A DNA stretch of 62,212 nt, counting the filler, from Jimgerdemannia flammicorona (lineage: Eukaryota), in assembly GCA_003990765.1 (NCBI GenBank). It is 3 parts of 3 records of this genome, joined end to end, with 100 filler letters (N's around TTAATTAATTAA, not from the genome) between each part and the next. Parts side by side here need not be neighbours in the genome. Positions count along the whole stretch, not along the records: positions 20,775 to 41,444 come from RBNJ01001619.1; 2 more parts are not named here. One strand, given 5' to 3'. The notes under the pieces were generated by a model. The model ran no database searches. It saw only the letters and a program-made list of their open reading frames with translations, and was not told where the DNA came from. The translations under genes were made by a program, and so were the position numbers. This document shows, in pieces, positions 1 to 62,212 of this stretch. The stretch's first letter is position 1. Each line of letters begins with the position of its first letter.

Positions 1-1444
1 AAGTGGGACATGTGTCGAGGATGTTCTATTCGAAAATTGCAAGCAATTGCAGGAGGAGTCGCTCCTACATTCGTGGATAATTGACCTTGATGATAACGAA
101 GTAGAGAGGATGTTCAGCAAGGAGGACTGGGCTGAAATCGCGCGTGGGATGAAGAGACTTCCTCAGGTCGACGAGAAGTTTGCCAAGTCTATAGTGCGAT
201 TCGCCGAAGTAAGTTAACTATATTCCACCATTTTTCTCTCCTTGTCCGATCGATACAAAACTCAATATTATTGCCGGATTCAGGTGACCACGACCACCCA
301 ATTGAGAGAAATCCTCGAAATGACGTCGTTCAAAAAGAAGGATGAACGGTATTACCGTCAACTCCATTACGACGCAGAGTGGGCCGATCTTGTAATGTGG
401 AAGTTGTGAGTATGAACTTTCGTCAGTAACTCTATCATAAAGCTTTGATAATTGATATACTTACCTATTGGTCTATCATCAAGCTTACGGAATTTGAAGA
501 TCCCAACAACGCATTATGTAAAAATCACCTCGAGGGATGGTACGATGCCAATGTATGGTCTTTCATAGTGGATCATAGTCTACGGAGCATAGCGGGAATG
601 GAAATTATTAGGTACTGTCTTCTTTGTCATCATTGCATCTGTATATATTATTATTTTCCAATGCATTTTTACTTTTTTCCAGAAAGGAATCAACGACAGT
701 GGCATCAACAGCTAGGAAAAACCGAAAGAGAACGAATGGTCAACGTACAAAAATGGGACATCACTCAGATGGCTTGTTCGAGCGTACGTTAACAACATCG
801 AGTATGGTGCGATTGAAGTCTCCAGAGACTTTAAAGGAATTACGGGAACGAAGATGCTCATAAGCTAGTGAAAACACTGCATGATATGCTTGTCCGGCTC
901 TGCGAGTTTGTTCATTTCGAGGAAGGAAAGACGAGGCAATTGCAAGTAGTTGGGCTTTTGCATGCTGGTAAGTAAAACAATTGATTCTGCATGAAGGGTT
1001 ACTACTTAGGAAACTGAGTGGGTTTAAATTGCAGGACTGAAGCTGCAGGTTCTACGGATCGGCAGCCCCAAAGGATACGTGTCAGTTTTCAAACGCGAAG
1101 CTCTGAATGAAGTGCCTGTCGAGGTCGAGAAGCTGAAAGACCTGATCAAGTTGTTGGCCAGTGTATGGCAAATGAAGGTATGATTTATTTTTTTATTTTT
1201 CTATTGTGAGCACTATCCCATGTGATATGATGAGATCCTTTGGCTTTATACTTATTGCCTTCATGTTAAAAATCAGAAAATGATTATGGATTGTGTATTG
1301 ATCGTGAACAATCCGTCAAGTCAATTCGCAGAGGAATTTCTTGATGAAGTTATTAACAATGGGATGAAGACTCCACCATCAACCATCGCGTTACCATGGT
1401 CGCTGGATACTCCTACGAAATTTTCTATACAGAAAGCGAAGTAG
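1..1444 (+). pseudogene. 5'-partial multi-exon gene of an early-diverging-fungal hypothetical family with a predicted restriction-endonuclease-like (PD-(D/E)xK) fold; frameshifted
   Basis: Spliced over five GT-AG introns it reads SGTCVEDVLF..LHSWIIDLDD..EGWYDANVW..ESTTVASTARKN..MGHHSDGLF/RAYVNNIEYGAIEVS..KLVKTLHDML..LQVVGLLHAG..TAG at 1442-1444. Two frame changes are needed, near 780 and near 852. Confidence 0.6.
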
Positions 1445-1612
1445 AGCTGCCTTTTGACGATTGATAATAATTGCAGCCAATTCCAATAAATAACAATGCA
1501 TGCCACATATCCTCTTAAACATGTCTTAAGGACTCGGCTCGACTAGCAGTGGCTTAGCCACAAATTAAAGCAAAGACGAAACCCGGAATAATAAAGGTGC
1601 CAAGGCACTGTG

Positions 1613-1646
<34 letters not shown>

Positions 1647-1798
1647 TATATATACGCTTACGTGTTGCCAAGGTCTGTTATCCGATAATGTTGATCGCCT
1701 TAATAAACTTCGCGGACATATGACCGCCTTCCTAAACGGAATTACGCCCGCCCTGTGAAACTAAAACATTGACCCCTTTTGTCCCTCACTATATTTTT

Positions 1799-2401
1799 TC
1801 ATTTGTTACCGAAAGGTGCAGGAGCTGAAGTCAACACATCCACATCCAGAAAAAGGTGTTGCATAATTTGCAACGTCAGCAGTGTATCAACTGCTGTTGC
1901 ATCTGCATCACCACGCGGCCTTAATTTGATCTTGTGCAACAAGCCCCTGTGAGAGGAAGTTTAGAAAAACAATTGTTTTTGATAAGATAAAGATGCGGTT
2001 CTGAATGCCTACCAGGGATGTAGACGATTCATTCCAAGAGGAATACGTAGATGCCACCTAGTGTACCTGGGTGGTGCAAGCGATTATGAGCTCGGAATGG
2101 CAACTTATGAGCAGGCGATGTTTTTCAAATGATTACACTTACTCAACATGCCTCCTACGGACGCCAGGGCGGATAGCATGGTCACAGACCTGTCCCGATA
2201 ACTTTGTGAATTATTATGATACGCCAGATTGTTGGTAGGTCTATGAAGGCAAAACTTGAATGACCTACCTGACCAGCCTGTTACTCCGTTTCAAATAGTC
2301 GGGCGTAATTGTAATTGTGCTGATACCATCATAATTTCCAGGTAGTCCTGGGTAGTAAATTCCAACAAAGTAATGGTGTCTCGTGGGATGAAAGGCATTC
2401 C
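1799..2401 (-). pseudogene. 3' relic of a membrane-protein gene (hydrophobic GG-containing helix followed by PWG)
   Basis: Four short exons with GT-AG introns read ..GISTITITPDYLKRSNRLVR|SVTMLSALASVGGML|STLGGIYVFL(fs)GMNRLHPW|GLLHKIK..QHLFLDVDVL..TGA. There is one frameshift and no recognisable 5' part. Confidence 0.45.
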
Positions 2402-2728
2402 CTATTTGAATGATATATATGTATGTTATAGCAGAGTAGGGTTTTAGTAAACGTGCTTATTCATAACTAATTATAAATAAACTCAATAGTTCTACTTGTT
2501 ATAGGTGATTATTATCCGACAGATTTTAATTCTCTGGATAACGAACAAATTTAATTTTTGTTCATTCAGCAATGAGTAATCATCGCTCAACTGGAAATTG
2601 TAACTGAATTATTGGCTTTATTTCCCAGCATTCACATCATCTCCCAACACACTATGTCATTTTTTTTTTAAAAAAAAAAAAAAGAAAATGTATTAGAAAC
2701 GACTGTTTCCTCCATAAATATCACATAT

Positions 2729-3221
2729 TTACTGTTTTACAAAAATCAAATAAATCGCGTGCACAATAGGCAAGTGCTTGATTGTTCCTGTCGCCTCTTC
2801 ATCCAACACGCATCCCTCTCCCATAGCGTCCTCCTTCGTCAACACTTTTTTACGATCCTTCTGGTACCCCTCCGGCACGGCCGTGACCATCTCTCTGAGC
2901 TTCAGCAGCCCCTCGCCGATCTCACGGTTGATATCCTCGAGAACCAGCAGGCCCAGCGGCCACAACCTACCGTCCTCCCCGCGCACATCCTGCGTGCCAA
3001 CGACAAACATGCCCGACGTGGGTAGCAGCGCGGCAGCCTCGTGCGCAATCTGAATAATCGTGGTCCGGTACAGCGGGACCTGTCGAGACTCGAGCGCGGT
3101 GTTCGGGACATGCGGGACCAGGCGCAGCGACGTCGGTGCCGGCCAGGGGAGCGGTGGCTTGGAGATCATGTGTTGGTGATGACTCACGTCGTCTGAGTCT
3201 TCGCTCAACTCAGATATTAGG
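2729..3221 (-). other. C-terminal degenerate second methyltransferase-like domain
   Basis: AHEAAALLPTSGMFVVGTQDVR..LWPLGLLVLEDI..LKLREMVTAV..IVHAIYLIFVK parallels ESWRLLKMGRRLTLGIGDNR..IPVSFQMM..FELEELVVK..FTHEFIATFKK of the first domain. No PPY motif is present (VPHVP is the likely equivalent). Confidence 0.6.
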
Positions 3222-4419
3222 CCCTGCGAATGCAGTGGAGGTGGCAGCGGTAGGCAGTTTGCGCGTGCACTACTCGGCCACGGAACGTTGGATGGTGAAA
3301 GTGATGTATCAATAAAAGCCACTTACCAAAGCGAGCAGCGTTCGGTTGTTCTCCTGGATACGTTTGAGTCGGAGTTTCTCGTACTCCGACAATGGCTCCT
3401 CGTCGTTCGCGACAATAATGTGACTCCCTAGAAAGAATAGGTGATTCATTATGACAAACTTTCACATCGCTACAATATCACTCACGTTATTCGATCATAC
3501 CAACCTCTTTCCTCCCCCTGCTGATCCTCGATCGTATCACCAGGATGCTACAAAACGCGTAAATAGGACGGTCACGGCGACGAAGATCAAAGTCACCCAT
3601 GATAACGTAACGCATTGCACAGTGTCGCTCAATTGATAAGCCAAACTATCACGGGACCCACCTCCTTTGACATAAACTCCAGCCGGACCTCCTCCCAGTT
3701 TGCATCGTCTTTTCCGAACCGTTCCACCATACGCGATACGCACAAGTCCGCAAAACTGTGCTCCCGTGTCGGCTTGAAGACCCATACGGTGCCCATCACA
3801 ACGCTTTTACGCGCGATCGGGCACTGCGGAATCGCCCGGCGGACGTACGTTAGCTTAACGTGGGAGTCGCACGGCACGTCGTCTGGATTGTTTGTTGGGA
3901 AAGGTTCAAAAAAGATGAATCGGACTACTATAACCACGAGAATTTAGGGGCAATCTTTCGCGCATACCTTGGAGTAGGAGGCAATCGTGGCCCTCCCTCT
4001 TTACTTTTTTGAATGTGGCAATAAATTCGTGCGTAAAGCACAGAAAATCAAATTGTACACAAAGGTACGTGCCGAGACCAAAAGCAGAACAATACCGTTG
4101 ACGTTTGACCACCTGTTACAATCAAATAAATGTCCAGTGTCATATGGTGCACTCATTCGTAGCAAGGAATACGAATTCATGTCCCATTATGGAATATTTT
4201 GGACTCCCAACTTACCAACTCCTCCAGCTCGAATCCGCAGTCAATGTACTGTCGCATCATTTGGAAGCTGACGGGGATGTAGAAGCAGTGCTCGCGGTTG
4301 TCGCCGATTCCAAGCGTCAAGCGACGACCCATCTTCAGTAGCCTGTACGAAGTGATAATTCGTCGTGAGCCTACATGGGGTACTTTGCGCAAGCGCGTTC
4401 ATTCATTTATTTATTTACT

Positions 4420-4469
<50 letters not shown>

Positions 4470-6168
4470 ACGCACCTCCATGATTCATTCACGACCTTGG
4501 TCATTTCCCTTTCGAATTCTTCAACGGTCGGGAATCTTTAAGAAATAGCGCTACCATCAATAAATGATCACACAAGCGGCATTGCATGACCTTCTCAAAC
4601 GTTTTCACATCGCATACCTCGATAAATCTCCATCAATATGTGTTGAATACGCAACGCAGTCCTTGTATGGAGGGTGCGACAGGATATGATCGTAGGACTC
4701 GTCCTCAAAGAGCGAGCCGGAGAGGTTACGCGAGTCAGCTTGAACGATGATGGGACGATGCTCGGCTGTTGCGAAACCCGGTGGGGTGGCGAAGGAGCAG
4801 TTGCGTTGGGAGAGAGCAACGGCCGCCTGGATCAAAGTTGGAAGGCAGAGTCAGTGCAGGAAGCAGGTGATCATAAGTTTGAATACAACGAAAAGTGTGC
4901 AAATGACTTACAGGATTGATGTCGACGCCGCAGCACCTGGACGGAGAACAAAGTGTAATGATTAGGTATGCTATAAATATATAATGGAGTCAACCTGAGC
5001 GGATAATAAGTTATCAACATGTCTCACCTGCGTTGCAATAAGAAAGACTCGATCGCATCCGTGCCTATGTTCAAAGAACATGACATCGTTACATGACATT
5101 GTTAACTAGCGTCGAAGCGCATGATATTTGTCGCATTCTTGACTACATATCACATATTCTACCTCTTCCCAAGAAATTGGATAGAACCCTTTCATGCTTC
5201 CGGGTAAAGCGCAAGATTGCTCTGTGCGAGTATCGTTGAAGTAATCGGTATCAGGGCTATTGCGTCATACTACGGGTCGAAGGAATAAATGGCACAGAAC
5301 TATACGTTTGTCCATAAAACTTACCGTCGAACAGTTTGCGGTAGCCACGTTCCTACGGGATGGGAACAACACGAACGTTAGTTGAATCGGTAATTCGCCA
5401 AAATTTGCATTACATCCTACATTTCCATATAGACCTACCATGATAGTCCGTCCCCGAATGCGTCGCCCACCTGGGTGCTCTTCCCGGTATATCAAAATAG
5501 GACGAATCAAACGCCAACGAAAACAGCTGGTGATCCCCTGGCTCGTACGAGGTAAGATACAAGGCGTCCGAACGGGTATCGTCGAACTTGTTGGCAGAAC
5601 ATGAAGTTCGAGTTAGGTATGGCTGGTGCGTGTAGTCCTCAATGGAGGCTGCGTACTTGTCTGCCGAGTTGGCGTCCAGTACCAGAGGGGCCTTTTTCGG
5701 CTCGTCGCTCTGGGCCAAATCGAGGGAGGTGCGTTCAAAACAACCTTCACACATAAGAACGCCATTATACCCTATATTGAAAATTACGGATCGTTGGCGT
5801 CATAGATAAGCTATACCGTTATGTTTTTTTTTTTTTTTTATTTTTTTTACGCAATTGTAACATACCTTTCCTCCATCGATCTGATGATTCCGTCCAGCAA
5901 TATGAACAGTAAAGCTTGTTTTTCCGACGCCCCTTAGGGAACAATAGAGGCTTGCGGGTAACTTGAATGATATGTTATGCATATTAACTTTCGAATGATA
6001 CTGAATCTTGTCGAACATGACCATATATATTTTGTATATACCTGTGGCATTGACTTCCTGCTTTGCACGAGCCGCTTCCGCTTTCTTCTCAGCCTCCATT
6101 TCTTTGATGATGGCGACAGCTGGCAAAAGAAAAGAATTAGAACACCGGATTGTCGGCAATATAAAACG

Positions 6169-6209
<41 letters not shown>

Positions 6210-6210
6210 A

Positions 6211-6271
<61 letters not shown>

Positions 6272-9200
6272 CGTACAAGTTTCTTCGAAGAAGTCTCGAT
6301 CATGTTCATGATCTTCCGGAAACTTGTTCTCGAAGCACTGAAAGTTGCAAAATGTCAGCGGGTGTCAGCAGTGTGTTTATTCGATCGAAAGTACAACGTT
6401 AAAATAATTCTCGACAATATACTGACATCCGGACACAAGTCAAACGTCGAGAAATAGCGTTCGCTGCAAGGTATGCACGAATGCCACAACTCCTCTTGCA
6501 ACGATTTGGAACATCCGTCGCATCTGAAGACGTTTTCATAGACCTCTGAAGAAGAGAGCAAGTGAGTTCAATGTTGGGCATTAATATATATCGAAAAGGT
6601 CAAAAATCCACACCTTTCTTTTTGAAGAGCGCTTCGTGTGTCGGACACCAGAATATGACACCGTTCTGGAAGTATAAAACGGGTTTTTGCGTGCATGGTA
6701 GATGAAAACTCCTTGAACATTTAGGATCGAAACATCCAACCGTAGCACCTTTTTCTTTACAGTAAGCGCATTTCTGCATCAACAATTAGTATGGCAATGA
6801 TGGTTAGATATCAAGTCCGATGAGTATCAAAGCACAGCATGCCGAAAGTTTGGCAAAATAATTTCTCACCATTCCCCTGCCTCGTCTCAACGCCGCTGTC
6901 ACGTTATACCATTCGTCCTCCTTAGTCACGAACACTTCGGGCGAATACCTAGCGCACGCATCATGCACCCAGAACGACCGCTTTTTCTCTTCGCCCCTCC
7001 GATTCATGGTGGCGATTACAAATGGTCCAATGAAACCGCCATACTGGCCCGAGGTATCGTCGTCGTTACAGAACGAACAGATTTTGCGCTTTGACCACCG
7101 CTTCAGGTAGGCATACCCTTTGTCGCTGTCGAGCGGCATATCTGCTCGCAAGAGCTCTTGGTCTTCTGTATCTGACTGGTAATCAACATCAACGACGTCC
7201 TTCTCGTATGTGGAGACCAGCTCGCCTTTCACTGGTACGGGACCTAGTTCATCGGTGTTCATAATTGATTGCACAGCGAAACTGGACCGTGGATGATGAT
7301 GGTATTCTGGGAATTGGTGAGAGAAGCACCTATATCGATAAGGTTCATTTGAGTGTCTATGCACAAGAGTGGACCATGGTTCCCTGGCATATTCGATGAT
7401 TAGATTTCGATGACATGCTTACCAAAGACAAAGTTCGAAACTTTGATAATCGGATCCCTCGGATGGCACCTCGCAATAAGTGCAATAGTAGCGGAATTGC
7501 TTGATCATTATGTGGCATTGGTTGCAATAGACCTGCCAATTCGCACTTTCTGTGAAAATAAATGAGTCGATTTGATGGTAGTTTGGTAAAATTAATCGCG
7601 GTATGAAATTGATCTTCGACGATGGATTAAAGATAAACTTTTATATTCATTACCTTCCCACTCTACACCCTCCATATCTTCTCTAAAGTATTCTGCTTCC
7701 GGCTCCACAGCTTCAACCGAATCCTGGCATTGAGATGGACTCTGCCGTTGCCGCTTTTTACCTTGATATTGTTGTGTCGCCTCCATTTCCTCCTCTTCTT
7801 CCCCTTCTTCCAGCTCCCCGATGCGCAACCTCTCACTGTTGATATCCATCCATTCATCAAAGTACTGTGGATAACCTTCATAATGGACCAACACGCGGTA
7901 CCCCCGGACCGCGACGACCGTCGCGGCAAGCCATTCCTTGTTTCGATCGCGAGCCTCGAGATGCGAACCGGGCCGCAGCCTAGCTCGGAGCTCGTTTGGA
8001 TTCCGCGGCGCGTCCCGTGGTTCCGATCGGTCACATCCGAGGCGCCTCAAGCTCCGGCGCAGATTCTGCTCCCGCTCCACCCAGTCATCCGGCTCCAAAT
8101 TGGAATCAGGCTCCTTCTCCGTGACCACTTCGTCTGGGATTTCTTCACGTCTTTGTCGCTTTTCGGCTCTCTCCGGTTTGGATGTCTTGGAGGTGAGTGC
8201 GTCGCTACGTTCACGCCTTCGCCGCTTCCCAGGCCTCGAGATTGGGAGCCATTCTTCGTCCTTCGTCTGCGGCTGCTCGATTTCCTCGCGGCACACGCCA
8301 TCTTCGAGATCCGCCTCGCTTGTCACCTTAATCCTTCGACTTCCCTCTGGAATCCATTCGTCGAAGAACGCGTCCACGCCGCAGTAGTGGATCCGCACCC
8401 TTCCGTTCTCAAGCGCGACCAGCCGTGCCTCGTACCATTTCTTATCCAGGTTCAGGACTTTGATGTGCTGATTGAATTCGTAGCCGTAAAGGTTCAACCC
8501 AAACCCGCTTGGGCCAGATAGTTGCCGCAAGGCGCGACGTGTCATGAAGGCGCCAGTCGTCCGATAACTCGAAGCCTCGACCGAGGATGACTGCGCCGTG
8601 GTATCATTGTCCATCTCGAAGTTGGATTTATTTCTGGACGACGTTTCCTGCCGTCGCCGGCCACCCGTTTGCTCGTGTCCCGACACGCTTTGGAGAGACA
8701 TCTGCGGTCTCCGCCGTCTCAGAAAACGTTCGTTCGTCTGCTTGGGTGCCGTTTCCGCTGACTCCGGCTCCGCCGGCCCAGGCTCCGCCGACTCAGGTTC
8801 TATATGGTGCTGCTGCTTTCTCCTCAACTTCGCTTCGTTCTCGAACTCCGGATTCTCTTCCACTTCGAACAGATACCCTAACCGCGAAGATTTCGGCGCT
8901 TGGATCGGCACATCGTTCGACAATACCCTCAACCTCCTGCTCCCCATCATAATCCACTGGTCGTATATGTCCTTCTTGTAACCCTTGAAATGTACCCGAA
9001 CCTTGCTTTGCCGCATCTCCGTCAGCTTGCCCTCGTCCCACTTGCCGTCCAGCGCGAGTACGGCCACCTGCGTGCCGTATCGGTAGCCGTACGGGTTCGG
9101 TTCGAAACCGAACGCGTCCGCCAGCTTGCGCACCGTGCTGCGCGTGAGGAAGGCGCCCGTCGTGAAATAGTCGAAGGATTGGGCATCTTGTATCGCATAT

Positions 9201-12200
9201 CTCTCGGAAGATTGAGACTGGGATAATGCTGTTACTTGTTGATTTGGTACAGGGCTGTACTTCGTTGGAGCGAGCTTTTTATGGGAGAATTTGTGACTTG
9301 ATGCGACCGTGGGCAAACAGTCGGATATTTGTTCATCACTGATTTCTTTCATCGTCGACGTTTCTGAAGATTCAGGTTCGACTGGCGTCAAGGTTTCTTC
9401 ATGCGGCATGGCAGTATCATTGGTCGGTTCGATCGATTTCCTGGGTGCGTACTTCCTATTCGTGGCGCGACGCTGTTCCCGCTGCAGATAATTCCATTGC
9501 CGATCGCTATTCGAATCGAAATCGTAAGCATCGCCCAACATACGGACCGTGCTGCGCGTGAGGAACGCGCCAGTGGTATAGTAATCAGGTACCTGTGGAT
9601 CATACGTCGTGTCTCTTGAGCTCGTAGCCTCCGACAGTTGATGGTGAAGGAACGCAGTGGTTTGTTGATGGGGTGCCGGGGTATACCTAATATTACTAAT
9701 GAATTTCCGGTGCGCGGATTTCCTTCTCGCGGCAGAACGTTCCGCCTGCGTCGCGGCATCCAGTGAATTTGGGAATTGTTCTGGCACGCTTTCTACAGGC
9801 GATATGGGCTCGATCTCCGTCGATTCGCTCGTGGACTGCGCGGATTTCCGTCTTGTAGCGAAACGATGTTCCGCGTGTACCGCAGGTTCTAAAATGTCCG
9901 AAAATTGTTCAGGTATCCTTTTTGTTGGTCTACGTTGCTCGGTACCGACCTTTGCCCAGTGCACATGTTCCCCTTTGCGGTGCACATGTTCGCCTTTGCG
10001 GTGCACATGTTCGCCTTTGCGGTGCGCATGTTTGCCTTTGCGGTGCACATGTTCGCCTTTGCGGTGCACATGTTCGCCTTTGCGGTGTACATGTTCGCCT
10101 TTGCGGTGCACATGTTCGCCTTTGTGGTGCACATGTTCGCCTTTGCGGTGCACATGTTTCGCATACGTTCGCTTGGGGGGACATTGTTCCGCCCGCGGCG
10201 TGATATCTAAATTGTCCGATGATTGTTCCTTCATCAATTCCGGAATCCCTTCGCGCTGCTCCAAACCGATGTCGGTCAATTCACTCGGGTTGGAGGGCAC
10301 GTCTTGGTTCATGTTGCTGATTGAAGTATCACATTGCGCGGGCTGCTCGTTCTCAGCTTCGAGATTCCCATGCTCGGCACTATCCAATATCTGCCCATCT
10401 GCCTCGACCTGACACTCATCACCCTTCCCGAACCCATTGATCGTCGGCACAAGCTGACCGAAACAATTCCCACATAACTCCACAACGTCCCAAGGACTAC
10501 GATCCAACGAGAAGCAGGTCTCAGCACACTCCTCGCAAAGAAAAAGATCTCCGGCCAATGCCGCTGCAGTCTGCTCCTCTGCAACCATCCCCGCCTCCTC
10601 CATCGACCCTTGTAGCCCCACCTCCTCGGTGTCGGGAGTGTCAACCGAATCCTCCGGCGTCCAAGACGCTAGCCGAGGGTCTCTCCTAGTCGCGATCAGA
10701 CCCAGCTCGACCCAGGGGCCCAGCACGTCGTCGTCGGACTGTAGAGAGCTCGCATCGTCGTCCCAGTCGCTGTCTGAGTCCGACAACGAAGTGACGGAGC
10801 TGGCCTCGGATTCGCTCTCGGCGTCATCGTCGGCAGGCTCTGACGCCACGCGGCTAGTCGTCGAGGAGGTGGAAGTTGCGTTGATGCCGTTCGTTGCCGG
10901 AAAGTGGATATCCATATCCATCTCGTGCTCGGACTCGCTGAGATCCCCTGCGTCGCTCAGCTCCGACAGATTTTCGTAGAGGTCAGAGAAGTCGCGGCTG
11001 GGCGCAGCTGCTTTCGAGGTGTCGTCGGCTTTGGTCGCGTCGTACTGGCGGGAGTTCTGATGGGCCGGCGCGGTTTCTGACAGGTCCTTCTCGCTCACTA
11101 TCTCCCGCACGCCGATCTTGAATTTGATGTTTTTGCTTGAGTTTGCGATTACATCGTCCTGCACAAACGAGAATGAAGAAGGATAAGAGTTTATCACGAT
11201 GCAGGTCATCCAAGTCTTTGTCCTAGAAATTCGATCAATCTTACCATTGTTCTCGTAGCCTGCTCGACACCTTTGCCAAAAGGACCGGCTTCTTTGGGTT
11301 GCAACACGTCGATCGACTTCGCCGCATCATCGTGGGCTACTTGGATCTCGGCGCGAGGAACATAGTTCTCGGGCATCACGTCCCACCGCCTAGACCTTTT
11401 GCGTCCCTTGTCTAAATTGTTCGGACCAGTCTTCTGATTGTCCAGTTCGACACTGCTCGTGAATGCGAAAATGGGTATCTCCAGTCGAGTTTCCACCTTC
11501 ACGCTCGATTCCACCGGCTTCACCATCGACTCGATAGTGGGTATCTCAGGCTTGAACGCCACCTCCGTCACACTAGACTCCGTCGGCGCCACGCTTGTCT
11601 CCATCGGGACCATCATCGTTTCGCCTTCCACCTTCGCCACGCTCGCCTCAGCCGGCGTCTGGTCCTTCTTCCCAGCCAACGCGTCCTCCGCCTCGTCGTC
11701 ATCGACCGCCAGCACGTTTCGTCGTCGGGCAAGCCGCAGGTTCGGCGACATTACCGGAAGACGCATGGGTGCTGCTGCTGCCTTCTCCTGCACGGTCTTA
11801 AACGCTTCCTTCTGGCCGTCAGTCCGGATACGCAGCCGAATCTCGATGTTCTTCGGACGTCCAATCGCTTGCTTCGGCTTAATTACGAACGAAGGCTTGG
11901 GAGCCGACGTTATCGTGACTGGCGTTGTCGTAGCCGGCGTTGTCGTAGCCGACGTTGTCGTGGCCGACGTTGTCATGGCCGGCATTGTCGTGGCCGGCGT
12001 TGTCGTGACCAGCGTTGTTATGGTCGGCATCGTCATGTTCGGCGTCGTCGTAGCCGGTGTCACCGAGGCTTTTGCGTCCCCGTTGCTTCCCTTCGGCGCC
12101 GTCGCATTTTTTACATCCCCACCATTTCCCTTGGTGGTCTCCCTCTTGCTAGCAACTACAGCCTTATTCGTCGCGGTCATTTTCGTCGCCGGCGCCGGGG

Positions 12201-12840
12201 GCGGCACCAGTGGCGGCGACAATGGCATGGCGTGCTCGATAATCATCTGTCGTCCGTATGTCTCCATACTGCCCATGTTTGAGTACGTGAAGTAGGGCGT
12301 TCCCGTCGGCGTCATTATTGGTGGCGACGGCAGTATGTTGTCATATGAAGGTTGGTGGTATGGCCAGGGTGGGAGCGCCGCGATCGGTGGGTATGCTAGC
12401 TCGGAAGGCGGTGGCGTCGGCAGAGGCGGCGGTGGTGGCGGCGGATAGTGATAGCATCCCTGTCCGTAAGGGACCTGGCGGTGAGATGTAATGAGTTGCG
12501 CAATACGACATACACGTGGCCAGTCCTACAGATAAGATCAAAACCTCACCGTATATTGGAACGCGGCGTACGCGTTTGGTTGATAGTGTTCGGGTGGCAC
12601 AACAGTCGGTGGATACAAGATCGGCTGACGCATCATCGCCGTCGTTGTCGTCGTCAGTGGCGGTGGCGGCGGCGGTAGCGGCGGAGGCGGCGGCAACGAC
12701 GATGATGGCGGTTGCTGTGTCTGTGGATGGTTTTGGGTGCTGCTGCTAGTGCCGCCCTCACGCGTCCACACGATGTTTTTGAAGGGAGGTCGCCTCGTCG
12801 TGGAGTACGGACCTGGGCCCTTCTTGACTTGCGGGTACAT
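2729..12840 (-). CDS. Large multi-exon chromatin-reader / amino-DNA-methyltransferase fusion protein (3x Tudor/chromo-barrel, ZZ, ePHD, ZZ, GATA, N6/N4-MTase, KRI motif, degenerate second MTase); start codon uncertain
   Basis: ORF-track pieces 12538-12957, 11206-12315, 7592-11209, 6804-7364, 6600-6785, 6355-6561, 5410-5754, 4605-4835, 4177-4392, 3906-4112, 3629-3937 and 2729-3322 join through canonical GT-AG introns. Splicing between ~3430 and 3660 was not fully resolved. Confidence 0.85.
3326..3395 (-). other. KRI-type helical motif
   Basis: Exon reads EEPLSEYEKLRLKRIQENNRTLLAL followed by G in the next exon. Confidence 0.65.
4006..5470 (-). other. Amino (N6-adenine/N4-cytosine type) DNA methyltransferase catalytic domain, split over about 9 small exons
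   Basis: Spliced sequence: WATHSGTDYHGTWLPQTVRRAILRFT..VLSNFLGRGTDAIE (motif I, FxGxG)..CCGVDINP..QADSRNL..DHILSHPPY (motif IV, 4665-4676)KDCVAYSTHIDGDLSRF..EMTKVVNESWRLLKMGRRLTLGIGDNR. Confidence 0.85.
5740..5915 (-). other. GATA-type zinc finger (intron-split)
   Basis: CSYC-WTESSDRWRKG|YNGVLM-CEGC gives C-x2-C-x17-C-x2-C. Confidence 0.8.
6169..6268. repeat. ~100-nt near-pure A homopolymer (poly-U in an intron of the minus-strand gene)
   Basis: Seen directly. It starts a few nt after the GT donor at 6275-6276. Confidence 0.85.
6277..7550 (-). other. ZZ finger - extended PHD (HC5HC2H-type) - ZZ finger cassette
   Basis: First ZZ: VYCNQC..RYYCTYC..FELCL.CF..HHH. ePHD: ICSFC..WVHDACARYSPEV..KCAYCKEKGATVGC..CSRSFHLPC..FWCPTH. 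Second ZZ: FRCDGC..WHSCIPC..FDLCPDCF..HEH. Confidence 0.85.
7820..9080 (-). other. Three Tudor/chromo-barrel (PHF20/MBT-like) methyl-lysine reader repeats
   Basis: DGKWDEGKL..VRVHFKGYKKDIYDQWI..SRRLR; DKKWYEARL..VRIHYCGVDAFFDEWI..SRRIK; NKEWLAATV..VLVHYEGYPQYFDEWM..SERLR. Confidence 0.8.
9959..10158. repeat. Coding minisatellite, 21-bp unit GTGCACATGTTCGCCTTTGCG x ~9.5, encoding (HVHRKGE)n on the minus strand
   Basis: Tandem repeat seen directly, in frame within ORF 7592-11209. Confidence 0.95.
11920..12058. repeat. Degenerate 15-bp coding repeat (GGCGTTGTCGTRGCC) encoding Thr-rich ATTTP/ATTTS units
   Basis: Seen directly within ORF 11206-12315. Confidence 0.75.
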
Positions 12841-14836
12841 CCCCGGCAGACGCTGCTGATGTTGATATCTTGACGCATCTCGGGGCCCTTGCCATGGTGC
12901 TGCTGGCGGCGGTGTCGGTTGTGGTTGCTTGGAATCTGCGACGGCGATGGAAAACAACTATAAACAACTCCCGAAGGCTGGCGCGGGCGAAGGGGATCCT
13001 TTCAAATACCTTGCCCACCAAGCTGCCATCCAAACGGGGACGACATTCTCTGCAAACTAGATTTTCACAATTTTGAATCTTCGACGCTTTTCCGTGTCTA
13101 TTTCGGGGAGTTTTTGGCGTCAACAATACCGAAGGGAGAAACTCGGCGTCACGTAATAAGGCCCTTCCCTTCCTCCATAACGTACCAATGTGTCTTTGGT
13201 CGCTGAACCCAATATACTGAATAACCTCCCACTGGGAGAAGGAACCCTTTGTTGGAGTTTTTTCTGGAGGAAAAGCCACTTAAAACCGGCTATTTCTTAG
13301 CATGAGACGCGTGTTTTTTTTTTGACAGCATGAGGTTTCCACGCTCCAAAACTCAAAACCTGTTGCGTTAGGACTGTGACTATTCTTGGGACTACTTTGC
13401 CTCGCTGGTTTCCCTTTTCGGAGAAGGTTGTTTGGGTGGCTGGACTCCATCAGAGACAGTTGACCAGAATGGGCATTGTGTGCAGGGGATATACATGTGA
13501 GCCTAAAGTTATATGAGGTGGCCACTTTTAAATCTTACCTCTGGTGGCTTAATATGACTAAAAACAGAGGAAGAAAATAAGATTTTAAAAGTGGCCGCCT
13601 CATATAGCGCCGTCTGAGGCAGCCCCAATCATTGGGCTTTGTGCCTATGCACAAAGCCATGGATTTTCTGCAGTCAAGCAAGCAGAAACAAGGTTGCGCT
13701 TGTGCAATCAAATGTCTCGCGTTTACTATATACCAGCCAATATATGTCGTTACCATGACCCCGACAGTCACATTCGCACGAGTTTGATCGATTGATCGAT
13801 GTTCCGGTGAAACATTAACAAAAAGCCACATGATGCTGGCACGGCGTGAGGTCTCCGTTTGTGCCTTTGTGGAGGGGACAATGTGCCCGATCTGCACACC
13901 TCATCTTAATGTCACCACGGTAATATAGTACAGTCACAGAGTACCCTCTCTCTTACCTCTTCACGAACACGAAGCCAAGGTTTCGACAAATCTCCCATGT
14001 CTTAGATATTCGCCAACCTCCGAATCTTCGGCATATAAATGAGAGGCATGGTATGGAGAACGGTAGGAAGGGGAGGAAAGCATGTTTTGTCGTGTCGATT
14101 ACGAACTAACACCACCACATCACACACATCATTTTCTGGCAAGTGACAAAGTAGTAACCGACATGCGCGCAGACTTGAGTATTTTTTGCGCGTCGCTTCC
14201 TTTTATGTCCTTAACACTCAATGTGGTAGGCAATCTGGTTTCCGCGCGAATATCACATCTCAACGATTCTGGTTCTGGTCGTGCGCTTTCTTTCCAAGCA
14301 GGTATCCGCCGTGAATATTAAAAGGCTATACGACTTCTGTCAGTTATTTGTTTCTGATTAGCTCCGAAACCTGTTCCCCGTTTGATTCACGCACACATTT
14401 ATTGCCACCACGACGCATTTAGCATGAGACACAAAGAACACATCCTCTGGGAACCGTTCGGGATTAGAGCTCGTAAAGCCAGCGTCGCATGGTAAATTGA
14501 TTGTGGTCCAGTTGCTGCACGAGGATGAAGGATGGTGTGGTATTAGCAGCGACAAAGGTGAATGGCCATCGGAGGAAACGGGGAGGGGTTGGTGCATAAA
14601 AATAAAATAATAATAACAAATGAATGAAGCAACTCTAGTATTTGGTAATACAGCAAAACATTGGGGCACTCTTTTAATGCTGTCATTTGCTTTCATTCGC
14701 CACATTAGCAACTCCTCTACCAATTCCAATGGAAAAAACCCCAACAACGAAGGAGGTCCCGTCACCATATCACCTACCAGCCGTCTTTCCTTTTTCTTTA
14801 ATCCACCGTCTCGACCGTGTACACTTCCTCCACTCA

Positions 14837-14997
14837 GACGTTGACCTAGACCGCGCTACATCAACACGTGCTACGAGTGCCTACGTCCAACCCGCTAATC
14901 AGCCCGCACAACCAGAAGCTTGTCGAGCTGCTCGAGCTCCTCGAACGCTATCGCGAGGGCTACAATGCACTGAGCTGTCGTCATATCATCGCCGCAT
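14837..14997 (+). pseudogene. Isolated fragment resembling the N-terminal lyase (8-kDa) domain of a family X DNA polymerase (Pol mu/lambda/Pol4-like)
   Basis: With two 1-nt frameshifts it reads DVDLD/RYINTCYECLRPT/PLISPHNQKLVELLELLERYRE..NALSCRHIIAA, matching the YxCxRPTPL..N..L..L....R......SYxxAI pattern. Confidence 0.5.
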
Positions 14998-15839
14998 GTG
15001 TGGAAAAGGCAAGCGACACGGACCCGCAGATGGATACGGGATGGTACTTAGGGTGGCTGTTCGCCCATCGCCATCGCAGAGGGTGGAATGGGTGACCGGA
15101 TGGTAATGTTCGGGTTACATCCTTGGTAGAACAGAAAATGAATCATAGAAGGCTGGCTTTTGTCGTTTTGATTTTCACCGTCCGCTGGGCATTCATCACA
15201 TATACGCAGTCCTACCCCCGAAAGCACGGAAGCCACGGTAAAAGTTCGTCTCCTTTCCTGTTTTCTCTCGATGAGCGCAACCAAGCATACCAATAGAATA
15301 TCTGACAAAACGCGACATTCTCAATGTGTCCTTTAAGGTCATGATGCTAACCCTATTTTATCGCTCGGATTTATTTTATCAAAAATACACATATACCTTC
15401 CGAAGGCATCGGCCGTAAGATCGGCGAGATTATCAAAATCTACCTCGAGACGAGTTCCATCTCGGAGAACGAGGCCCTCCTTGTTCAATCACATCTTCGG
15501 TGGGTGAGCCAAACGATCGTCTCTGTCCGTAGCCGTATACCATTTTCGGCTCCTCATCCTCTTATCTTTCCTTGGAGTCGGCCAAACCTCGCGAGTATCG
15601 GGAATACGAGCCGCCGGTTCTCGGGGACGCTGAAAAGGCGTCATGTGTTAGCGACATCGGTTTCGCCGGTTTCGCACGAGGCACCTTTTACAGGTTTGGC
15701 GTTCCGTGGAGGTAATACTCTTGGCGTCTTCGTCTGTAGGGGCCTCTTTACTCAATCCAGGAGCGGTGTCGCTCTGCTCGCAGGATGCCACAGATTGTTT
15801 GCAATGATCCTTTTGTCCTGGTGCTTGTGCTGAGGAATC

Positions 15840-16205
15840 TCAGTGCTTCATTTTTCATATCATTGACGCTTTGGTCTACACCGAGTGCATCTGCAAGTAA
15901 TTTCACCATTTTCACGTTCCCTACTGCTCAGAAGAGTGTAGTGGTGCATGTCCTTCGGGATTGCATTCGCACCATATTCACTTGTGAGTAATTTCACCAT
16001 CCCACTTTTGGAGGCAAAGTGCAGCGGTTTATTATCGTCCTCGCCTTTGGCATTTACGTCTGCTTCACCATCTCAACATGCCCATGTATCGCGACATGGT
16101 GCAGAGCGGAATATTTATTTTGTTGCCCTTTGCGTTCGCATCTGCTCCGAATTCAGTTACGAGAACCTTGACTATGGTGGGGTCTCTGTATCCATTCCAG
16201 CGGTG
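15840..16205 (-). pseudogene. Degenerate ankyrin-repeat gene relic
   Basis: IVKVLVTEFGADANAKG/..SALHHVAIHGHVEMVK/..ADVNAKGEDDNKPLHFASKSGMVKLLTSEYGANA/..LF*AVGNVKMVKLLADALGVD, with frameshifts and a stop. Confidence 0.65.
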
Positions 16206-17039
16206 CATCACTTTCGAGCGTGAAAGATACCAACCGCGTCGGTCACGGTTTCACAAACTAGCGTAAAACGGTGGTCGAAACTATCGTCAACCTGGTGATA
16301 TCATACTTCCTTTTCTGGCAATGCATAAGGGAGCCGTTCACATTGGCCGTGAGAAATGCGGAAACTAGGCACAAACACGCGGTATCTCTTGCCTAACGTG
16401 CGTGTGTGTCGTCAGATTTAGGGTGTGATTTCGAACGAGAAAGGTTGGTATAGGTCGCGTGGCTTGTTATAGAGTGTCGGGAATTCTTCGAAGGATTTGC
16501 AAGTTTGGGCTTTGGAAAAATAGAACAATCGACGGAGTGGTATATACGTATCGGGGCATCTACTCTTCCCATTTCCTCGAATTTTGAGCTCATAATTATG
16601 TCCGTGATTTAGGGCAATAAATAGTACTTACGGATCCGAACCGAGACAGTCTACTCCGCAACGGTCGCACCATGCCAAGAGGGGAGGAATTAGAATTAGA
16701 TCTACATCGAGATCTGCGTTGCGTGCCAGGCCGGAATTATTGAGGGAGGGGGGGGGGATGATGCGTAGCGGCGGATAACTGTGTAGGTGTCAATTGGTTT
16801 GTCATCCCCTTCCAAATCGGGGTGTCAGGCCACACCAATGATCTCAATACTTTCTATATACCCTGGCAGGCAGGTATGACACCAAAGAAGCAAAATATTA
16901 TTGGGGTAGGGTCCAGATCAAGATGTCATTTACACGAGACTGTAAGAGAAGGTAAGGTGGCTTGGCGTAATGATCTAGGATATGCTGCAGGCTATGGAAA
17001 AGGAAGAGTGCGGTTTTTCAATGCAATGCACGTGCCGCA

Positions 17040-17079
17040 ATTAGTCACAATTCAAGGCATTAGTCACAATTCAAGGCAT
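17040..17079. repeat. 19-bp tandem duplication (ATTAGTCACAATTCAAGGC)x2 upstream of the TF gene
   Basis: Seen directly, about 110 bp before the ATG at 17186. Confidence 0.85.
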
Positions 17080-17185
17080 AAATAAAACACACTTTGGGCC
17101 GTCGCCCCAAGGTCCCGTCCGAGTCACCGCCACTCCCTCCCTCGCACCCCCGTAAAACCACCCCAGCACAACAGAGCGCGCCACA

Positions 17186-20183
17186 ATGGACTGTGACCAA
17201 AACATGCATACTCCACAGGATAGTGCCCAAGCCTCGCAGACATCAAAGCGCATCCGGATGACCATGGCCTGCGAACGATGCAGGTAAGACAGTCCCCCCC
17301 CAATCCCAACCCACCCACAACCACGCAGTGGGTTTACCCGACTGAATCTCGGCAACTCCCGCGTCTCTAATAAACTGAACATCACTCTCCTTTTCTGGAC
17401 TTGCCGAATTCAGGTCGAAGAAAGGTAACGTCATCGGAACTTACCTCGTTGCCACTGTAGACCCCTGATCCCTCCTTTCGCATCTATTTTTTCTCATTCT
17501 TCTATCCACACTATTTCACAGTTAAGTGCGACTTTGTCCACCCGCAATGCACACGATGCCAGACCGCAAAATCCCCCTGCTCGTATGCGGGAACACCATC
17601 CCAGGTCGACCTGTTCAGCTTCGTACGACTTACCGATACAGTAGAGGTCTTGCAAGATAAAGTTGCCTCCATAGGTATGCCACTCCTTTCTTTTTTTTCT
17701 CTCTTTTTTATTTCTTCCCTCTGCCAATGAGCACACTTCATCCCCTCCACCAACGCTCATCGGTTCCCCCAGAAACGGACATGCGCGACATGCAATCCAA
17801 CACACAACTCATTATAGAGGAACTCCGATCCAAGCGCACCTACCCCTTTGACGACCACAAGCCCATTCACCCCTCCAATCCTCCCCCCCACCTCCCTATG
17901 TACCGCACACCCTCACGTCTCACCTTCGGCGGCCTCACCTCGGACATGGACCCCATGCAGCATAATTGGCAGATCACGCTCACGCAGCGCGGCATCCGCA
18001 TCGACACGAACATCGCCTCCATCCCGGACCTCTACGACATTCTTCTCAAGGGCGTCAACCGCCTCAGCATCCGATCAGATAGCCCCCAGGTTCCTGCTAC
18101 GAAGTCGAAACACCGACCGAACGAAAATCCTGACTCGCCCATCTCCTCGCCGCCATCCGCGCCCGGATCGCCGGAGGACATCGAGAGCGCTGTTGTCGTC
18201 AGGAACTACCCGTTCTGGAAACCATCTACGCTATCCTTTCCGCTATACAATGTCTGGGAGTCTGAGGCAGACCACAGGACATTGTCCCAGGTCGACGCCG
18301 AGCAGATCCCGCAGGAGACTGTCGACCGTCTCATGGACGACTATGTCGACTGCATCCTTGTCATGCAGCTCCCCGACAAGCGAGGCTTTCTCGCACAGTA
18401 CTACAACCGAACCCTCGACCCACTGGTGTCCAACGCCATACTCTCGTGGACCGCGCGACACTCAGCAATCTACCACAATAGGTTCCCGGGGAAGGATCCG
18501 AACACCGTCGGAGAGCATTTTTTCCAGCGCGCAAAGAATCTCCTGAAGGATCGTGTCTTCGAATCAAGCATAGTCACAATTCACGCACTCCTCATGATGT
18601 ACCTCTACCAGGTCGGGAAGATGGGTCCAACACGCCAGGAGACCCAGTCAGAGGCCTACCTTTTCCTTGGCATGGCGAACCGAATGAGTCTCGACCTCAA
18701 GCTTCACCAGCCAAAACCCGACCTTGACCCCATCAGCCAGGAGACCTACCGCCGCTTCTTCTGGACGGGATACTTCCTCGAGCTCCTCGCATCCGCGCAC
18801 ATGGAGAAACCGTCCATCGTGCCCGATCGCGACACCATCACCATCGCTGGATGCCGACCCATGGACCACGAGGACGACGATACGAGGTATAAGGTCGAGT
18901 TCATCTTCCACAGACACAGAATCGCACTCATTTATCGCGACATCACTTTAAATCTCACGAGAGAGGAACCTCTTCTCTCTGCCGTATCAACACTCGACCG
19001 GAAACTCAAGGCGTGGTACCACGAGCTCCCCGCCTATTTCCGATGGCAAATGGGCTCCACGCACGATTTCCGATCTGCCTCGTTCCGCGAACAGTCTTGC
19101 CTGAAGCTCATGTGCGAGTACCATTTCTGTCATCTACAACTGTACCGACCTTTTCTTGCGCCACCGGGGAATACACCTTCGACCATCGCCATCCTGTCGC
19201 AGGATATCTGCATCAAGTCTGCGTCCGCCATTAGCGCCATACTCGAACGATATACACACCTCAAGGCAGACTGGTGCCATTTTACCATCGACGCGTTCGC
19301 GATGGGGTGTCTCGTCCACCAGCACGTCGTCGTCGGGGTCGACAGGAGGAGCGCGGAGGCCTCGAGACTTTGGCTTGTGCGCTCCGTCGCGTTACTCAAA
19401 CGGTGCCCTGTTAGGCATCATAAAGCCGTTAGCTCGCTCGCAAGGTCGGTCGAAGAGTTTTTGGTGCAGCGCGGGATGGACCCGAGGGTAATGAGAGAGA
19501 TGGAGGCAAGGGAGGATCTAGTGGAAGGGTTGGAGAGGGTGGAGAATGATAACGAGGACACTGAGGAAGTTAAGACCGATTATAGGAACATGTTTGGCGG
19601 GTCGGTCGAGAGGTGCGCAAGCTCAACCCCGCCGCTCACATCATCCCCGATACTATTCCCACTACCGCAAACCCCATTACCCGCGTACATGTCAAAGCCG
19701 GCCCCACACCAATCTATCCAAGCACCTCTCCATCTGCAAGGCCCACTCGGCCCACATCCCCTCACAACGATCTCGAGTGCGGATATGTCCCTCCTGCCCT
19801 CGTTCACCCTCCCGACCTTCGACGTGGGCAATCAGCCGTTCTCACAGCAGGCCGTGAACGACATAAGCGCCAACACACCTGCATACTTCCAGTTCGCGGA
19901 CTTCTTGTACACGCCATCGCTCGACCTCGGGATCGATCCCGTGACCGCGGCGGCACACGACACGATATCGATCAACGAGTTGGGATCGAGATCTGGATTG
20001 TCGGCAGAGAATTCATCCATGTCACGCACTTCGGCGGGCCCGCTTAGACATCCGTCTGTATGCCGGAACCCGGTGCCTGTTCAGCCGACGCAGGAGGGCG
20101 GTATGAGAGTGTTCCCGAGCGGGCAGCAGGACCCAGAGGGTCTTTGGACGACAGCAGGGTCGTCAGGGCAGTATTATTTTTGA
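17186..20183 (+). CDS. Zn(II)2Cys6 fungal transcription factor with fungal-specific TF (middle homology) domain
   Basis: Exons 17186-17283, 17414-17424 (11-nt microexon), 17522-17674 and 17773-20183 give ACERCRSKKVKCDFVHPQCTRCQTAKSPCSY. Later: AYLFLGMANRMSLDLKLH..ETYRRFFWTGYFLE. Confidence 0.93.
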
Positions 20184-20674
20184 GGGGATGAGACGGTGAG
20201 AATGGAGTAAAAAGTGGGATTCGTTGGCTGATAAAAGGGAACAGGACTGCGATATCTCGCTCCCATCCGTCTTACATTCATCCCTGAAAATAAGTCCTGG
20301 AATCCGAGATGCCAAAAAAGCAAAACAAAAACAAAAAAAAAAAAAATACAGCATCATTTCTCGTTTATCATCACCTCCGCATTGATGATACGTGCACCTT
20401 CCTGGTCCCGAGTAGGACCGTTGTACATAGTTTTTTTTTTTTTATGTTCGGAATTATGTATCACTCACTCCCTGCCTTTGTTTTAGAACATCCTTGATGG
20501 ATATTAGACCACACCATCGGGCATTAGCAATATACATTTCCACATATGACTTTCAATTCTATGAGATAGAGATGAAGCTGGGTCGTGTCGAGAAAGTATG
20601 CTCAATCGCTCAAGGATTTCCTGATGATCCCTATCGACCAATGTGGACGTAAGCTTTCCTTGTGCTCTTTCCCT

Positions 20675-20774
20675 NNNNNNNNNNNNNNNNNNNNNNNNNN
20701 NNNNNNNNNNNNNNNNNNTTAATTAATTAANNNNNNNNNNNNNNNNNNNNNNNNNNNNNNNNNNNNNNNNNNNN
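20675..20774. other. Assembly gap with artificial TTAATTAATTAA linker
   Basis: 44 N + TTAATTAATTAA + 44 N, identical to the second gap. Confidence 0.97.
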
Positions 20775-20815
20775 ATAAAGGAAAAAGTCTGAGTGACTAT
20801 AAAAAAAAAAAAAAA
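20775..20815 (+). mobile_element. 3' tail of LINE copy 1 (cut by the gap)
   Basis: ATAAAG..AAGTCTGAGTGACTAT(A)15 matches the 3' ends of the other LINE copies. Confidence 0.7.
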
Positions 20816-20858
20816 CTGTACATTTAACTCTTCTTTTTATATATAGACTCAAATATAT

Positions 20859-22929
20859 TATAATGGTGATCTCAGAATGATGACATCAGAGACAGCAATT
20901 CCCCACAAGCCACCAGATCAAAGCACAAGATGATAATATAGTATGACTTACCCAGGCTACAAGATGAGTAATGATGACCAACTATGAGTCATTGTGATTA
21001 CAGTACAGGCATCTTGGGGAATATAAAAGAAGGATCAAGGAACCACAGTAGCAGCAATGCAATAAGACCCACTAATCCCAAAATAGCTCAAAGACTTACT
21101 ATAAATGAAACACCTGCTGATTGCCAAACCTCAAGGTCAAGGAACCAACCAGACACCTCAGTCAAAGAAAGGATATTGTAAGACATCAGAAGAGCCATGA
21201 GAATCTTTACAAGAAGGACTCCTAGTCTCAACCTGGGTACTAGAGATCCTTATCACTTTATTCTCTACTACTATGAAATGGAAACAAGAATCACCATTGC
21301 TACTGAATACCTCCAGATATAGCAGGAGTACAAAATAGGAAACCTTCTCTGCTGGGAGTTTCCACAGGCCAGCCCTCAAGAGTTACAAGATGCCACTTCT
21401 ATAGATATATGTGAAATAAGGACAGCTAAGAAGATTCATCAGATCTTCAGACATGCACCATAGTTAATCCCCAACTTAGAGTATATTAGAGTCTCAGACT
21501 TCAGAGATCTATCAGTCTGCTATATCAATGCACTAGAAGCTAGGGTGGCTATAGAAGTCCAGTCCACTATCACCCCCAATATTGATGAAGTAAAATACTT
21601 CTGGTATCCCATCCTCCAGGATAACCCAGATCAATTCCTGCAAGAATTGATCTCAGTATTCAAAGGCCCAAGCATCCAGATTAGACCTCTCTAAGACCCC
21701 ACATTTGTTCCCTATTTTGTAGAAGAAAACCTCATAGACTGGAGAGCCCCAGACCTCCTTGTTCCCACCACCACCAAATGTGATGATATTATCAGTGATG
21801 ACATCATTCCATGCAATATATATGAAACAAGCAACCTATGTAATGAGACTGAATTATCTTTTGGATAGCAGTAGAGAATTGGCTGGGTGTGGAGAGGAGA
21901 CCAGATAGAGAGAGAGGTCACTGAGAGGATTTGAAATATCAGCTAGTGGGTGGTGTAGGCAATGGTTGGCTCACTGTAGGGTGGGTTTTAGCAGTGTGGA
22001 TAGGGCTGGCTAGACATTGGCTCATTGTTTTTGGGGAAGGGTGGCAGATGGGTTTACAGAAGAAGTTGTTAAGATGAGAAGGGTTGATGGGGGATCTGCT
22101 GACTGGGTGGTGGGTGGGTTGGGGTTCCCAGGGTGGTAAACATCGTCACCTGGTGGAAGGAATCTGCAAACAGAGTGGTGGGCAGGTGGAGATGGTGTTA
22201 GACAAAGTGGTCTTTCATCGAGTGGAGGTGGGAGGGGGGGGGCCCCCTAGGGGGATTGGATAGGGTTGGGTATTATGCATTATTTAGATGATAGACAGTG
22301 TTTAATAAAGAGAGAAGTCTGAGGGACTATAAAAAAAAAAAAAAAATGAGACTGAAATGTTTGTAGATCTCATTTACTTCAGTAATGATGAGGATGAAGC
22401 CCCTATGGTCCTGAACATTCATCTCTAAAAGTCCCTCAGTTACACTGAATTGTGCCAATATTCTTTTCCTGTATAACAGCTATTCCTCCACTGGTATTCT
22501 GATCTTGTGTAACTCAGAATTATTCCAGCACCCTTTTTCTGTATCACTGAAATTATACCAGTATCCTGAATCTGTGCTACTATCTGTGCTGACACTGAAA
22601 CTTAGCAGCTTTCTGTATTCTAGTATTTTATTTAGTTATTGAAATTTATATTTAGCTTTATATCTTAGCAACTATTGAATTATACTTTGAATAAATACTT
22701 TTCTTATTTCCTTTGAAATAAAGTTAGTCTACTCAGAACAATATATACAATTCCTTGCAAGCAATCTAAAGAGATAACAAGATAGTTAAAGATAAGAAGT
22801 TTGAGGACTATTAGATCTTGAGAAGGCACTCCAATAAGAACTTACTTATAACAAACTTAAGTTAGTCTAAGAGATACATCTTGAAGAGAATCTGACATAT
22901 TTGAAGGACTCAGTGACCACTACATGACA
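20859..22929 (+). repeat. 5' LTR of element A (~1.57 kb without the LINE insert)
   Basis: Aligns from TATAATGGTG onward with 34483 and ends ..CATGACA just before the PBS-like TGG. Confidence 0.85.
21854..22344 (+). mobile_element. 5'-truncated LINE copy 2 in the 5' LTR of A
   Basis: ORF2 C-terminus plus poly(A). TSD AATGAGACTGAA at 21842-21853 and 22345-22356. The empty site is visible in the 3' LTR near 35453. Confidence 0.92.
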
Positions 22930-25099
22930 ACTTGGTGCCCATTGGCTGGTGATTCAAGATGAATCCCTCACTTTCAAGCTAAAAAATAAACAACCACCAC
23001 AACAACTATCCTGACTACAAGAGTTACCCCTATAAGAATTCAAGACAAGATGGAAATATATCTCTCTACATTCTATGGATATACTACTGAAGAGTCATTT
23101 CTGATCTTCATTGAAGACTTAGAACAATTCACTACTATACAAGCCCTCAATATGGATGCACAATTGGCCCTTCTACCAGTCAGCCTCAGAGGACCTGCTA
23201 GAGATAAGTTCAATGTAGCCATCATTACTGATACTGATGCAGCCAGACTTGCCAATATGAAGACCTTTATACTATACTGAAGAGATCAAGCAAGCTCTCA
23301 AGAATCAACTCAACACTATCTGCCAGAGACTCAGTGAAGATCCCAACTCATTCTATATCTGAATCTACTACCAGATTATCTTGGCTGGCTATGATGATCA
23401 CCTTAAGGAACAAATAGCAGATTCAATCTTCCTCAAAGGAGTTCACCCTGAAATTGCCCTAGTAATCTGGTCTACCCCAGCTACACTGACTCTTGATCAG
23501 AAATTGGTCTTTGCACAGAGATATTAGACTGACAGAAACTCTGCTGAACACTCAATAGAGAAAATAATTGACATCAAGATGGAGGCATCAAAGCCAACTA
23601 GTATCATACCTACTACAGTTGTAAACAGACAACCATCCCCACCTATCCCCAAGACAGCTAAAGCTGACCCAGTGGAGGAACTTGTCAAGCAGTTTGCCAA
23701 GATGACTGCACACCTTAGTGATGTTGTTAGAGAAGTCTGAAGTACTAATAGGAGACCAGTACAGAGATTTATAGCTGCTACAGAAGAACATAATATCACA
23801 TGCTTCTAATATAGATAAGAAGGCCACTATACAAAGAGCTGCATGATCAAAATAAGATGCAAAGCCCAACTGAGCAATGCTAGCAGAACTAGAGAGCAAA
23901 CCAATACAGTAGTTGTCAAGGAGCTCAAATTCTACCCTGCTTCTGAAGGTGCCAGAATCTGGTCCAAGCCCTATGATAAGAAGAGCAACAAAAAGCCATT
24001 TGAAAGACTGAAGAAGACCCCAGCTGTCACTATTCAAAGCAAGACCCAACCTGAGAAGATTGATCAAGACATAGAGTTAGATGAAGCTGCCTGACAAATC
24101 ATTGAAGGCACTACTCTAGTCTCAGAAGAAAGTGAAAGCAAGAAGGAACAGAAGCTACACAAGACCAAGATCCATCAGTATGATATCTACAAGGACCTTA
24201 AGGAATAGAAGATCAATGCTACTTTTGGACATCTAGCCGAAATCCCTACCTTCAGACAGCAGTTAAGAGTAGGACTTGCAACTACTGCCAAGAATCAAGA
24301 GTACAAGATTATAGAAGCTCACAATGAACAAGAAGATGATCAAGAAGACTCAGGTGAAGAATCTGAAGACTAGTACAAAACATCAGCCTATACCCCATAT
24401 CAGATTGAAGATTGTATCTTTGATGCTATCATTGATACTAGTGCTGGAGGATGCCTCATAAGCAAGAAGGCAATTGACTATCTAGACTGAAACATTGAAG
24501 AGTCTATTAAGATGGTTTATATTACAGCAGATGGTATACAAGCTACCCACCTTGGCAAAATCTGAGAAGTCTCCATCAAGATAGGAGGAGCTACTATTCC
24601 AGTAGATGAGATTGTTATAAGTACCACCAACTATGATATCCTCATTGGCAACTAATGGCTTCACAAGGCCAAGACCATCATTGATCTCAATACTCAGAAG
24701 ATATAGATCAACTATAGAGATAGAAAGGTACAAGTCTCTATCAATTTCTACAAAGAAGTTCTATCAGATATGGAGGAAGGAGATGAAGAGGACACAGAAG
24801 TCTTCATGCACTCAGTGAATAAGAACAAGAATAAGAACAAGATGCCTAAGCTCACAGATGAGCAGTGGTACAATAAGATCATCAATAGCTATGCCCCTCA
24901 AGGAAGATGCCCCTATGATACTAGGATGTACTGCTCTGAACACCTGAATGACTACTGGTTCTATATCAGTGAAGTCAGAAAAATCTGCCAACAGAAGCAT
25001 GAGCAAGAAGCTGCTAAAGCAAAAAGGAAAGCCAAAGAAGATGACCAGCCCTCAGAGCTTCAAGCTGACAGTAATGATGAGGAGAAATAAGAACCAAAC

Positions 25100-25518
25100 A
25101 TCACTCTCAAGGTCAAGAAGTTTCACCCTGAAGCCAAGATCCCAGAATACAAGACTGAAGGAGCCATAGGAATAGACATTGCCAGCATTTAAGATGCTAC
25201 CCTCAAACCACAGACCACCACCCTACTTGGTACTGGAATTGAAGTCAAGTTGCCAGAGAACCATACTGGAATTATCAAGACCAGGAGCAGTCTAGCCAAA
25301 AGCAAAATCTCAGTTGAAGAAGGAGTAATTGACCCTGATTATACTGGCAAGATCTTCCTTATAGTCAGGAATCACAACCCCATCACCCCATTTGAAGTCA
25401 AGAAGCATGACAGGATTGGCCAGATTCTGATCCACGAAATCAAGAAGCCCTAGATCACTAAAGCCATCAAACTCATCAAGACCAAGAGAGGAGAACAAGG
25501 CTTTAGATCTACTGGAAG
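25100..25518 (+). pseudogene. dUTPase domain of element A, between protease and RT
   Basis: GAIGIDI..GTGIEVKLP..KTRSSLA..GVIDPDYTGKI..DRIGQIL..RGEQGFRSTG (motifs 1-5). Confidence 0.92.
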
Positions 25519-25977
25519 AGGAGTCTATGCTGTCACTAAGATTACCAACCTTAAACATAAGAACAATAGGGATCAGAACAAGCACCCATATACCATTGGA
25601 GAAAATGTTTCCCTGAAAGAACAACATCTCAAGATCCTGCACCAGAATGAAGGAGTACTTGCTACAGACTTCAGGGATATCCACAAACAAGAACCCAAGT
25701 ACTACTATGAAGTTGACACCAGTGATACCAAGCCCATCTATCAGAAATCTAGACCAATACCATTTGTCTACAGAGAATGGCTGCAAGTAGAACTTAAGGA
25801 AATAGAAGGAGTTGGAATCATCAAGCAAGCTATCAGTCTCTGGGCTTCACCTATTGTTCTTGCTCCAAAGAAAGGAAGTAAGTCTGGAGAGTTTGTCCCA
25901 AGACTCTGCATTGACTATAGGAAGCTCAATGCAATTACCAAGAAAGATAGGCAGTCCTCTCTAAATATTCAAGAAAT

Positions 25978-28900
25978 TTTTTTTTTTTTTTTTTTTTTAT
26001 AATAACTTAGACTTCCTTCCTTTATTAACCCATCTATCCGATATAAATACATTGAACCCACCCCCTAACCAATCCCCCTAGGGGGGCCCCCCCTCCCTAC
26101 TCCCACCCAATAAATGGCTACTTTGTCCAACACTATCTCTACCCTCCCACTACTCTGTTCACAGATCCTTGCCACTAAGCCGTGACATTGCCCCCCCTGA
26201 GGACCCCAACCCACCCACCATCCAGTCAGCAGATCCCCCAACAACTCCTCCCACTATAATACCTTCTCCTGTAGTCCCATCTGCCTCCCCTCCTCGAATA
26301 CAAAAAGCCAATGTCCAGCCAGGCCCACCTACACTGCTAACACCCACCCTACAGTGAGCCAACTATCACCTCCACCACCCACTAACTGAGATCTCAAGTC
26401 CTCCCAGTGGCCTCCCTCACCTGCCAGCCTCTGCTCCACACTCAGCCTATTCACTATTTCTACCCAAAAGTCCCCCAATACCTCACACTCTCTCAGCCAG
26501 TGTTCTGGTATCTGTACAAGTCCTCCAGCTTGCCCAACATTATAACACTCCTCACAATCTAAATGGCCACCATCCACCAGATGCCTAGAGCAGTAGTTCA
26601 ACATGACATTCCTCCTCAGCATTTGCCACCATACCACCCAGAACTTGGGAGGGAGCCACCTCCGCACCTCAGCACTCCATGACCAGATACCTGCCCAGTC
26701 CCACTCCTTGCTGATCCCTGCCACCTGCCAGCCACTTGGCCAAAGATTCTGGCCAAGACCCTGCTGATACTCCACTCCAACTCCAATATCAAACTCAGTA
26801 AGAGAAGCACCCCCCAGAAGTAGCCTATCCCACCACCACATACCAGGACCCCACCTCACCTCCCTCTCATTTCCTTGCCAGTGCAGGCCATTATGGTGTG
26901 CTCCATCTACCACCCCCCACCAAAAGCCCTTAAACCGCAGATGCTGACTTCTATTCAGCCCCACCAAAGAGAGTAAATCTCTGGAGGACCTTCGAGGGGA
27001 GGTCCTCATCTTCCACACCTTCTGCATCAGTAGCACCCACCCCCTTCTCTGTAGTTCAACTGCTCTCTTCAACCACCAGGCTCACAAGCAGTACAGCCTT
27101 TTAGGGAGATCCACCAGGCCAAGACCTCCACTGACTACCAGTGTTGCAAGAGTATCCCAACTGATCTGGGATCTCCTCCCTGCCCAAATCCAATCTCTAG
27201 CCATTTTCATCAGCCTCTTCACCACTCAGGCTGGGAAGTCTAAGTGATAGGCCACATACCATAACTTGGAGAACCAGTAGACTTTCAGAATTGACACCCA
27301 CCCTTCCAGAGAGATATGGTGGCCTCCACAACTTCAAAGGGCCTTCCCCCAAATGGCTACCCTGCCCTCCCACCATACATGTGGCAAGACAGAACCATAT
27401 ACAGAGAGGAAGATGCCCAGATACCATACCATCTCACCAGTAGGGACAATTGTTCCAATGATGTCCACACCCACTAACCCATTCCCTAGCACCATTGTCT
27501 CACACTTATACCGGTTGAGCTTCGCCCCAGAGTGAGCTTCATATCATTCCACATCTCCTTAAGGGCCTTGACATCTGCCACTGACCCAAGTCCAACCACC
27601 ATGTCATCAGCAAAGGCCCCTACCTTCCACACTATACCATATATAGAGAGCCCTGCCACCCTCCAGCAAATCCTATCCATCAAAGGCTCTAATGAAAGGG
27701 CATATAGAACTGGGGACAGAGGGTCCCCCTGAGGAACCCCTCTTCCCAAGGGAAATGCCAGACCTCAATGACCATTACACATCAGTGCTGCTTGACTGCT
27801 AGCAAGCAGCTACAATATAGAAGCCCGAAATCTTGGGGGAATATCAATTCAATCCAACACCCTGCCTAGCCAAACCTGCTGTACCCAGTCATAGGCCTTC
27901 TCCTGGTCCAAAAAGACCAATCTTCCATCCAGTCTGCAAGCCCGGGCCCCTTCAATGACTCCATGCACCCATACAGTCCTATCCCTTATAAGTCTGCCCC
28001 TAACAAAGCCCTGCTGCTCCTCCCACAGTATCTGTTGGGCAACTTTCTGCAGCCTTGCAACAATCACCTTAGTCACCATCTTCCTGTCTATATTCAAAAG
28101 TATGATTGGCCTCCAATTCTTCCAGTCTTCCTGCCTCCCCTTGTCTTTGTACAATAGGGCCACCAGCCCGAGGTCCTGCTCTCCAACCCACTCTCCACTC
28201 TGAAGAATGTAATCACAGAGAACAGCCATCTCACCCAAAATTTCAGGGATCTTGACCATATTCTTCCAGAAGTCCCATGGTAGCCCATCCTCCCCTGGTG
28301 CCATTCCAAGCTTAGTTGCTGCAAGGACACACTGAATCTCCTCTCCTTGAACCAGTAAGATCAAGTCACCCATTCCCTCCACTTGTGGCAGCCTCCACTC
28401 CTCTAATGACTCTCCAATCACCTCCTCATCAGCACCCCCTTCCCCCTCACTCCATATACCCTGCCATCTCTTCTTCAAAACCCTTAAGATTTGTTGGGTG
28501 CCATGCACCATATCCCCCTCGGCATCCAAGACCCCCTCTCACCTATGTCACACCCTCCTAGCTTTGAGGAGTCTAGACAAGTACCTAGTAGGCAGCTCAC
28601 CCTCCTCAAGCCCCTGCCACCTTAGCCTGGCAGCCATTTCTCACATGTAAGCCTCCTCCTCCTCTTGTAGTACCTGTTACAGTTCCACTATCTCTAATTT
28701 TGCCCACTCTATCCTCCAATCCTCCACCCCATCAGAAGTAAGCAGATCTGCCCACTCCATTTGCAACCTCCTCAGCCTGCTAAAAGCACACCTCATGCAC
28801 TTTCTCCTCTGTCTCCCTGCTTCTCTACCAGCTCCTCCCCAATAGACCCTTGCAGCCTCTTTCAATCTCATCCAACAGACACCCACAGACATACCCTCTT

Positions 28901-31863
28901 GCCTCCAGGTAAAACCTTTGCCTAAATGTCCTCCACCCATGAGTCCCACAACCCCTTCTCAGCCAGCAGAGAGGAGTTAAGGTACCAATGTCCAGGTCCA
29001 TCTCCACTCCCCCCAAACTGCCCCTGCCCCAATAGTCCCCAGTGATCAGACCACAGACACCACTCTACCTCCAATGTCTTCCAGACATCAGAACCCCAAC
29101 ACTCTGCTGTCAGAATTCAGTCAATCCTTGTACCCAAGCCATTCACCCAATGTGTGTAGACCCTGTTATCACCCCACCATATTCTGCCTATATCCCTTAA
29201 GGAGCTCAAATTCTCCACCTCCACCCAAGCATCCAGCCCTCCACTTCTCCCCCCTGCATTCCTCCCTCCATCAGTTTGGTCCAGACTCTGATCTCAAACC
29301 ATATTAAAGTCTCTACCAAGAACATCGACCCCTTTCTCTAAGAGAATACCCTCCTCAAGCAGCTCTGTAATCCATGTAATCCTCTCACCCCTAACTGCTG
29401 GACAGTAGTAAGAGCCAACCCTCACTGACTCCCATCCTTGTCAGTGCCAATCTCTCCATATCAATCGATCCCCCCAGCTCCTGATTCCCCCCAATTCTCC
29501 TCTACTCTTCCTCACCAGAATCGCAACTTTTCCAAACCAAGTAGTAGCCCCACCCCATTCTCTAGTCCACTCTACCTGATTATCCTCATCCTCACATCAT
29601 ACATCCTATAGTAAAAAGAGATCAGCCTCCAATCCCCTGAGCCAAGTAAAAATGTTCTTATGCTGCCCAGATCCCCTTAGCCCATTCACATTCAAAGAGA
29701 AAATGTTGGTTGTACTGTTTATAAGAATAATGTTATATAGTGATCCCATTCTCTACAAGTCTGCACCCAGCTCCTCCTGCATCAAGTCCAAATTATATTC
29801 AGCAGCTAGCTCCTTTTTGCCAGCCTTCCATGCCTCCAACCCTCCCAGAAGTTCCACCATCACCCCATCCTCCCTCTCCTCAAGTCCTCATGATACTCCA
29901 GGCAGGCCTCCTGCCAGAGCTGCAAACCATGATGCTCTGCCTAACAGTAGGCAGTCTGCTCACTAGCAACAGCCCCCAGCTCTGCCTTCCTCACCTCATC
30001 AACCTCATATCTCTTCTCCTCCAGGAAGATCGCAAGTATCTCTACCTTCAGCACCTCCAACACTCCATCTCTATGCAGAATCCTTGCCCAATACTCCTCA
30101 GGCATGACACATAGGTCCACTTCACCCAATGTCTCCACCACAAGGTTATCTATCACCTTGCTCATTCACAGCAGGTTCCCCACCTCCTTCCCTCAAGGAG
30201 TCCCTGGCCTCCCTACATCCAACATTGTGGTATCAGCTCCTACACTAGCCACCTCATCCCACTCCTCCTCTGGGACATCCACTAGCTCATCCTCACCAAT
30301 TGCCACCACCTTTCCCCCTTTTGTCATATCAGGGACTCCAAAGTGTACCTGCTGGGCCCCCTTCATCAATACATCATCTGCTGCCCCTCTCTTCACCACC
30401 AGGCCCCTCCTAATAAGAGAGGGGGGGGGTGGCATCCAACTCCTGCTCCCAGACTTCGAAAGAACCATCTGCATAGGGGTCCTTACTTGGTACCTTCTCA
30501 GCCCCACCCTTGGTCACCTCCACCTCCCTTCCTCCTTTACTAGCCCGAACACTGGCTTCAATGCCCCCAGCCTCCCCTGTACTATCCACCTTCTTCTTAG
30601 TCCCTCCACTCATACTTGCCAGCAGCTCTTTCTACCACCTGCACCCCTGGGCCTACTCCCACTGCCCCTTGTCAGTTCGAATCCTCTTCCCATCAACAAT
30701 CTCCAGATGTGTTAACTCCTCATACAATTTCCAAGCCTTCACCCTCCTCTCAACAGCACTGCTCAACTCTTCCAGTACCTCCAACAAGTCCTCCTCCTTC
30801 TCTTCATTCCCTCACACCCTTGATACCTTACAGACAAAGGCCCCCCACATCAACACTGAGGGCCAGTTGCTCACCTTTCCTGTGGCCTCTCTTCCCACCA
30901 GTCTAATCCTCACATCCACATCACTAGTCCTAATAGAGGTCCCCTCTCACACCTGGAAACTGATATCCACCACCTCGCCATACTCTGCCATCACCTCCTC
31001 TATCCTCCTCCTAGTCTCCTCCTTCATCACAATGGGTACCCCCTTCACCAGCAGCTGCACCACCCTGGAGTCCCACCTCAAGCAGTGCATCATGGGGACT
31101 ACCACCTTGCCAACTACCACTCCAGACTTCAGTACCTCTTCCAGTGGTCCTGTCTCCTCAAAGTCCACCTCAACTCCCTCCAGGTCCTTCAAGAACTTCA
31201 CTGAGACAGTCCCAGCCACCTGCTTCAACACAAGCCCCAAGACCATCCTCGCTATCACTGCCAAGCCTCAGAAGCACAGTGTCACTATAAACTCCAAGAT
31301 CAACTTCCTGAGTAATGGTGCCACTGCCAGCCCCATCACACCATTAGCCAGGTCCCCCTTCTACATTGAGAACCCCTGCCCCTCACCTCTATCAGCTGTC
31401 ACATCTCTTTTTTTTTCCTGATTGCCCATCACACTGCCATCAGCAGTCCCATCCCCAGCCACTGCATCTCCAGCACCTATGCTTGCATCCCCCCCCTGGG
31501 CACCTCCCCCCCTCCCTAGGCTTGCCTTGCCCTTCCCTACCACAGCTCCAGCCCTACACCCAGCTGGCTATCCCCCATCCTTCACCTTATCTACAAAGCT
31601 CGAGGGGCCAGACCTCTCCCCATAACTACCTGACACCAGTCTACCTCCAGAGCCTCTGCCACCCTTCAAACCACCAAAGGCCCCCATCCCCAGGTCATAA
31701 CCCCTCCCGACCTGCTGCCAGCCAAAAGCCCCAGATCCACCTGACTCAGTACACCCAGCAGAACTCTTACTTGAAGACATTGTTATAATACCTTTCCTCC
31801 AGGTTGTGAAGAAAACTATTGCTTGAGGTTTGTGTAATGTGAATTGTACCAGAGAAAGGTTTG
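25978..31863 (-). mobile_element. Full-length decayed L1/Tx1-like LINE copy 3 inserted in the RT of element A
   Basis: Poly(T) at 25978. TSD ATATTCAAGAAAT at 25965-25977 and 31864-31876. ORF1 plus ORF2 with APE (FSLNVNGL), RT (GVPQGDPLSP, FADD) and a C-terminal CxxC..H..C. Confidence 0.93.
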
Positions 31864-34482
31864 ATATTCAAGAAATCCTTACTACTCTTAGAAATGAAGC
31901 CAAATACTACACCACCTTGGATCTGTTCTCAGGCTTCCATCAGATTGGTCTCACTCAAGATGCTAGTGAGAAATCAGCCTTTTTCACACCTAATGCCACC
32001 TATATCTACCTGCAAATGCCATTTTGAATGTGCAATGCCCCAGTAAGTTTTCAGTGAATGATGAACAGAGTCTTCAGCAATGAGATTGGAAAATGGTACT
32101 TTGTCTATATTGATGATGTGATCATCTTCAGCAACACTGTATGGGAACATATCAACCACATACAGCTAGTCCTCAAAAAGCTCAAGGAGCATGGTCTCTA
32201 CAACAAGCCCAAGAAGTGCAAGTTTGTAGGTCAGGAAATCACCTACCTAGGACACCTATGAACTGGAATGGAATCCACACAGACCCTATAATGATTGAGA
32301 CTGTTACAGCCTACCTAAGATCCACAATAACTACAGAAGTCCATGCCTTCCTTGGACTGGCCTCCTACTACAGAAGATTCATCAAAGAATATTCTAATAT
32401 TGCAGCACCAATCTATGAGCTACTAAAGAAGGAGACCAAATTCAAATGGACCAAGAAATGCCAAGAAACCTTCAATGAACTCAAGACCAGGTTGACCTAA
32501 GCACCTATCCTCAGAAGACCAGATTGGAACCTAGAATTCATTCTGCAGACAGATACAAGTGCTATAGGACTTAGAGCAGTCTTAGTTCAGAAGAAAGATA
32601 GATATGAATATATCATCTCCTATGTAAGTCAAGATACTCATGGTGTAGGACAGAACTACAAGTCATGAAAGCTCAAATACTTGACAGTAGTTTGGGCAGT
32701 AGACAAGTTTCACTACTATCTAGCTGGGAAACACTTCACTATTCAAACAGACTATTCCACTCTTGTCTGGCTATTCCACACTCTGAACTAGAAAGAAATA
32801 TATGTCAGATAGATCTACAGGCTGCAAGAATATGATTGGACTATCAAGCACTACTCAGGAAGAACCAACACCAATACTGATGCACTATTAAGGATACTCC
32901 AAAACACTCTCATTAAGACTATTTAATAAGAATAAGAAGTTATACTATGAATTAATCAGCTACCTTGGGCAGCAGAAGATGCTCAACCACCTTGAACTCT
33001 GGATAATCACTATTATCAACTGGACTTAGAAACAGTTTGATCTAGAAAATACTATACTCAGAAAAGAAGGAAAGCTTGTAATACCCAAATACAAGAAGTA
33101 TCAAGTAATGAAGGAAATACATAAACAAGGACACTAAGGAGGAACCAATATATATAACAAGGCAAGAAGAACTATGTGGTGGCCCCTGATGGTAGATGAC
33201 CTACAACAATTTGTCAAAGAGTGTGATAAGTACTAAAAACAGAAATAAGATCAGTAAGACCTAACACCTGAGTCATCAAGAATTGAGCCTATCCCCTTCT
33301 ACTATATTACAATAGATATCATTGGACCACTACCAGTAATACTATCAGGAAACTGCTATATTATAGTTATTGTAGACCTCTTTACCAAATGGATAGAAGC
33401 AGAAGTATTACAAGAAGCCAATGCTCTCTCTATAGCCGACTTCCTGTACTGAGAAATCATCTGCTACTACAAGACACCAAAGCAAATCACAACAGACTGC
33501 AGTATAGAATTTGTCAATGGATTCTATGAGATAATATATCAGAAATATAAGATTCAGCACATCAAGACCACCACATACCACTCTCAAGGAAATGGACAGA
33601 TAGAGAGAACCAACAAGACCCTCAAGAACATCTTGTTGAAGATCTCAGATACATTTGAGAATTGGGATAATTCCCTCCCAATGGCTCTCTCTGTCCTATG
33701 AGATATATGGTCACAGAGTATACACTTTATCCCAAAAGAACTGTTCTTCTGAGAAGAAGATTCTGATGGAACCTCAGCCACAAATCTAAATCTAACTTGG
33801 ATACAGATTGACTCAGAAATCCAGAAACTATACCAAATTAGGAAGAAGGCTGAAGATTATATCATCAAGTTATAAGCACTGATAAGAAAGAATGCAGAAA
33901 AGAATTACAAGACCCTAGAACCCATCCAAATCAGAGAAAAGGTCCTACTATATTGAAATATGATAGAAGCCTCATGCACACGAAAACTAGAGCCCAAATG
34001 GGAAGGACCCTTCTATGTACAAGATATCAAGAGAACTACCTTCTGGCTTAGAAAAATCTCAGAGACTATACTGCCTACCATGGTACACAGACTCAAGAAG
34101 TACTATGAACCTATATAAGAGAAGCAAAATGTGATAACTACTTATGAGGTTCTAGTCTGCAAATCATAACAATATATTCTATGACCAGCAGGCTATCTGT
34201 CTGGACCATTCTTTAAAAGATACAATACTAGCAACTACTCATCCATGAGACTTTCAAAGCCAGAGAAATTTGAACTATCAACTAATTAGTCAAGATCTGA
34301 ATCAGGCCCTTGCTCTATATGAAGGGAGCAACTCTTCACCATTATGTCAAAATATATAGGGAAGACACCAGTCTATAAACACCACTTTTCAACCCCCTGG
34401 CAGAGGTTATGGAATCAGCAAATTTTTCAGAACTGGACCAATGAATAAGGATGCTCAAGGAGATCCTTATTCAGGAGGAAGA

Positions 34483-35635
34483 TATAATGGTGACCTCAGA
34501 ATAATGATATCAGAGATAGCAATTCCCCACAAGCCACTAGATCAGAGTACAAGAAGATCATATGTCATGACTTACCCAGACTATGAGATGAGTAATGATG
34601 ACCAACTATGAGTCATTATGACCACAGTATAGGTATCTTGAGGAATATAAAAGAAGGATCAAGGAACCACAGTAGCAGCAATACAATAAGACCCACTAAT
34701 TCCAAAATACCTCAAAGACTTATCAAAAATAAAATGCCTGCTGCTTACCAAACCTCAAGGTCAAGGAACTACTATGACATCAGTTGAAGAAAGGATATTC
34801 TAAGACATCAGAAGAGCCATGAGGACCCATACAAGAAGGACTCCTAGCTATCAGAGATCTTTATCACTTTATCCTCTACCACTATGAAATGGAAACAAGA
34901 ATCACTATTGCTACCAAATGTCTCCAGATGTGGCAGGAGTATAAAATAGGAAACCTTCTTTACTGGGAGTTTCTACAGACCAGCCCTCAAGAGTTACAAG
35001 ATGCCACTCTTATGGATATATATGAAACAAGGACAGCTAAGAAGATTTATCAGATCTTCAGATATACACCATGGTCAATCCCCAACTTGAAGTATATTAG
35101 AGTCTCAGACTTCAGAGATCTGTCAGCCTGCCATATCAATGTACTAGAAGCCAGGGTGGCTACAGAAGCCCAGTCTACTATCACCCTCAATAGTGATGAA
35201 GTAGAAGACTTCTGGCATCCCATCCTCCAGGACAACCCAGATCAATTCTTGCAAGGATTGATCTCAGTATTCCAAAGCCCAAGCATCCAGATTAGACCTC
35301 CCCAAGACCCCACATTTGTTTCCTATTTCATAAAAGAGAACCTCATAGACTGGAGAGCCCCAGACCTCCTTGTTCCTGCCACTGCTGAATATGATGATGT
35401 CATTGGTAATGACATCATCCTGCATGATATATGCAAAATGAGCAATCTATATAATGAGACCGAAACATTCACAGATCTCATCTCCTTCAGTGATGATGAG
35501 GATGAAGCCCCTATAGTCCTGAACATTCTGCTCTAAAAGTCTCTTAGTTATACCGAATTATGCCAGCATTCTTTTCCTGTATAACAGCTATTTTTCTATT
35601 GGCATTCTGACCTTATATGACTCGGAATTATTCCA
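34483..35635 (+). repeat. 3' LTR of element A (interrupted at 35635 by LINE copy 4)
   Basis: Colinear with the 5' LTR up to ..GAATTATTCCA and preceded by the PPT. Confidence 0.88.
34889..35536 (+). CDS. Unknown-function ORF (at least 215 aa) encoded inside the LTR of element A
   Basis: Stop-free for 215 codons in a heavily mutated element. The homologous frame in the 5' LTR (21278-22428) is broken by stops and the LINE insertion. Confidence 0.6.
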   Translation: METRITIATKCLQMWQEYKIGNLLYWEFLQTSPQELQDATLMDIYETRTAKKIYQIFRYTPWSIPNLKYIRVSDFRDLSACHINVLEARVATEAQSTITLNSDEVEDFWHPILQDNPDQFLQGLISVFQSPSIQIRPPQDPTFVSYFIKENLIDWRAPDLLVPATAEYDDVIGNDIILHDICKMSNLYNETETFTDLISFSDDEDEAPIVLNILL

Positions 35636-38600
35636 TCTGTGAGTACATCTTTCTCCAGTAACATTCAGGTTACACAATCCTTTGGCAATACTTTCGATGC
35701 AGTTTCTAGAGACAAGCTACTAGTATCATGGCTACCGATGAGAATCCTGAGGTATGTACTGAGCAGGGTAGCCCTGGAGCGTTTGGATGGCAGCATGTGG
35801 GGAGAGGATCTGGCTTGGGGGGAAGCATGAGAGGCCTGCTGGTGGGAGGACGTGGTGGAGGAGGAGGCAGGGCTGGAGGGCAAGGGTCTGCCAGTGTCAA
35901 TGGGGAAGGATCTGGGTTCCTGAGCTTCGCAGACAAGGTCAAGGGGAGTGGGTGGCCGGCTGGTAGTAGGGCTGGTGCTGCTGAGGGGAAGGGCAAGGCG
36001 AGCCTAGGGAGTGGGGGTGGTGCTCTGGCTGGGGGTGCAGGAGTAGGGGCTGGAGGAGTGGTGGCTGGGGGTGTGACTGCTGATAGGGGCATGATGGGGA
36101 ATTAGCAAAAAAAAAGAGATGTGATGGCTGATGGCCAGGTGGGGCAGGGGGTCCTGATGCAGAAGGGGGACCTGGCTGATGGTGTTACGGGGCTGGCAGT
36201 GGCACCGTTACTCAAGAAGTCGATCTCGGAGTTTGCGGTGACTCTGTGCTTCCAAGGCTTAGGGGTGACAGCAAGGATGGTCTTGGGGCTTATCTCGAAG
36301 CAGGTGGCTGGGGCAGCTTCGGTGAAATTCCTGAGGGGTCTGGAGGGAGTTGAGGTGGGCTTTGAGGAGGCGGGCCCACTGGAAGAGGCGCTGAGGGCAG
36401 GAGTGGCAGTTGGTGAGGTGGTGGTCCCCATGGTATGCTGTTTGAGGTGGGACCCCAGAGTGGTACAGCTGCTGGTGAAGGGGGTGCCCACAGTGACGAA
36501 GGAGGAGACGAGGAGGAGGGTTGAGGAGGTGATGGCGGAGTATGGAGATGTGGTGGATATTGGCTTCAAGGTGTGGGAGGGGATGACAATCAGAACTGGC
36601 GATGTTGATGTCAGGATTCGGCTGGCAGGGAGGGAGGCCACAGGGAAGGCTGGTGACTAGCCCTCAGTGTTGATGTGGGGGGCCTTCATTTGTAAGGTGT
36701 CAAGGGTAAAGGGGAGTGAGGAGGAGGAGGAGGATTTGTTGGAGGCATTGGAGGAGATGAGTGGTGCAGTGGAGCGGCGGGCAAAGGCCTGGAAGCTTTA
36801 TGAGGAGTCAACACACTTGGAGATTGTGGAGGGGAAGTGTATCCGCACTGACAAGAGGCAGTGGGAGAGGGCTCAGGGGCGCTTGAGACAGAGGGAGCTC
36901 TTGGCAAGTATGACTGGAGGGGAGAAGCAGAAGGTTGATGGGGCTGAAGGGTCTGGAGGTGTCAAAGCCAGTGTATGGGCTAGCGAAGGCAGCAAGGAGC
37001 CGGTGGTGAACGAAGAATGGGCTGCGAAGATACTGGGCAGGGATCCCTATGCAGATGGTACTTTCGAGGTCTGGGAGGAGGAGTCGGATGGTACCCCCCC
37101 CCCACTTATCAGGAGGGGCCCGGTGGGGTGGAGAGGAGCAGCGGAAGATGTACCGATGAAGGGGGCCCAGCAGATTACCTTTGGGGTCCCAGATGTGGCA
37201 AAAGGGGGCCAAGTAGTGGCTGTTGGTGAGGATGAGCTGGTGGATGTCCCAGAAGAGGAGTGGAATGAGGATGCCAGTGTGGGTGTGGATACTACGATGC
37301 TGGATGCAGGGTGGCCAGGGACCCCTGGAGGGAAGGAGATCGGGAATCTGCTGTGGATGAGCAAGGTGATGGATAACCTTGCAGCTGAGAAGTTGCGGGA
37401 AGTGGATCTGAGGGTTATGCCAGAGGAGCACTGGGCACAGATTCTGCGAGGTGCGGGAGTGGTGGAGGCACTGCAGATGGAGATTCTTACGATACTGCTG
37501 GAGGAAGAGGGTTATGAGGTGGATGAGGTGAGGAAGGTGGAGCTGGTGGTTGTTGCGGGTGAGTGGGAGGCCTACTGTTGGGCAGAATGCCATGGTTTGC
37601 AGTTCTGGCAGGAGGCCTGTAGGGAGTATAGGGAGGACTTTGAGGAGAAAGAGGATGGGGCAATGGTTGAACTTCTTGAGGGATTGGAGGCACAGGGAAC
37701 TGAGAGGAAGATACTGACTACAGGACACGACTTGGATTTGGCACAGGTGGACTTGAGTGCGGATTTGTAGAGGAGAGGTTTTATCTTTAACAATATTCCT
37801 CATGAACAGTACAACTAACATTTTCTCTCTCAATGTGAATGGTCTTCGGGGATCTGGGTGGTGTAAGAACATTTTTACTTGGCTAAAGGGATTGGAGGCT
37901 GATCTCTTTCTACTGCAGGATGTATGGTGTGAGGATGAGAATGACTGGGTGGAATGGACTCAGGAATGGAGTGGGGCTACTGCTTGGTTTGGAAAGGTGG
38001 TGATTCTGTTGAAGAAGGGTAGAGGAGATTTGGAAGGGATCAAGAACTGGGGAGATCGACTGGTCTGGGGTGAATGGCACCGGCTGGGGTGGGAATCAGT
38101 GAGGGTGGGCTCATACTACTGCCTGGCAGCTAGGGGAGAGAGAGTTGCATGGATCAAGGAACTACTGGAGGAGGGCGTTCTCTTGGAGGATGGGGTTGAT
38201 GTTCTTGGTGGGGATTTTAACATAGTTCGAGATTTGCAGTTGGATAGGACTGATGGAGGAAGAAATGCTGGTGGGAGGAGTGGTGGTCTGGATGCATGGG
38301 AGGAGGTGGAAAACCTTAGCTCCTTAGGGGATATGGGCCAAACATGGTGGGGTGGCACCAGGGTCTACATGCACTGGGTGAATGGCTTAGGGACAAGGAT
38401 TGACTGGATTCTGACAGCTGAATATTGGGGTGCTGATGTCTGGAAGACTTTGGAGGTGGTGTGGTGCCCGTGGTCTGATCACTGGGGACTGATTGGGCAG
38501 GGGCAGTTTGGGGGGAGTGGAGATGGACCTGGACATTGGCATCTTAACTCCTCTCTGCTGACTGAGAAGGGGTTGTGGGACTCATGGGTAGAGGAAGTGC

Positions 38601-41444
38601 AGGCAAAGATTCCGTTTTGGAGGCAGGAGGGTTTATCTGTGGGTGTCCATTGGATGAGATTGAAGGAGGCTGTGAGGGTTTATTGGGGAGGAGCTGGTAG
38701 GGAGGCAGGAAGAAGGAGGAGGAAGCGAATACAGTCTGCCTCCAATAGGCTGGGGAGATTGCAGTTAGAGTGGGCAGATTTGCTTGCATCTGATGAGGTG
38801 GAGGATTGGAGGTTAGTGAGGGCGAAATTGGAGGTTGTAGAACTGCAACAGGTGTTGCGAGAGGAGGAGGAGATTCATATGCGAGGTATGGCAGCCAGGC
38901 TTAGATGGCAGGGGCTTGAGGAGGGGGAGCGGCCTACTAGGTACTTGTCTAGGCTACTCAAAGCCAGGCAGGTGAGGCATAGGTGGGATGGGATCTTGGA
39001 TGCTGAGAGAGAGCTGATGCATGGCATGTAGCAGATCCTGGGAGTGCTGAAGGAGAATTGGCGGGGTCTGTGGAGTGAGGAAGAAGGGGGTGCTGATGCA
39101 GAGGTGATTGGTGACACACTGGAAGAGTGGGAGCCACCACAGGTAGAGGGTCTGGGTGACTTGACCTTACCTGTCCAAGAGGAGGAGATACAAGGTATCC
39201 TGGCAGCGACTAAGCTTGGAACGGTGCCAGGGGAGGATGGGCTACCATAAGACTTCTGGAAGTGGATGGTGGAAGTCCCAGGGATGCTGGGTGAGATGGC
39301 GGCCCTCTGTGACCATGTTCTTTTGAATGGCATGTGGGTTGGTGAGCAGGATTTAGGGCTGGTTGCCCTACTGTACAAAGACAAGGACCAGTATGAGGAT
39401 TGGAAGAACTGGAGGCCAATCATGCTTCTGGACATGGATCGGAAGTTGGTGACTAAGGTGATTGTTGCAAGGCTACAGAAGATTGCTCAACAGGTGCTGG
39501 GGGAGGAGCAATGGGGCTTTGTAGGTGGTAGACTTATAAGAGATGGAACTGCCTGGGTACATGGCATTATTGAAGGGGCCCAGGCCTGTGGACTGAATGG
39601 GAGACTGGTCTTTTTGGATCAAGAGAAGGCCTATGACTGTGTTCGGCAGATTTGGTTGGGCAAGGTACTGGACAGGATTGGCATTCCACTACAGTTTCGA
39701 GCCTCTATGTTGAGTTTGTTGGATGGGAGTCGAGCAGCGCTGATGTGTAATGGTCACAGGGGTTTGGCATTCCCCTTGGGGAGAGGGGTCCCTCAGGGGG
39801 ACCCACTGTCCCCTATCCTTTATGCTCTCTCCTTGGAACCTTTGATAGACAGGATCCACAAGAGGGTGACTGGGCTCTCTGTATATGGCATGGAATGGAA
39901 GGTGGGGGCCTTTGCAGATGACATGGTAGTTGGACTTAGATCAATAGCAGATGTAGAAGCTCTTCGGGAAACAGTGGAGTGGTATGAGGCACACTCTGGA
40001 GCAAAGCTCAACTGGTATAAGTGTGAGACAATGGTGCTGGGGAATGGGCTAGTGGGAGGGGATGTCATTGGAACAATTGTCCCTACAGGAGAGGTGGTGC
40101 GGTACCTAGGTATCTTCCTCTCTATATATGGCTCTGTCCTACTGTGAATATGGTGGGAGGGGAGGGTGGCCATTTGGGGAGAGGCTCTAAAAGGCTGGGG
40201 GGGTCAGCACATCTCCCTGGCAAGGAGGGTGGCAATTCTGAATGTATACTGGTTCCCCAAGCTGTGGTATGTGGCATATCACTTAGACTTTCCCACTTGG
40301 GTGGTGAAGAGGCTGATGAAACTGGCTAGGGAGTGGATTTGGGCTGGCAGAAGGGCCCAGATCAGTTGGGATATCCTTGTCGAGCCAGTGCTTAGGGGAG
40401 GCCTGGGCCTTGTGGATTTCCCTAAGTATCTACACTGCCTGCGAGCTTGGTGGTTGAGAAGGGCTGTTGATCTATAGGGTGGAGGTTGGGTGCCATTGAT
40501 GAAGAAGGTGTGGGAGATGCGAGTCTCCCCCCGGGGGTCCACAGGGGATCTACTCTCTTTAGTGGGTCTGAATAGAAGCCGATGGTTATGGTATAAGGGC
40601 TTCTGGTGGGAAGTGGTTGAGGGGGCACATCGGATAGGCCTGCGCTGGCATGGAAATGAGGGGGAGGAGGTATGCGGTCCAGCTATGTGGCGATGGGACT
40701 GTCTGCTTCTAGGGAGAGTTCCACTAGCTGAGTTTGATATTGGTGATGGAGTAGAGTGTCAGCGGCAAATTGGACAGGACCTTTGGCCGAGTAGCTGGCA
40801 GGCAGTGAGGATTGGTGAAGAGTGGGATTGGGCAAGGATCTAGTCTTAGTGTACAGAGGTTCGGCGGTGGCTCCCTCCCAAGTTCTGGGTAGTGTGGTGG
40901 CATATGTTGTGGAGGAATGTTATGTTGAACTTCCATGCTGGGCATCTGGTGGATGGGGGTCAGCTGGATTGTGAGGAGTGTTATAATGTTGGGCAAGTTG
41001 GGAGTTTTGTGCAAATGCCTGAACATTGGCTGGAGGAGTGTGAGGTCCTGGGTGACTTTTGGATAGCTATAGGAGACTGCCTTGGGGTTGAAAGGAGATC
41101 AGATGGGGAGAGAGGTCGCTGGGAAGATCTGGAATCTAGACTTGTGAGAGGTGTTGGTAATAGGTGGCTTACCATAGGATGGGTTGTGGTGGTGTGGGTG
41201 GAGTTGGCTGGACATTGGCTCTTTGTTTTTGAGGAGGGGCGCCAGATAGGGATACGGGAGAAGTTATTGAGATGGGAGGAGTTGGTGGCAGATTTGTTAA
41301 CAGTGTGGTGGGTTGGGTGAGGACTGCAAGGTGGGTGATGCCACCATCTGGTGGAGGAGATCTGTTGGCAGAGTGATGGGTGGATGGCGATGGTGTTTGA
41401 TAAAGTAGTTTTTTGTCAAGAAGGGGTAGGAGGAGGGAGTGGGG
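35636..41444 (+). mobile_element. Near-full-length L1/Tx1-like LINE copy 4 (ORF1 35728-37770, ORF2 from 37802), 3' end lost in the gap
   Basis: ORF2 MNSTTNIFSLNVNGL..LLQD..GGDFN..RIDW..SDH (APE); PGEDG, NWRPIMLL, LDQEKAYD, GVPQGDPLSP, FADD, YLG (RT); CEEC..EHWLEEC. Several in-frame stops. Confidence 0.94.
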
Positions 41445-41544
41445 NNNNNNNNNNNNNNNNNNNNNNNNNNNNNNNNNNNNNNNNNNNNTTAATTAATTAA
41501 NNNNNNNNNNNNNNNNNNNNNNNNNNNNNNNNNNNNNNNNNNNN
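41445..41544. other. Assembly gap with artificial TTAATTAATTAA linker
   Basis: Same 100-bp structure as 20675-20774. Confidence 0.97.
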
Positions 41545-43464
41545 TTTAAAAATAAATCTTCAATCATCTGAAATAAGTTGCTTCAGCCAACTAAAGAAAA
41601 AAAAGAATATATACTATAGCAAACTCTGGTGTGCACTGGATCATTACAAATGTTGAGTTCCAATATATACAGATATCTAATATAAGCTCTTTTGGAGCTA
41701 AACTGATTACTCTATACTATATAGTGAATTTGTCTCATTATTGTGGAGATGATCAGACTGACCAACCAGTTTGCACAGCTTGGAAATTATACTCAGGGCT
41801 TCTTCTCTCTCAGATGTTTTGTCTATATGTATAAGATAGTCCTGAATAGCAAGGTTCAGTATGTGGGCCTGGTATTGTACATAATAGCTTTCTATACTGA
41901 AGACTATATTTTCTTATTTGAGGCTGACTACTAAAACTTGAAAAAATGTTGAGTTGTTTATAGCATTGTCTGTTATAATAGCCAAAATCTGTACTTGAAA
42001 TATTTAGTTGGCAAATTTATGTGAAAATAAATAACCAATAAAATCTGTTTTATTTTAGAATCTCTCTCAAAATGCCAATCTGATAGCAAGCCCCCTTTTT
42101 TACCTTGGTTGTGATCCTAAGCTCCTGGATATAACTAATAAAAGTATCTGTGATGTTGTCTCCAGAATAAGGGCCAGCAAGTTTGACAAAGTCAAGGGTG
42201 AGAGATTTAAGCTACCAATTGAGGTCAATCTAATAACTGGTAATATCCAGAAATGAAATTGCATTGGGGGATGTCTATGTGTCGATTATAAATAAAATTT
42301 TTCCTGCCAAATTCTACTTATTAAATGTAACGTTAAATTGGTGAGCTCTTTATAAAAATATATATATAATTCAGCTTGCAAAGGTCATGATGCTGCTCTT
42401 ATTTTATCTGAAGTACATATCTGGTAGAGATTGTTGTACTCCTTCCTATAGATCTCCAGGACATCTTTGTAAATAGTATCAGTACTTGGCAAATATAAAT
42501 CATACTTGAGAAGGCCAAAGATACTATGCAATTGATCACTCTCAATGATTGTGAATGGCTGGTCTGTATATACAATCTAGTGAATGAGCTAATTTCAAAA
42601 TTCTGCCAAAGAGTATGGCTAAATATTTTTGATTAAATAGGGTTGTTGATATAGAAATGGTCAGGTAATCAGATAAATATACTTACTACAGCTTAGATAT
42701 TGATTTTATTTGTCTTTATATTCTTTTTGATTTTGTCAGAGTACTTGTCTTTTATGTATTAATATATGTTTGAAGTCATACTACCAAGCATTTTGAACTT
42801 CTGGCTGGTGCAGTTTATAGGGGTGGATGAAACAGTATCATGTGTGTATCAAACAAAAAGTATCAGTTATATCAATAGGTGCATCTTAATTTTTTACCTG
42901 CAATAATTACAAACAGCATTATCTCCTATATTAGTACAATGTTGTCAGATTTTGGAGTAAGGATTGTGTAAAAGGTGTGGAACTATTGACTTGAAGCATC
43001 ATCAGTACTGTGAACTGTTGAAGACAGATCTGTTGATATATATATGTTTGTGTGTTTGCATGTGCATAGGTATGTTTGCATATGTGTGTATTGTATATAT
43101 GGATGCATCCAGCATATGAGTCATGTGGAGGATTTGGATTAGAGGATTTGATTGAAGGATTTGAATGAGAATTCAGATTAAAGGATTCGAATTGGAGGAT
43201 TTGAATTAGAGGATTTGAATTGGAGGATTCAGATTAAGTAATTTGGATTGAGTAATTCAGATTGAGTAATTCAGATTGAGTGATTTGAATTGAGTAATTT
43301 GAATTGAAGTGGTTTGGTTGGGTGATTCAGATGGGGCAATTCAGATGGAGCAATTCAGATTAATCTGAGTTGATTCAGATAGCTTCATATTTGAGATTCA
43401 GATCAAACCATTATGTGATAAATTGAATCTGGATTTGATTTGAATTGACTCATTCAGAGCACTA
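41545..43464 (-). mobile_element. Decayed intron-containing hAT DNA transposon (5' part) inserted in element B
   Basis: BED-finger remnants (I*QHC..AVCNYC; MTSNI); LIH*IVYTDQPFTIIES..LPSTDTI; IDT*TSPNAISFL..GPYSGDNI; AIITDNAINN; QAHILNLAIQD; ELILD...WNSTFVM. Terminus TAGTGCTC at 43464 fits the (C/T)A(A/G)NG hAT end. Confidence 0.85.
43125..43450. repeat. Subterminal ~15-bp tandem repeats of the hAT element (GGATTTGAATTRGA / GAGTAATTCAGATT variants)
   Basis: Degenerate array seen directly next to the putative terminus. Confidence 0.8.
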
Positions 43465-46400
43465 TTTATAAGCTACTCCTTTCTTGAGAAGGGTCTGAAT
43501 TGGGGCAGCAATTTGAACAAAGTTCTTAATAAACCTTCTGTAGTAGGATACTAGTATCAAGAATGATAATATTTCCTTCAAGGTCTTGGATACTGGCCAA
43601 TTGTTGATTTTCTCAGTCTTTTTTGAGTCTATATAGATTCCTTCTTTTGAAACTATAAATCTAAGGAATTTGAGTTTCTGTTTTCCAAAATAGCATTTCT
43701 TAGTATTGAGTCTCAGGTGGTTCTTACAAGTAAGCTTGAAGAATTCTTCTAGGTAGTATAGGTGTTTCTCAAAATTTACTAAATAGATGTTTGAATTATC
43801 TATATATATAATCAGATAGTAGTGGATCAGGGTAACATAGACTGAATTCATCATCCTCTGGAAGATAGAGGAGATATATTATAAAGTTCAAAGAGTATTC
43901 AGAGATATTCAAATAGTTTTTCTAGAGTATGAAAGGCTGTCTTCTGAATGTCTTTGGGATCCATGAGGATCTTATGGAATCCTGCAAAAAGGTCTATACT
44001 ACTGAGGTATCTGATATCTTATAACTGATCCAAGAGGTCATTAATTCTGGACAAAGGATAGATATTCTTTTTGGTGACTGAATTGAGTTTTCTATAATCT
44101 ATATATGTAGGGTCTCTATCTTCTTTCTTTAGTACAATAAGTATAGAACTGGCCCAAGGGCTAGTAGAGAGTTAGATGACTCCATTGTCCAAGAGTTCTT
44201 AAATGTGATCCTTTTTAAATATCTTTAAGTAATGGAATATTCTATAGAATTTCTGCTGGATGGGTGTTGCATTTTCTATATTTATGCTATAGTGGTATGA
44301 TGGGTTATATGTCAGATTGCCATAGTCTGTAGTAAAGATATCTTGATATTTGTTGAGGAGTACCACTAGTTATTGTCATTGGTGGAGTGTCAATTCTTCT
44401 CCAATATTAGTGAAAGGCTTCACTGTCTTCTGGGTTACAGAGGAGTCTTTCCTTTCTTCTGAAACCTTTTGCTATTTCCTGATAAGTTTAGTTGAGAAAA
44501 GGCATTAGATATTCTATAATAGTTTCTTTTAGCAATATGATGGTTTCCCAACTTTGATTGGTTGCTTGGGAGTGCACTGGATTCATCTTGTCAGAGAATG
44601 TGTGTCCTTCTATATCTAGGTACAGAATATCTTCATTGGGTTCAAAGAAAAGATTTCTGAGATTAGGTGGTACAAAGATTTCAAAGATGGTTTGCTCTCT
44701 AGACTCCAGAATGAGATTCTTGTGCAGTTTGACTGGTTGGCAGTATACTTGCTGGGGAACATTCCTCTTGAGATAATTGACTTAAAGGAGGTATATCTCA
44801 GGGAAGTGGGGATGGGCCTGGACATTGGTGCCTCAATTCTTCTTTATTGGATGATAAGACCCAGTGGGATGAGTGGGCTAAAGACATTCAATTGAGGGTG
44901 GAGAACTGGAGGCAGGAAGGGGCCTCAGTTGGGACTCAGTGGATGAGAATGAAGGAAATGGCCAGGATTTACTGGAGGGAGGCTGGCAAGGAGACAGGGA
45001 AGCAGCAAAAGCAATGAGTATATTGGGCCTCTACTAGATTGGTGAGACTCCTGGAGGAGTGGGCAAGGCTGATGATGTTGGAGGGAGAAGAAGATTGGAG
45101 ATTAATGAGGGTGAAAATGGAGATTGGGGAACTTCAACAGGTGCTGTAGGAGGAGGAAGAGGCAAGGGTACAGAGCTTGGCAGCACGTCTTCGCTGGCAG
45201 GATCTGGAGGAAGGAGAGAGGCCTTCCAAGCTTCTTACAAAGGCCCTTAGGGCGAGGCAGGTACAGCAACAGTGGGAAGGGGTATTGGACTCTGATGGTA
45301 TACTGGTGCATGGTGTACAGGACATTCTTAGATTGCTAAAGGAGAGATGGAGTGGATTGTGGAGTGAAGAGGAGGGTGGGGCAGATGCCACTACAATTGA
45401 ATGAACATTGGAGGATTGGCACCCACCACAAGTCGAAGGGCTAGGAGATCTGGTGATGCCTGTACAGGAGGATGAGATCCACCAGGTTCTTGCCGTGACA
45501 ATACCAGGTACAGCACCTGGGGAGGATGGTCTGCCCTGGGACTTTTGGAAGCGAATGGTTGGAGTTCCAGGGGTAATGGGAGAGATGACAGCTTTGTGTG
45601 ACCTTATTCTACAGACAGGGAGATGGGTGGGGGAGCAGGACCTTGGGCTGGTGACACTGCTGTACAAAAACAAAAGAAGGTAGGAGGATTGGAAGAACTG
45701 GTGGCCAATAATGTTGCTAGATATGGACAGGAAGTTAGTAACTAAGGTGGTGGTGGTAAGACTACAGAAGGTAGTCCAGCAGGTCGTGGGTATTGAGCAG
45801 AGGGGATTTGTGGGTGGTCGGCTCATCAGAGATAGCACTGCCTGGGTGCATGGCATTATCGAAGGGGCAAGGGCCTGTGGACTGGATGGGCATCTAGTCT
45901 TCTTGGACCAGAAGAAGGCATATGACTGGGTGCAAAGAGTCTGGCTGGCGAAAGTCTTGGATAGAATGGGGGTTCTGCATCAATTCTGGTCAGCGATGGT
46001 CAGCCTACTGGAAGGGAGTAGGGCTATACTCATGTGTAATGGACATAGAGGGGTAGCATTCCCCTTGGGTAGGGGGGTGCCCCAGGGGGATCCATTGTCC
46101 CCTATTTTGTATGCTCTTTCCCTGGAACCCCTTATGGACTGAATTAGGCGGAGAATAGTGGGGCTCTCTGTCTTTGACATAGGATGGAAAGTTGGGGCCT
46201 TTGCTGATGACATGGTGGTGGGTTTGGGTTCAATTGCTGATATTGAGGAGCTCAAGAAGACTGTGGAGTGGTATGAGGAGTACTCTGGAGCTAAGCTGAA
46301 TTGGCATAAGTGTGAGATGATGGTGCTAGGTAATAGCCTGGTGGGAGGGGAAGTTATAGGAACAATCATCCCCACCAGGGAAGCAGTGTGGTACTTAGGT

Positions 46401-49400
46401 ATCTACTTGTTAGTCTATGGGTCAGTTCTGCCCAGGCTTTGGTGGGAGCAGAGGATTGGAATCTGGGAGGAGACTCTGTGGAATTGGGGGGGATGACATT
46501 TTTCTCTAGCAGAGCAGGTCTTGATTTTGAATGTCTACTGGCTGCCAAAGTTGTGGTACCTGGCATATCATCTGGACTTTCCGGCCTGGGTAGTGAAGAG
46601 ATTGATAAAGTTGGCGAAGGGATGGATTTGGGCTGGCAGGTAGAGTCAGATTAGTTGGGAGACCTTGTCCCTACCAGTAGCAAGAGGCGGTCTTGAGCTG
46701 GTTGACTTTCTGAAATGGTTATACTGCTTGAGAGCATGGTGGCTGAAGAGGGCAGTAGAGTTGAGAGGAGGTGGATGGGTTCCTCTGCTACAGAAGATAT
46801 GAGAGAGGTGGGCATCGCCAAGGGGCTCAACTGGTGATCTCCTCTCTTTGGTTGGGCTTCAGAACACTGCTCAACTGCGATATAAAGGATTTTGGTGGGG
46901 AATTGCAGAAGGGGTGCACTGTATTGGTATTTGTTGGCAGGGGAATAAAGGAGAGGAGGATTGGGACCCAGCAATGTGGAGATGGAATCATATACTGCTG
47001 GGTGGTGCTCCTTTAGTTGAGTTCGATATTGGTGATGAAATAGAATGCCAAAGGGGACCAGGCCAGGATCTGTGGCCTAGCGGTTGGCAAGGAGTTGGAA
47101 TTGATGAAGAGTAGAACTGGCATGGTATTTGGACCTGGAGTGCTGCAGTGAGAATGTGGCTGCCACCAAAGTACTGGGTGATTTGGTAGTGCATGCTGTA
47201 GAGGAATGTTATGCTCAACTTTTGCTCAGAGCACCTTGTTGTAGGGGGTTGCTTCGACTGTGAGAAGTGCCATAATGTAGGGCAGGAGGGGGGTTATGTA
47301 CAGATGCCAGAACATTGGCTAGGAGAGTGTGAGGTGTTGGGGGATTTTTGGCAGACAATTAGAGATCACTTGGGGGTACAGGTAGGGGTGATGAAGTATG
47401 GGGGTGGTGGGAGGACTTGAGGGATAGATTGGTAGGGGGGATAGGGAAGGAGTAGCTTACTTTGGGTTGGGCTTTGGCTATTTGGGTGGGGCTGGCCAGT
47501 CATTGGCTATTTGTTTTTGAGGATGAGAGGAGACAGAGCTTGGGGAACTGGTTGCTGTGGTGGTATAGGCTTATGGAAGATATCTTAACAGGCTGGTGGC
47601 TGGGTTGGGGGATGCAGGGTGGTCGGAGGTGCCGCTTGGTGGAGAAAATCTGTGGGCAAAGTGGGGGGAGAGTTGGGGTTGTTGGTAAAAGAGTGATTTT
47701 CATTCGTGAGGAAGTAGGGAGGGGCCCCCCTGTGGGGATTGGATAGTGGGTGGGAATGATGTATATTTATTCATAGACTGGTAATAAAGGCAGAGTCCAA
47801 GTAACTATAAAAAAAAGAAGGTATATCTCTTTCTTATTTGAACTTCCAAATCCTTTGGCTTATTTTGTTCCTTCAGTCAGTTCAGAGGCTTTTTGTAATT
47901 GTGGAGTCTTGACCTTTATGAAGACTGCTTGGGCAATCTTCTATCTTTTCATAATTCAGTACTACTCTATATTACTATTATATAGGATGACCTTAATTTT
48001 GTCTATATATCCTAAGTCAATGGTTCCTCCTTCTATAGTTATTTCTTATCTAGTAAGTCCAGACCTTGAAGTTAGTTGGATGTAAGTTCCTTGAGATAGC
48101 TGCATAGCTAGCCCAGTTCTAATCATCAGTGTTCTTCTAGGCTTGATAGATTCATTCTCCAGACTATAAAGATCATACTCTATATCTTCTGGGTGAGCTT
48201 TTGTTGGAGGTTTGGCCTTGGGATATAGCAGGGCATACTGGGCAATATCTTTACTGAGTTCAGGCTGTCCTTGGGCCAAAGTTCTACTGACAGAAAGTCT
48301 CTAGGCTCTGAGATTGAGATGTGGCTATCTGGCTCTAGTAGAGAGATCTTGGAGATAATTGATTCCTCTTTTTCCTATAGGATCTATGGCTTTCATGAAG
48401 TTGGTGGCATCTTCTACCTATTTTTGGTAGATTATATGTCTGATGAGAGCTAGGATGTCTTCTCCTAAATCATAGATCTTGAGAATCCTCTTTTCTGGCT
48501 TCTTTGTCTGACTTTTTTAGATCTAACCTCTATTATCTCCTCTCTTCAAGGTATAGATTATGATATTATGGCTGAGATGAATCTTCTGGTGTCTACAATC
48601 TTGGCAGTTAGAGTGTCTTTTATAATTGCAATATTTCATTACTTGGAAATACTGTTCCTTATTATTGATCTCCTGTTGTCTTGGGAATTAGTATCCATCT
48701 TGATTATAAGTTGGGGGAAGAGTGAACAGGGGGTATATTTCTATTCAGATAAAGAGATCTTATCCTCTAAATTGGCTTTGCAACTTAGTAGCAACTTCTT
48801 GGAAGATAGTTGACTGTGCAACTATAGTTGAGAGTTCTGGTCTTCAGGATCTCTATTTCTTCTTTTAGTCTAGTAGATAGCACTGGCAGCAGTAGTCTTA
48901 GAGAGTGGAAGACTATTTGATGTAGATATCTTCCTAGCCAGAAAGCTCTTTCTTAGTATGTTTCTTACTTTGAAATAATGGAGGTTGTGCTGGGTCCTTC
49001 TTCAATATTTCAGAGATCATTATCTTCAGGTAGTGTCTAGCAAGAGTCATCTCAGGGAATGAGTTCAGGAACCTCTTCTTCTTCAGGTACCTCTTGTTCA
49101 GGAACTTCTTATTTAGGAGCTTCTTCTTTCTCAGATAATTCTTGACCCCAAATTACTTATACTTCTGCAGTTTTGGCTATAGGTATTTCTGAAATATGTC
49201 TACATTTCTTCTTCTTTCTTCTACACTCTGAGCAGGCTGTGCCAGGTGAATTCCTTGTCTCAATGATCTTGGAGGAGTGCTTGGAGCACTTATATCTCTT
49301 GAGACAGATGAGGCATCCTTTAATCTCTTACAATAACTCCAATGATAATGGGGACAGTGTTTTAGGTCCATATATTGTCTTCTGGCCTATCATCTACTAG

Positions 49401-50684
49401 GTTGATTTGGGGATTGAGTCTGGGATCATTTTTATCTTCAGATTCTTCTTCCTCTTCTGTAGTAGATTCTTCACTACTGTCATATTCCTCCTAAATGATA
49501 ACCTTCTTCTTCTTCTTTGATTGCTCATAGCTGGTTACCCTAACTCTATACTTCTTGCCTCAGTAGTCAAATTTGAGTACTTATTGATCAATATTAACAA
49601 CTGCATTCATTTTCTTCATCTAGTTGGTGTCAAGAATCATATTATAGGTGATAGCTTCAGTGATAATAGCTTTTGGAATAGAGAACTGAATGTATCTAAG
49701 AGAGATGGTGATATTTTGTACTTCTCCAAGAAGTGGAGTTTGGGCTCTATCTGCTACTATAATACTGAGGTTGGATGATCCATCAATGGGCCATTAGAGG
49801 GTATCCAAGAATTATTTGGCAATAATACAGACAGCTGCTCCTGTGTCTATGAGAATTTTTGCTTTTTGTCCTCTAATATCTCTATATAGATAAGTGCTGA
49901 TATATCTCTCTATAGCTTGAATGGGTGTGGGAGCTGGTTCTTGCTGTGAAATGGGAACCTGGCCAGTACTGAACCTGGTGGTCCTCAGTAGTTTATTTTA
50001 GACTTCAGCTGATATCAATTATAGAAACTACAGGAGAGGGACTTCCATCTTAGCTTCTTGAATTTTCTACTAGACTTCATTGTAGATATCTCTAGGCATG
50101 GTCTTCAGAGTATACTTCTTCTTAGACTTTGGAGTAGTAGGCTCCTGTTCTTCTTGTTCCATTTCTTCATCTTCTAGAGACAGCTCATTTATCTTGAGAG
50201 CAAAAGGTGAGGAAGTCCAGAAAGGTATTTCTACTTGTTCTTCTTCATCTTCATCTTCTTCTTGGATAATTCTTCTGCTGATATTCCTGGATGGCCTTTC
50301 TATAGGTCTCTTCCTTTTCTCTACTGGGTAGACTATTTTTCAGATAGTAACCTTAGTAGGGTACAAGTCTAGATTACTGTAGTCTTTACTGTTGCTTGCT
50401 TCTTCAAAATCTTCAATAGAATGGGCTTCAGTCTTTTTGTACTAAGTGTCATTTCTTCAGTTTAGTGGTTCTGAATCCCTTTGGTCACTTCTTTTGTTAT
50501 TACATTCAGTAGTATAGTATCCAAATTGTCCATAGTAGAAGTATTAGACTTGAACTCTATCTTAGGCAGAGTATCTTCTTTTCTCTTACTGATAGTTCCT
50601 GTTATCTCTTAGTGGATAACCTTGGCTCCTCTGAGGTGAGTATCCTCTATTATCTTGATAATTCCAATTTTTATATATGGTGAG
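43465..50684 (-). mobile_element. Ty3/gypsy element B internal fragment (gag knuckle-PR-long insert-dUTPase-RT), heavily decayed, interrupted by hAT, LINE and element C
   Basis: Knuckle remnant YFYYGQFGYYTTEC ~50520; PR ILIDTGAAV ~49840; dUTPase RTGLAMQL..TSRSGL..GGTIDLGY..KGFGSS 47840-48240; RT IDYRKLN ~44090 and YIDN ~43800. Confidence 0.85.
44800..47813 (+). mobile_element. 5'-truncated LINE copy 5 in element B
   Basis: Begins mid-ORF2 (GSGDGPGHW), contains RT motifs, stop at 47746, then poly(A). TSD AAAG(G/A)AGGTATATCTC at 44784-44799 and 47814-47829. Confidence 0.92.
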
Positions 50685-51087
50685 TGTAAAGGTTCTAGTT
50701 TCTAAATGAGAAAGCAACTAATTCTGGTAGTCCTAAGTAGCTCAAAGAGATACTAAGGATTCAAGTGTTCTTGAAAGATTTCTGAGAGAAAATATTCTGA
50801 GGCTTTATTCATGAGAATAAAGGGAATATTTATACAAGATCTGAAAGAAGGATCCAGAAGGATCTGAGAAATCAAAGGAAAATGCCAAGAGGAAAGTTCT
50901 TGGCAAAGATGACAAATAATGACAAATAAAGTTCTACAAGTTTCCAGGACAATCAGTGACTAACTAAATAAGTACTAGAGGATGCTTGGCACCAAGAAAG
51001 GATTTCTAAGCATTTGGAAAGTATCAGAAGGTTGTAGAATATTGAAGAAAGATAAAGAAAAGAAATAAACTATACTAAAATGTTACA
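50685..51087 (-). repeat. 3' LTR of chromovirus element C (403 bp)
   Basis: TGTAA...TTACA termini; PPT (TCTCCCCCTCCTT on +) at 51088-51100; homologous to 56185-56587. Confidence 0.92.
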
Positions 51088-54000
51088 TCTCCCCCTCCTT
51101 AAGAATCAATGTCCTTATTGAATTTTCAAAGTTATACATAATAAACAATAAGACTAAAAGAAACTTCAAATTAAATATACTGACTTATTGGCAAGGATTG
51201 GCCATCCTTGTATAAGGCGAGGGCCAAAGTATCATCTTGATCAGATGAGAACTGGTTCAAACCTCATTGATTGTAGGATTTATAGGGTTCTCCTATATCT
51301 CTTGCTTTTGATGCTATATCTCTTAGATAGCCCTAATATATAATGTGCCTGATCAGTATAGTAGGTCATTTACTATCTAAGGAGAGAACCTCATGGGCAG
51401 TCAATGAGTTCTTTTTTGCTCAAACTCTTGAATGAGGTCTTGGGAGTTTTTGAGATTGGCAGCAGGTTCCCAGATAGCACAATATTCAGGGTAACCCATC
51501 TACTTGACTAGATATTCTACATATGTGATGGTATCAGACTCATTTGTCTAAGATTTTTTCGACTTCATACTTGATGTGGTCTTCAACTATAACTGATACT
51601 GATGGTGTCAGAATTCGGCCAGAGTATGGGGGTGACTGGTTTCAGGCCTTGAGTTGTGATACATGGAATACTGGATGTATATGCATGGTTATTGACTTGG
51701 TGATCTCAAAGGGTCCAAGGTACTTGGGCTGGAATTTGGCTGACTGGCGATTGACTTGAGATTGAGCCTTGATGTTGTCGGCTTTGAGTAGAACCATATC
51801 ACCAATGTTGTATATGACATCTCACCACTTCTTATCTGCATACTTAGCTTGATGTTGCTGAGCCTTTTGCAGATTTGTAATGGCAATCTTGAGAAGGGAA
51901 TCCATTTTGTTGATAAGGTTCTGGGCTGTGGAGACTTGTGTGTGACTGGATTGCTGGAATTGGACTAGGCTCGCAGGGGTCTTGGGGTTTTGACCATAAA
52001 GTAGCTGAAATGGGGAAAGATCAGTTGATGATTGATTGGCATTATTGTAGGTGAACTCAGCATAGGTCAGATAGTGGTCCCAATCATCTTGCTCATAAGA
52101 CACATAGTTTCTGAGCATTTGTTCAAGTGTTCTGTTCATTTGCTCTGTCTGTCCATCAGTTTGAGGATGGAAGACAGTAGATATAGCAATTTGGGTTCTA
52201 AGGATCTTGAAGAGTGCTTGTCAGAAGTGACTTATGAACTTGGGGTTGCGGTCACTGATAATTACTCAGGGAAGTCCATAATAGTGAAAGACAGTCTTGA
52301 AGAAGATTCTTGCAATTTCTGGGGCAGTGGCATTGATTGTGGTTGGCTCAGCAATTGTAATCTTGATGAGATGATCCACAAACACAACAATAGCATTATA
52401 GCCTGTTTTGGTTTGTGGGAGTTGCACAATGAAGTTCATTGTGACTTGTTTGAACTTCTTGGTCAGAATTGACAAGAGTTGTAGAAGACTGGCAAGTGCT
52501 TGATTGCTTGACTTGTTTCTTTGGTAAAGATCACAGCTTTGGACATACTCCTTGATTTCCTTGAGCATGTTTGGCCAGTAGTAGTCTCATTGGATATTTT
52601 TGATAGTCTTCTCAGTTCTAAGGTGACCAGCTAGTGGGGAGTCATGATGTTCATGAAGAATCTTATACCATAGTTCAGGGTTGGCAGGAATATATACTTT
52701 GTCTTGGTAGTACACAAGGTTGTCCTTGATGGTGTACTTTTCCTTGAATTCCTTGGTATTTCTTTGTAGAACCAGAGAGTTTTATTCATATGCCTTTTTG
52801 ATCTGGTGAGAAATTCAGGTGCCATGGTGACTTGTAAAATCGTGGCAAGGTCAGGTCTCCTTGACAGTATATCTGGTACAACTAGAGTTTTGCCAGGCTT
52901 GTAGATGATGTTTGGGGTAAAGGTCTGAAGTAGTTGACTCCACTTGGCTTGTTAGCGAGAAAGGGATCTGTAATCAGTAATCACATCGAACTCAACTTCT
53001 TCTAGATAGTATTACCAGATCTTGAGAGCATACATGATTGCCAGGAGTTCCTTTTTGTGAGTAGCCAGCTTTTGTTCTGCTGGGGACAATTTTCTTGACT
53101 CAAAGGCAATAGGTTGGTGTCCTTGACCATCATCTTGAAAAATGACTGCACTAATGGCAAAGTTAGATGCATCTATAGTGACCATAAACTTTAAGTTTGG
53201 GTCTATGTTTCTAAGGACAGGTGCATGGATCAGGTGGTTCTTGAGTTCTTGAAAAGCTTGTTGACAGAAGGCATCACAGATGTAGAGGACATAGAGGTCA
53301 GAGTGGAGTTCCTTTCACAGGAGATTTGTCAAAGATTCTACGATGCCAGAGAAGTTCTTGACAAATCGATGGTAGTATCCAGCTAGACCAAGGAAGGACC
53401 TGAGTTCTGTGAGGTTTGCTGATACAGGCCACTGTTCGATGGCTTGTATTTTCCTTGGGTCTACTTGAATTCCTTTGGCTGATACAATGTGTCTAAGGTA
53501 TTTGACTTGATCCTTAAAAAATTCACATTTCTTGAGCTTTGGGTAGAGCTTGTTCTTGCAGAGGATCTTGAGGACTTATTTGATGTGCTTGAGGTGTTCT
53601 TCTTCAGTATTACTGAAGATCAGGATATCATCAATATATACAAGTACAAAGATATAGAGCTGATCCTTGAAGACAGTTTGTATAAGGTCTTAAAAGGTTG
53701 CTGGTATATTAGTGAGACCAAAGGCCATGACTAGAAATTCATAGAGTCCAAAGGGTGTCATGAAGGCAGTCTTAGGTATGTCTTCTGGCTTGATTCGAAT
53801 TTGATGATACCCAGAGGTGAGATCAATCTTGGTGAAGTACTTTGCATTCTTGAGAGCATCAAAGATTTGATCTATAAGTGGTAGCAGATAATGGTTCTTG
53901 ACTGTGATCTTGTTGAGTGCTCGGTAGTCTATACACATTTGCAGAGTATCATCCTTTTTCTTGACAAATAGAACTGGAGAGCCAAAGGGTGACTTGCTTG

Positions 54001-56184
54001 ATTGAATGGCTCCTCACTCAATGAGTTCATTGAGTTCCTTCTTGACTGCTTCAATTTCGAGTAGAGATATGTGGTACATTTTCTTCTTAGGTATAGCTGC
54101 ATCAGATATCAACTTGATTTCGTGGTCATGGTCTCTGGAAGGTGGTAGACCTGGTAGTTTGTCTGGGAAGACATTCTTGTACTTGTTTAGCAATAACTTG
54201 ATACTTTCACTAATTGATAGCTTCTTGTCTTCTTTCTTTGGTTGGATCAGTGCCACAAAGGCACAGGTAGCTTTCTTGAGGGCCTTCTTGAACTGAATTG
54301 CCAAAAGGGTAGCAATTGGGGTTCTTGTCTGAGCCTTGTCTGGCTTGATGGTAATGTTGGCTCCATCCTGAATTAAGGTGACTTCATTCTTGGTCCAATC
54401 AATCTGAGGGTTGTGCCATGTAAGCCAGGGTTTGCCTAGGATCAGGTCATGGTCTCCTAGTGGTGCTACCTCGAAATCTAAATGTTCCCAGTACTTCTGG
54501 ATCTTGAGGAGAAGTATAGCAGCAATTTAGTCAATTGGTAAGATGGTACCATCTGCAGTGACAACTCCACTATTCTTGCCAGCTGGTTTGGTGAAAATCT
54601 TGAGCTTATCAATGAGGTTCTTGTTGATGAAGTTCCCAACAGCTCCACTGTCTATGAGAACATCTAGCTCTTGTCCCTTGACTAGACCTTTGAAGATGAG
54701 CATTGAATTGGCTCAGTTCTTAGCTATACTTGCAACTTTGTCAGTGCTGCCAAAGCCTTTCTGATCTCACTTGGTTGAAGACAGCTTGGTGACTTCTTTG
54801 ATAACTGATAGGGTGGTTCGCTCCAGAATGAGCTGTGCAATTCTGTCACCTTCATTGACAGTATATGGTTAGTTCTTGTGGTTGACTAGCAGGACTTACA
54901 TTTCACCTTAGAAGTCAGGGTTAATGACTCCAGCACCAATATCCAATGAGTGCTTGAAACTGAGACCAGATCTTAGTACAATTCTTGTATAATATTCCTT
55001 GGGGATTTTGACTGAAAGGCCAGTTTGAATGAGCCTTCTTTCATGTGCAGGGATAGTGACTTGTTATACTGCTTGAAGGTCCAAACCAATGGCTCCTTCT
55101 GACTGTGCTTGAGGGATCTGGGCCTTGGGGTTGACTCACATGAAATTGAGTACAACTTTTTGTTCAACTGGTTGACCTTGAGTCTCTTTGGACAGGACCA
55201 GAATCCTCTTTGATTCAGTAGTTTTCTTGGGACATTTGGTTACAATGTGATCAGGCTGATAGCAAAAGAAGCAGACTCCAGTCTTCTTGAGACACTCCTT
55301 TTCCTCAGGTGTAAGCTTGTCTTTTTTGTTTTTGTTGATGGTGTCTAGGTCTATGGGGACAAGTTCAACAGTTCTGACTTTGGGTTTCTCCCTTCTGTGG
55401 TTATTGTTGCTATTGAAAGGTGGTCTCTTCTGTTCAAAGCAGTGACTATAGATAATGACATCAAACCTATCAGCAATTTTCATTGCTGTATCTAGGTCCT
55501 TGGGTTCTTCTAGTTCAACACAAACTCAGGTTTGATCTTTCAGGCCTCAGATGTACTTGTTGACCTTCTTATCTTCAGTGATATGTGGTAATTTAAGCAG
55601 GATTGACAGAAATTGTGCATTGTATGCTTGCACAGACTTGAGTTGTTTGACATTTGCCAGATGGTCTCATGCAGTCTTAGTGCTGTTGACTGGTTTGAAT
55701 TGGCCTTGAATAGCATCAGAGAATTTACCCCAGGTCTTGATTTGGTCTAGTATTGCTTCTTTCAAATTGGTCAGTTCTCTATATTGCTCTAATTGGAAAA
55801 GCCAGGCATCAGTAGACAGTCCTTCTCTTTGACCATCAAAGGTGTCAGGCTTCTGAGGCTTGATAGTGACTGCTATCAGATGTATTGATGTCAGTAGAGG
55901 TGCAGAGGTATGAGTGGGGGCCTTGCTTTCCTTTCTTTCTATATGTTCTTAAAGTTGAGCAATCTGAGCTAGTATAGTCTGCAAAAGACTCTTGATGGCC
56001 CCATTTGACTGAGTAGGGTTTTGCTGTTCCTCTTCTTCTTGCTGACTATATTGATTGTATGAGGCATTGTCTAGACCATAGGTATTATATGAAGGGTTCC
56101 ACCCATTGTCCTCCATAGTGTTGTGACTGATATCTTGAGAGGTGTCTTGATAAGACTAGGTGTAACTTAACTGCTGCTACCAAG

Positions 56185-56587
56185 TGTAAAGGTTCTAGTT
56201 TCTAAATGAGGAAGCAACTAATTCTGGTAGTCCTAAGTAGCTCAAAGAGATACTAAGAATTTAAGTGTTCTTGAAAGATTTCTGAGAGAAAATATTCTGA
56301 GGCTTTATTCATAAGAACAAAGGGGATATTTATACAAGATCTGAAAGAAGGATCTGGAAGGATCTGAGAAATCAAAGAAAAATGCCAAGAGGAAAGTTCT
56401 TGGCAAAGATGACAAATAATGACAAATAAAGTTCTACAAGTTTCCAGGACATTCAGTGACTAGCTAAATAAGTACTAGTGGGTGCTTGGTACCAAGAGAG
56501 GATTTCTAAGTGTTTGGAAAGTACTGGAAGGTTGTAGAATATTGAGAAAAGACAAAGAAAAGAAGTAAACTATACTAAAATATTAAA
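56185..56587 (-). repeat. LTR shared between tandem copies C and D
   Basis: Flanked by the PBS of C on one side and directly by the PPT of D (56588-56600) on the other. Confidence 0.9.
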
Positions 56588-59500
56588 TCTCCCCCTCCTT
56601 AAGAATCAACGTCCTCGTTGAATTCTCAAAGTTATACATAATAAACAATAAGACTAAAAGAAACTTCAAACAAAATATGTTGGCTCATTGGCAGGGACTG
56701 GCCATCCTTATATAAGGTGAGGGCCAAAGTATCATCTTGATCAGATGAGAACTGGTTCAAACCTCATTGATTGCAGGATTTATAGGGTTCTCCTATATCT
56801 CTTGTTTCTGATACTGTATCCTTTAGAGTGCCCTGATGCTTAATGTGCCTGATTAGCACAGTATGTCATCTACTATCCAAGGGGAGAACCTCACAGACAG
56901 TCAATGAGTTCCTTTTTACTCAAACTCTTGGATGAGATCTTGAGAGTTCTTGAGATTGGTGGCAGGTTCTCAGGTGGCATCATATTCAGAGTAACCCATC
57001 TACTTAACTAGGTATTCTGTGTGATTGTACTGAACTCGTTTGTCTAAGATTTTCTCAACTTCATACTCAATGTAGTCTTCAACTATCACTGGTACTGATG
57101 GTGTTGGAATTTGGCCAGAGTATGGGAGTGACTGATTCCAGGCCTTGAGCTGTGACACATGGAATACTGGATGTATACGCATGGTTGTTGGCAATTTGAG
57201 GTAGTAAGACCAGATAGAGACTTGCTTGGTGATCTCAAAGGGTCCAAGGTACTTGGGCTGGAATTTGGCTGACTGGCAGTTGACTTGAGATTGAGCCTTG
57301 ATGTTGTCAGCTTTGAGTAGAACCATATCTCCAATATTATATATGACATCTCGCTGCTTCTTATCTGCATACTTAGCTTGATGTTGCTGAACTTTTTGCA
57401 GATTCATAGTAGCGATCTTGAGAAGGGAATCCATTTTGTCAATAAGATTCTGGGCTGTGGGGACTTGTGTGTGACTGGATTGCTGGAATGAGACTAGGCT
57501 TGCAGGGGTCTCGGGATTTTGACTGTAAAGTAGCTAGAATGGGAAAAGGCCAGTCGATGATTGGGTGGCATTATTGTAAGCAAACTCGGTATAGGTCAGA
57601 TAGTGGTCCCAATCATCTTGCTCATAAGACACATAGTTTCTGAGCATTTGTTCAAGTGTTCTGTTCATTTGCTCAGTCTGTCCATCAGTTTGAGGGTAGA
57701 AGGCAGTAGATATAGCAATTTGAGTTCCAAGGGTCTTGAAGAGTGCTTGCCAGAAGTGGCTTGTGAACTTGGGGTTGCAGTCACTGATAATTACTCAGGG
57801 AAGCCCATAATGGTGGAAGACAGTCTTGAAGAAGATTCTTGCAATTTCTGGGGTAGTGGTATTAGTTGTGGTTGGCTCAGTGATTGTAATCTTAGTGAGA
57901 TGGTCCACAAATACAACAATAGCATTATAGCCTGTTTTGGTTTGTGGGAGTTGTACAATGAAGTCCATTGTGACTTATTTAAACTTCTTGGTTGGAATTG
58001 GTAAAGGTTGTAGAAGACCAGCAGGTGCTTGGTTGCTTGACTTATTTCTTTAGCAGAGATCACAGCTTTAGACATACTCCTTGATTTCCTTGAGCATGTT
58101 TGACCAGTAGTAGTCTCATTGGATATTCTTGATGGTCTTCTCAGTTCCAAGGTGACCAGCTAGTGGGGAGTCATGAAGTTCATGAAGAATCTTATACTGT
58201 AGTTCAGGGTTGGCAGGAATATATACTTTGTCTTGATAGTACACAAGGTTGTCCTTGATAGTGTACTTTTTCTTGAATTCCTTGGTGTTCCTTTGTAGAA
58301 CCAGAGAGTCTTGTTTGTATGCCTTCTTGATCTAATTGAGGAATTCAGGTACCATGGTGACTTGTAAGATTGCAGCAAGATCAGATCTCCTTGAAAGTGC
58401 ATCTGGTATAACTAGAGTTTTGCCAGGCTTGTAGATGATGTTTGGGGTAAAGGTCTGAAGTAGTTGACTCCACTTGGCTTGTTGGTGAGAAAGGGTTGGT
58501 TGAGTGTTGATGTACTGAAGGGACCTGTGATCAGTGATCACATCAAACTCAACTCCTTCTAGGTAGTATCGCCAAGTCTTGAGGGCATGCATGATTGCCA
58601 GGAGTTCCTTTTCATAAGTAGCCAGCTTTTGTTCTGCAGGGGACAATTTTCTTAACTCAAAGGCAATAGGTCAGTGTCCTTGACCATCATCTTGAGAAAT
58701 GACTGCACCAATGGCAAAGTTAGATATATCTGTAGTGACCATGAACTTCAAGTTTGGATCTATGTTTCTAAGGACAGGTGCATGGGTCAGGCAGTTCTTG
58801 AGTTCTTGAAAAGCTTGTTGACAGAAAGCATCTCAGATGTAGGAGACATAGAGGTCAGAGTCGGGTTCCTTTCACAGGAGGTTTGTCAAAGATTCTGCAA
58901 TGCCAGAGAAGTTCTTAACAAATCGATGGTATATCTAGCCAGACCAAGGAAGAACCTGAGTTCAGTGAGGTTTGCTGGTATAGGCCACTGTTCAATGGCT
59001 TGTATTTTCCTTGGGTCTATTTGAATTCCTTTGGACAATGTGTCTAAGGTATTTGACTTGATCCTTGAAAAACTCACATTTCTTGAGCTTTACATTTAGC
59101 TTGTTCTTATGGAGAATCTTGAGGACTTGTTCAATGTGCTTGAGATGTTCTTCTTCAGTGCTACTGAAGATCAGGATGTCATCAATGTATATAAGTACAA
59201 AGATATAGAGCTTATCCTTGAAGACAGTTTGCATGAGATCTTGAAAGGTTGCTGGTACATTGGTGAGACCAAAGGCCATGACTAGAAATTCATAGGGTCC
59301 AAAAGGTGTCATGAAGGCAGTCTTGGGTATGTCTTCTGGCTTGATTTGAATTTGGTGATACCCAGAGATGAGATCAATCTTGGTGAAGTACTTTGCATTC
59401 TTAAGAGCATCAAAGATTTGATCTATGAGTGGTAGCAGATAATGGTTCTTGACTGTGATCTTGTTGAGTGCTCAGTAGTCTATGCACATTTGCAGAGTAT

Positions 59501-61268
59501 CATCCTTTTTCTTGACAAATAGGACTGGGGAGCCAAAGGGTGACTTGCTTGGCTGAATGGCTCCTCACTTGATGAGTTCATTGAGTTCCTTCTTGACTGC
59601 TTCAATTTTGAGTGGAGACATGCAGTACATTTTCTTCTTAGGTATAGCTACATCAGATACCAACTTGATTTCATAGTCATGGTCTCTTGAAGGTGGTAGA
59701 CCAGGTAGTTTGTCTAGGAAGACATCCTTGTACTTGTTCAGCAGTAACTTGATGCTTTCACTAATTGATAGCCTCTTGTCTTCTTTCTTTGATTAGATCA
59801 GTGCCACAAAGGCACAGGTAGCTTTCTTGAGGGTCTTCTTGAACTGAATTGCTGAAAGGGTAGCAATTGAAGTTCTTGTCTGAGTCTTGTCTGGCTTGAT
59901 GGTAATATTGGCTCCATCCTGAATCAAGGTGACTTCATTCTTGGTCCAATCAATCTGAGGGTTGTGTCATGTAAGCCAGGGTTTACCTAGGATCAGATCA
60001 TGGTCTCTTAGTAGTACTATCTCGAAATCTAAATGTTCCCAGTACTTCTGGATCTTGAGAGGAAGTTTAGCAGCAATTGAGTCAATTAGTAAGGTGGTGC
60101 CATCTGCAGTGACAACTCCACCATTCTTGCCCACTAGTTTGGTGAGAATCTTGAGCTTGTCAATGAGGTTCTTGTTGATGAAGTTCCCAACAGCTCCACT
60201 GTCTATGAGAACATCTAGCTCTTGTCCCTTGACTAGACCTTTGAAAATGAGCATTGAATTGGCTCAGTTCTTGGCTATGCTTGCAACTTTGTTAGTGCTG
60301 CCAAAGCCTTTCTGATCTTGCTTAGTTGGAGACAGCTTGGTGACTTCTTTGATGACTGGTAGAGTGGCTCGCTCCAGAATGAGCTGTGTGATTCTGTCAC
60401 CTTCATTGATGGTATATGGTTGGTTCTTGTGGTTGACTAGCAGGACTTGCATTTTACCTTGGAAGTCAGGATCAATGACTCCAGTACCAACATCTAATGA
60501 GTGCTTGAAACTGAGGCCAGATCTTAGTACAATTCTTGCATAATGTTCCTTGGGGATTTCGACCGAAAGGCCAGTTGGAATGAGCCTTCTTTCATGTGCA
60601 GGAATAGTGACTTGTTGTACTGCTTGAAGGTCCAAACCAATGGCTCCTTCTGACTGTACTTGAGGGATCTGGGCCTTGGGGTTGACTTGCATAAAATTGA
60701 GTACAACTTCTTGTTCAACTGGTTGACCTTGGGTGTCTTTGGATAGGACCAGAATTCTCTTTGGTTTGGTAGTTTTCTTGGGACATTTGGTTGCAATGTG
60801 ATCAGACTGCCAGCAAAAGAAGTAGGCTCCAGCCTTCTTGAGGTACTCCTTTTCCTTGGGTGTAAGCTTGCCTTTCTTGCTCTTGTCAATAGTGTCTAGG
60901 TCCATGGGGGTATGTCCAACAGTTCTGACTTTGGATTTCTCTCTTTTGTAGTTGTTGTTGAAAGGCGGTCTCTTCTGTTCAAAGTGGTGGCCATAGGTGA
61001 TAATGTCAAATCTGTCAGCAATCTTCATTGCTGTATCTAGGTCCTTGAGTTCTTCTAGTTTGACATGAACTCGGGTTTGACCTTTCAGATCTCAGATGTA
61101 CTTGTTGACCTTCTTGTCCTCAGTGACATGTGGTAATTCTAGCAGGATTGACAGGAATTGTACATTATATACTTGTATAGACTTGAGTTGTTTGACATTT
61201 GCCAGATAGTCTCACATGGCCTTGGTGCTGTTGACTGGTTTGAATTGGCCTTGAACAGCATCAGAGAA
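56588..61268 (-). mobile_element. Second chromovirus copy D (internal region), interrupted in gag by LINE copy 6
   Basis: Colinear with C. ORF 60264-61028 runs from the knuckle into a complete dUTPase (GAIGLDL, PTGL, RSGL, GVIDPDFQG, GDRITQL, KGFGST), followed by LIDSGA. Chromodomain ~56905-57070. Confidence 0.93.
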
Positions 61269-62212
61269 CATCTTTCTCCGGTAACATTCAGGTTACACAA
61301 GACTCAGACAATACTTTCTACAATGTTTTTGGTGTCCAGTGACTAACAACATGGACGGCAATGATCGATCTGGTGAGCATACTGGCCAGGGGGGTGGTGG
61401 TGCCTTTGGCTGGCAGCAGGTGGGGAGGAGGGGAGATGGTTTGGGGATGTCAGGGGCCTCGATGGCTAGCCGGGGCCCCAGCGGTGGAGGAAGGGGAGGT
61501 CTGAGGCAGAGAGGAGGGGAGAGGACGACCTTTGCTGACAAGGTCAGGATGGGGGTGATGGCTTCTGGGCTGGATAGTTGGCTGGGCCTGGGGAAGGCGT
61601 CGATGGCTACTACCGGGGGTCAAGGAGGTGCACCCCAGGGTGCTTCTGGTGGTAGGGAAGGGGCCGGAGTAGGGGCTGGAGATGTGACGGTTGATGGGGC
61701 TGTGACTGGAGATCTGGCAAAAAATCCAGATGTGACGGCAGTTGGCAATTCGGGACTTGGAGTTGGCACGAGGCCCGGGGACCTGGCGGATGGGGTGACG
61801 GGCATGGTGTCGGCCCCGTTACTCAAGAAATCAAGGTCTGAATTCACGGTCACAATGTGCTTCCAGGGCTTGGCAGTGACGGCGAGGATGATTTTGGGGC
61901 TGGTGGCGCAGGAGGCTAAGGGAGCAGCATCGGTGAAGTTTTTGAGGGGAAAGGAAGGGGTTGAAGTGGGGTTCGAGGAGGAGGATGCCTTGTTGGCAGC
62001 CATGGAGAAGGGGGTGATGGTTGGCGGGGTGGTGGTCCCTATGGCTCGGTGTATGCACTGGGACCCCCGGGTGGTGCAGTTGACAGTGTTGGACCTCCCT
62101 ACGGTGTCGAAGGAAAGGACCAGGGAGTTGGTTGTAGAGGCGATAAAGGAGTATGGCGAGATTGTGGACATGGGGTTCAAGGTCTGGGAGGGCACGGAGC
62201 TTAGAACTGGAG
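61269..62212 (+). mobile_element. 5' end of a younger LINE copy 6; ORF1 open from 61351 to the window end
   Basis: 5' leader CATCTTTCTCCGGTAACATTCAGGTTACACAA is shared with copy 4. ORF1 MDGNDRSGEH..GAFGWQQVG..VVQLTVLDLP..EYGEIVDMGFKVWEG has no stops and retains CpGs. Confidence 0.9.

What the first reader, a model, noticed from the sequence alone, without database searches (positions are those of the whole stretch)
2729..12840. Bacterial-type amino-DNA methyltransferase fused to a battery of chromatin readers
Seen: one spliced gene joining 3 Tudor/chromo-barrels, ZZ-ePHD-ZZ, a GATA finger, an MTase with intact FxGxG and HPPY motifs, a KRI motif and a second MTase-like domain. Established: Tudor/PHD/ZZ domains read histone tails and GATA fingers bind DNA. 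The characterised 6mA writers of early-diverging fungi are MT-A70 proteins, which this is not. Bdelloid N4CMT is a precedent for a bacterial amino-MTase recruited through a chromodomain. To my recollection a similar basal-fungal architecture has been predicted computationally but not characterised. Inference: a histone-mark-guided writer of 6mA or 4mC, i.e. an uncharacterised epigenetic system. This is the best candidate in the window.
Basis: partly seen in the sequence, partly recalled or inferred. Interest (0 to 1): 0.88.

Follow-up and report, generated by a model that had tools for sequence, protein, structure and literature searches.

The report
Chromatin-reader-fused bacterial-type DNA methyltransferase gene
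This is a real, expressed fungal gene that joins histone-reading domains to a methyltransferase of bacterial restriction-system origin; the family was predicted on paper in 2016 but has never been tested at the bench.

Summary
One minus-strand gene (stop 2729-2731, probable ATG 12840; 23 exons, about 2669 aa) encodes three Tudor/MBT-like barrels, ZZ-ePHD-ZZ, a GATA-like finger, an active amino-methyltransferase (FLGRGT ... SHPPY), a KRI motif and a degenerate second methyltransferase domain. Spliced transcript contigs join the methyltransferase end to the barrels in one molecule.

It is not new as a kind. Iyer, Zhang and Aravind (2016, PMC4738411) described exactly this architecture as "Group-1 clade 4" of basal fungi, related to second methylases of DpnII systems. 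My searches found no experimental work on it.

Added here:
- The I-to-IV motif order with HPPY is the signature of a large prokaryotic Type II methyltransferase family. In 18 of 40 loci examined, members sit beside Dam-like methylases and/or DpnII-type or DUF6996/6997 nucleases.
- The two-domain module (active plus degenerate) already exists in long prokaryotic forms; only KRI is a eukaryotic insertion.
- Orthologues with ePHD, KRI and both domains occur in the holozoans Chromosphaera and Corallochytrium, so the fusion is probably older than fungi.

The most likely function is chromatin-guided N6-adenine methylation of DNA. This is unproven, and Mucor genetics leaves little bulk 6mA for it to explain.

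The parts
2729..12840 (-). Whole coding region: 23 exons, 22 GT-AG introns, 2669 codons. Stop TAA is at 2729-2731 and the probable ATG at 12838-12840.
   Evidence: Spliced contigs; model built and checked.
11245..12840 (-). Exons 1-2: Pro/Thr/Ala-rich low-complexity N-terminus. The start codon and intron 12475-12549 are tentative.
   Evidence: Contigs differ from the window at 12445-12656 (table 5c).
9959..10158 (-). In-frame 21-nt x 9.5 tandem repeat encoding HRKGEHV heptads. The transcript contigs break here.
8915..9079 (-). Tudor/chromo-barrel-like domain 1.
   Evidence: Pfam Chromo_MORC2_6th and Tudor_4 on ORF residues 750-804; coordinates.
8288..8446 (-). Tudor/SAWADEE-like barrel 2.
   Evidence: Pfam SAWADEE 6e-6, ORF residues 961-1013.
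7826..7963 (-). MBT/Tudor-like barrel 3.
   Evidence: Pfam MBT 3.3e-12, ORF residues 1122-1167; the family profile hits L3MBTL3 in 3 stretches.
7293..7526 (-). ZZ-like zinc finger 1, split by intron 7330-7422.
   Evidence: Cys/His pattern. No Pfam hit on the exon alone. ZZ_ADA2 at 9e-4 in the same position in P0078.
6636..7080 (-). Extended PHD finger (ePHD/PZP type), split by intron 6774-6869.
   Evidence: zf-HC5HC2H 8.3e-10 on exon 6614-6773; the profile hits KMT2D ePHD at 6.8e-15, and also PHF6, Jade and BRPF1.
6302..6522 (-). ZZ-like zinc finger 2, split by intron 6338-6426.
   Evidence: Pattern. Faint ZZ hit E 0.18 and ZZ_ADA2 E 0.1 on the exon. ZZ at 8.7e-4 in the same position in P0085.
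5740..5908 (-). GATA-like CxxC-x17-CxxC finger, split by intron 5772-5865.
   Evidence: Pattern. Pfam GATA scores 24 bits in P0001 and P0002, below the 26.8 cut-off. The profile hits GATA-3 and AreA at E 0.01-0.02.
3968..5493 (-). Active amino-methyltransferase domain spread over 9 exons. Motif I (FLGRGT) lies at 5060-5175 and spans an intron. Motif II lies in exon 4912-4936. Motif IV (HPPY) lies at 4665-4676.
   Evidence: The window module is 31-40% identical to prokaryotic relatives, E 1e-36 to 1e-54. Orthologues match PADLOC PDLC03376 along its length.
3505..3882 (-). First half of the second, degenerate MTase-like domain. It has no glycine loop.
   Evidence: hhalign against long prokaryotic forms.
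3336..3383 (-). KRI motif (Y-E-x2-R-x3-I-x2-N) in exon 3327-3427, inserted inside the second domain.
   Evidence: Y, E, R, N and L are nearly invariant in 46 relatives. The motif is absent from the prokaryotic forms.
2732..3223 (-). Second half of the degenerate domain. PHVPN stands where motif IV would be. This is the last exon.
   Evidence: AF2 model of orthologue P0042.

Best explanation
The gene is the orthologue, in an early-diverging fungus that groups with Mucoromycotina in my tree, of the predicted 'Group-1 clade 4' adenine methyltransferases.

Proposed mechanism:
1. The N-terminal two thirds tether the protein to chromatin. Three Tudor/MBT-like barrels would read methyl-lysine. The ePHD and two ZZ-like fingers would read histone H3 tails. 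A GATA-like finger would touch DNA.
2. The C-terminal 600 residues are a two-domain module inherited whole from prokaryotic Type II restriction-modification methyltransferases of an HPPY family with the classical motif I-to-IV order.
3. The first domain binds SAM and transfers methyl to an exocyclic amino group, most likely N6 of adenine in DNA.
4. The second domain has lost both the SAM loop and the catalytic motif. It probably acts as a built-in partner that helps hold the nucleic acid, as METTL14 or MTA9 do for their active partners. It also carries the eukaryote-only KRI insertion.

Shown: one transcript, the architecture, conserved catalytic residues, and descent from R-M methyltransferases.
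Inferred: DNA as substrate (my odds about 0.6), adenine rather than cytosine, which histone marks are read, and the role of the second domain.

Because Mucor genetics accounts for bulk 6mA by other enzymes, I expect a locus-, stage- or strand-restricted mark rather than the main genomic 6mA. Examples would be single-stranded or replicating DNA, or sexual or spore stages.
For: One transcript: a 5389-nt spliced contig spans 2697-10001.

Orthology: 55 relatives of the HPPY exon were found. 51 carry an organism name and all of those are early-diverging fungi. Their precomputed Pfam sets combine MBT, Tudor_4, ePHD, PF01555 and in one case GATA. I confirmed this on five of them.

Active site: SHPPYK is present in 54 of 55 and F[LSI]GRGTDAI in 45 of 55. 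The misses are partial models. Invariant and near-invariant columns cover motifs I, II and IV across 46 sequences.

Prokaryotic descent:
- A profile search of 1.84 billion representatives gave 2456 hits, 171 of them at E<=1e-30. After the eukaryotic hits come prokaryotic proteins of 250-550 aa that align along the whole length of the active domain. Where a source names them, they are called DNA methyltransferase.
- Nearly all of those listed carry HPPY about 75 residues after FxGxGT; three have QPPY.
- Their best PADLOC model is PDLC03376 'Type II methyltransferase' over its full length (3e-94 and 3e-63). It is also the best model for 6 of 6 eukaryotic members tested (1e-21 to 1e-43).

Genomic context: of 40 prokaryotic loci examined, 17 have a D12 Dam-like methylase, 10 have a DpnII endonuclease immediately upstream, and 5 have a DUF6996/6997 protein that PADLOC calls a Type II REase. 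The union is 18 of 40.

Two-domain module: hhalign of 21 long prokaryotic forms against 46 eukaryotic ones gave probability 100, E 2.8e-67 and 446 aligned columns across both domains, with KRI as a eukaryotic insertion.

Structure: the AF2 model of orthologue P0042 shows two confident alpha/beta domains (pTM 0.72).

Single origin: one branch (SH-aLRT 98) separates 72 eukaryote-type from 50 prokaryotic sequences.

Literature: the same reading is given in PMC4738411.
Against: - No activity has been shown for any member.
- In Mucor lusitanicus, which has an orthologue, metB deletion removes 70-75% of 6mA together with the asymmetric motif, and mta1 or p1 deletion removes all symmetric sites (PMC11258239). 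A third DNA 6mA writer is therefore not needed for bulk methylation under those conditions.
- The best PDB match of the fungal profile by sequence is an archaeal tRNA m2G10 methyltransferase, aTrm11 (E 3.5e-4, aligned in the same order). It is level with a beta-class DNA methylase at 3.9e-4.
- Foldseek returns only generic class I methyltransferases, including Trm11.
- 22 of the 40 short-form prokaryotic loci showed no recognised R-M partner among the neighbours I scanned.
- The long forms, which are nearest to the eukaryotic module, mostly sit beside unknown proteins, not known nucleases.
- Histidine in motif IV has no characterised specificity that I know of (recalled).
- The ZZ and GATA assignments are below Pfam thresholds.
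Confidence: 0.6

Rival explanations
1. It methylates RNA, for example nascent or chromatin-associated transcripts (m6A or m2G), rather than DNA. The readers would place it at transcribed chromatin.
For: - The fungal profile aligns in the same order with aTrm11, a tRNA m2G10 methyltransferase, as its top PDB hit (E 3.5e-4). Trm11 structures are among the top Foldseek hits, with rmsd 3.2-4.5 A.
- Pfam UPF0020 and NCBIfam TIGR01177 and Trm14 give weak hits on the prokaryotic relatives.
- Iyer 2016 argue that clades related to ssDNA methylases have repeatedly shifted to RNA in eukaryotes.
- Mucor genetics leaves little DNA 6mA unexplained.
Against: - The prokaryotic family profile prefers DNA amino-methylases: TTHA0409 at 1e-26, then MboIIA, N4C-MTases, CcrM and HpyAVI at 1e-10 to 1e-14. 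aTrm11 scores 4e-10.
- The prokaryotic relatives sit in R-M cassettes and match a PADLOC Type II MTase model.
- No THUMP, PPR, KH or other RNA-binding domain was found in five orthologues.
- A GATA-like DNA finger is present.
Confidence: 0.15
2. It writes N4-methylcytosine in DNA, as the bdelloid N4CMT does.
For: The PF01555 superfamily has switched between 6mA and 4mC several times, and N4CMT is a chromodomain-fused precedent (PMC8885841). N4C methylases are among the solved relatives of the prokaryotic profile (8s9n, 5e-14).
Against: - Motif IV starts with H, not the S that marks N4C enzymes (PMC4738411).
- The prokaryotic relatives travel with Dam-like methylases and with DpnII, a GATC system.
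- N4CMT is of the permuted beta type, whereas this domain has the I-to-IV order.
Confidence: 0.07
3. It methylates a protein, for example a histone glutamine or another side-chain amide or amine. HemK/PrmC-type enzymes share the [DNSH]PP[YFW] motif, and the readers would bring it to its nucleosomal substrate.
For: The wider clade with this motif includes glutamine methyltransferases (PMC4738411). Weak PrmC hits appear on prokaryotic relatives and HemK appears at E 0.23. There are many histone-binding domains. No unexplained DNA 6mA remains in Mucor.
Against: Every close relative is an R-M-type DNA methylase. The HemK and PrmC hits are far weaker than the DNA-MTase hits.
Confidence: 0.05
4. The methyltransferase part is catalytically dead, and the protein is only a multivalent chromatin reader or scaffold.
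For: No activity has been shown. The second domain is clearly degenerate.
Against: Motifs I, II and IV of the first domain are invariant or nearly so across 46 sequences ranging from chytrids to Mucorales. They are also kept in the holozoan proteins, matching the prokaryotic consensus residue for residue.
Confidence: 0.05
5. The fusion is an artefact of reading neighbouring genes together, so the readers and the MTase are separate genes.
For: The transcript contigs break at 10001-10129, and the library type of the runs is only a guess.
Against: One contig joins 2697 to 10001 across 20 introns, from the last exon into the big exon that holds all three barrels. The break lies in a tandem repeat. 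Independent gene models in dozens of species have the same fusion.
Confidence: 0.02

Closest known systems
Group-1 clade 4 N6A-methyltransferases of basal fungi (Iyer, Zhang, Aravind, BioEssays 2016, PMC4738411)
   Same: The same architecture is listed there: Chromo-like domains, ZZ, PHD, GATA and KRI, an unpermuted active domain, and a second inactive MTase domain with KRI inserted. The same link to DpnII-type R-M systems is made. The window gene is an orthologue.
   Different: That paper says the clade is seen only in basal fungi. I find full-architecture members labelled Chromosphaera perkinsii and Corallochytrium. It does not say, in the passages I read, that the inactive second domain is already present in prokaryotic forms. 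I did not see its supporting information.
Prokaryotic HPPY-type Type II methyltransferases (PADLOC PDLC03376), the extra methylase in Dam-like + DpnII cassettes
   Same: The same motif order, and the same invariant residues: WATH, GNW-P, FxGxGT, DINP, HPPY, GDLS, IGD-R, K-Q and HE. Long forms share the degenerate second domain. Identity to the window module is 31-40%.
   Different: There are no reader domains and no KRI. The genes sit in R-M islands. Short forms have one domain only. Whether Streptococcus DpnA itself belongs to this family was not tested. The solved proteins named DpnA (5hek, 5hfj) are of the permuted type and match only over motif I.
Bdelloid rotifer N4CMT (PMC8885841)
   Same: It is also a bacterial PF01555-superfamily amino-methylase captured by a eukaryote and fused to a Royal-family methyl-lysine reader.
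   Different: N4CMT is the permuted beta type with one C-terminal chromodomain, is young (40-60 My), and is shown to write 4mC. The gene here has the I-to-IV order, HPPY, a much larger set of reader domains and a second dead domain. It dates back at least to the ancestor of fungi. That paper states N4CMT has no eukaryotic homologues.
MT-A70 writers: MTA1c/AMT1 complex and METTL3-METTL14
   Same: By inference it works the same way: an active subunit paired with an inactive paralogous fold plus DNA-binding parts. The lineages that hold this gene are also lineages with AMT1 and ApT 6mA (PMC12695648).
   Different: It is a different methyltransferase family. No PF05063 was found. Here the pair is covalently joined in one chain.
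MetB (PF02384) of Mucorales (Lax 2024, PMC11258239)
   Same: It is another R-M-derived adenine methylase acquired by early fungi from prokaryotes.
   Different: MetB is Type I/IIL HsdM-like with a target-recognition domain and no chromatin readers, and it is experimentally shown to write asymmetric 6mA. The gene here was not among the candidates deleted in that study.

Membership tests
Group-1 clade 4 fungal N6A-MTase (Iyer et al. 2016) | Unpermuted catalytic domain with a [DNSH]PP[YFW] motif after strand 4 | tested here: met
   FLGRGT lies 70 residues upstream of SHPPY in the window protein. In orthologues the C-terminal half of the PF01555 profile matches before the N-terminal half.
Group-1 clade 4 fungal N6A-MTase (Iyer et al. 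2016) | Fusion to Chromo-like, ZZ, PHD, GATA and KRI modules | tested here: met
   The barrels and ePHD are significant. KRI is present and conserved. ZZ and GATA rest on pattern plus sub-threshold hits only. AT-hook and the DNMT3-like finger were not looked for.
Group-1 clade 4 fungal N6A-MTase (Iyer et al. 2016) | [quoted passage not shown] | tested here: met
   The second alpha/beta domain lacks FxGxG and has PHVPN in place of motif IV. hhalign places KRI as an insertion within it.
Group-1 clade 4 fungal N6A-MTase (Iyer et al. 2016) | Prokaryotic relatives in DpnII-type R-M systems | tested here: met
   18 of 40 loci have a D12 methylase and/or a DpnII or DUF6996/6997 nuclease adjacent.
Group-1 clade 4 fungal N6A-MTase (Iyer et al. 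2016) | Distribution restricted to basal fungi | tested here: not met
   The window gene itself fits, because it groups with Mucoromycotina. The family, however, also has members labelled Chromosphaera perkinsii and 'Clim' (Corallochytrium). This is a claim about distribution, not a structural criterion.
Pfam PF01555 N6_N4_Mtase | Score above the gathering cut-off (26.7 bits) | tested here: met
   Met in orthologues P0001 (35.7), P0006 (42.7) and P0034 (34.2). P0002 (25.8) and P0012 (26.5) fall just below. Single window exons give no hit. The joined window protein was not scanned.
PADLOC PDLC03376 Type II methyltransferase (HPPY family) | Near-full-length match to the model, aligned in the same order | tested here: met
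   Model positions 14-21 to 248-249 of 249 are matched in four of the six eukaryotic members tested, which include Spizellomyces. The partial models P0041 and P0128 match from positions 68 and 56. E-values across all six are 1e-21 to 1e-43.
MT-A70 (PF05063) 6mA writers | MT-A70 domain with DPPW | tested here: not met
   No PF05063 hit in five orthologues at E<=0.01. The motif is HPPY.
MetB / N6_Mtase (PF02384) | HsdM-like N6_Mtase domain plus a target-recognition domain | tested here: not met
   No PF02384 hit.
Bdelloid N4CMT-like beta-class enzymes | Permuted order (motif IV before motif I), with S in motif IV for N4C | tested here: not met
   The order here is I then IV, and the residue is H.
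Trm11 / aTrm11 tRNA m2G10 methyltransferases | N-terminal THUMP domain plus a UPF0020 catalytic domain | tested here: not met
   No THUMP was found in orthologues. UPF0020 gives only weak hits on prokaryotic relatives, at or below its cut-off for most. DNA methylases score higher with the family profile.
Any active DNA adenine methyltransferase | Methyl transfer to adenine N6 in DNA | not testable with these tools
   This needs an enzyme assay or a knockout methylome.

The most novel reading that the evidence does not exclude
This is a third nucleic-acid amino-methylation pathway, steered by histone marks, that arose once before fungi and holozoans split and has been kept for about a billion years beside the AMT1/MTA1c system. 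It writes a mark that current maps miss or credit to others. One example would be de novo or strand-specific adenine methylation at GATC-like (SATS) ApT sites on single-stranded or newly replicated DNA, which AMT1 then maintains. In that case it would be the missing link between histone marks and where 6mA is first laid down in these lineages.
Probability: 0.2. Interest if true: 0.85.

Novelty: new member of a known kind. Interest (0 to 1): 0.48.

Why it matters
Work on fungal adenine methylation currently names two writers, MTA1c and MetB. A 2026 review of fungal methylation lists only those, in the passages I read. Yet nearly every early-diverging fungus sampled here also keeps this large gene, with an untouched catalytic site and a set of chromatin-reading domains. 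That is hard to explain unless it does something.

If it methylates DNA, it would be a direct, single-polypeptide link from histone marks to a DNA mark in a lineage where that crosstalk is now being studied (bioRxiv 2026.07.21.739721). If it methylates RNA or protein, it would be a new example of a restriction-system enzyme changing substrate after capture.

The tests are easy in Mucor or Rhizopus, where knockouts and methylomes already exist. The points added here give those tests a clearer starting point:
- the definition of the prokaryotic HPPY family and its GATC-system context;
- the prokaryotic origin of the active-plus-dead tandem;

Tried and rejected
- Whole genome: none is held for this window, so copy number and paralogues could not be checked.
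- RNA evidence: the look-up of sequencing runs listed no holder on record as RNA. The two runs are labelled 'RNA?' by guess. I treat them as transcript assemblies only because their contigs lack 20 or more GT-AG introns. Contigs say nothing about expression level.
- Pfam on single exons of the MTase gave nothing. The joined protein was kept inside scripts and not sent to any tool, so the family scans rest on orthologues.
- NCBIfam gave only sub-threshold hits on the prokaryotic relatives and none on fungal P0041.
- The conserved partners of the long prokaryotic forms could not be named. Family S (about 185 aa) and family B (about 400-450 aa) had no Pfam, NCBIfam or PADLOC match. Their being nucleases is a guess.
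- ZZ fingers could not be confirmed above threshold.
- The search of earlier findings by words returned nothing.
- Rejected idea: that histidine in motif IV is a fungal novelty signalling a new substrate. The prokaryotic relatives have it too, and [DNSH] is in the published motif.
- Rejected idea: that the domain is a tandem-duplication remnant of beta-class enzymes made in fungi. The I-to-IV order and the second domain are already prokaryotic.
- I did not run complex prediction, because the domain-packing claim is only an inference.
- Literature: I found no experimental paper on this family in searches. The library lacks most subscription journals. I did not see Iyer 2011, Mondo 2017 or any supplements.

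Full report
**What is there.** The finding lies on the minus strand. Stop-to-stop ORFs and the sequence show a long exon followed by many short ones with GT-AG borders. I could not obtain the genome.

Two public runs hold the stretch. Their library type is only a guess. When their contigs were laid on window 1500-15000, they skipped 15 listed introns, all with CT..AC ends on the + strand (checked as GT..AG on the minus strand).
- One contig of 5389 nt runs from 2697 to 10001 through all of them.
- Another covers 10129-12472 with one more intron.

From these joints, the contig pieces and GT-AG plus frame, I built a model of 23 exons and 22 introns.
- The frame is open for 2669 codons, from ATG 12840 to TAA 2729-2731.
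- The exonic length between 4345 and 7653 is 1852 nt, exactly that of the contig.
- The break between the two contigs falls in a 21-nt x 9.5 in-frame tandem repeat.
- The first intron (12475-12549) and the start codon rest on sequence alone. RNA cover continues to about 13600, and the contigs differ from the window in the Pro-rich stretch 12445-12656, so the N-terminus is uncertain.

The readers and the methyltransferase are therefore one gene.

**Domains.** On the big exon, Pfam finds three Royal-family barrels: Chromo_MORC2_6th 2e-14, MBT 3.3e-12, and SAWADEE and Tudor_4 at about 1e-5. One small exon is an ePHD (zf-HC5HC2H 8.3e-10).

A profile of 46 relatives gives these PDB hits:
- L3MBTL3 in three stretches (4e-17) and PHF20L1 Tudor (6e-8);
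- KMT2D ePHD (6.8e-15), plus PHF6, Jade, BRPF1 and AF10;
- GATA-3 and AreA, weakly (0.01-0.02).

The two ZZ fingers fit the Cys/His pattern. They reach only E 0.1-0.2 in the window exon and about 9e-4 in relatives at the same positions. The GATA finger scores 24 bits against a cut-off of 26.8. I count ZZ and GATA as probable, not shown.

The C-terminal 600 residues hold, in order:
- motif I (FLGRGT), motif II (VDINP) and motif IV (SHPPY);
- the rest of a methyltransferase fold;
- a second alpha/beta domain without a glycine loop, with PHVPN where motif IV would be;
- the KRI motif, inserted in the middle of that second domain.

An AF2 model of the orthologue P0042 (758 aa, 46-row alignment, pLDDT 69, pTM 0.72) shows two confident Rossmann-like domains with a long helix at the KRI position.

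**Relatives in eukaryotes.** The HPPY exon finds 55 proteins. 51 carry organism names, and all of those are early-diverging fungi: Mucorales, Umbelopsis, Mortierellales, Glomeromycotina, Basidiobolus, Kickxellales and chytrids. Their precomputed Pfam sets combine MBT, Tudor_4, ePHD and PF01555, which I confirmed on five.
- SHPPYK is present in 54 of 55 and F[LSI]GRGTDAI in 45 of 55. The misses are partial gene models.
- The search was seeded with this exon, so the 54 of 55 figure is partly circular. The 46-row alignment and the profile search below are less so.
- The window protein is 61% identical to the Umbelopsis protein over 992 residues and 47% to a Mucor protein over 1617 residues. Its first 1100 or so residues match nothing I held.

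**It is a described family.** Iyer, Zhang and Aravind (BioEssays 2016, PMC4738411; passages read) describe "Group-1 clade 4" as follows:
- seen only in basal fungi;
- an unpermuted catalytic domain;
[quoted passage not shown] - prokaryotic versions in DpnII systems, and a probable ssDNA preference.

Their motif is written [DNSH]PP[YFW], so histidine is already covered.

I found no experimental work on the family.
- Lax 2024 (PMC11258239; abstract, passages, section 12 in full) deleted metA (PF05175), metB (PF02384), metC (PF05063), mta1 and p1, but not this gene.
- A 2026 review of fungal methylation lists MTA1c and MetB as the 6mA writers (PMC13297926, passages).
- Romero Charria 2025 (PMC12695648, passages) treats MT-A70 only.
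- Rodriguez 2022 (PMC8885841, passages) states that the bdelloid PF01555 enzyme has no eukaryotic homologues.
- Searches gave nothing else.
- Supplements, Iyer 2011 and Mondo 2017 were not seen.

**Prokaryotic kin, tested independently.** A profile of 13 short fungal models searched against 1.84 billion representatives gave 2456 hits, 171 of them at E<=1e-30. After the eukaryotic proteins come proteins of 250-550 aa that align in the same order with the active domain. Where named, they are DNA methyltransferases from archaeal and bacterial MAGs.
- In the 150 listed, the prokaryotic ones carry FxGxGT about 75 residues before HPPY. Three have QPPY.
- Pfam PF01555 matches them in two pieces, with the profile's C-terminal half first.
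- So this order plus HPPY is a family signature and not a fungal change.
- Their profile finds permuted beta-class DNA amino-methylases as the best solved relatives: TTHA0409 at 1e-26, then MboIIA, N4C-MTases, CcrM, HpyAVI and RsrI. aTrm11 scores 4e-10.
- With the fungal profile alone, aTrm11 and TTHA0409 tie at about 4e-4. Foldseek is uninformative. No member of the family itself is solved.
- PADLOC's Type II methyltransferase model PDLC03376 matches the prokaryotic proteins over its full length (3e-94 and 3e-63). It is also the top hit for 6 of 6 eukaryotic members tested.

**Genomic context.** A genome scan found 601 relatives (cap reached) and I kept 80 loci. In the 40 loci with enough flank, I scanned 101 of 160 neighbouring ORFs.
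- 17 loci have a D12 Dam-like methylase.
- 10 have a DpnII endonuclease immediately upstream.
- 5 have a DUF6996/6997 protein that PADLOC calls a Type II REase.
- 18 of 40 have at least one of these.
- The usual order is Dam-like methylase, then nuclease, then HPPY methylase.
- One locus has DpnI next door. Others have a PD-(D/E)XK or PLD nuclease, a terminase or transposases. In the remaining loci the scanned neighbours were housekeeping genes or gave no Pfam hit.

This agrees with the published link to DpnII systems and points to adenine in GATC-type sites for that part of the family. I did not test whether pneumococcal DpnA itself is a member. From recollection it has the permuted order, and the solved proteins named DpnA match only over motif I.

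**New details.**

First, the second domain is not a eukaryotic invention.
- Long prokaryotic forms (416-548 aa) have an N-terminal Cys/His plus helix-turn-helix-like region, the active domain, and a C-terminal domain.
- hhalign aligns that C-terminal domain with the fungal degenerate domain: probability 100, E 2.8e-67, 446 columns over both domains.
- In 40 metagenome loci of long forms, the gene is followed on the same strand by an unnamed family of about 185 aa (15 loci), an unnamed family of about 400-450 aa (11 loci), or a divergent DpnII-like protein (3 loci, plus one upstream fragment). No Dam-like methylase lies beside it.

Second, the family is not only fungal.
- Two representatives are labelled Chromosphaera perkinsii and 'Clim' (the Corallochytrium limacisporum annotation prefix, as I recall it) by EukProt.
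- Both have ePHD plus the MTase, and one has a ZZ.
- The Clim protein aligns with the window module over 628 residues (32% identity), including SHPPY, the second domain and a KRI motif at the same place.
- Hyaloraphidium and Paramicrosporidium also have it.

A quick tree of the active domain supports these points (122 rows, 260 columns, LG+G4, SH-aLRT only).
- All 72 eukaryote-type rows fall on one side of a branch with support 98.
- The holozoan pair (89) lies outside the remaining 69 (84).
- The window sits in a 98-supported group with Umbelopsis and Mucorales.
- Caveats: most rows are unnamed and were classed by motif, several branches are long, the tree is unrooted, and no AU test was run.

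**How it most likely works.**
- *Shown:* one mRNA; a reader-rich N-terminal part; an active-looking amino-methyltransferase whose every family-invariant residue is kept; a dead partner domain; descent from R-M methylases.
- *Inferred:* the barrels, ePHD and ZZ fingers dock the protein on marked nucleosomes, and the GATA-like finger and the dead domain help hold nucleic acid. The active domain methylates adenine N6 in DNA.

My odds:

| Reading | Odds |
|---|---|
| DNA adenine | about 0.6 |
| RNA | 0.15 |
| DNA 4mC | 0.07 |
| Protein | 0.05 |
| Inactive scaffold | 0.05 |

The strongest evidence against a role as a general 6mA writer is genetic. In Mucor lusitanicus, metB deletion removes 70-75% of 6mA and the asymmetric motif, and mta1 or p1 deletion removes all symmetric sites. 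I therefore expect a restricted mark.

One speculative link: GATC is an ApT site of the SATS type, which carries the highest 6mA in AMT1-encoding species. Every named lineage with this gene is one reported to have AMT1-type 6mA. A role as a histone-guided initiator for that system is not excluded, but nothing here shows it.

**Verdict.** Interest is moderate. It is not surprising to a specialist who knows the 2016 survey, but it is a well-defined and easily testable gap in a currently active field.

Noticed in passing
window 9959-10158 (-): A 21-nt unit repeated 9.5 times (94% matches), in frame. It encodes HRKGEHV heptads in the non-conserved N-terminal part. Both transcript assemblies break here.
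   Followed up: partly
window 10463-10537 (-): A further CxxC-x17-CxxC pattern (GATA-like spacing) lies in the N-terminal region, which has no match in the relatives held. It might be the 'DNMT3-like' finger of the published architecture, or it might be chance.
   Followed up: no
window 12425-12675: The transcript contigs differ from the window in the Pro-rich coding stretch: 212 window bases are replaced by 32 others, and there are loose ends of GGT repeats. This could be a length polymorphism or an assembly collapse. An out-of-frame upstream ATG lies near 12896.
   Followed up: partly
window 6120-6276 and 4343-4475: Two introns hold very long homopolymer runs, about 100 T in the first and T then A runs in the second. 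Read laying skipped these as repeats.
   Followed up: no
window about 26000-32000 and 36000-48000: Two blocks have extreme GC skew: about -0.45, then +0.35 to +0.48. Around 38200 the sequence reads as a GDFN motif, which I recall from the endonuclease domains of non-LTR retrotransposons. This suggests LINE-like copies in opposite orientation. ORFs of 369-424 aa lie at 36661-39031.
   Followed up: no
window 17661-20183 (+): An open frame of 840 codons, the longest outside the finding. I did not examine it.
   Followed up: no
window 14421-15000: A separate transcript contig (2241 nt, X1 record 3) covers this stretch. Cover drops to near zero at 13677-14127, so the next transcribed unit starts beyond there.
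   Followed up: no
L083-L151 (e.g. L096:7569-8126, L112:5931-6488, L092:5419-6657, L107:7195-8433): Two conserved, unnamed protein families follow the long prokaryotic HPPY methylases on the same strand: about 185 aa in 15 loci and about 400-450 aa in 11 loci. They have no Pfam, NCBIfam or PADLOC match and are candidates for undescribed restriction nucleases.
   Followed up: partly
A4 columns 1-100 (P0106, P0107, P0115 and others): Long prokaryotic forms start with a C-x2-C ... H-x3-H element followed by a helix-turn-helix-like 'SD-EIG--fgv' segment. Neither is present in the eukaryotic proteins.
   Followed up: no
L031:4901-5668, L153:8402-9229, L090:4868-5785: One short-form locus has the methyl-dependent nuclease DpnI next to the HPPY methylase. 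Two long-form loci carry a second PF01555 methylase beside it.
   Followed up: no

Follow-up and report, generated by a model that had tools for sequence, protein, structure and literature searches.

The window analysed here is a 62,212-nt stretch of Jimgerdemannia flammicorona DNA (GCA_003990765.1), with positions counted along the whole stretch and 20,775-41,444 corresponding to RBNJ01001619.1; features lie on the plus strand unless otherwise stated. It contains a retrotransposon delimited by two direct repeats: a 5' LTR (20864..22527), which starts with TGGTGA, ends with ATTATTCCA and is split by the tail of a LINE, and a 3' LTR of 1148 nt (34488..35635). The pair is 86.6% identical and presents TG...CA ends (TGGTGA...TTCCA), and a polypurine tract, AGGAGGAAGA (34473..34482), lies 5 nt upstream of the 3' LTR. 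The interior (22528..34487) encodes gag, protease, dUTPase, reverse transcriptase (RT), RNase H and integrase, with numerous stops and frame shifts, and a full-length minus-strand LINE (26088-31858) interrupts it. With stops read as X, the pol domains were detected in the order RVP_2 (E 5e-7), RVT_1 (1e-23), RT_RNaseH_2 (2e-28), Integrase_H2C2 (3e-12) and rve (1.5e-8), and a dUTPase (PF00692, E 1.1e-24) was located between protease and RT, at residues 872-1000 of the frame from 22517. Judged by its repeats, pol domain order and polypurine tract, the element is a dUTPase-bearing member of the Ty3/gypsy group (Metaviridae). No primer-binding site complementary to a tRNA end was recognised after the 5' LTR, no target-site duplication was recognised at the element's flanks (TATAA and TCTGT, which differ), and no solo LTR was detected within the 62-kb window.

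The initial annotation of this locus described a 215-aa ORF wholly inside the 3' LTR, with a counterpart in the 5' LTR, and both observations were confirmed. The ORF (34889..35536) runs from ATG 34889 to a TAA at 35534-35536, within the 34488-35635 repeat, and its frame is open from 34823. The resulting stop-to-stop frame (34823-35536) spans 237 codons, a length reached by none of 2000 dinucleotide shuffles of the LTR, in which the longest open run was 160 codons and the mean 79. This ORF is the stop-free C-terminal four-fifths of a former gene. The original start and basic N-terminal part of that gene map to 34734..34848, beginning at ATG 34734, and two deletions there, of 2 nt after 34779 and of 11 nt after 34848, disrupt the frame. 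Contigs from sequencing runs (X1-X3) were compared with the window over 31859-35700, with 2652 contigs from X1 on this stretch. Among the 40 contig-versus-window differences listed, of 457, some X1 contigs present extra letters at the places of both deletions, the second place in one contig only.

With the LINE-tail insertion removed, the counterpart in the 5' LTR can be followed in the same frame for 272 codons. Its first 248 codons (21110..21853) begin with a start codon that is now ACA and contain four internal stops, at 21179 (TAA), 21320 (TAG), 21461 (TAG) and 21692 (TAA). A 5'-truncated LINE tail with poly(A) (21854..22344) follows, flanked by a 12-nt target duplication, AATGAGACTGAA, at 21842-21853 and 22345-22356, so that the insertion including one copy of the duplication comprises 21854-22356. 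The last 23 codons and the stop codon (TAA, 22426-22428) lie beyond it, at 22357..22428. Neither copy of the gene in the window is functional any longer, and their decay since insertion has been neutral.

The two LTRs have diverged at 154 of 1147 aligned bases, with transitions accounting for 137 of these differences; within the frame, differences are distributed as 30, 29 and 33 over the three codon positions. Codons with a single hit comprise 21 synonymous and 46 non-synonymous changes, against 224 and 460 possible transitions of each type. A dN/dS comparison between LTR copies had been proposed as a check, and these figures are neutral, with no sign of constraint; the comparison is uninformative, because a single template gave rise to both LTRs when the element inserted. 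The C-to-T changes mentioned in the initial annotation do not amount to classical repeat-induced point mutation (RIP), for which the indices are TpA/ApT above 0.89 and (CpA+TpG)/(ApC+GpT) below 1.03. The two LTRs gave 88/115 and 88/121 for the first index (0.73-0.77) and 175/115 and 167/102 for the second (1.5-1.6). CpG is nearly absent from them (0 and 3 sites), and the mutation pattern is one of CpG loss and transitions.

Relatives of the encoded protein were identified in several searches. Six of 173 candidates matched at E<=0.01, with identities of 60-74%. A search of 1.84 billion representatives returned six at E<=0.001, one of which (P0013, a 709-aa repeat protein matching over six short stretches) was dropped as spurious. 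A profile search gave 12 relatives among 8000 scored candidates, several of them intact, and one match (P0017, E 2.8e-4, coverage 6%) was dropped; P0007, which has a deviant C-terminus, was excluded from alignments A3, A4 and A7. Full-length relatives are 215-342 aa long and have the start MP(A/P)xR in common, and six of the closest end with LN(F/I)LL. All of them are short stand-alone ORFs on short contigs, and broken relatives are under-counted because the protein database contains called ORFs only. Fused forms of 600-2000 aa were not found, which is weak evidence.

At the DNA level, scanning metagenome_contigs with P0011 identified a single locus, L001, a 1535-nt contig from another source with an intact homologue of 291 codons, a length attained in one of 2000 shuffles. 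Scans with alignment A2 produced 250 pattern matches in metagenome_contigs and 65 in genome_contigs, and a scan of viral_contigs produced 210, with no relative among any of them. The ends of L001 resemble those of the window LTR (TGGT...ATTATT and TGGTGA...ATTATTCCA, respectively), and on the evidence of these contig ends L001 appears to be an LTR. The DNA comparison of the family thus covers two lineages, those of the window and of L001.

These relatives place the true start of the gene. Five full-length relatives begin with MP(A/P)xR at the position matching ATG 34734, and the L001 homologue has a stop 17 codons upstream of its own ATG, pointing to ATG 34734 (MPAxR...) as the start of a gene of approximately 271 codons. 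It had been suggested that the frame might extend to an ATG at 34181, just after pol, or at 20984 in the 5' copy. Both ATGs are indeed in frame with the ORF, but the first is separated from it by 19 stops in 214 intervening codons, and the second by one stop ahead of METRI, with a total of four stops preceding the insertion. Given the MP(A/P)xR starts of the five relatives and the upstream stop in L001, neither extension is supported.

Comparison with L001 also provides the evidence of selection that the LTR pair could not. In a nucleotide-only alignment with the 3' LTR, identity over the three codon positions was 86/169, 117/169 and 63/169 (0.51, 0.69 and 0.37); the 5' LTR gave 91/169, 111/169 and 67/169. 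Amino acid identity to L001 was 0.41 in frame, against 0.21-0.22 in the two other frames. Together with the intact homologues, this codon-position periodicity indicates a genuine gene on which purifying selection formerly acted between lineages, in keeping with the proposal of an accessory gene inside a gypsy LTR. The sequences further indicate that the gene stands alone, with conserved start and stop codons.

The sequence TATAAAAGAA occurs at 21022..21031 in the 5' LTR, 88 nt upstream of the former start codon, and at 34646..34655 in the 3' LTR, 88 nt upstream of ATG 34734. Across the 62-kb window it is present in the two LTRs only, and it appears once in L001 (expected 0.01; found in one of 200 shuffles), so that in every case, and in both lineages, it lies 80-88 nt upstream of the ATG. 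These occurrences define a putative TATA box conserved in the two lineages. The remaining non-coding parts of the LTR do not align between the window and L001, save for this box and approximately 25 nt before the ATG. The shared layout comprises the LTR start, 160-295 nt, TATAAAAGAA, 80-88 nt, the ATG (MPAxR...), the ORF and its stop, followed by about 100 nt (99) to the LTR end in the window and approximately 285 nt in L001. Each LTR hence holds a TATA box and a complete reading frame, and the position of TATAAAAGAA in both lineages suggests that the gene may sit downstream of the LTR promoter. The nef/sag-like position in U3 proposed in the initial annotation is not what this arrangement favours. 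We also searched the LTR for a self-priming repeat or primer-binding-site complement that would place the RNA start, and no convincing inverted repeat emerged.

The head of the protein is basic and rich in Arg, its core is helical, and its tail is strongly acidic and disordered, containing a DLIxF motif and ending in LNFLL (an LxxLL-type motif). The pI is 4.1-4.9. Net charge amounts to -10 to -19 over the C-terminal 75 residues and, among the five forms beginning MPxxR or MFQD, to +4 to +8 over the N-terminal 45, except in P0011 (+1). DLI[STNI]F is found in six of seven sequences. No hydrophobic segment exceeds 7 residues, the longest uncharged run being 6-7 residues, which upholds the earlier conclusion that a protein devoid of a transmembrane helix is not env. 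Neither Pfam families (0) nor PDB sequences (0) matched, and the best ESM Atlas score (0.83) was below lead level; ATG5_HBR, the only Pfam match (E 0.088 in 2 of 12 members), was disregarded. AlphaFold and Foldseek, suggested as a check, identified no fold: models of the whole protein and of the core alone had pLDDT values of 48.8 and 47.9, Foldseek returned no PDB match at E<=0.001, and its hits, like those of VIA wide (best Z 5.4, on a single long helix), were long-helix look-alikes only.

These observations argue that the ORF is probably the relic of an accessory gene of approximately 271 codons lying wholly inside the LTR of a dUTPase-bearing Ty3/gypsy family. That a mutated repeat merely happens to be open in this frame is refuted by the shuffles, none of 2000 reaching 237 codons, by the existence of intact homologues and by the codon-position pattern; nothing speaks for it except the absence of known domains. 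It is highly improbable that the frame was kept open because the LTR is constrained as a regulatory sequence, in DNA or in RNA form, with no protein made. LTRs are indeed dense in cis elements, but in the nucleotide-only alignment second codon positions are the most conserved and third positions the least, the start and stop codons are retained, relatives at 30-40% amino acid identity still have the frame, and it is the non-coding parts of the LTR that fail to align beyond the box and the nucleotides preceding the ATG. The gene might instead have come, whole or in part, from the host, having been captured by a single element lineage and passively carried, given that extra retroelement ORFs are described as often being captured genes (PMC5408684). 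This too is very unlikely: no cellular homologue or domain was found among 5.8 billion clusters, 1.84 billion representatives, Pfam and PDB, every relative is a short ORF standing alone on a short contig, and selection persisted across lineages only 30-40% identical.

The likeliest alternative concerns where the RNA starts. If the TATA box were the promoter of the genomic RNA, a 271-codon ORF before gag would block scanning to gag, and a second start site, splicing or reinitiation would be needed. An arrangement resembling sag or nef, in which transcription of the genomic RNA begins within the final ~100 nt of the LTR and the ORF lies in U3, avoids a long ORF before gag on that RNA. Expression of the gene would then come from the 3' LTR by way of a subgenomic or spliced RNA, or else rely on a promoter of its own within U3. 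MMTV sag does lie in U3, and the TATA-like words TGTATAAC and TTATATG occur downstream of the stop codon. Against this, the sole conserved promoter-like element found is upstream of the ORF, at equal distance in two lineages, and R plus U5 would be shorter than about 60 nt. We therefore regard this arrangement as rather unlikely.

Under the preferred reading of an accessory gene downstream of the LTR promoter, the TATA box would drive the gene, a poly(A) site would follow the ORF inside the LTR, and the copy in the 5' LTR would constitute the cap-proximal cistron of the LTR-started RNA. The make-up of the protein would be compatible with a nuclear regulator or adaptor acting in trans for its own element family, and the candidate function we put forward, tentatively, is transcriptional activation of the LTR. 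It is doubtful, although conceivable, that each LTR is a self-contained cassette of TATA promoter, ORF and terminator encoding a trans-acting activator or counter-silencing factor for the LTRs of its own family. If so, a positive loop would continue to be fed by full elements, by 3' LTRs and even by solo LTRs, and a fungal retrotransposon would possess a counterpart of the regulatory genes found in complex retroviruses.

Accessory genes overlapping LTRs are exemplified by MMTV sag (the "LTR ORF") and, more loosely, by HIV/SIV nef and foamy-virus bel/bet. Like these, the fungal gene encodes an accessory protein inside or overlapping the LTR, so that a copy is present in every LTR. Sag is a type II membrane glycoprotein, whereas the fungal protein has no membrane anchor and, in the Pfam, PDB and Foldseek comparisons, resembles neither Sag nor Nef in sequence or fold. 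The gene differs from these viral genes in its fungal host, in residing in a Ty3/gypsy retrotransposon lacking env, and in the conserved putative TATA box upstream of the ORF. Foamy-virus Tas/Bel1 is a retroviral transactivator with an acidic activation end, and it appears to resemble the fungal protein in make-up only: small size, a nuclear look, basic and helical parts, a C-terminus that is acidic and studded with hydrophobic residues, and a gene at the element's LTR end. The Cassandra TRIM elements of plants carry a 5S RNA gene, transcribed by polymerase III, in each LTR; they share with the fungal element an independently transcribable gene inside a retrotransposon LTR, an RNA gene in their case and a protein gene here. 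Boty brtn is antisense.

Among retrotransposons with extra ORFs, ORF0 of rice Retrosat2, RIRE3, RIRE8 and related plant gypsy elements is described as lying between the 5' LTR and gag (PMC3485330). The fungal ORF is likewise an extra, fast-evolving ORF before gag-pol in a gypsy element with long LTRs, but it ends 99 nt before the LTR end and hence lies inside the LTR; the two are set apart here on the published description of ORF0. The ORF3 genes of bdelloid rotifer LTR retrotransposons are described in PMC5408684 as located after pol, presumably expressed through spliced messages and, in several cases, of recognisable enzymatic origin. Their elements are, per that description, also dUTPase-bearing and gypsy-like, with diverse extra ORFs, some common to several families; the fungal ORF differs in lying in the LTR and in having no recognisable enzymatic origin. 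In our literature search, we found no account of a fungal LTR retrotransposon with a protein gene inside its LTR. Among the matches listed, "LTR ORF" refers almost only to MMTV; in the passages seen of PMC12037069 and PMC6673714 it denotes ORFs of LTR elements generally, and Boty brtn is mentioned in 10.1101/2021.04.13.439636.

The LTR gene offers a testable handle on how transposons contend with methylation-based silencing in repeat-rich soil fungi. Retrotransposon LTRs are treated as non-coding control regions, and a small number of vertebrate retroviruses supply, to our knowledge, most examples of accessory genes inside them. If a fungal gypsy family does carry a selected protein gene within its LTR, with a conserved TATA box of its own, this would mean that annotation of such repeats as LTR only misses genes, that solo LTRs could stay coding, and that retrotransposons lacking env can evolve retrovirus-like regulatory complexity.

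The element carrying the open frame is bounded by direct repeats at 20864-22527 (5' LTR) and 34488-35635 (3' LTR), which flank about 12 kb. With stops read as X, its interior presents a gag-like part followed by protease, dUTPase (E 1e-24), RT, RNase H and integrase, in Ty3/gypsy order, and a polypurine tract is located at 34473-34482; neither a PBS nor a target duplication was recognised for this element. The five bases TATAA precede both LTRs (20859-20863 and 34483-34487), given which the LTR may start 5 nt before TGGTGA; position 34488 is nonetheless favoured as the LTR start, since L001, a contig from another source that encodes an intact homologue, begins with TGGT. The word CCAGCAyyCTTTTyCTGTATmAC was also detected by eye within the final 100 nt of the LTR (22454-22480 and 35553-35578), and it recurs where the 5' LTR passes into the interior (22524-22550), spanning the boundary.

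The 215-aa reading frame that the initial annotation placed within the 3' LTR was borne out: the frame is open for 237 codons (34823-35536), with ATG 34889 yielding 215 aa, and its counterpart is present in the same frame of the 5' LTR. Among 2000 dinucleotide-shuffled versions of the LTR, the longest open run averaged 79 codons and peaked at 160, and none attained 237. Of 173 candidates in a word-seeded search, 6 proteins passed E<=0.01, at 60-74% identity, an exhaustive search of representatives returned 6 matches at E<=0.001, adding members at 30-42% identity, and a profile search identified 12 relatives among 8000 scored candidates. One match of the exhaustive search, P0013, was discarded as a repeat protein. 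The relatives are ORFs that stand alone; they span 87-342 aa and come from contigs 567-4848 nt long, and the searches found no forms of 600-2000 aa, which is weak evidence.

L001, the sole relative available as DNA, is 1535 nt long and carries an intact ORF of 291 codons (376-1251), an ORF length reached in 1 of 2000 shuffles. In nucleotide-only alignments of the ORF core against L001, identities at first, second and third codon positions were 86/169, 117/169 and 63/169 for the 3' LTR, and 91/169, 111/169 and 67/169 for the 5' LTR. Second positions are hence the most conserved and third positions the least, a pattern that marks selection on a protein. In a protein-guided alignment, amino acid identity was 0.41 in frame; out of frame it fell to 0.21-0.22, and 6-9 stops appeared.

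The homologues set the gene start at ATG 34734 in the 3' LTR, corresponding to ACA at 21110 in the 5' LTR, for a gene of about 271 codons. The full-length database relatives P0003, P0010, P0011, P0014 and P0015 all begin with MP(A/P)xR at one aligned position, and the roughly 25 nt preceding the ATG are similar between the window and L001. The upstream starts proposed initially are not supported. The frame from ATG 34181 holds 19 stops in 214 codons; that from 20984 does add 42 codons that are open in the window, but these have no counterpart in the homologues, contain the TATA box described below, and are closed in L001 by a stop 17 codons ahead of the ATG.

As found in the window, the gene is dead. 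In the 5' copy a single frame runs through 272 codons, but the ATG has been lost, four stops derived from Gln/Trp-type codons are present (21179, 21320, 21461 and 21692), and past codon 248 the copy is split by a poly(A)-bearing, 5'-truncated LINE tail flanked by a 12-nt target duplication. The 3' copy retains ATG 34734, but two deletions, of 2 nt after 34779 and of 11 nt after 34848, leave only its last 229 codons in phase; some contigs of sequencing run X1 have extra letters at these deletion sites, those at the second site being seen in one contig. The two LTRs differ at 154 of 1147 aligned sites, 137 of them by transitions. Within the ORF, these differences are distributed over the codon positions as 30/29/33, and single-hit codons divide into 21 synonymous and 46 non-synonymous changes, versus 224:460 possible transitions. 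The two copies have thus decayed neutrally, as expected of LTRs copied from one template at insertion, and this neutrality is uninformative on the earlier function of the gene. CpG is nearly gone from the window LTRs (0 and 3 sites, versus 42 in L001). The classical RIP indices did not indicate RIP, and we read the damage as CpG loss plus further transitions, rather than as Neurospora-type RIP.

The window joins three separate pieces through N44-TTAATTAATTAA-N44 spacers (20675-20774 and 41445-41544), and neighbours across these spacers are therefore not linked. A Fungal_trans transcription factor at 17661-20183 identifies the host as a fungus, and a long minus-strand ORF (7592-11326) combines MORC2-type chromo, MBT, SAWADEE and Tudor reader domains. 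The middle piece (20775-41444) consists of repeats throughout. One LINE family (endonuclease and RT) combines about 52% GC with an extreme skew between strands (GC skew near +/-0.5), and has copies 69-77% alike: a full-length minus-strand copy inside the gypsy RT (26088-31858), a plus-strand copy starting 14 nt past the 3' LTR (35649-41444), the plus-strand insertion in the 5' LTR gene (21854-22344), and two others (44907-47663 and 61264-62210). Distant gypsy fragments, all on the minus strand, were also observed (42400-44300, 47971-49853, 52129-55165 and 58509-61091), sharing 26-48% amino acid identity with the LTR-ORF element in most tblastx segments and including a second dUTPase (60264-61091); tblastn returned no matches to the LTR protein family in these fragments.

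Genes inside an LTR are exemplified by MMTV sag and, partly, by nef and bel. Our literature search found no fungal case. Extra ORFs of gypsy-like elements include ORF0 of plants, which precedes gag (PMC3485330), ORF3 of rotifers, which follows pol (PMC5408684), and CERV in Cer1 (PMC10309623).

Upstream of the gene start, the TATA box word TATAAAAGAA occurs once in L001 (296-305), 80 nt ahead of the ATG, with an expected count of 0.01 and a match in 1 of 200 shuffles. The window as a whole contains it at just two sites, 21022 and 34646, both 88 nt ahead of the gene start position, within non-coding DNA that otherwise yields no alignment between the window LTRs and L001. This placement in both the window and L001 favours an arrangement where the ORF would be driven by a TATA promoter inside the LTR. 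Furthermore, L001 is delimited by TGGT and ATTATT, matching the window LTR (TGGTGA...ATTATTCCA), which is suggestive of L001 being probably one LTR assembled on its own. Alternatively, the genomic RNA could begin downstream of the ORF, placing it in U3, like sag; the difficulty of gag being preceded by a long ORF would then disappear. In L001, a motif of some 25 nt (GTCAGGCGGAAC...TCAGAACA.AAG) is also directly repeated (166-196 and 1470-1510), once roughly 100 nt ahead of the TATA box and once close to the 3' end of the contig; it may represent a repeated control element of the LTR.

Searches with the LTR protein found no family, solved relative or fold, both structure models were of low confidence, and no hydrophobic segment was detected. 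The protein is acidic overall (pI 4.1-4.9), with an Arg-rich head (its first 45 residues are charged +4 to +8 in four of the five forms starting with MPxxR or MFQD; +1 in P0011), a core predicted to be helical and a tail whose 75 residues have a net charge between -10 and -19. Of 7 sequences, 6 contain DLI[STNI]F; PPAY occurs in one member. LNFLL or LNILL terminates the four nearest sequences, L001 and P0011 have LNFL or LNFT instead, and P0014 has none of these endings; among the database relatives, LN(F/I)LL closes the six nearest. Judging from this make-up, our best guess is that the protein would serve as a regulator or adaptor in the nucleus, most likely as an activator whose end is acidic.
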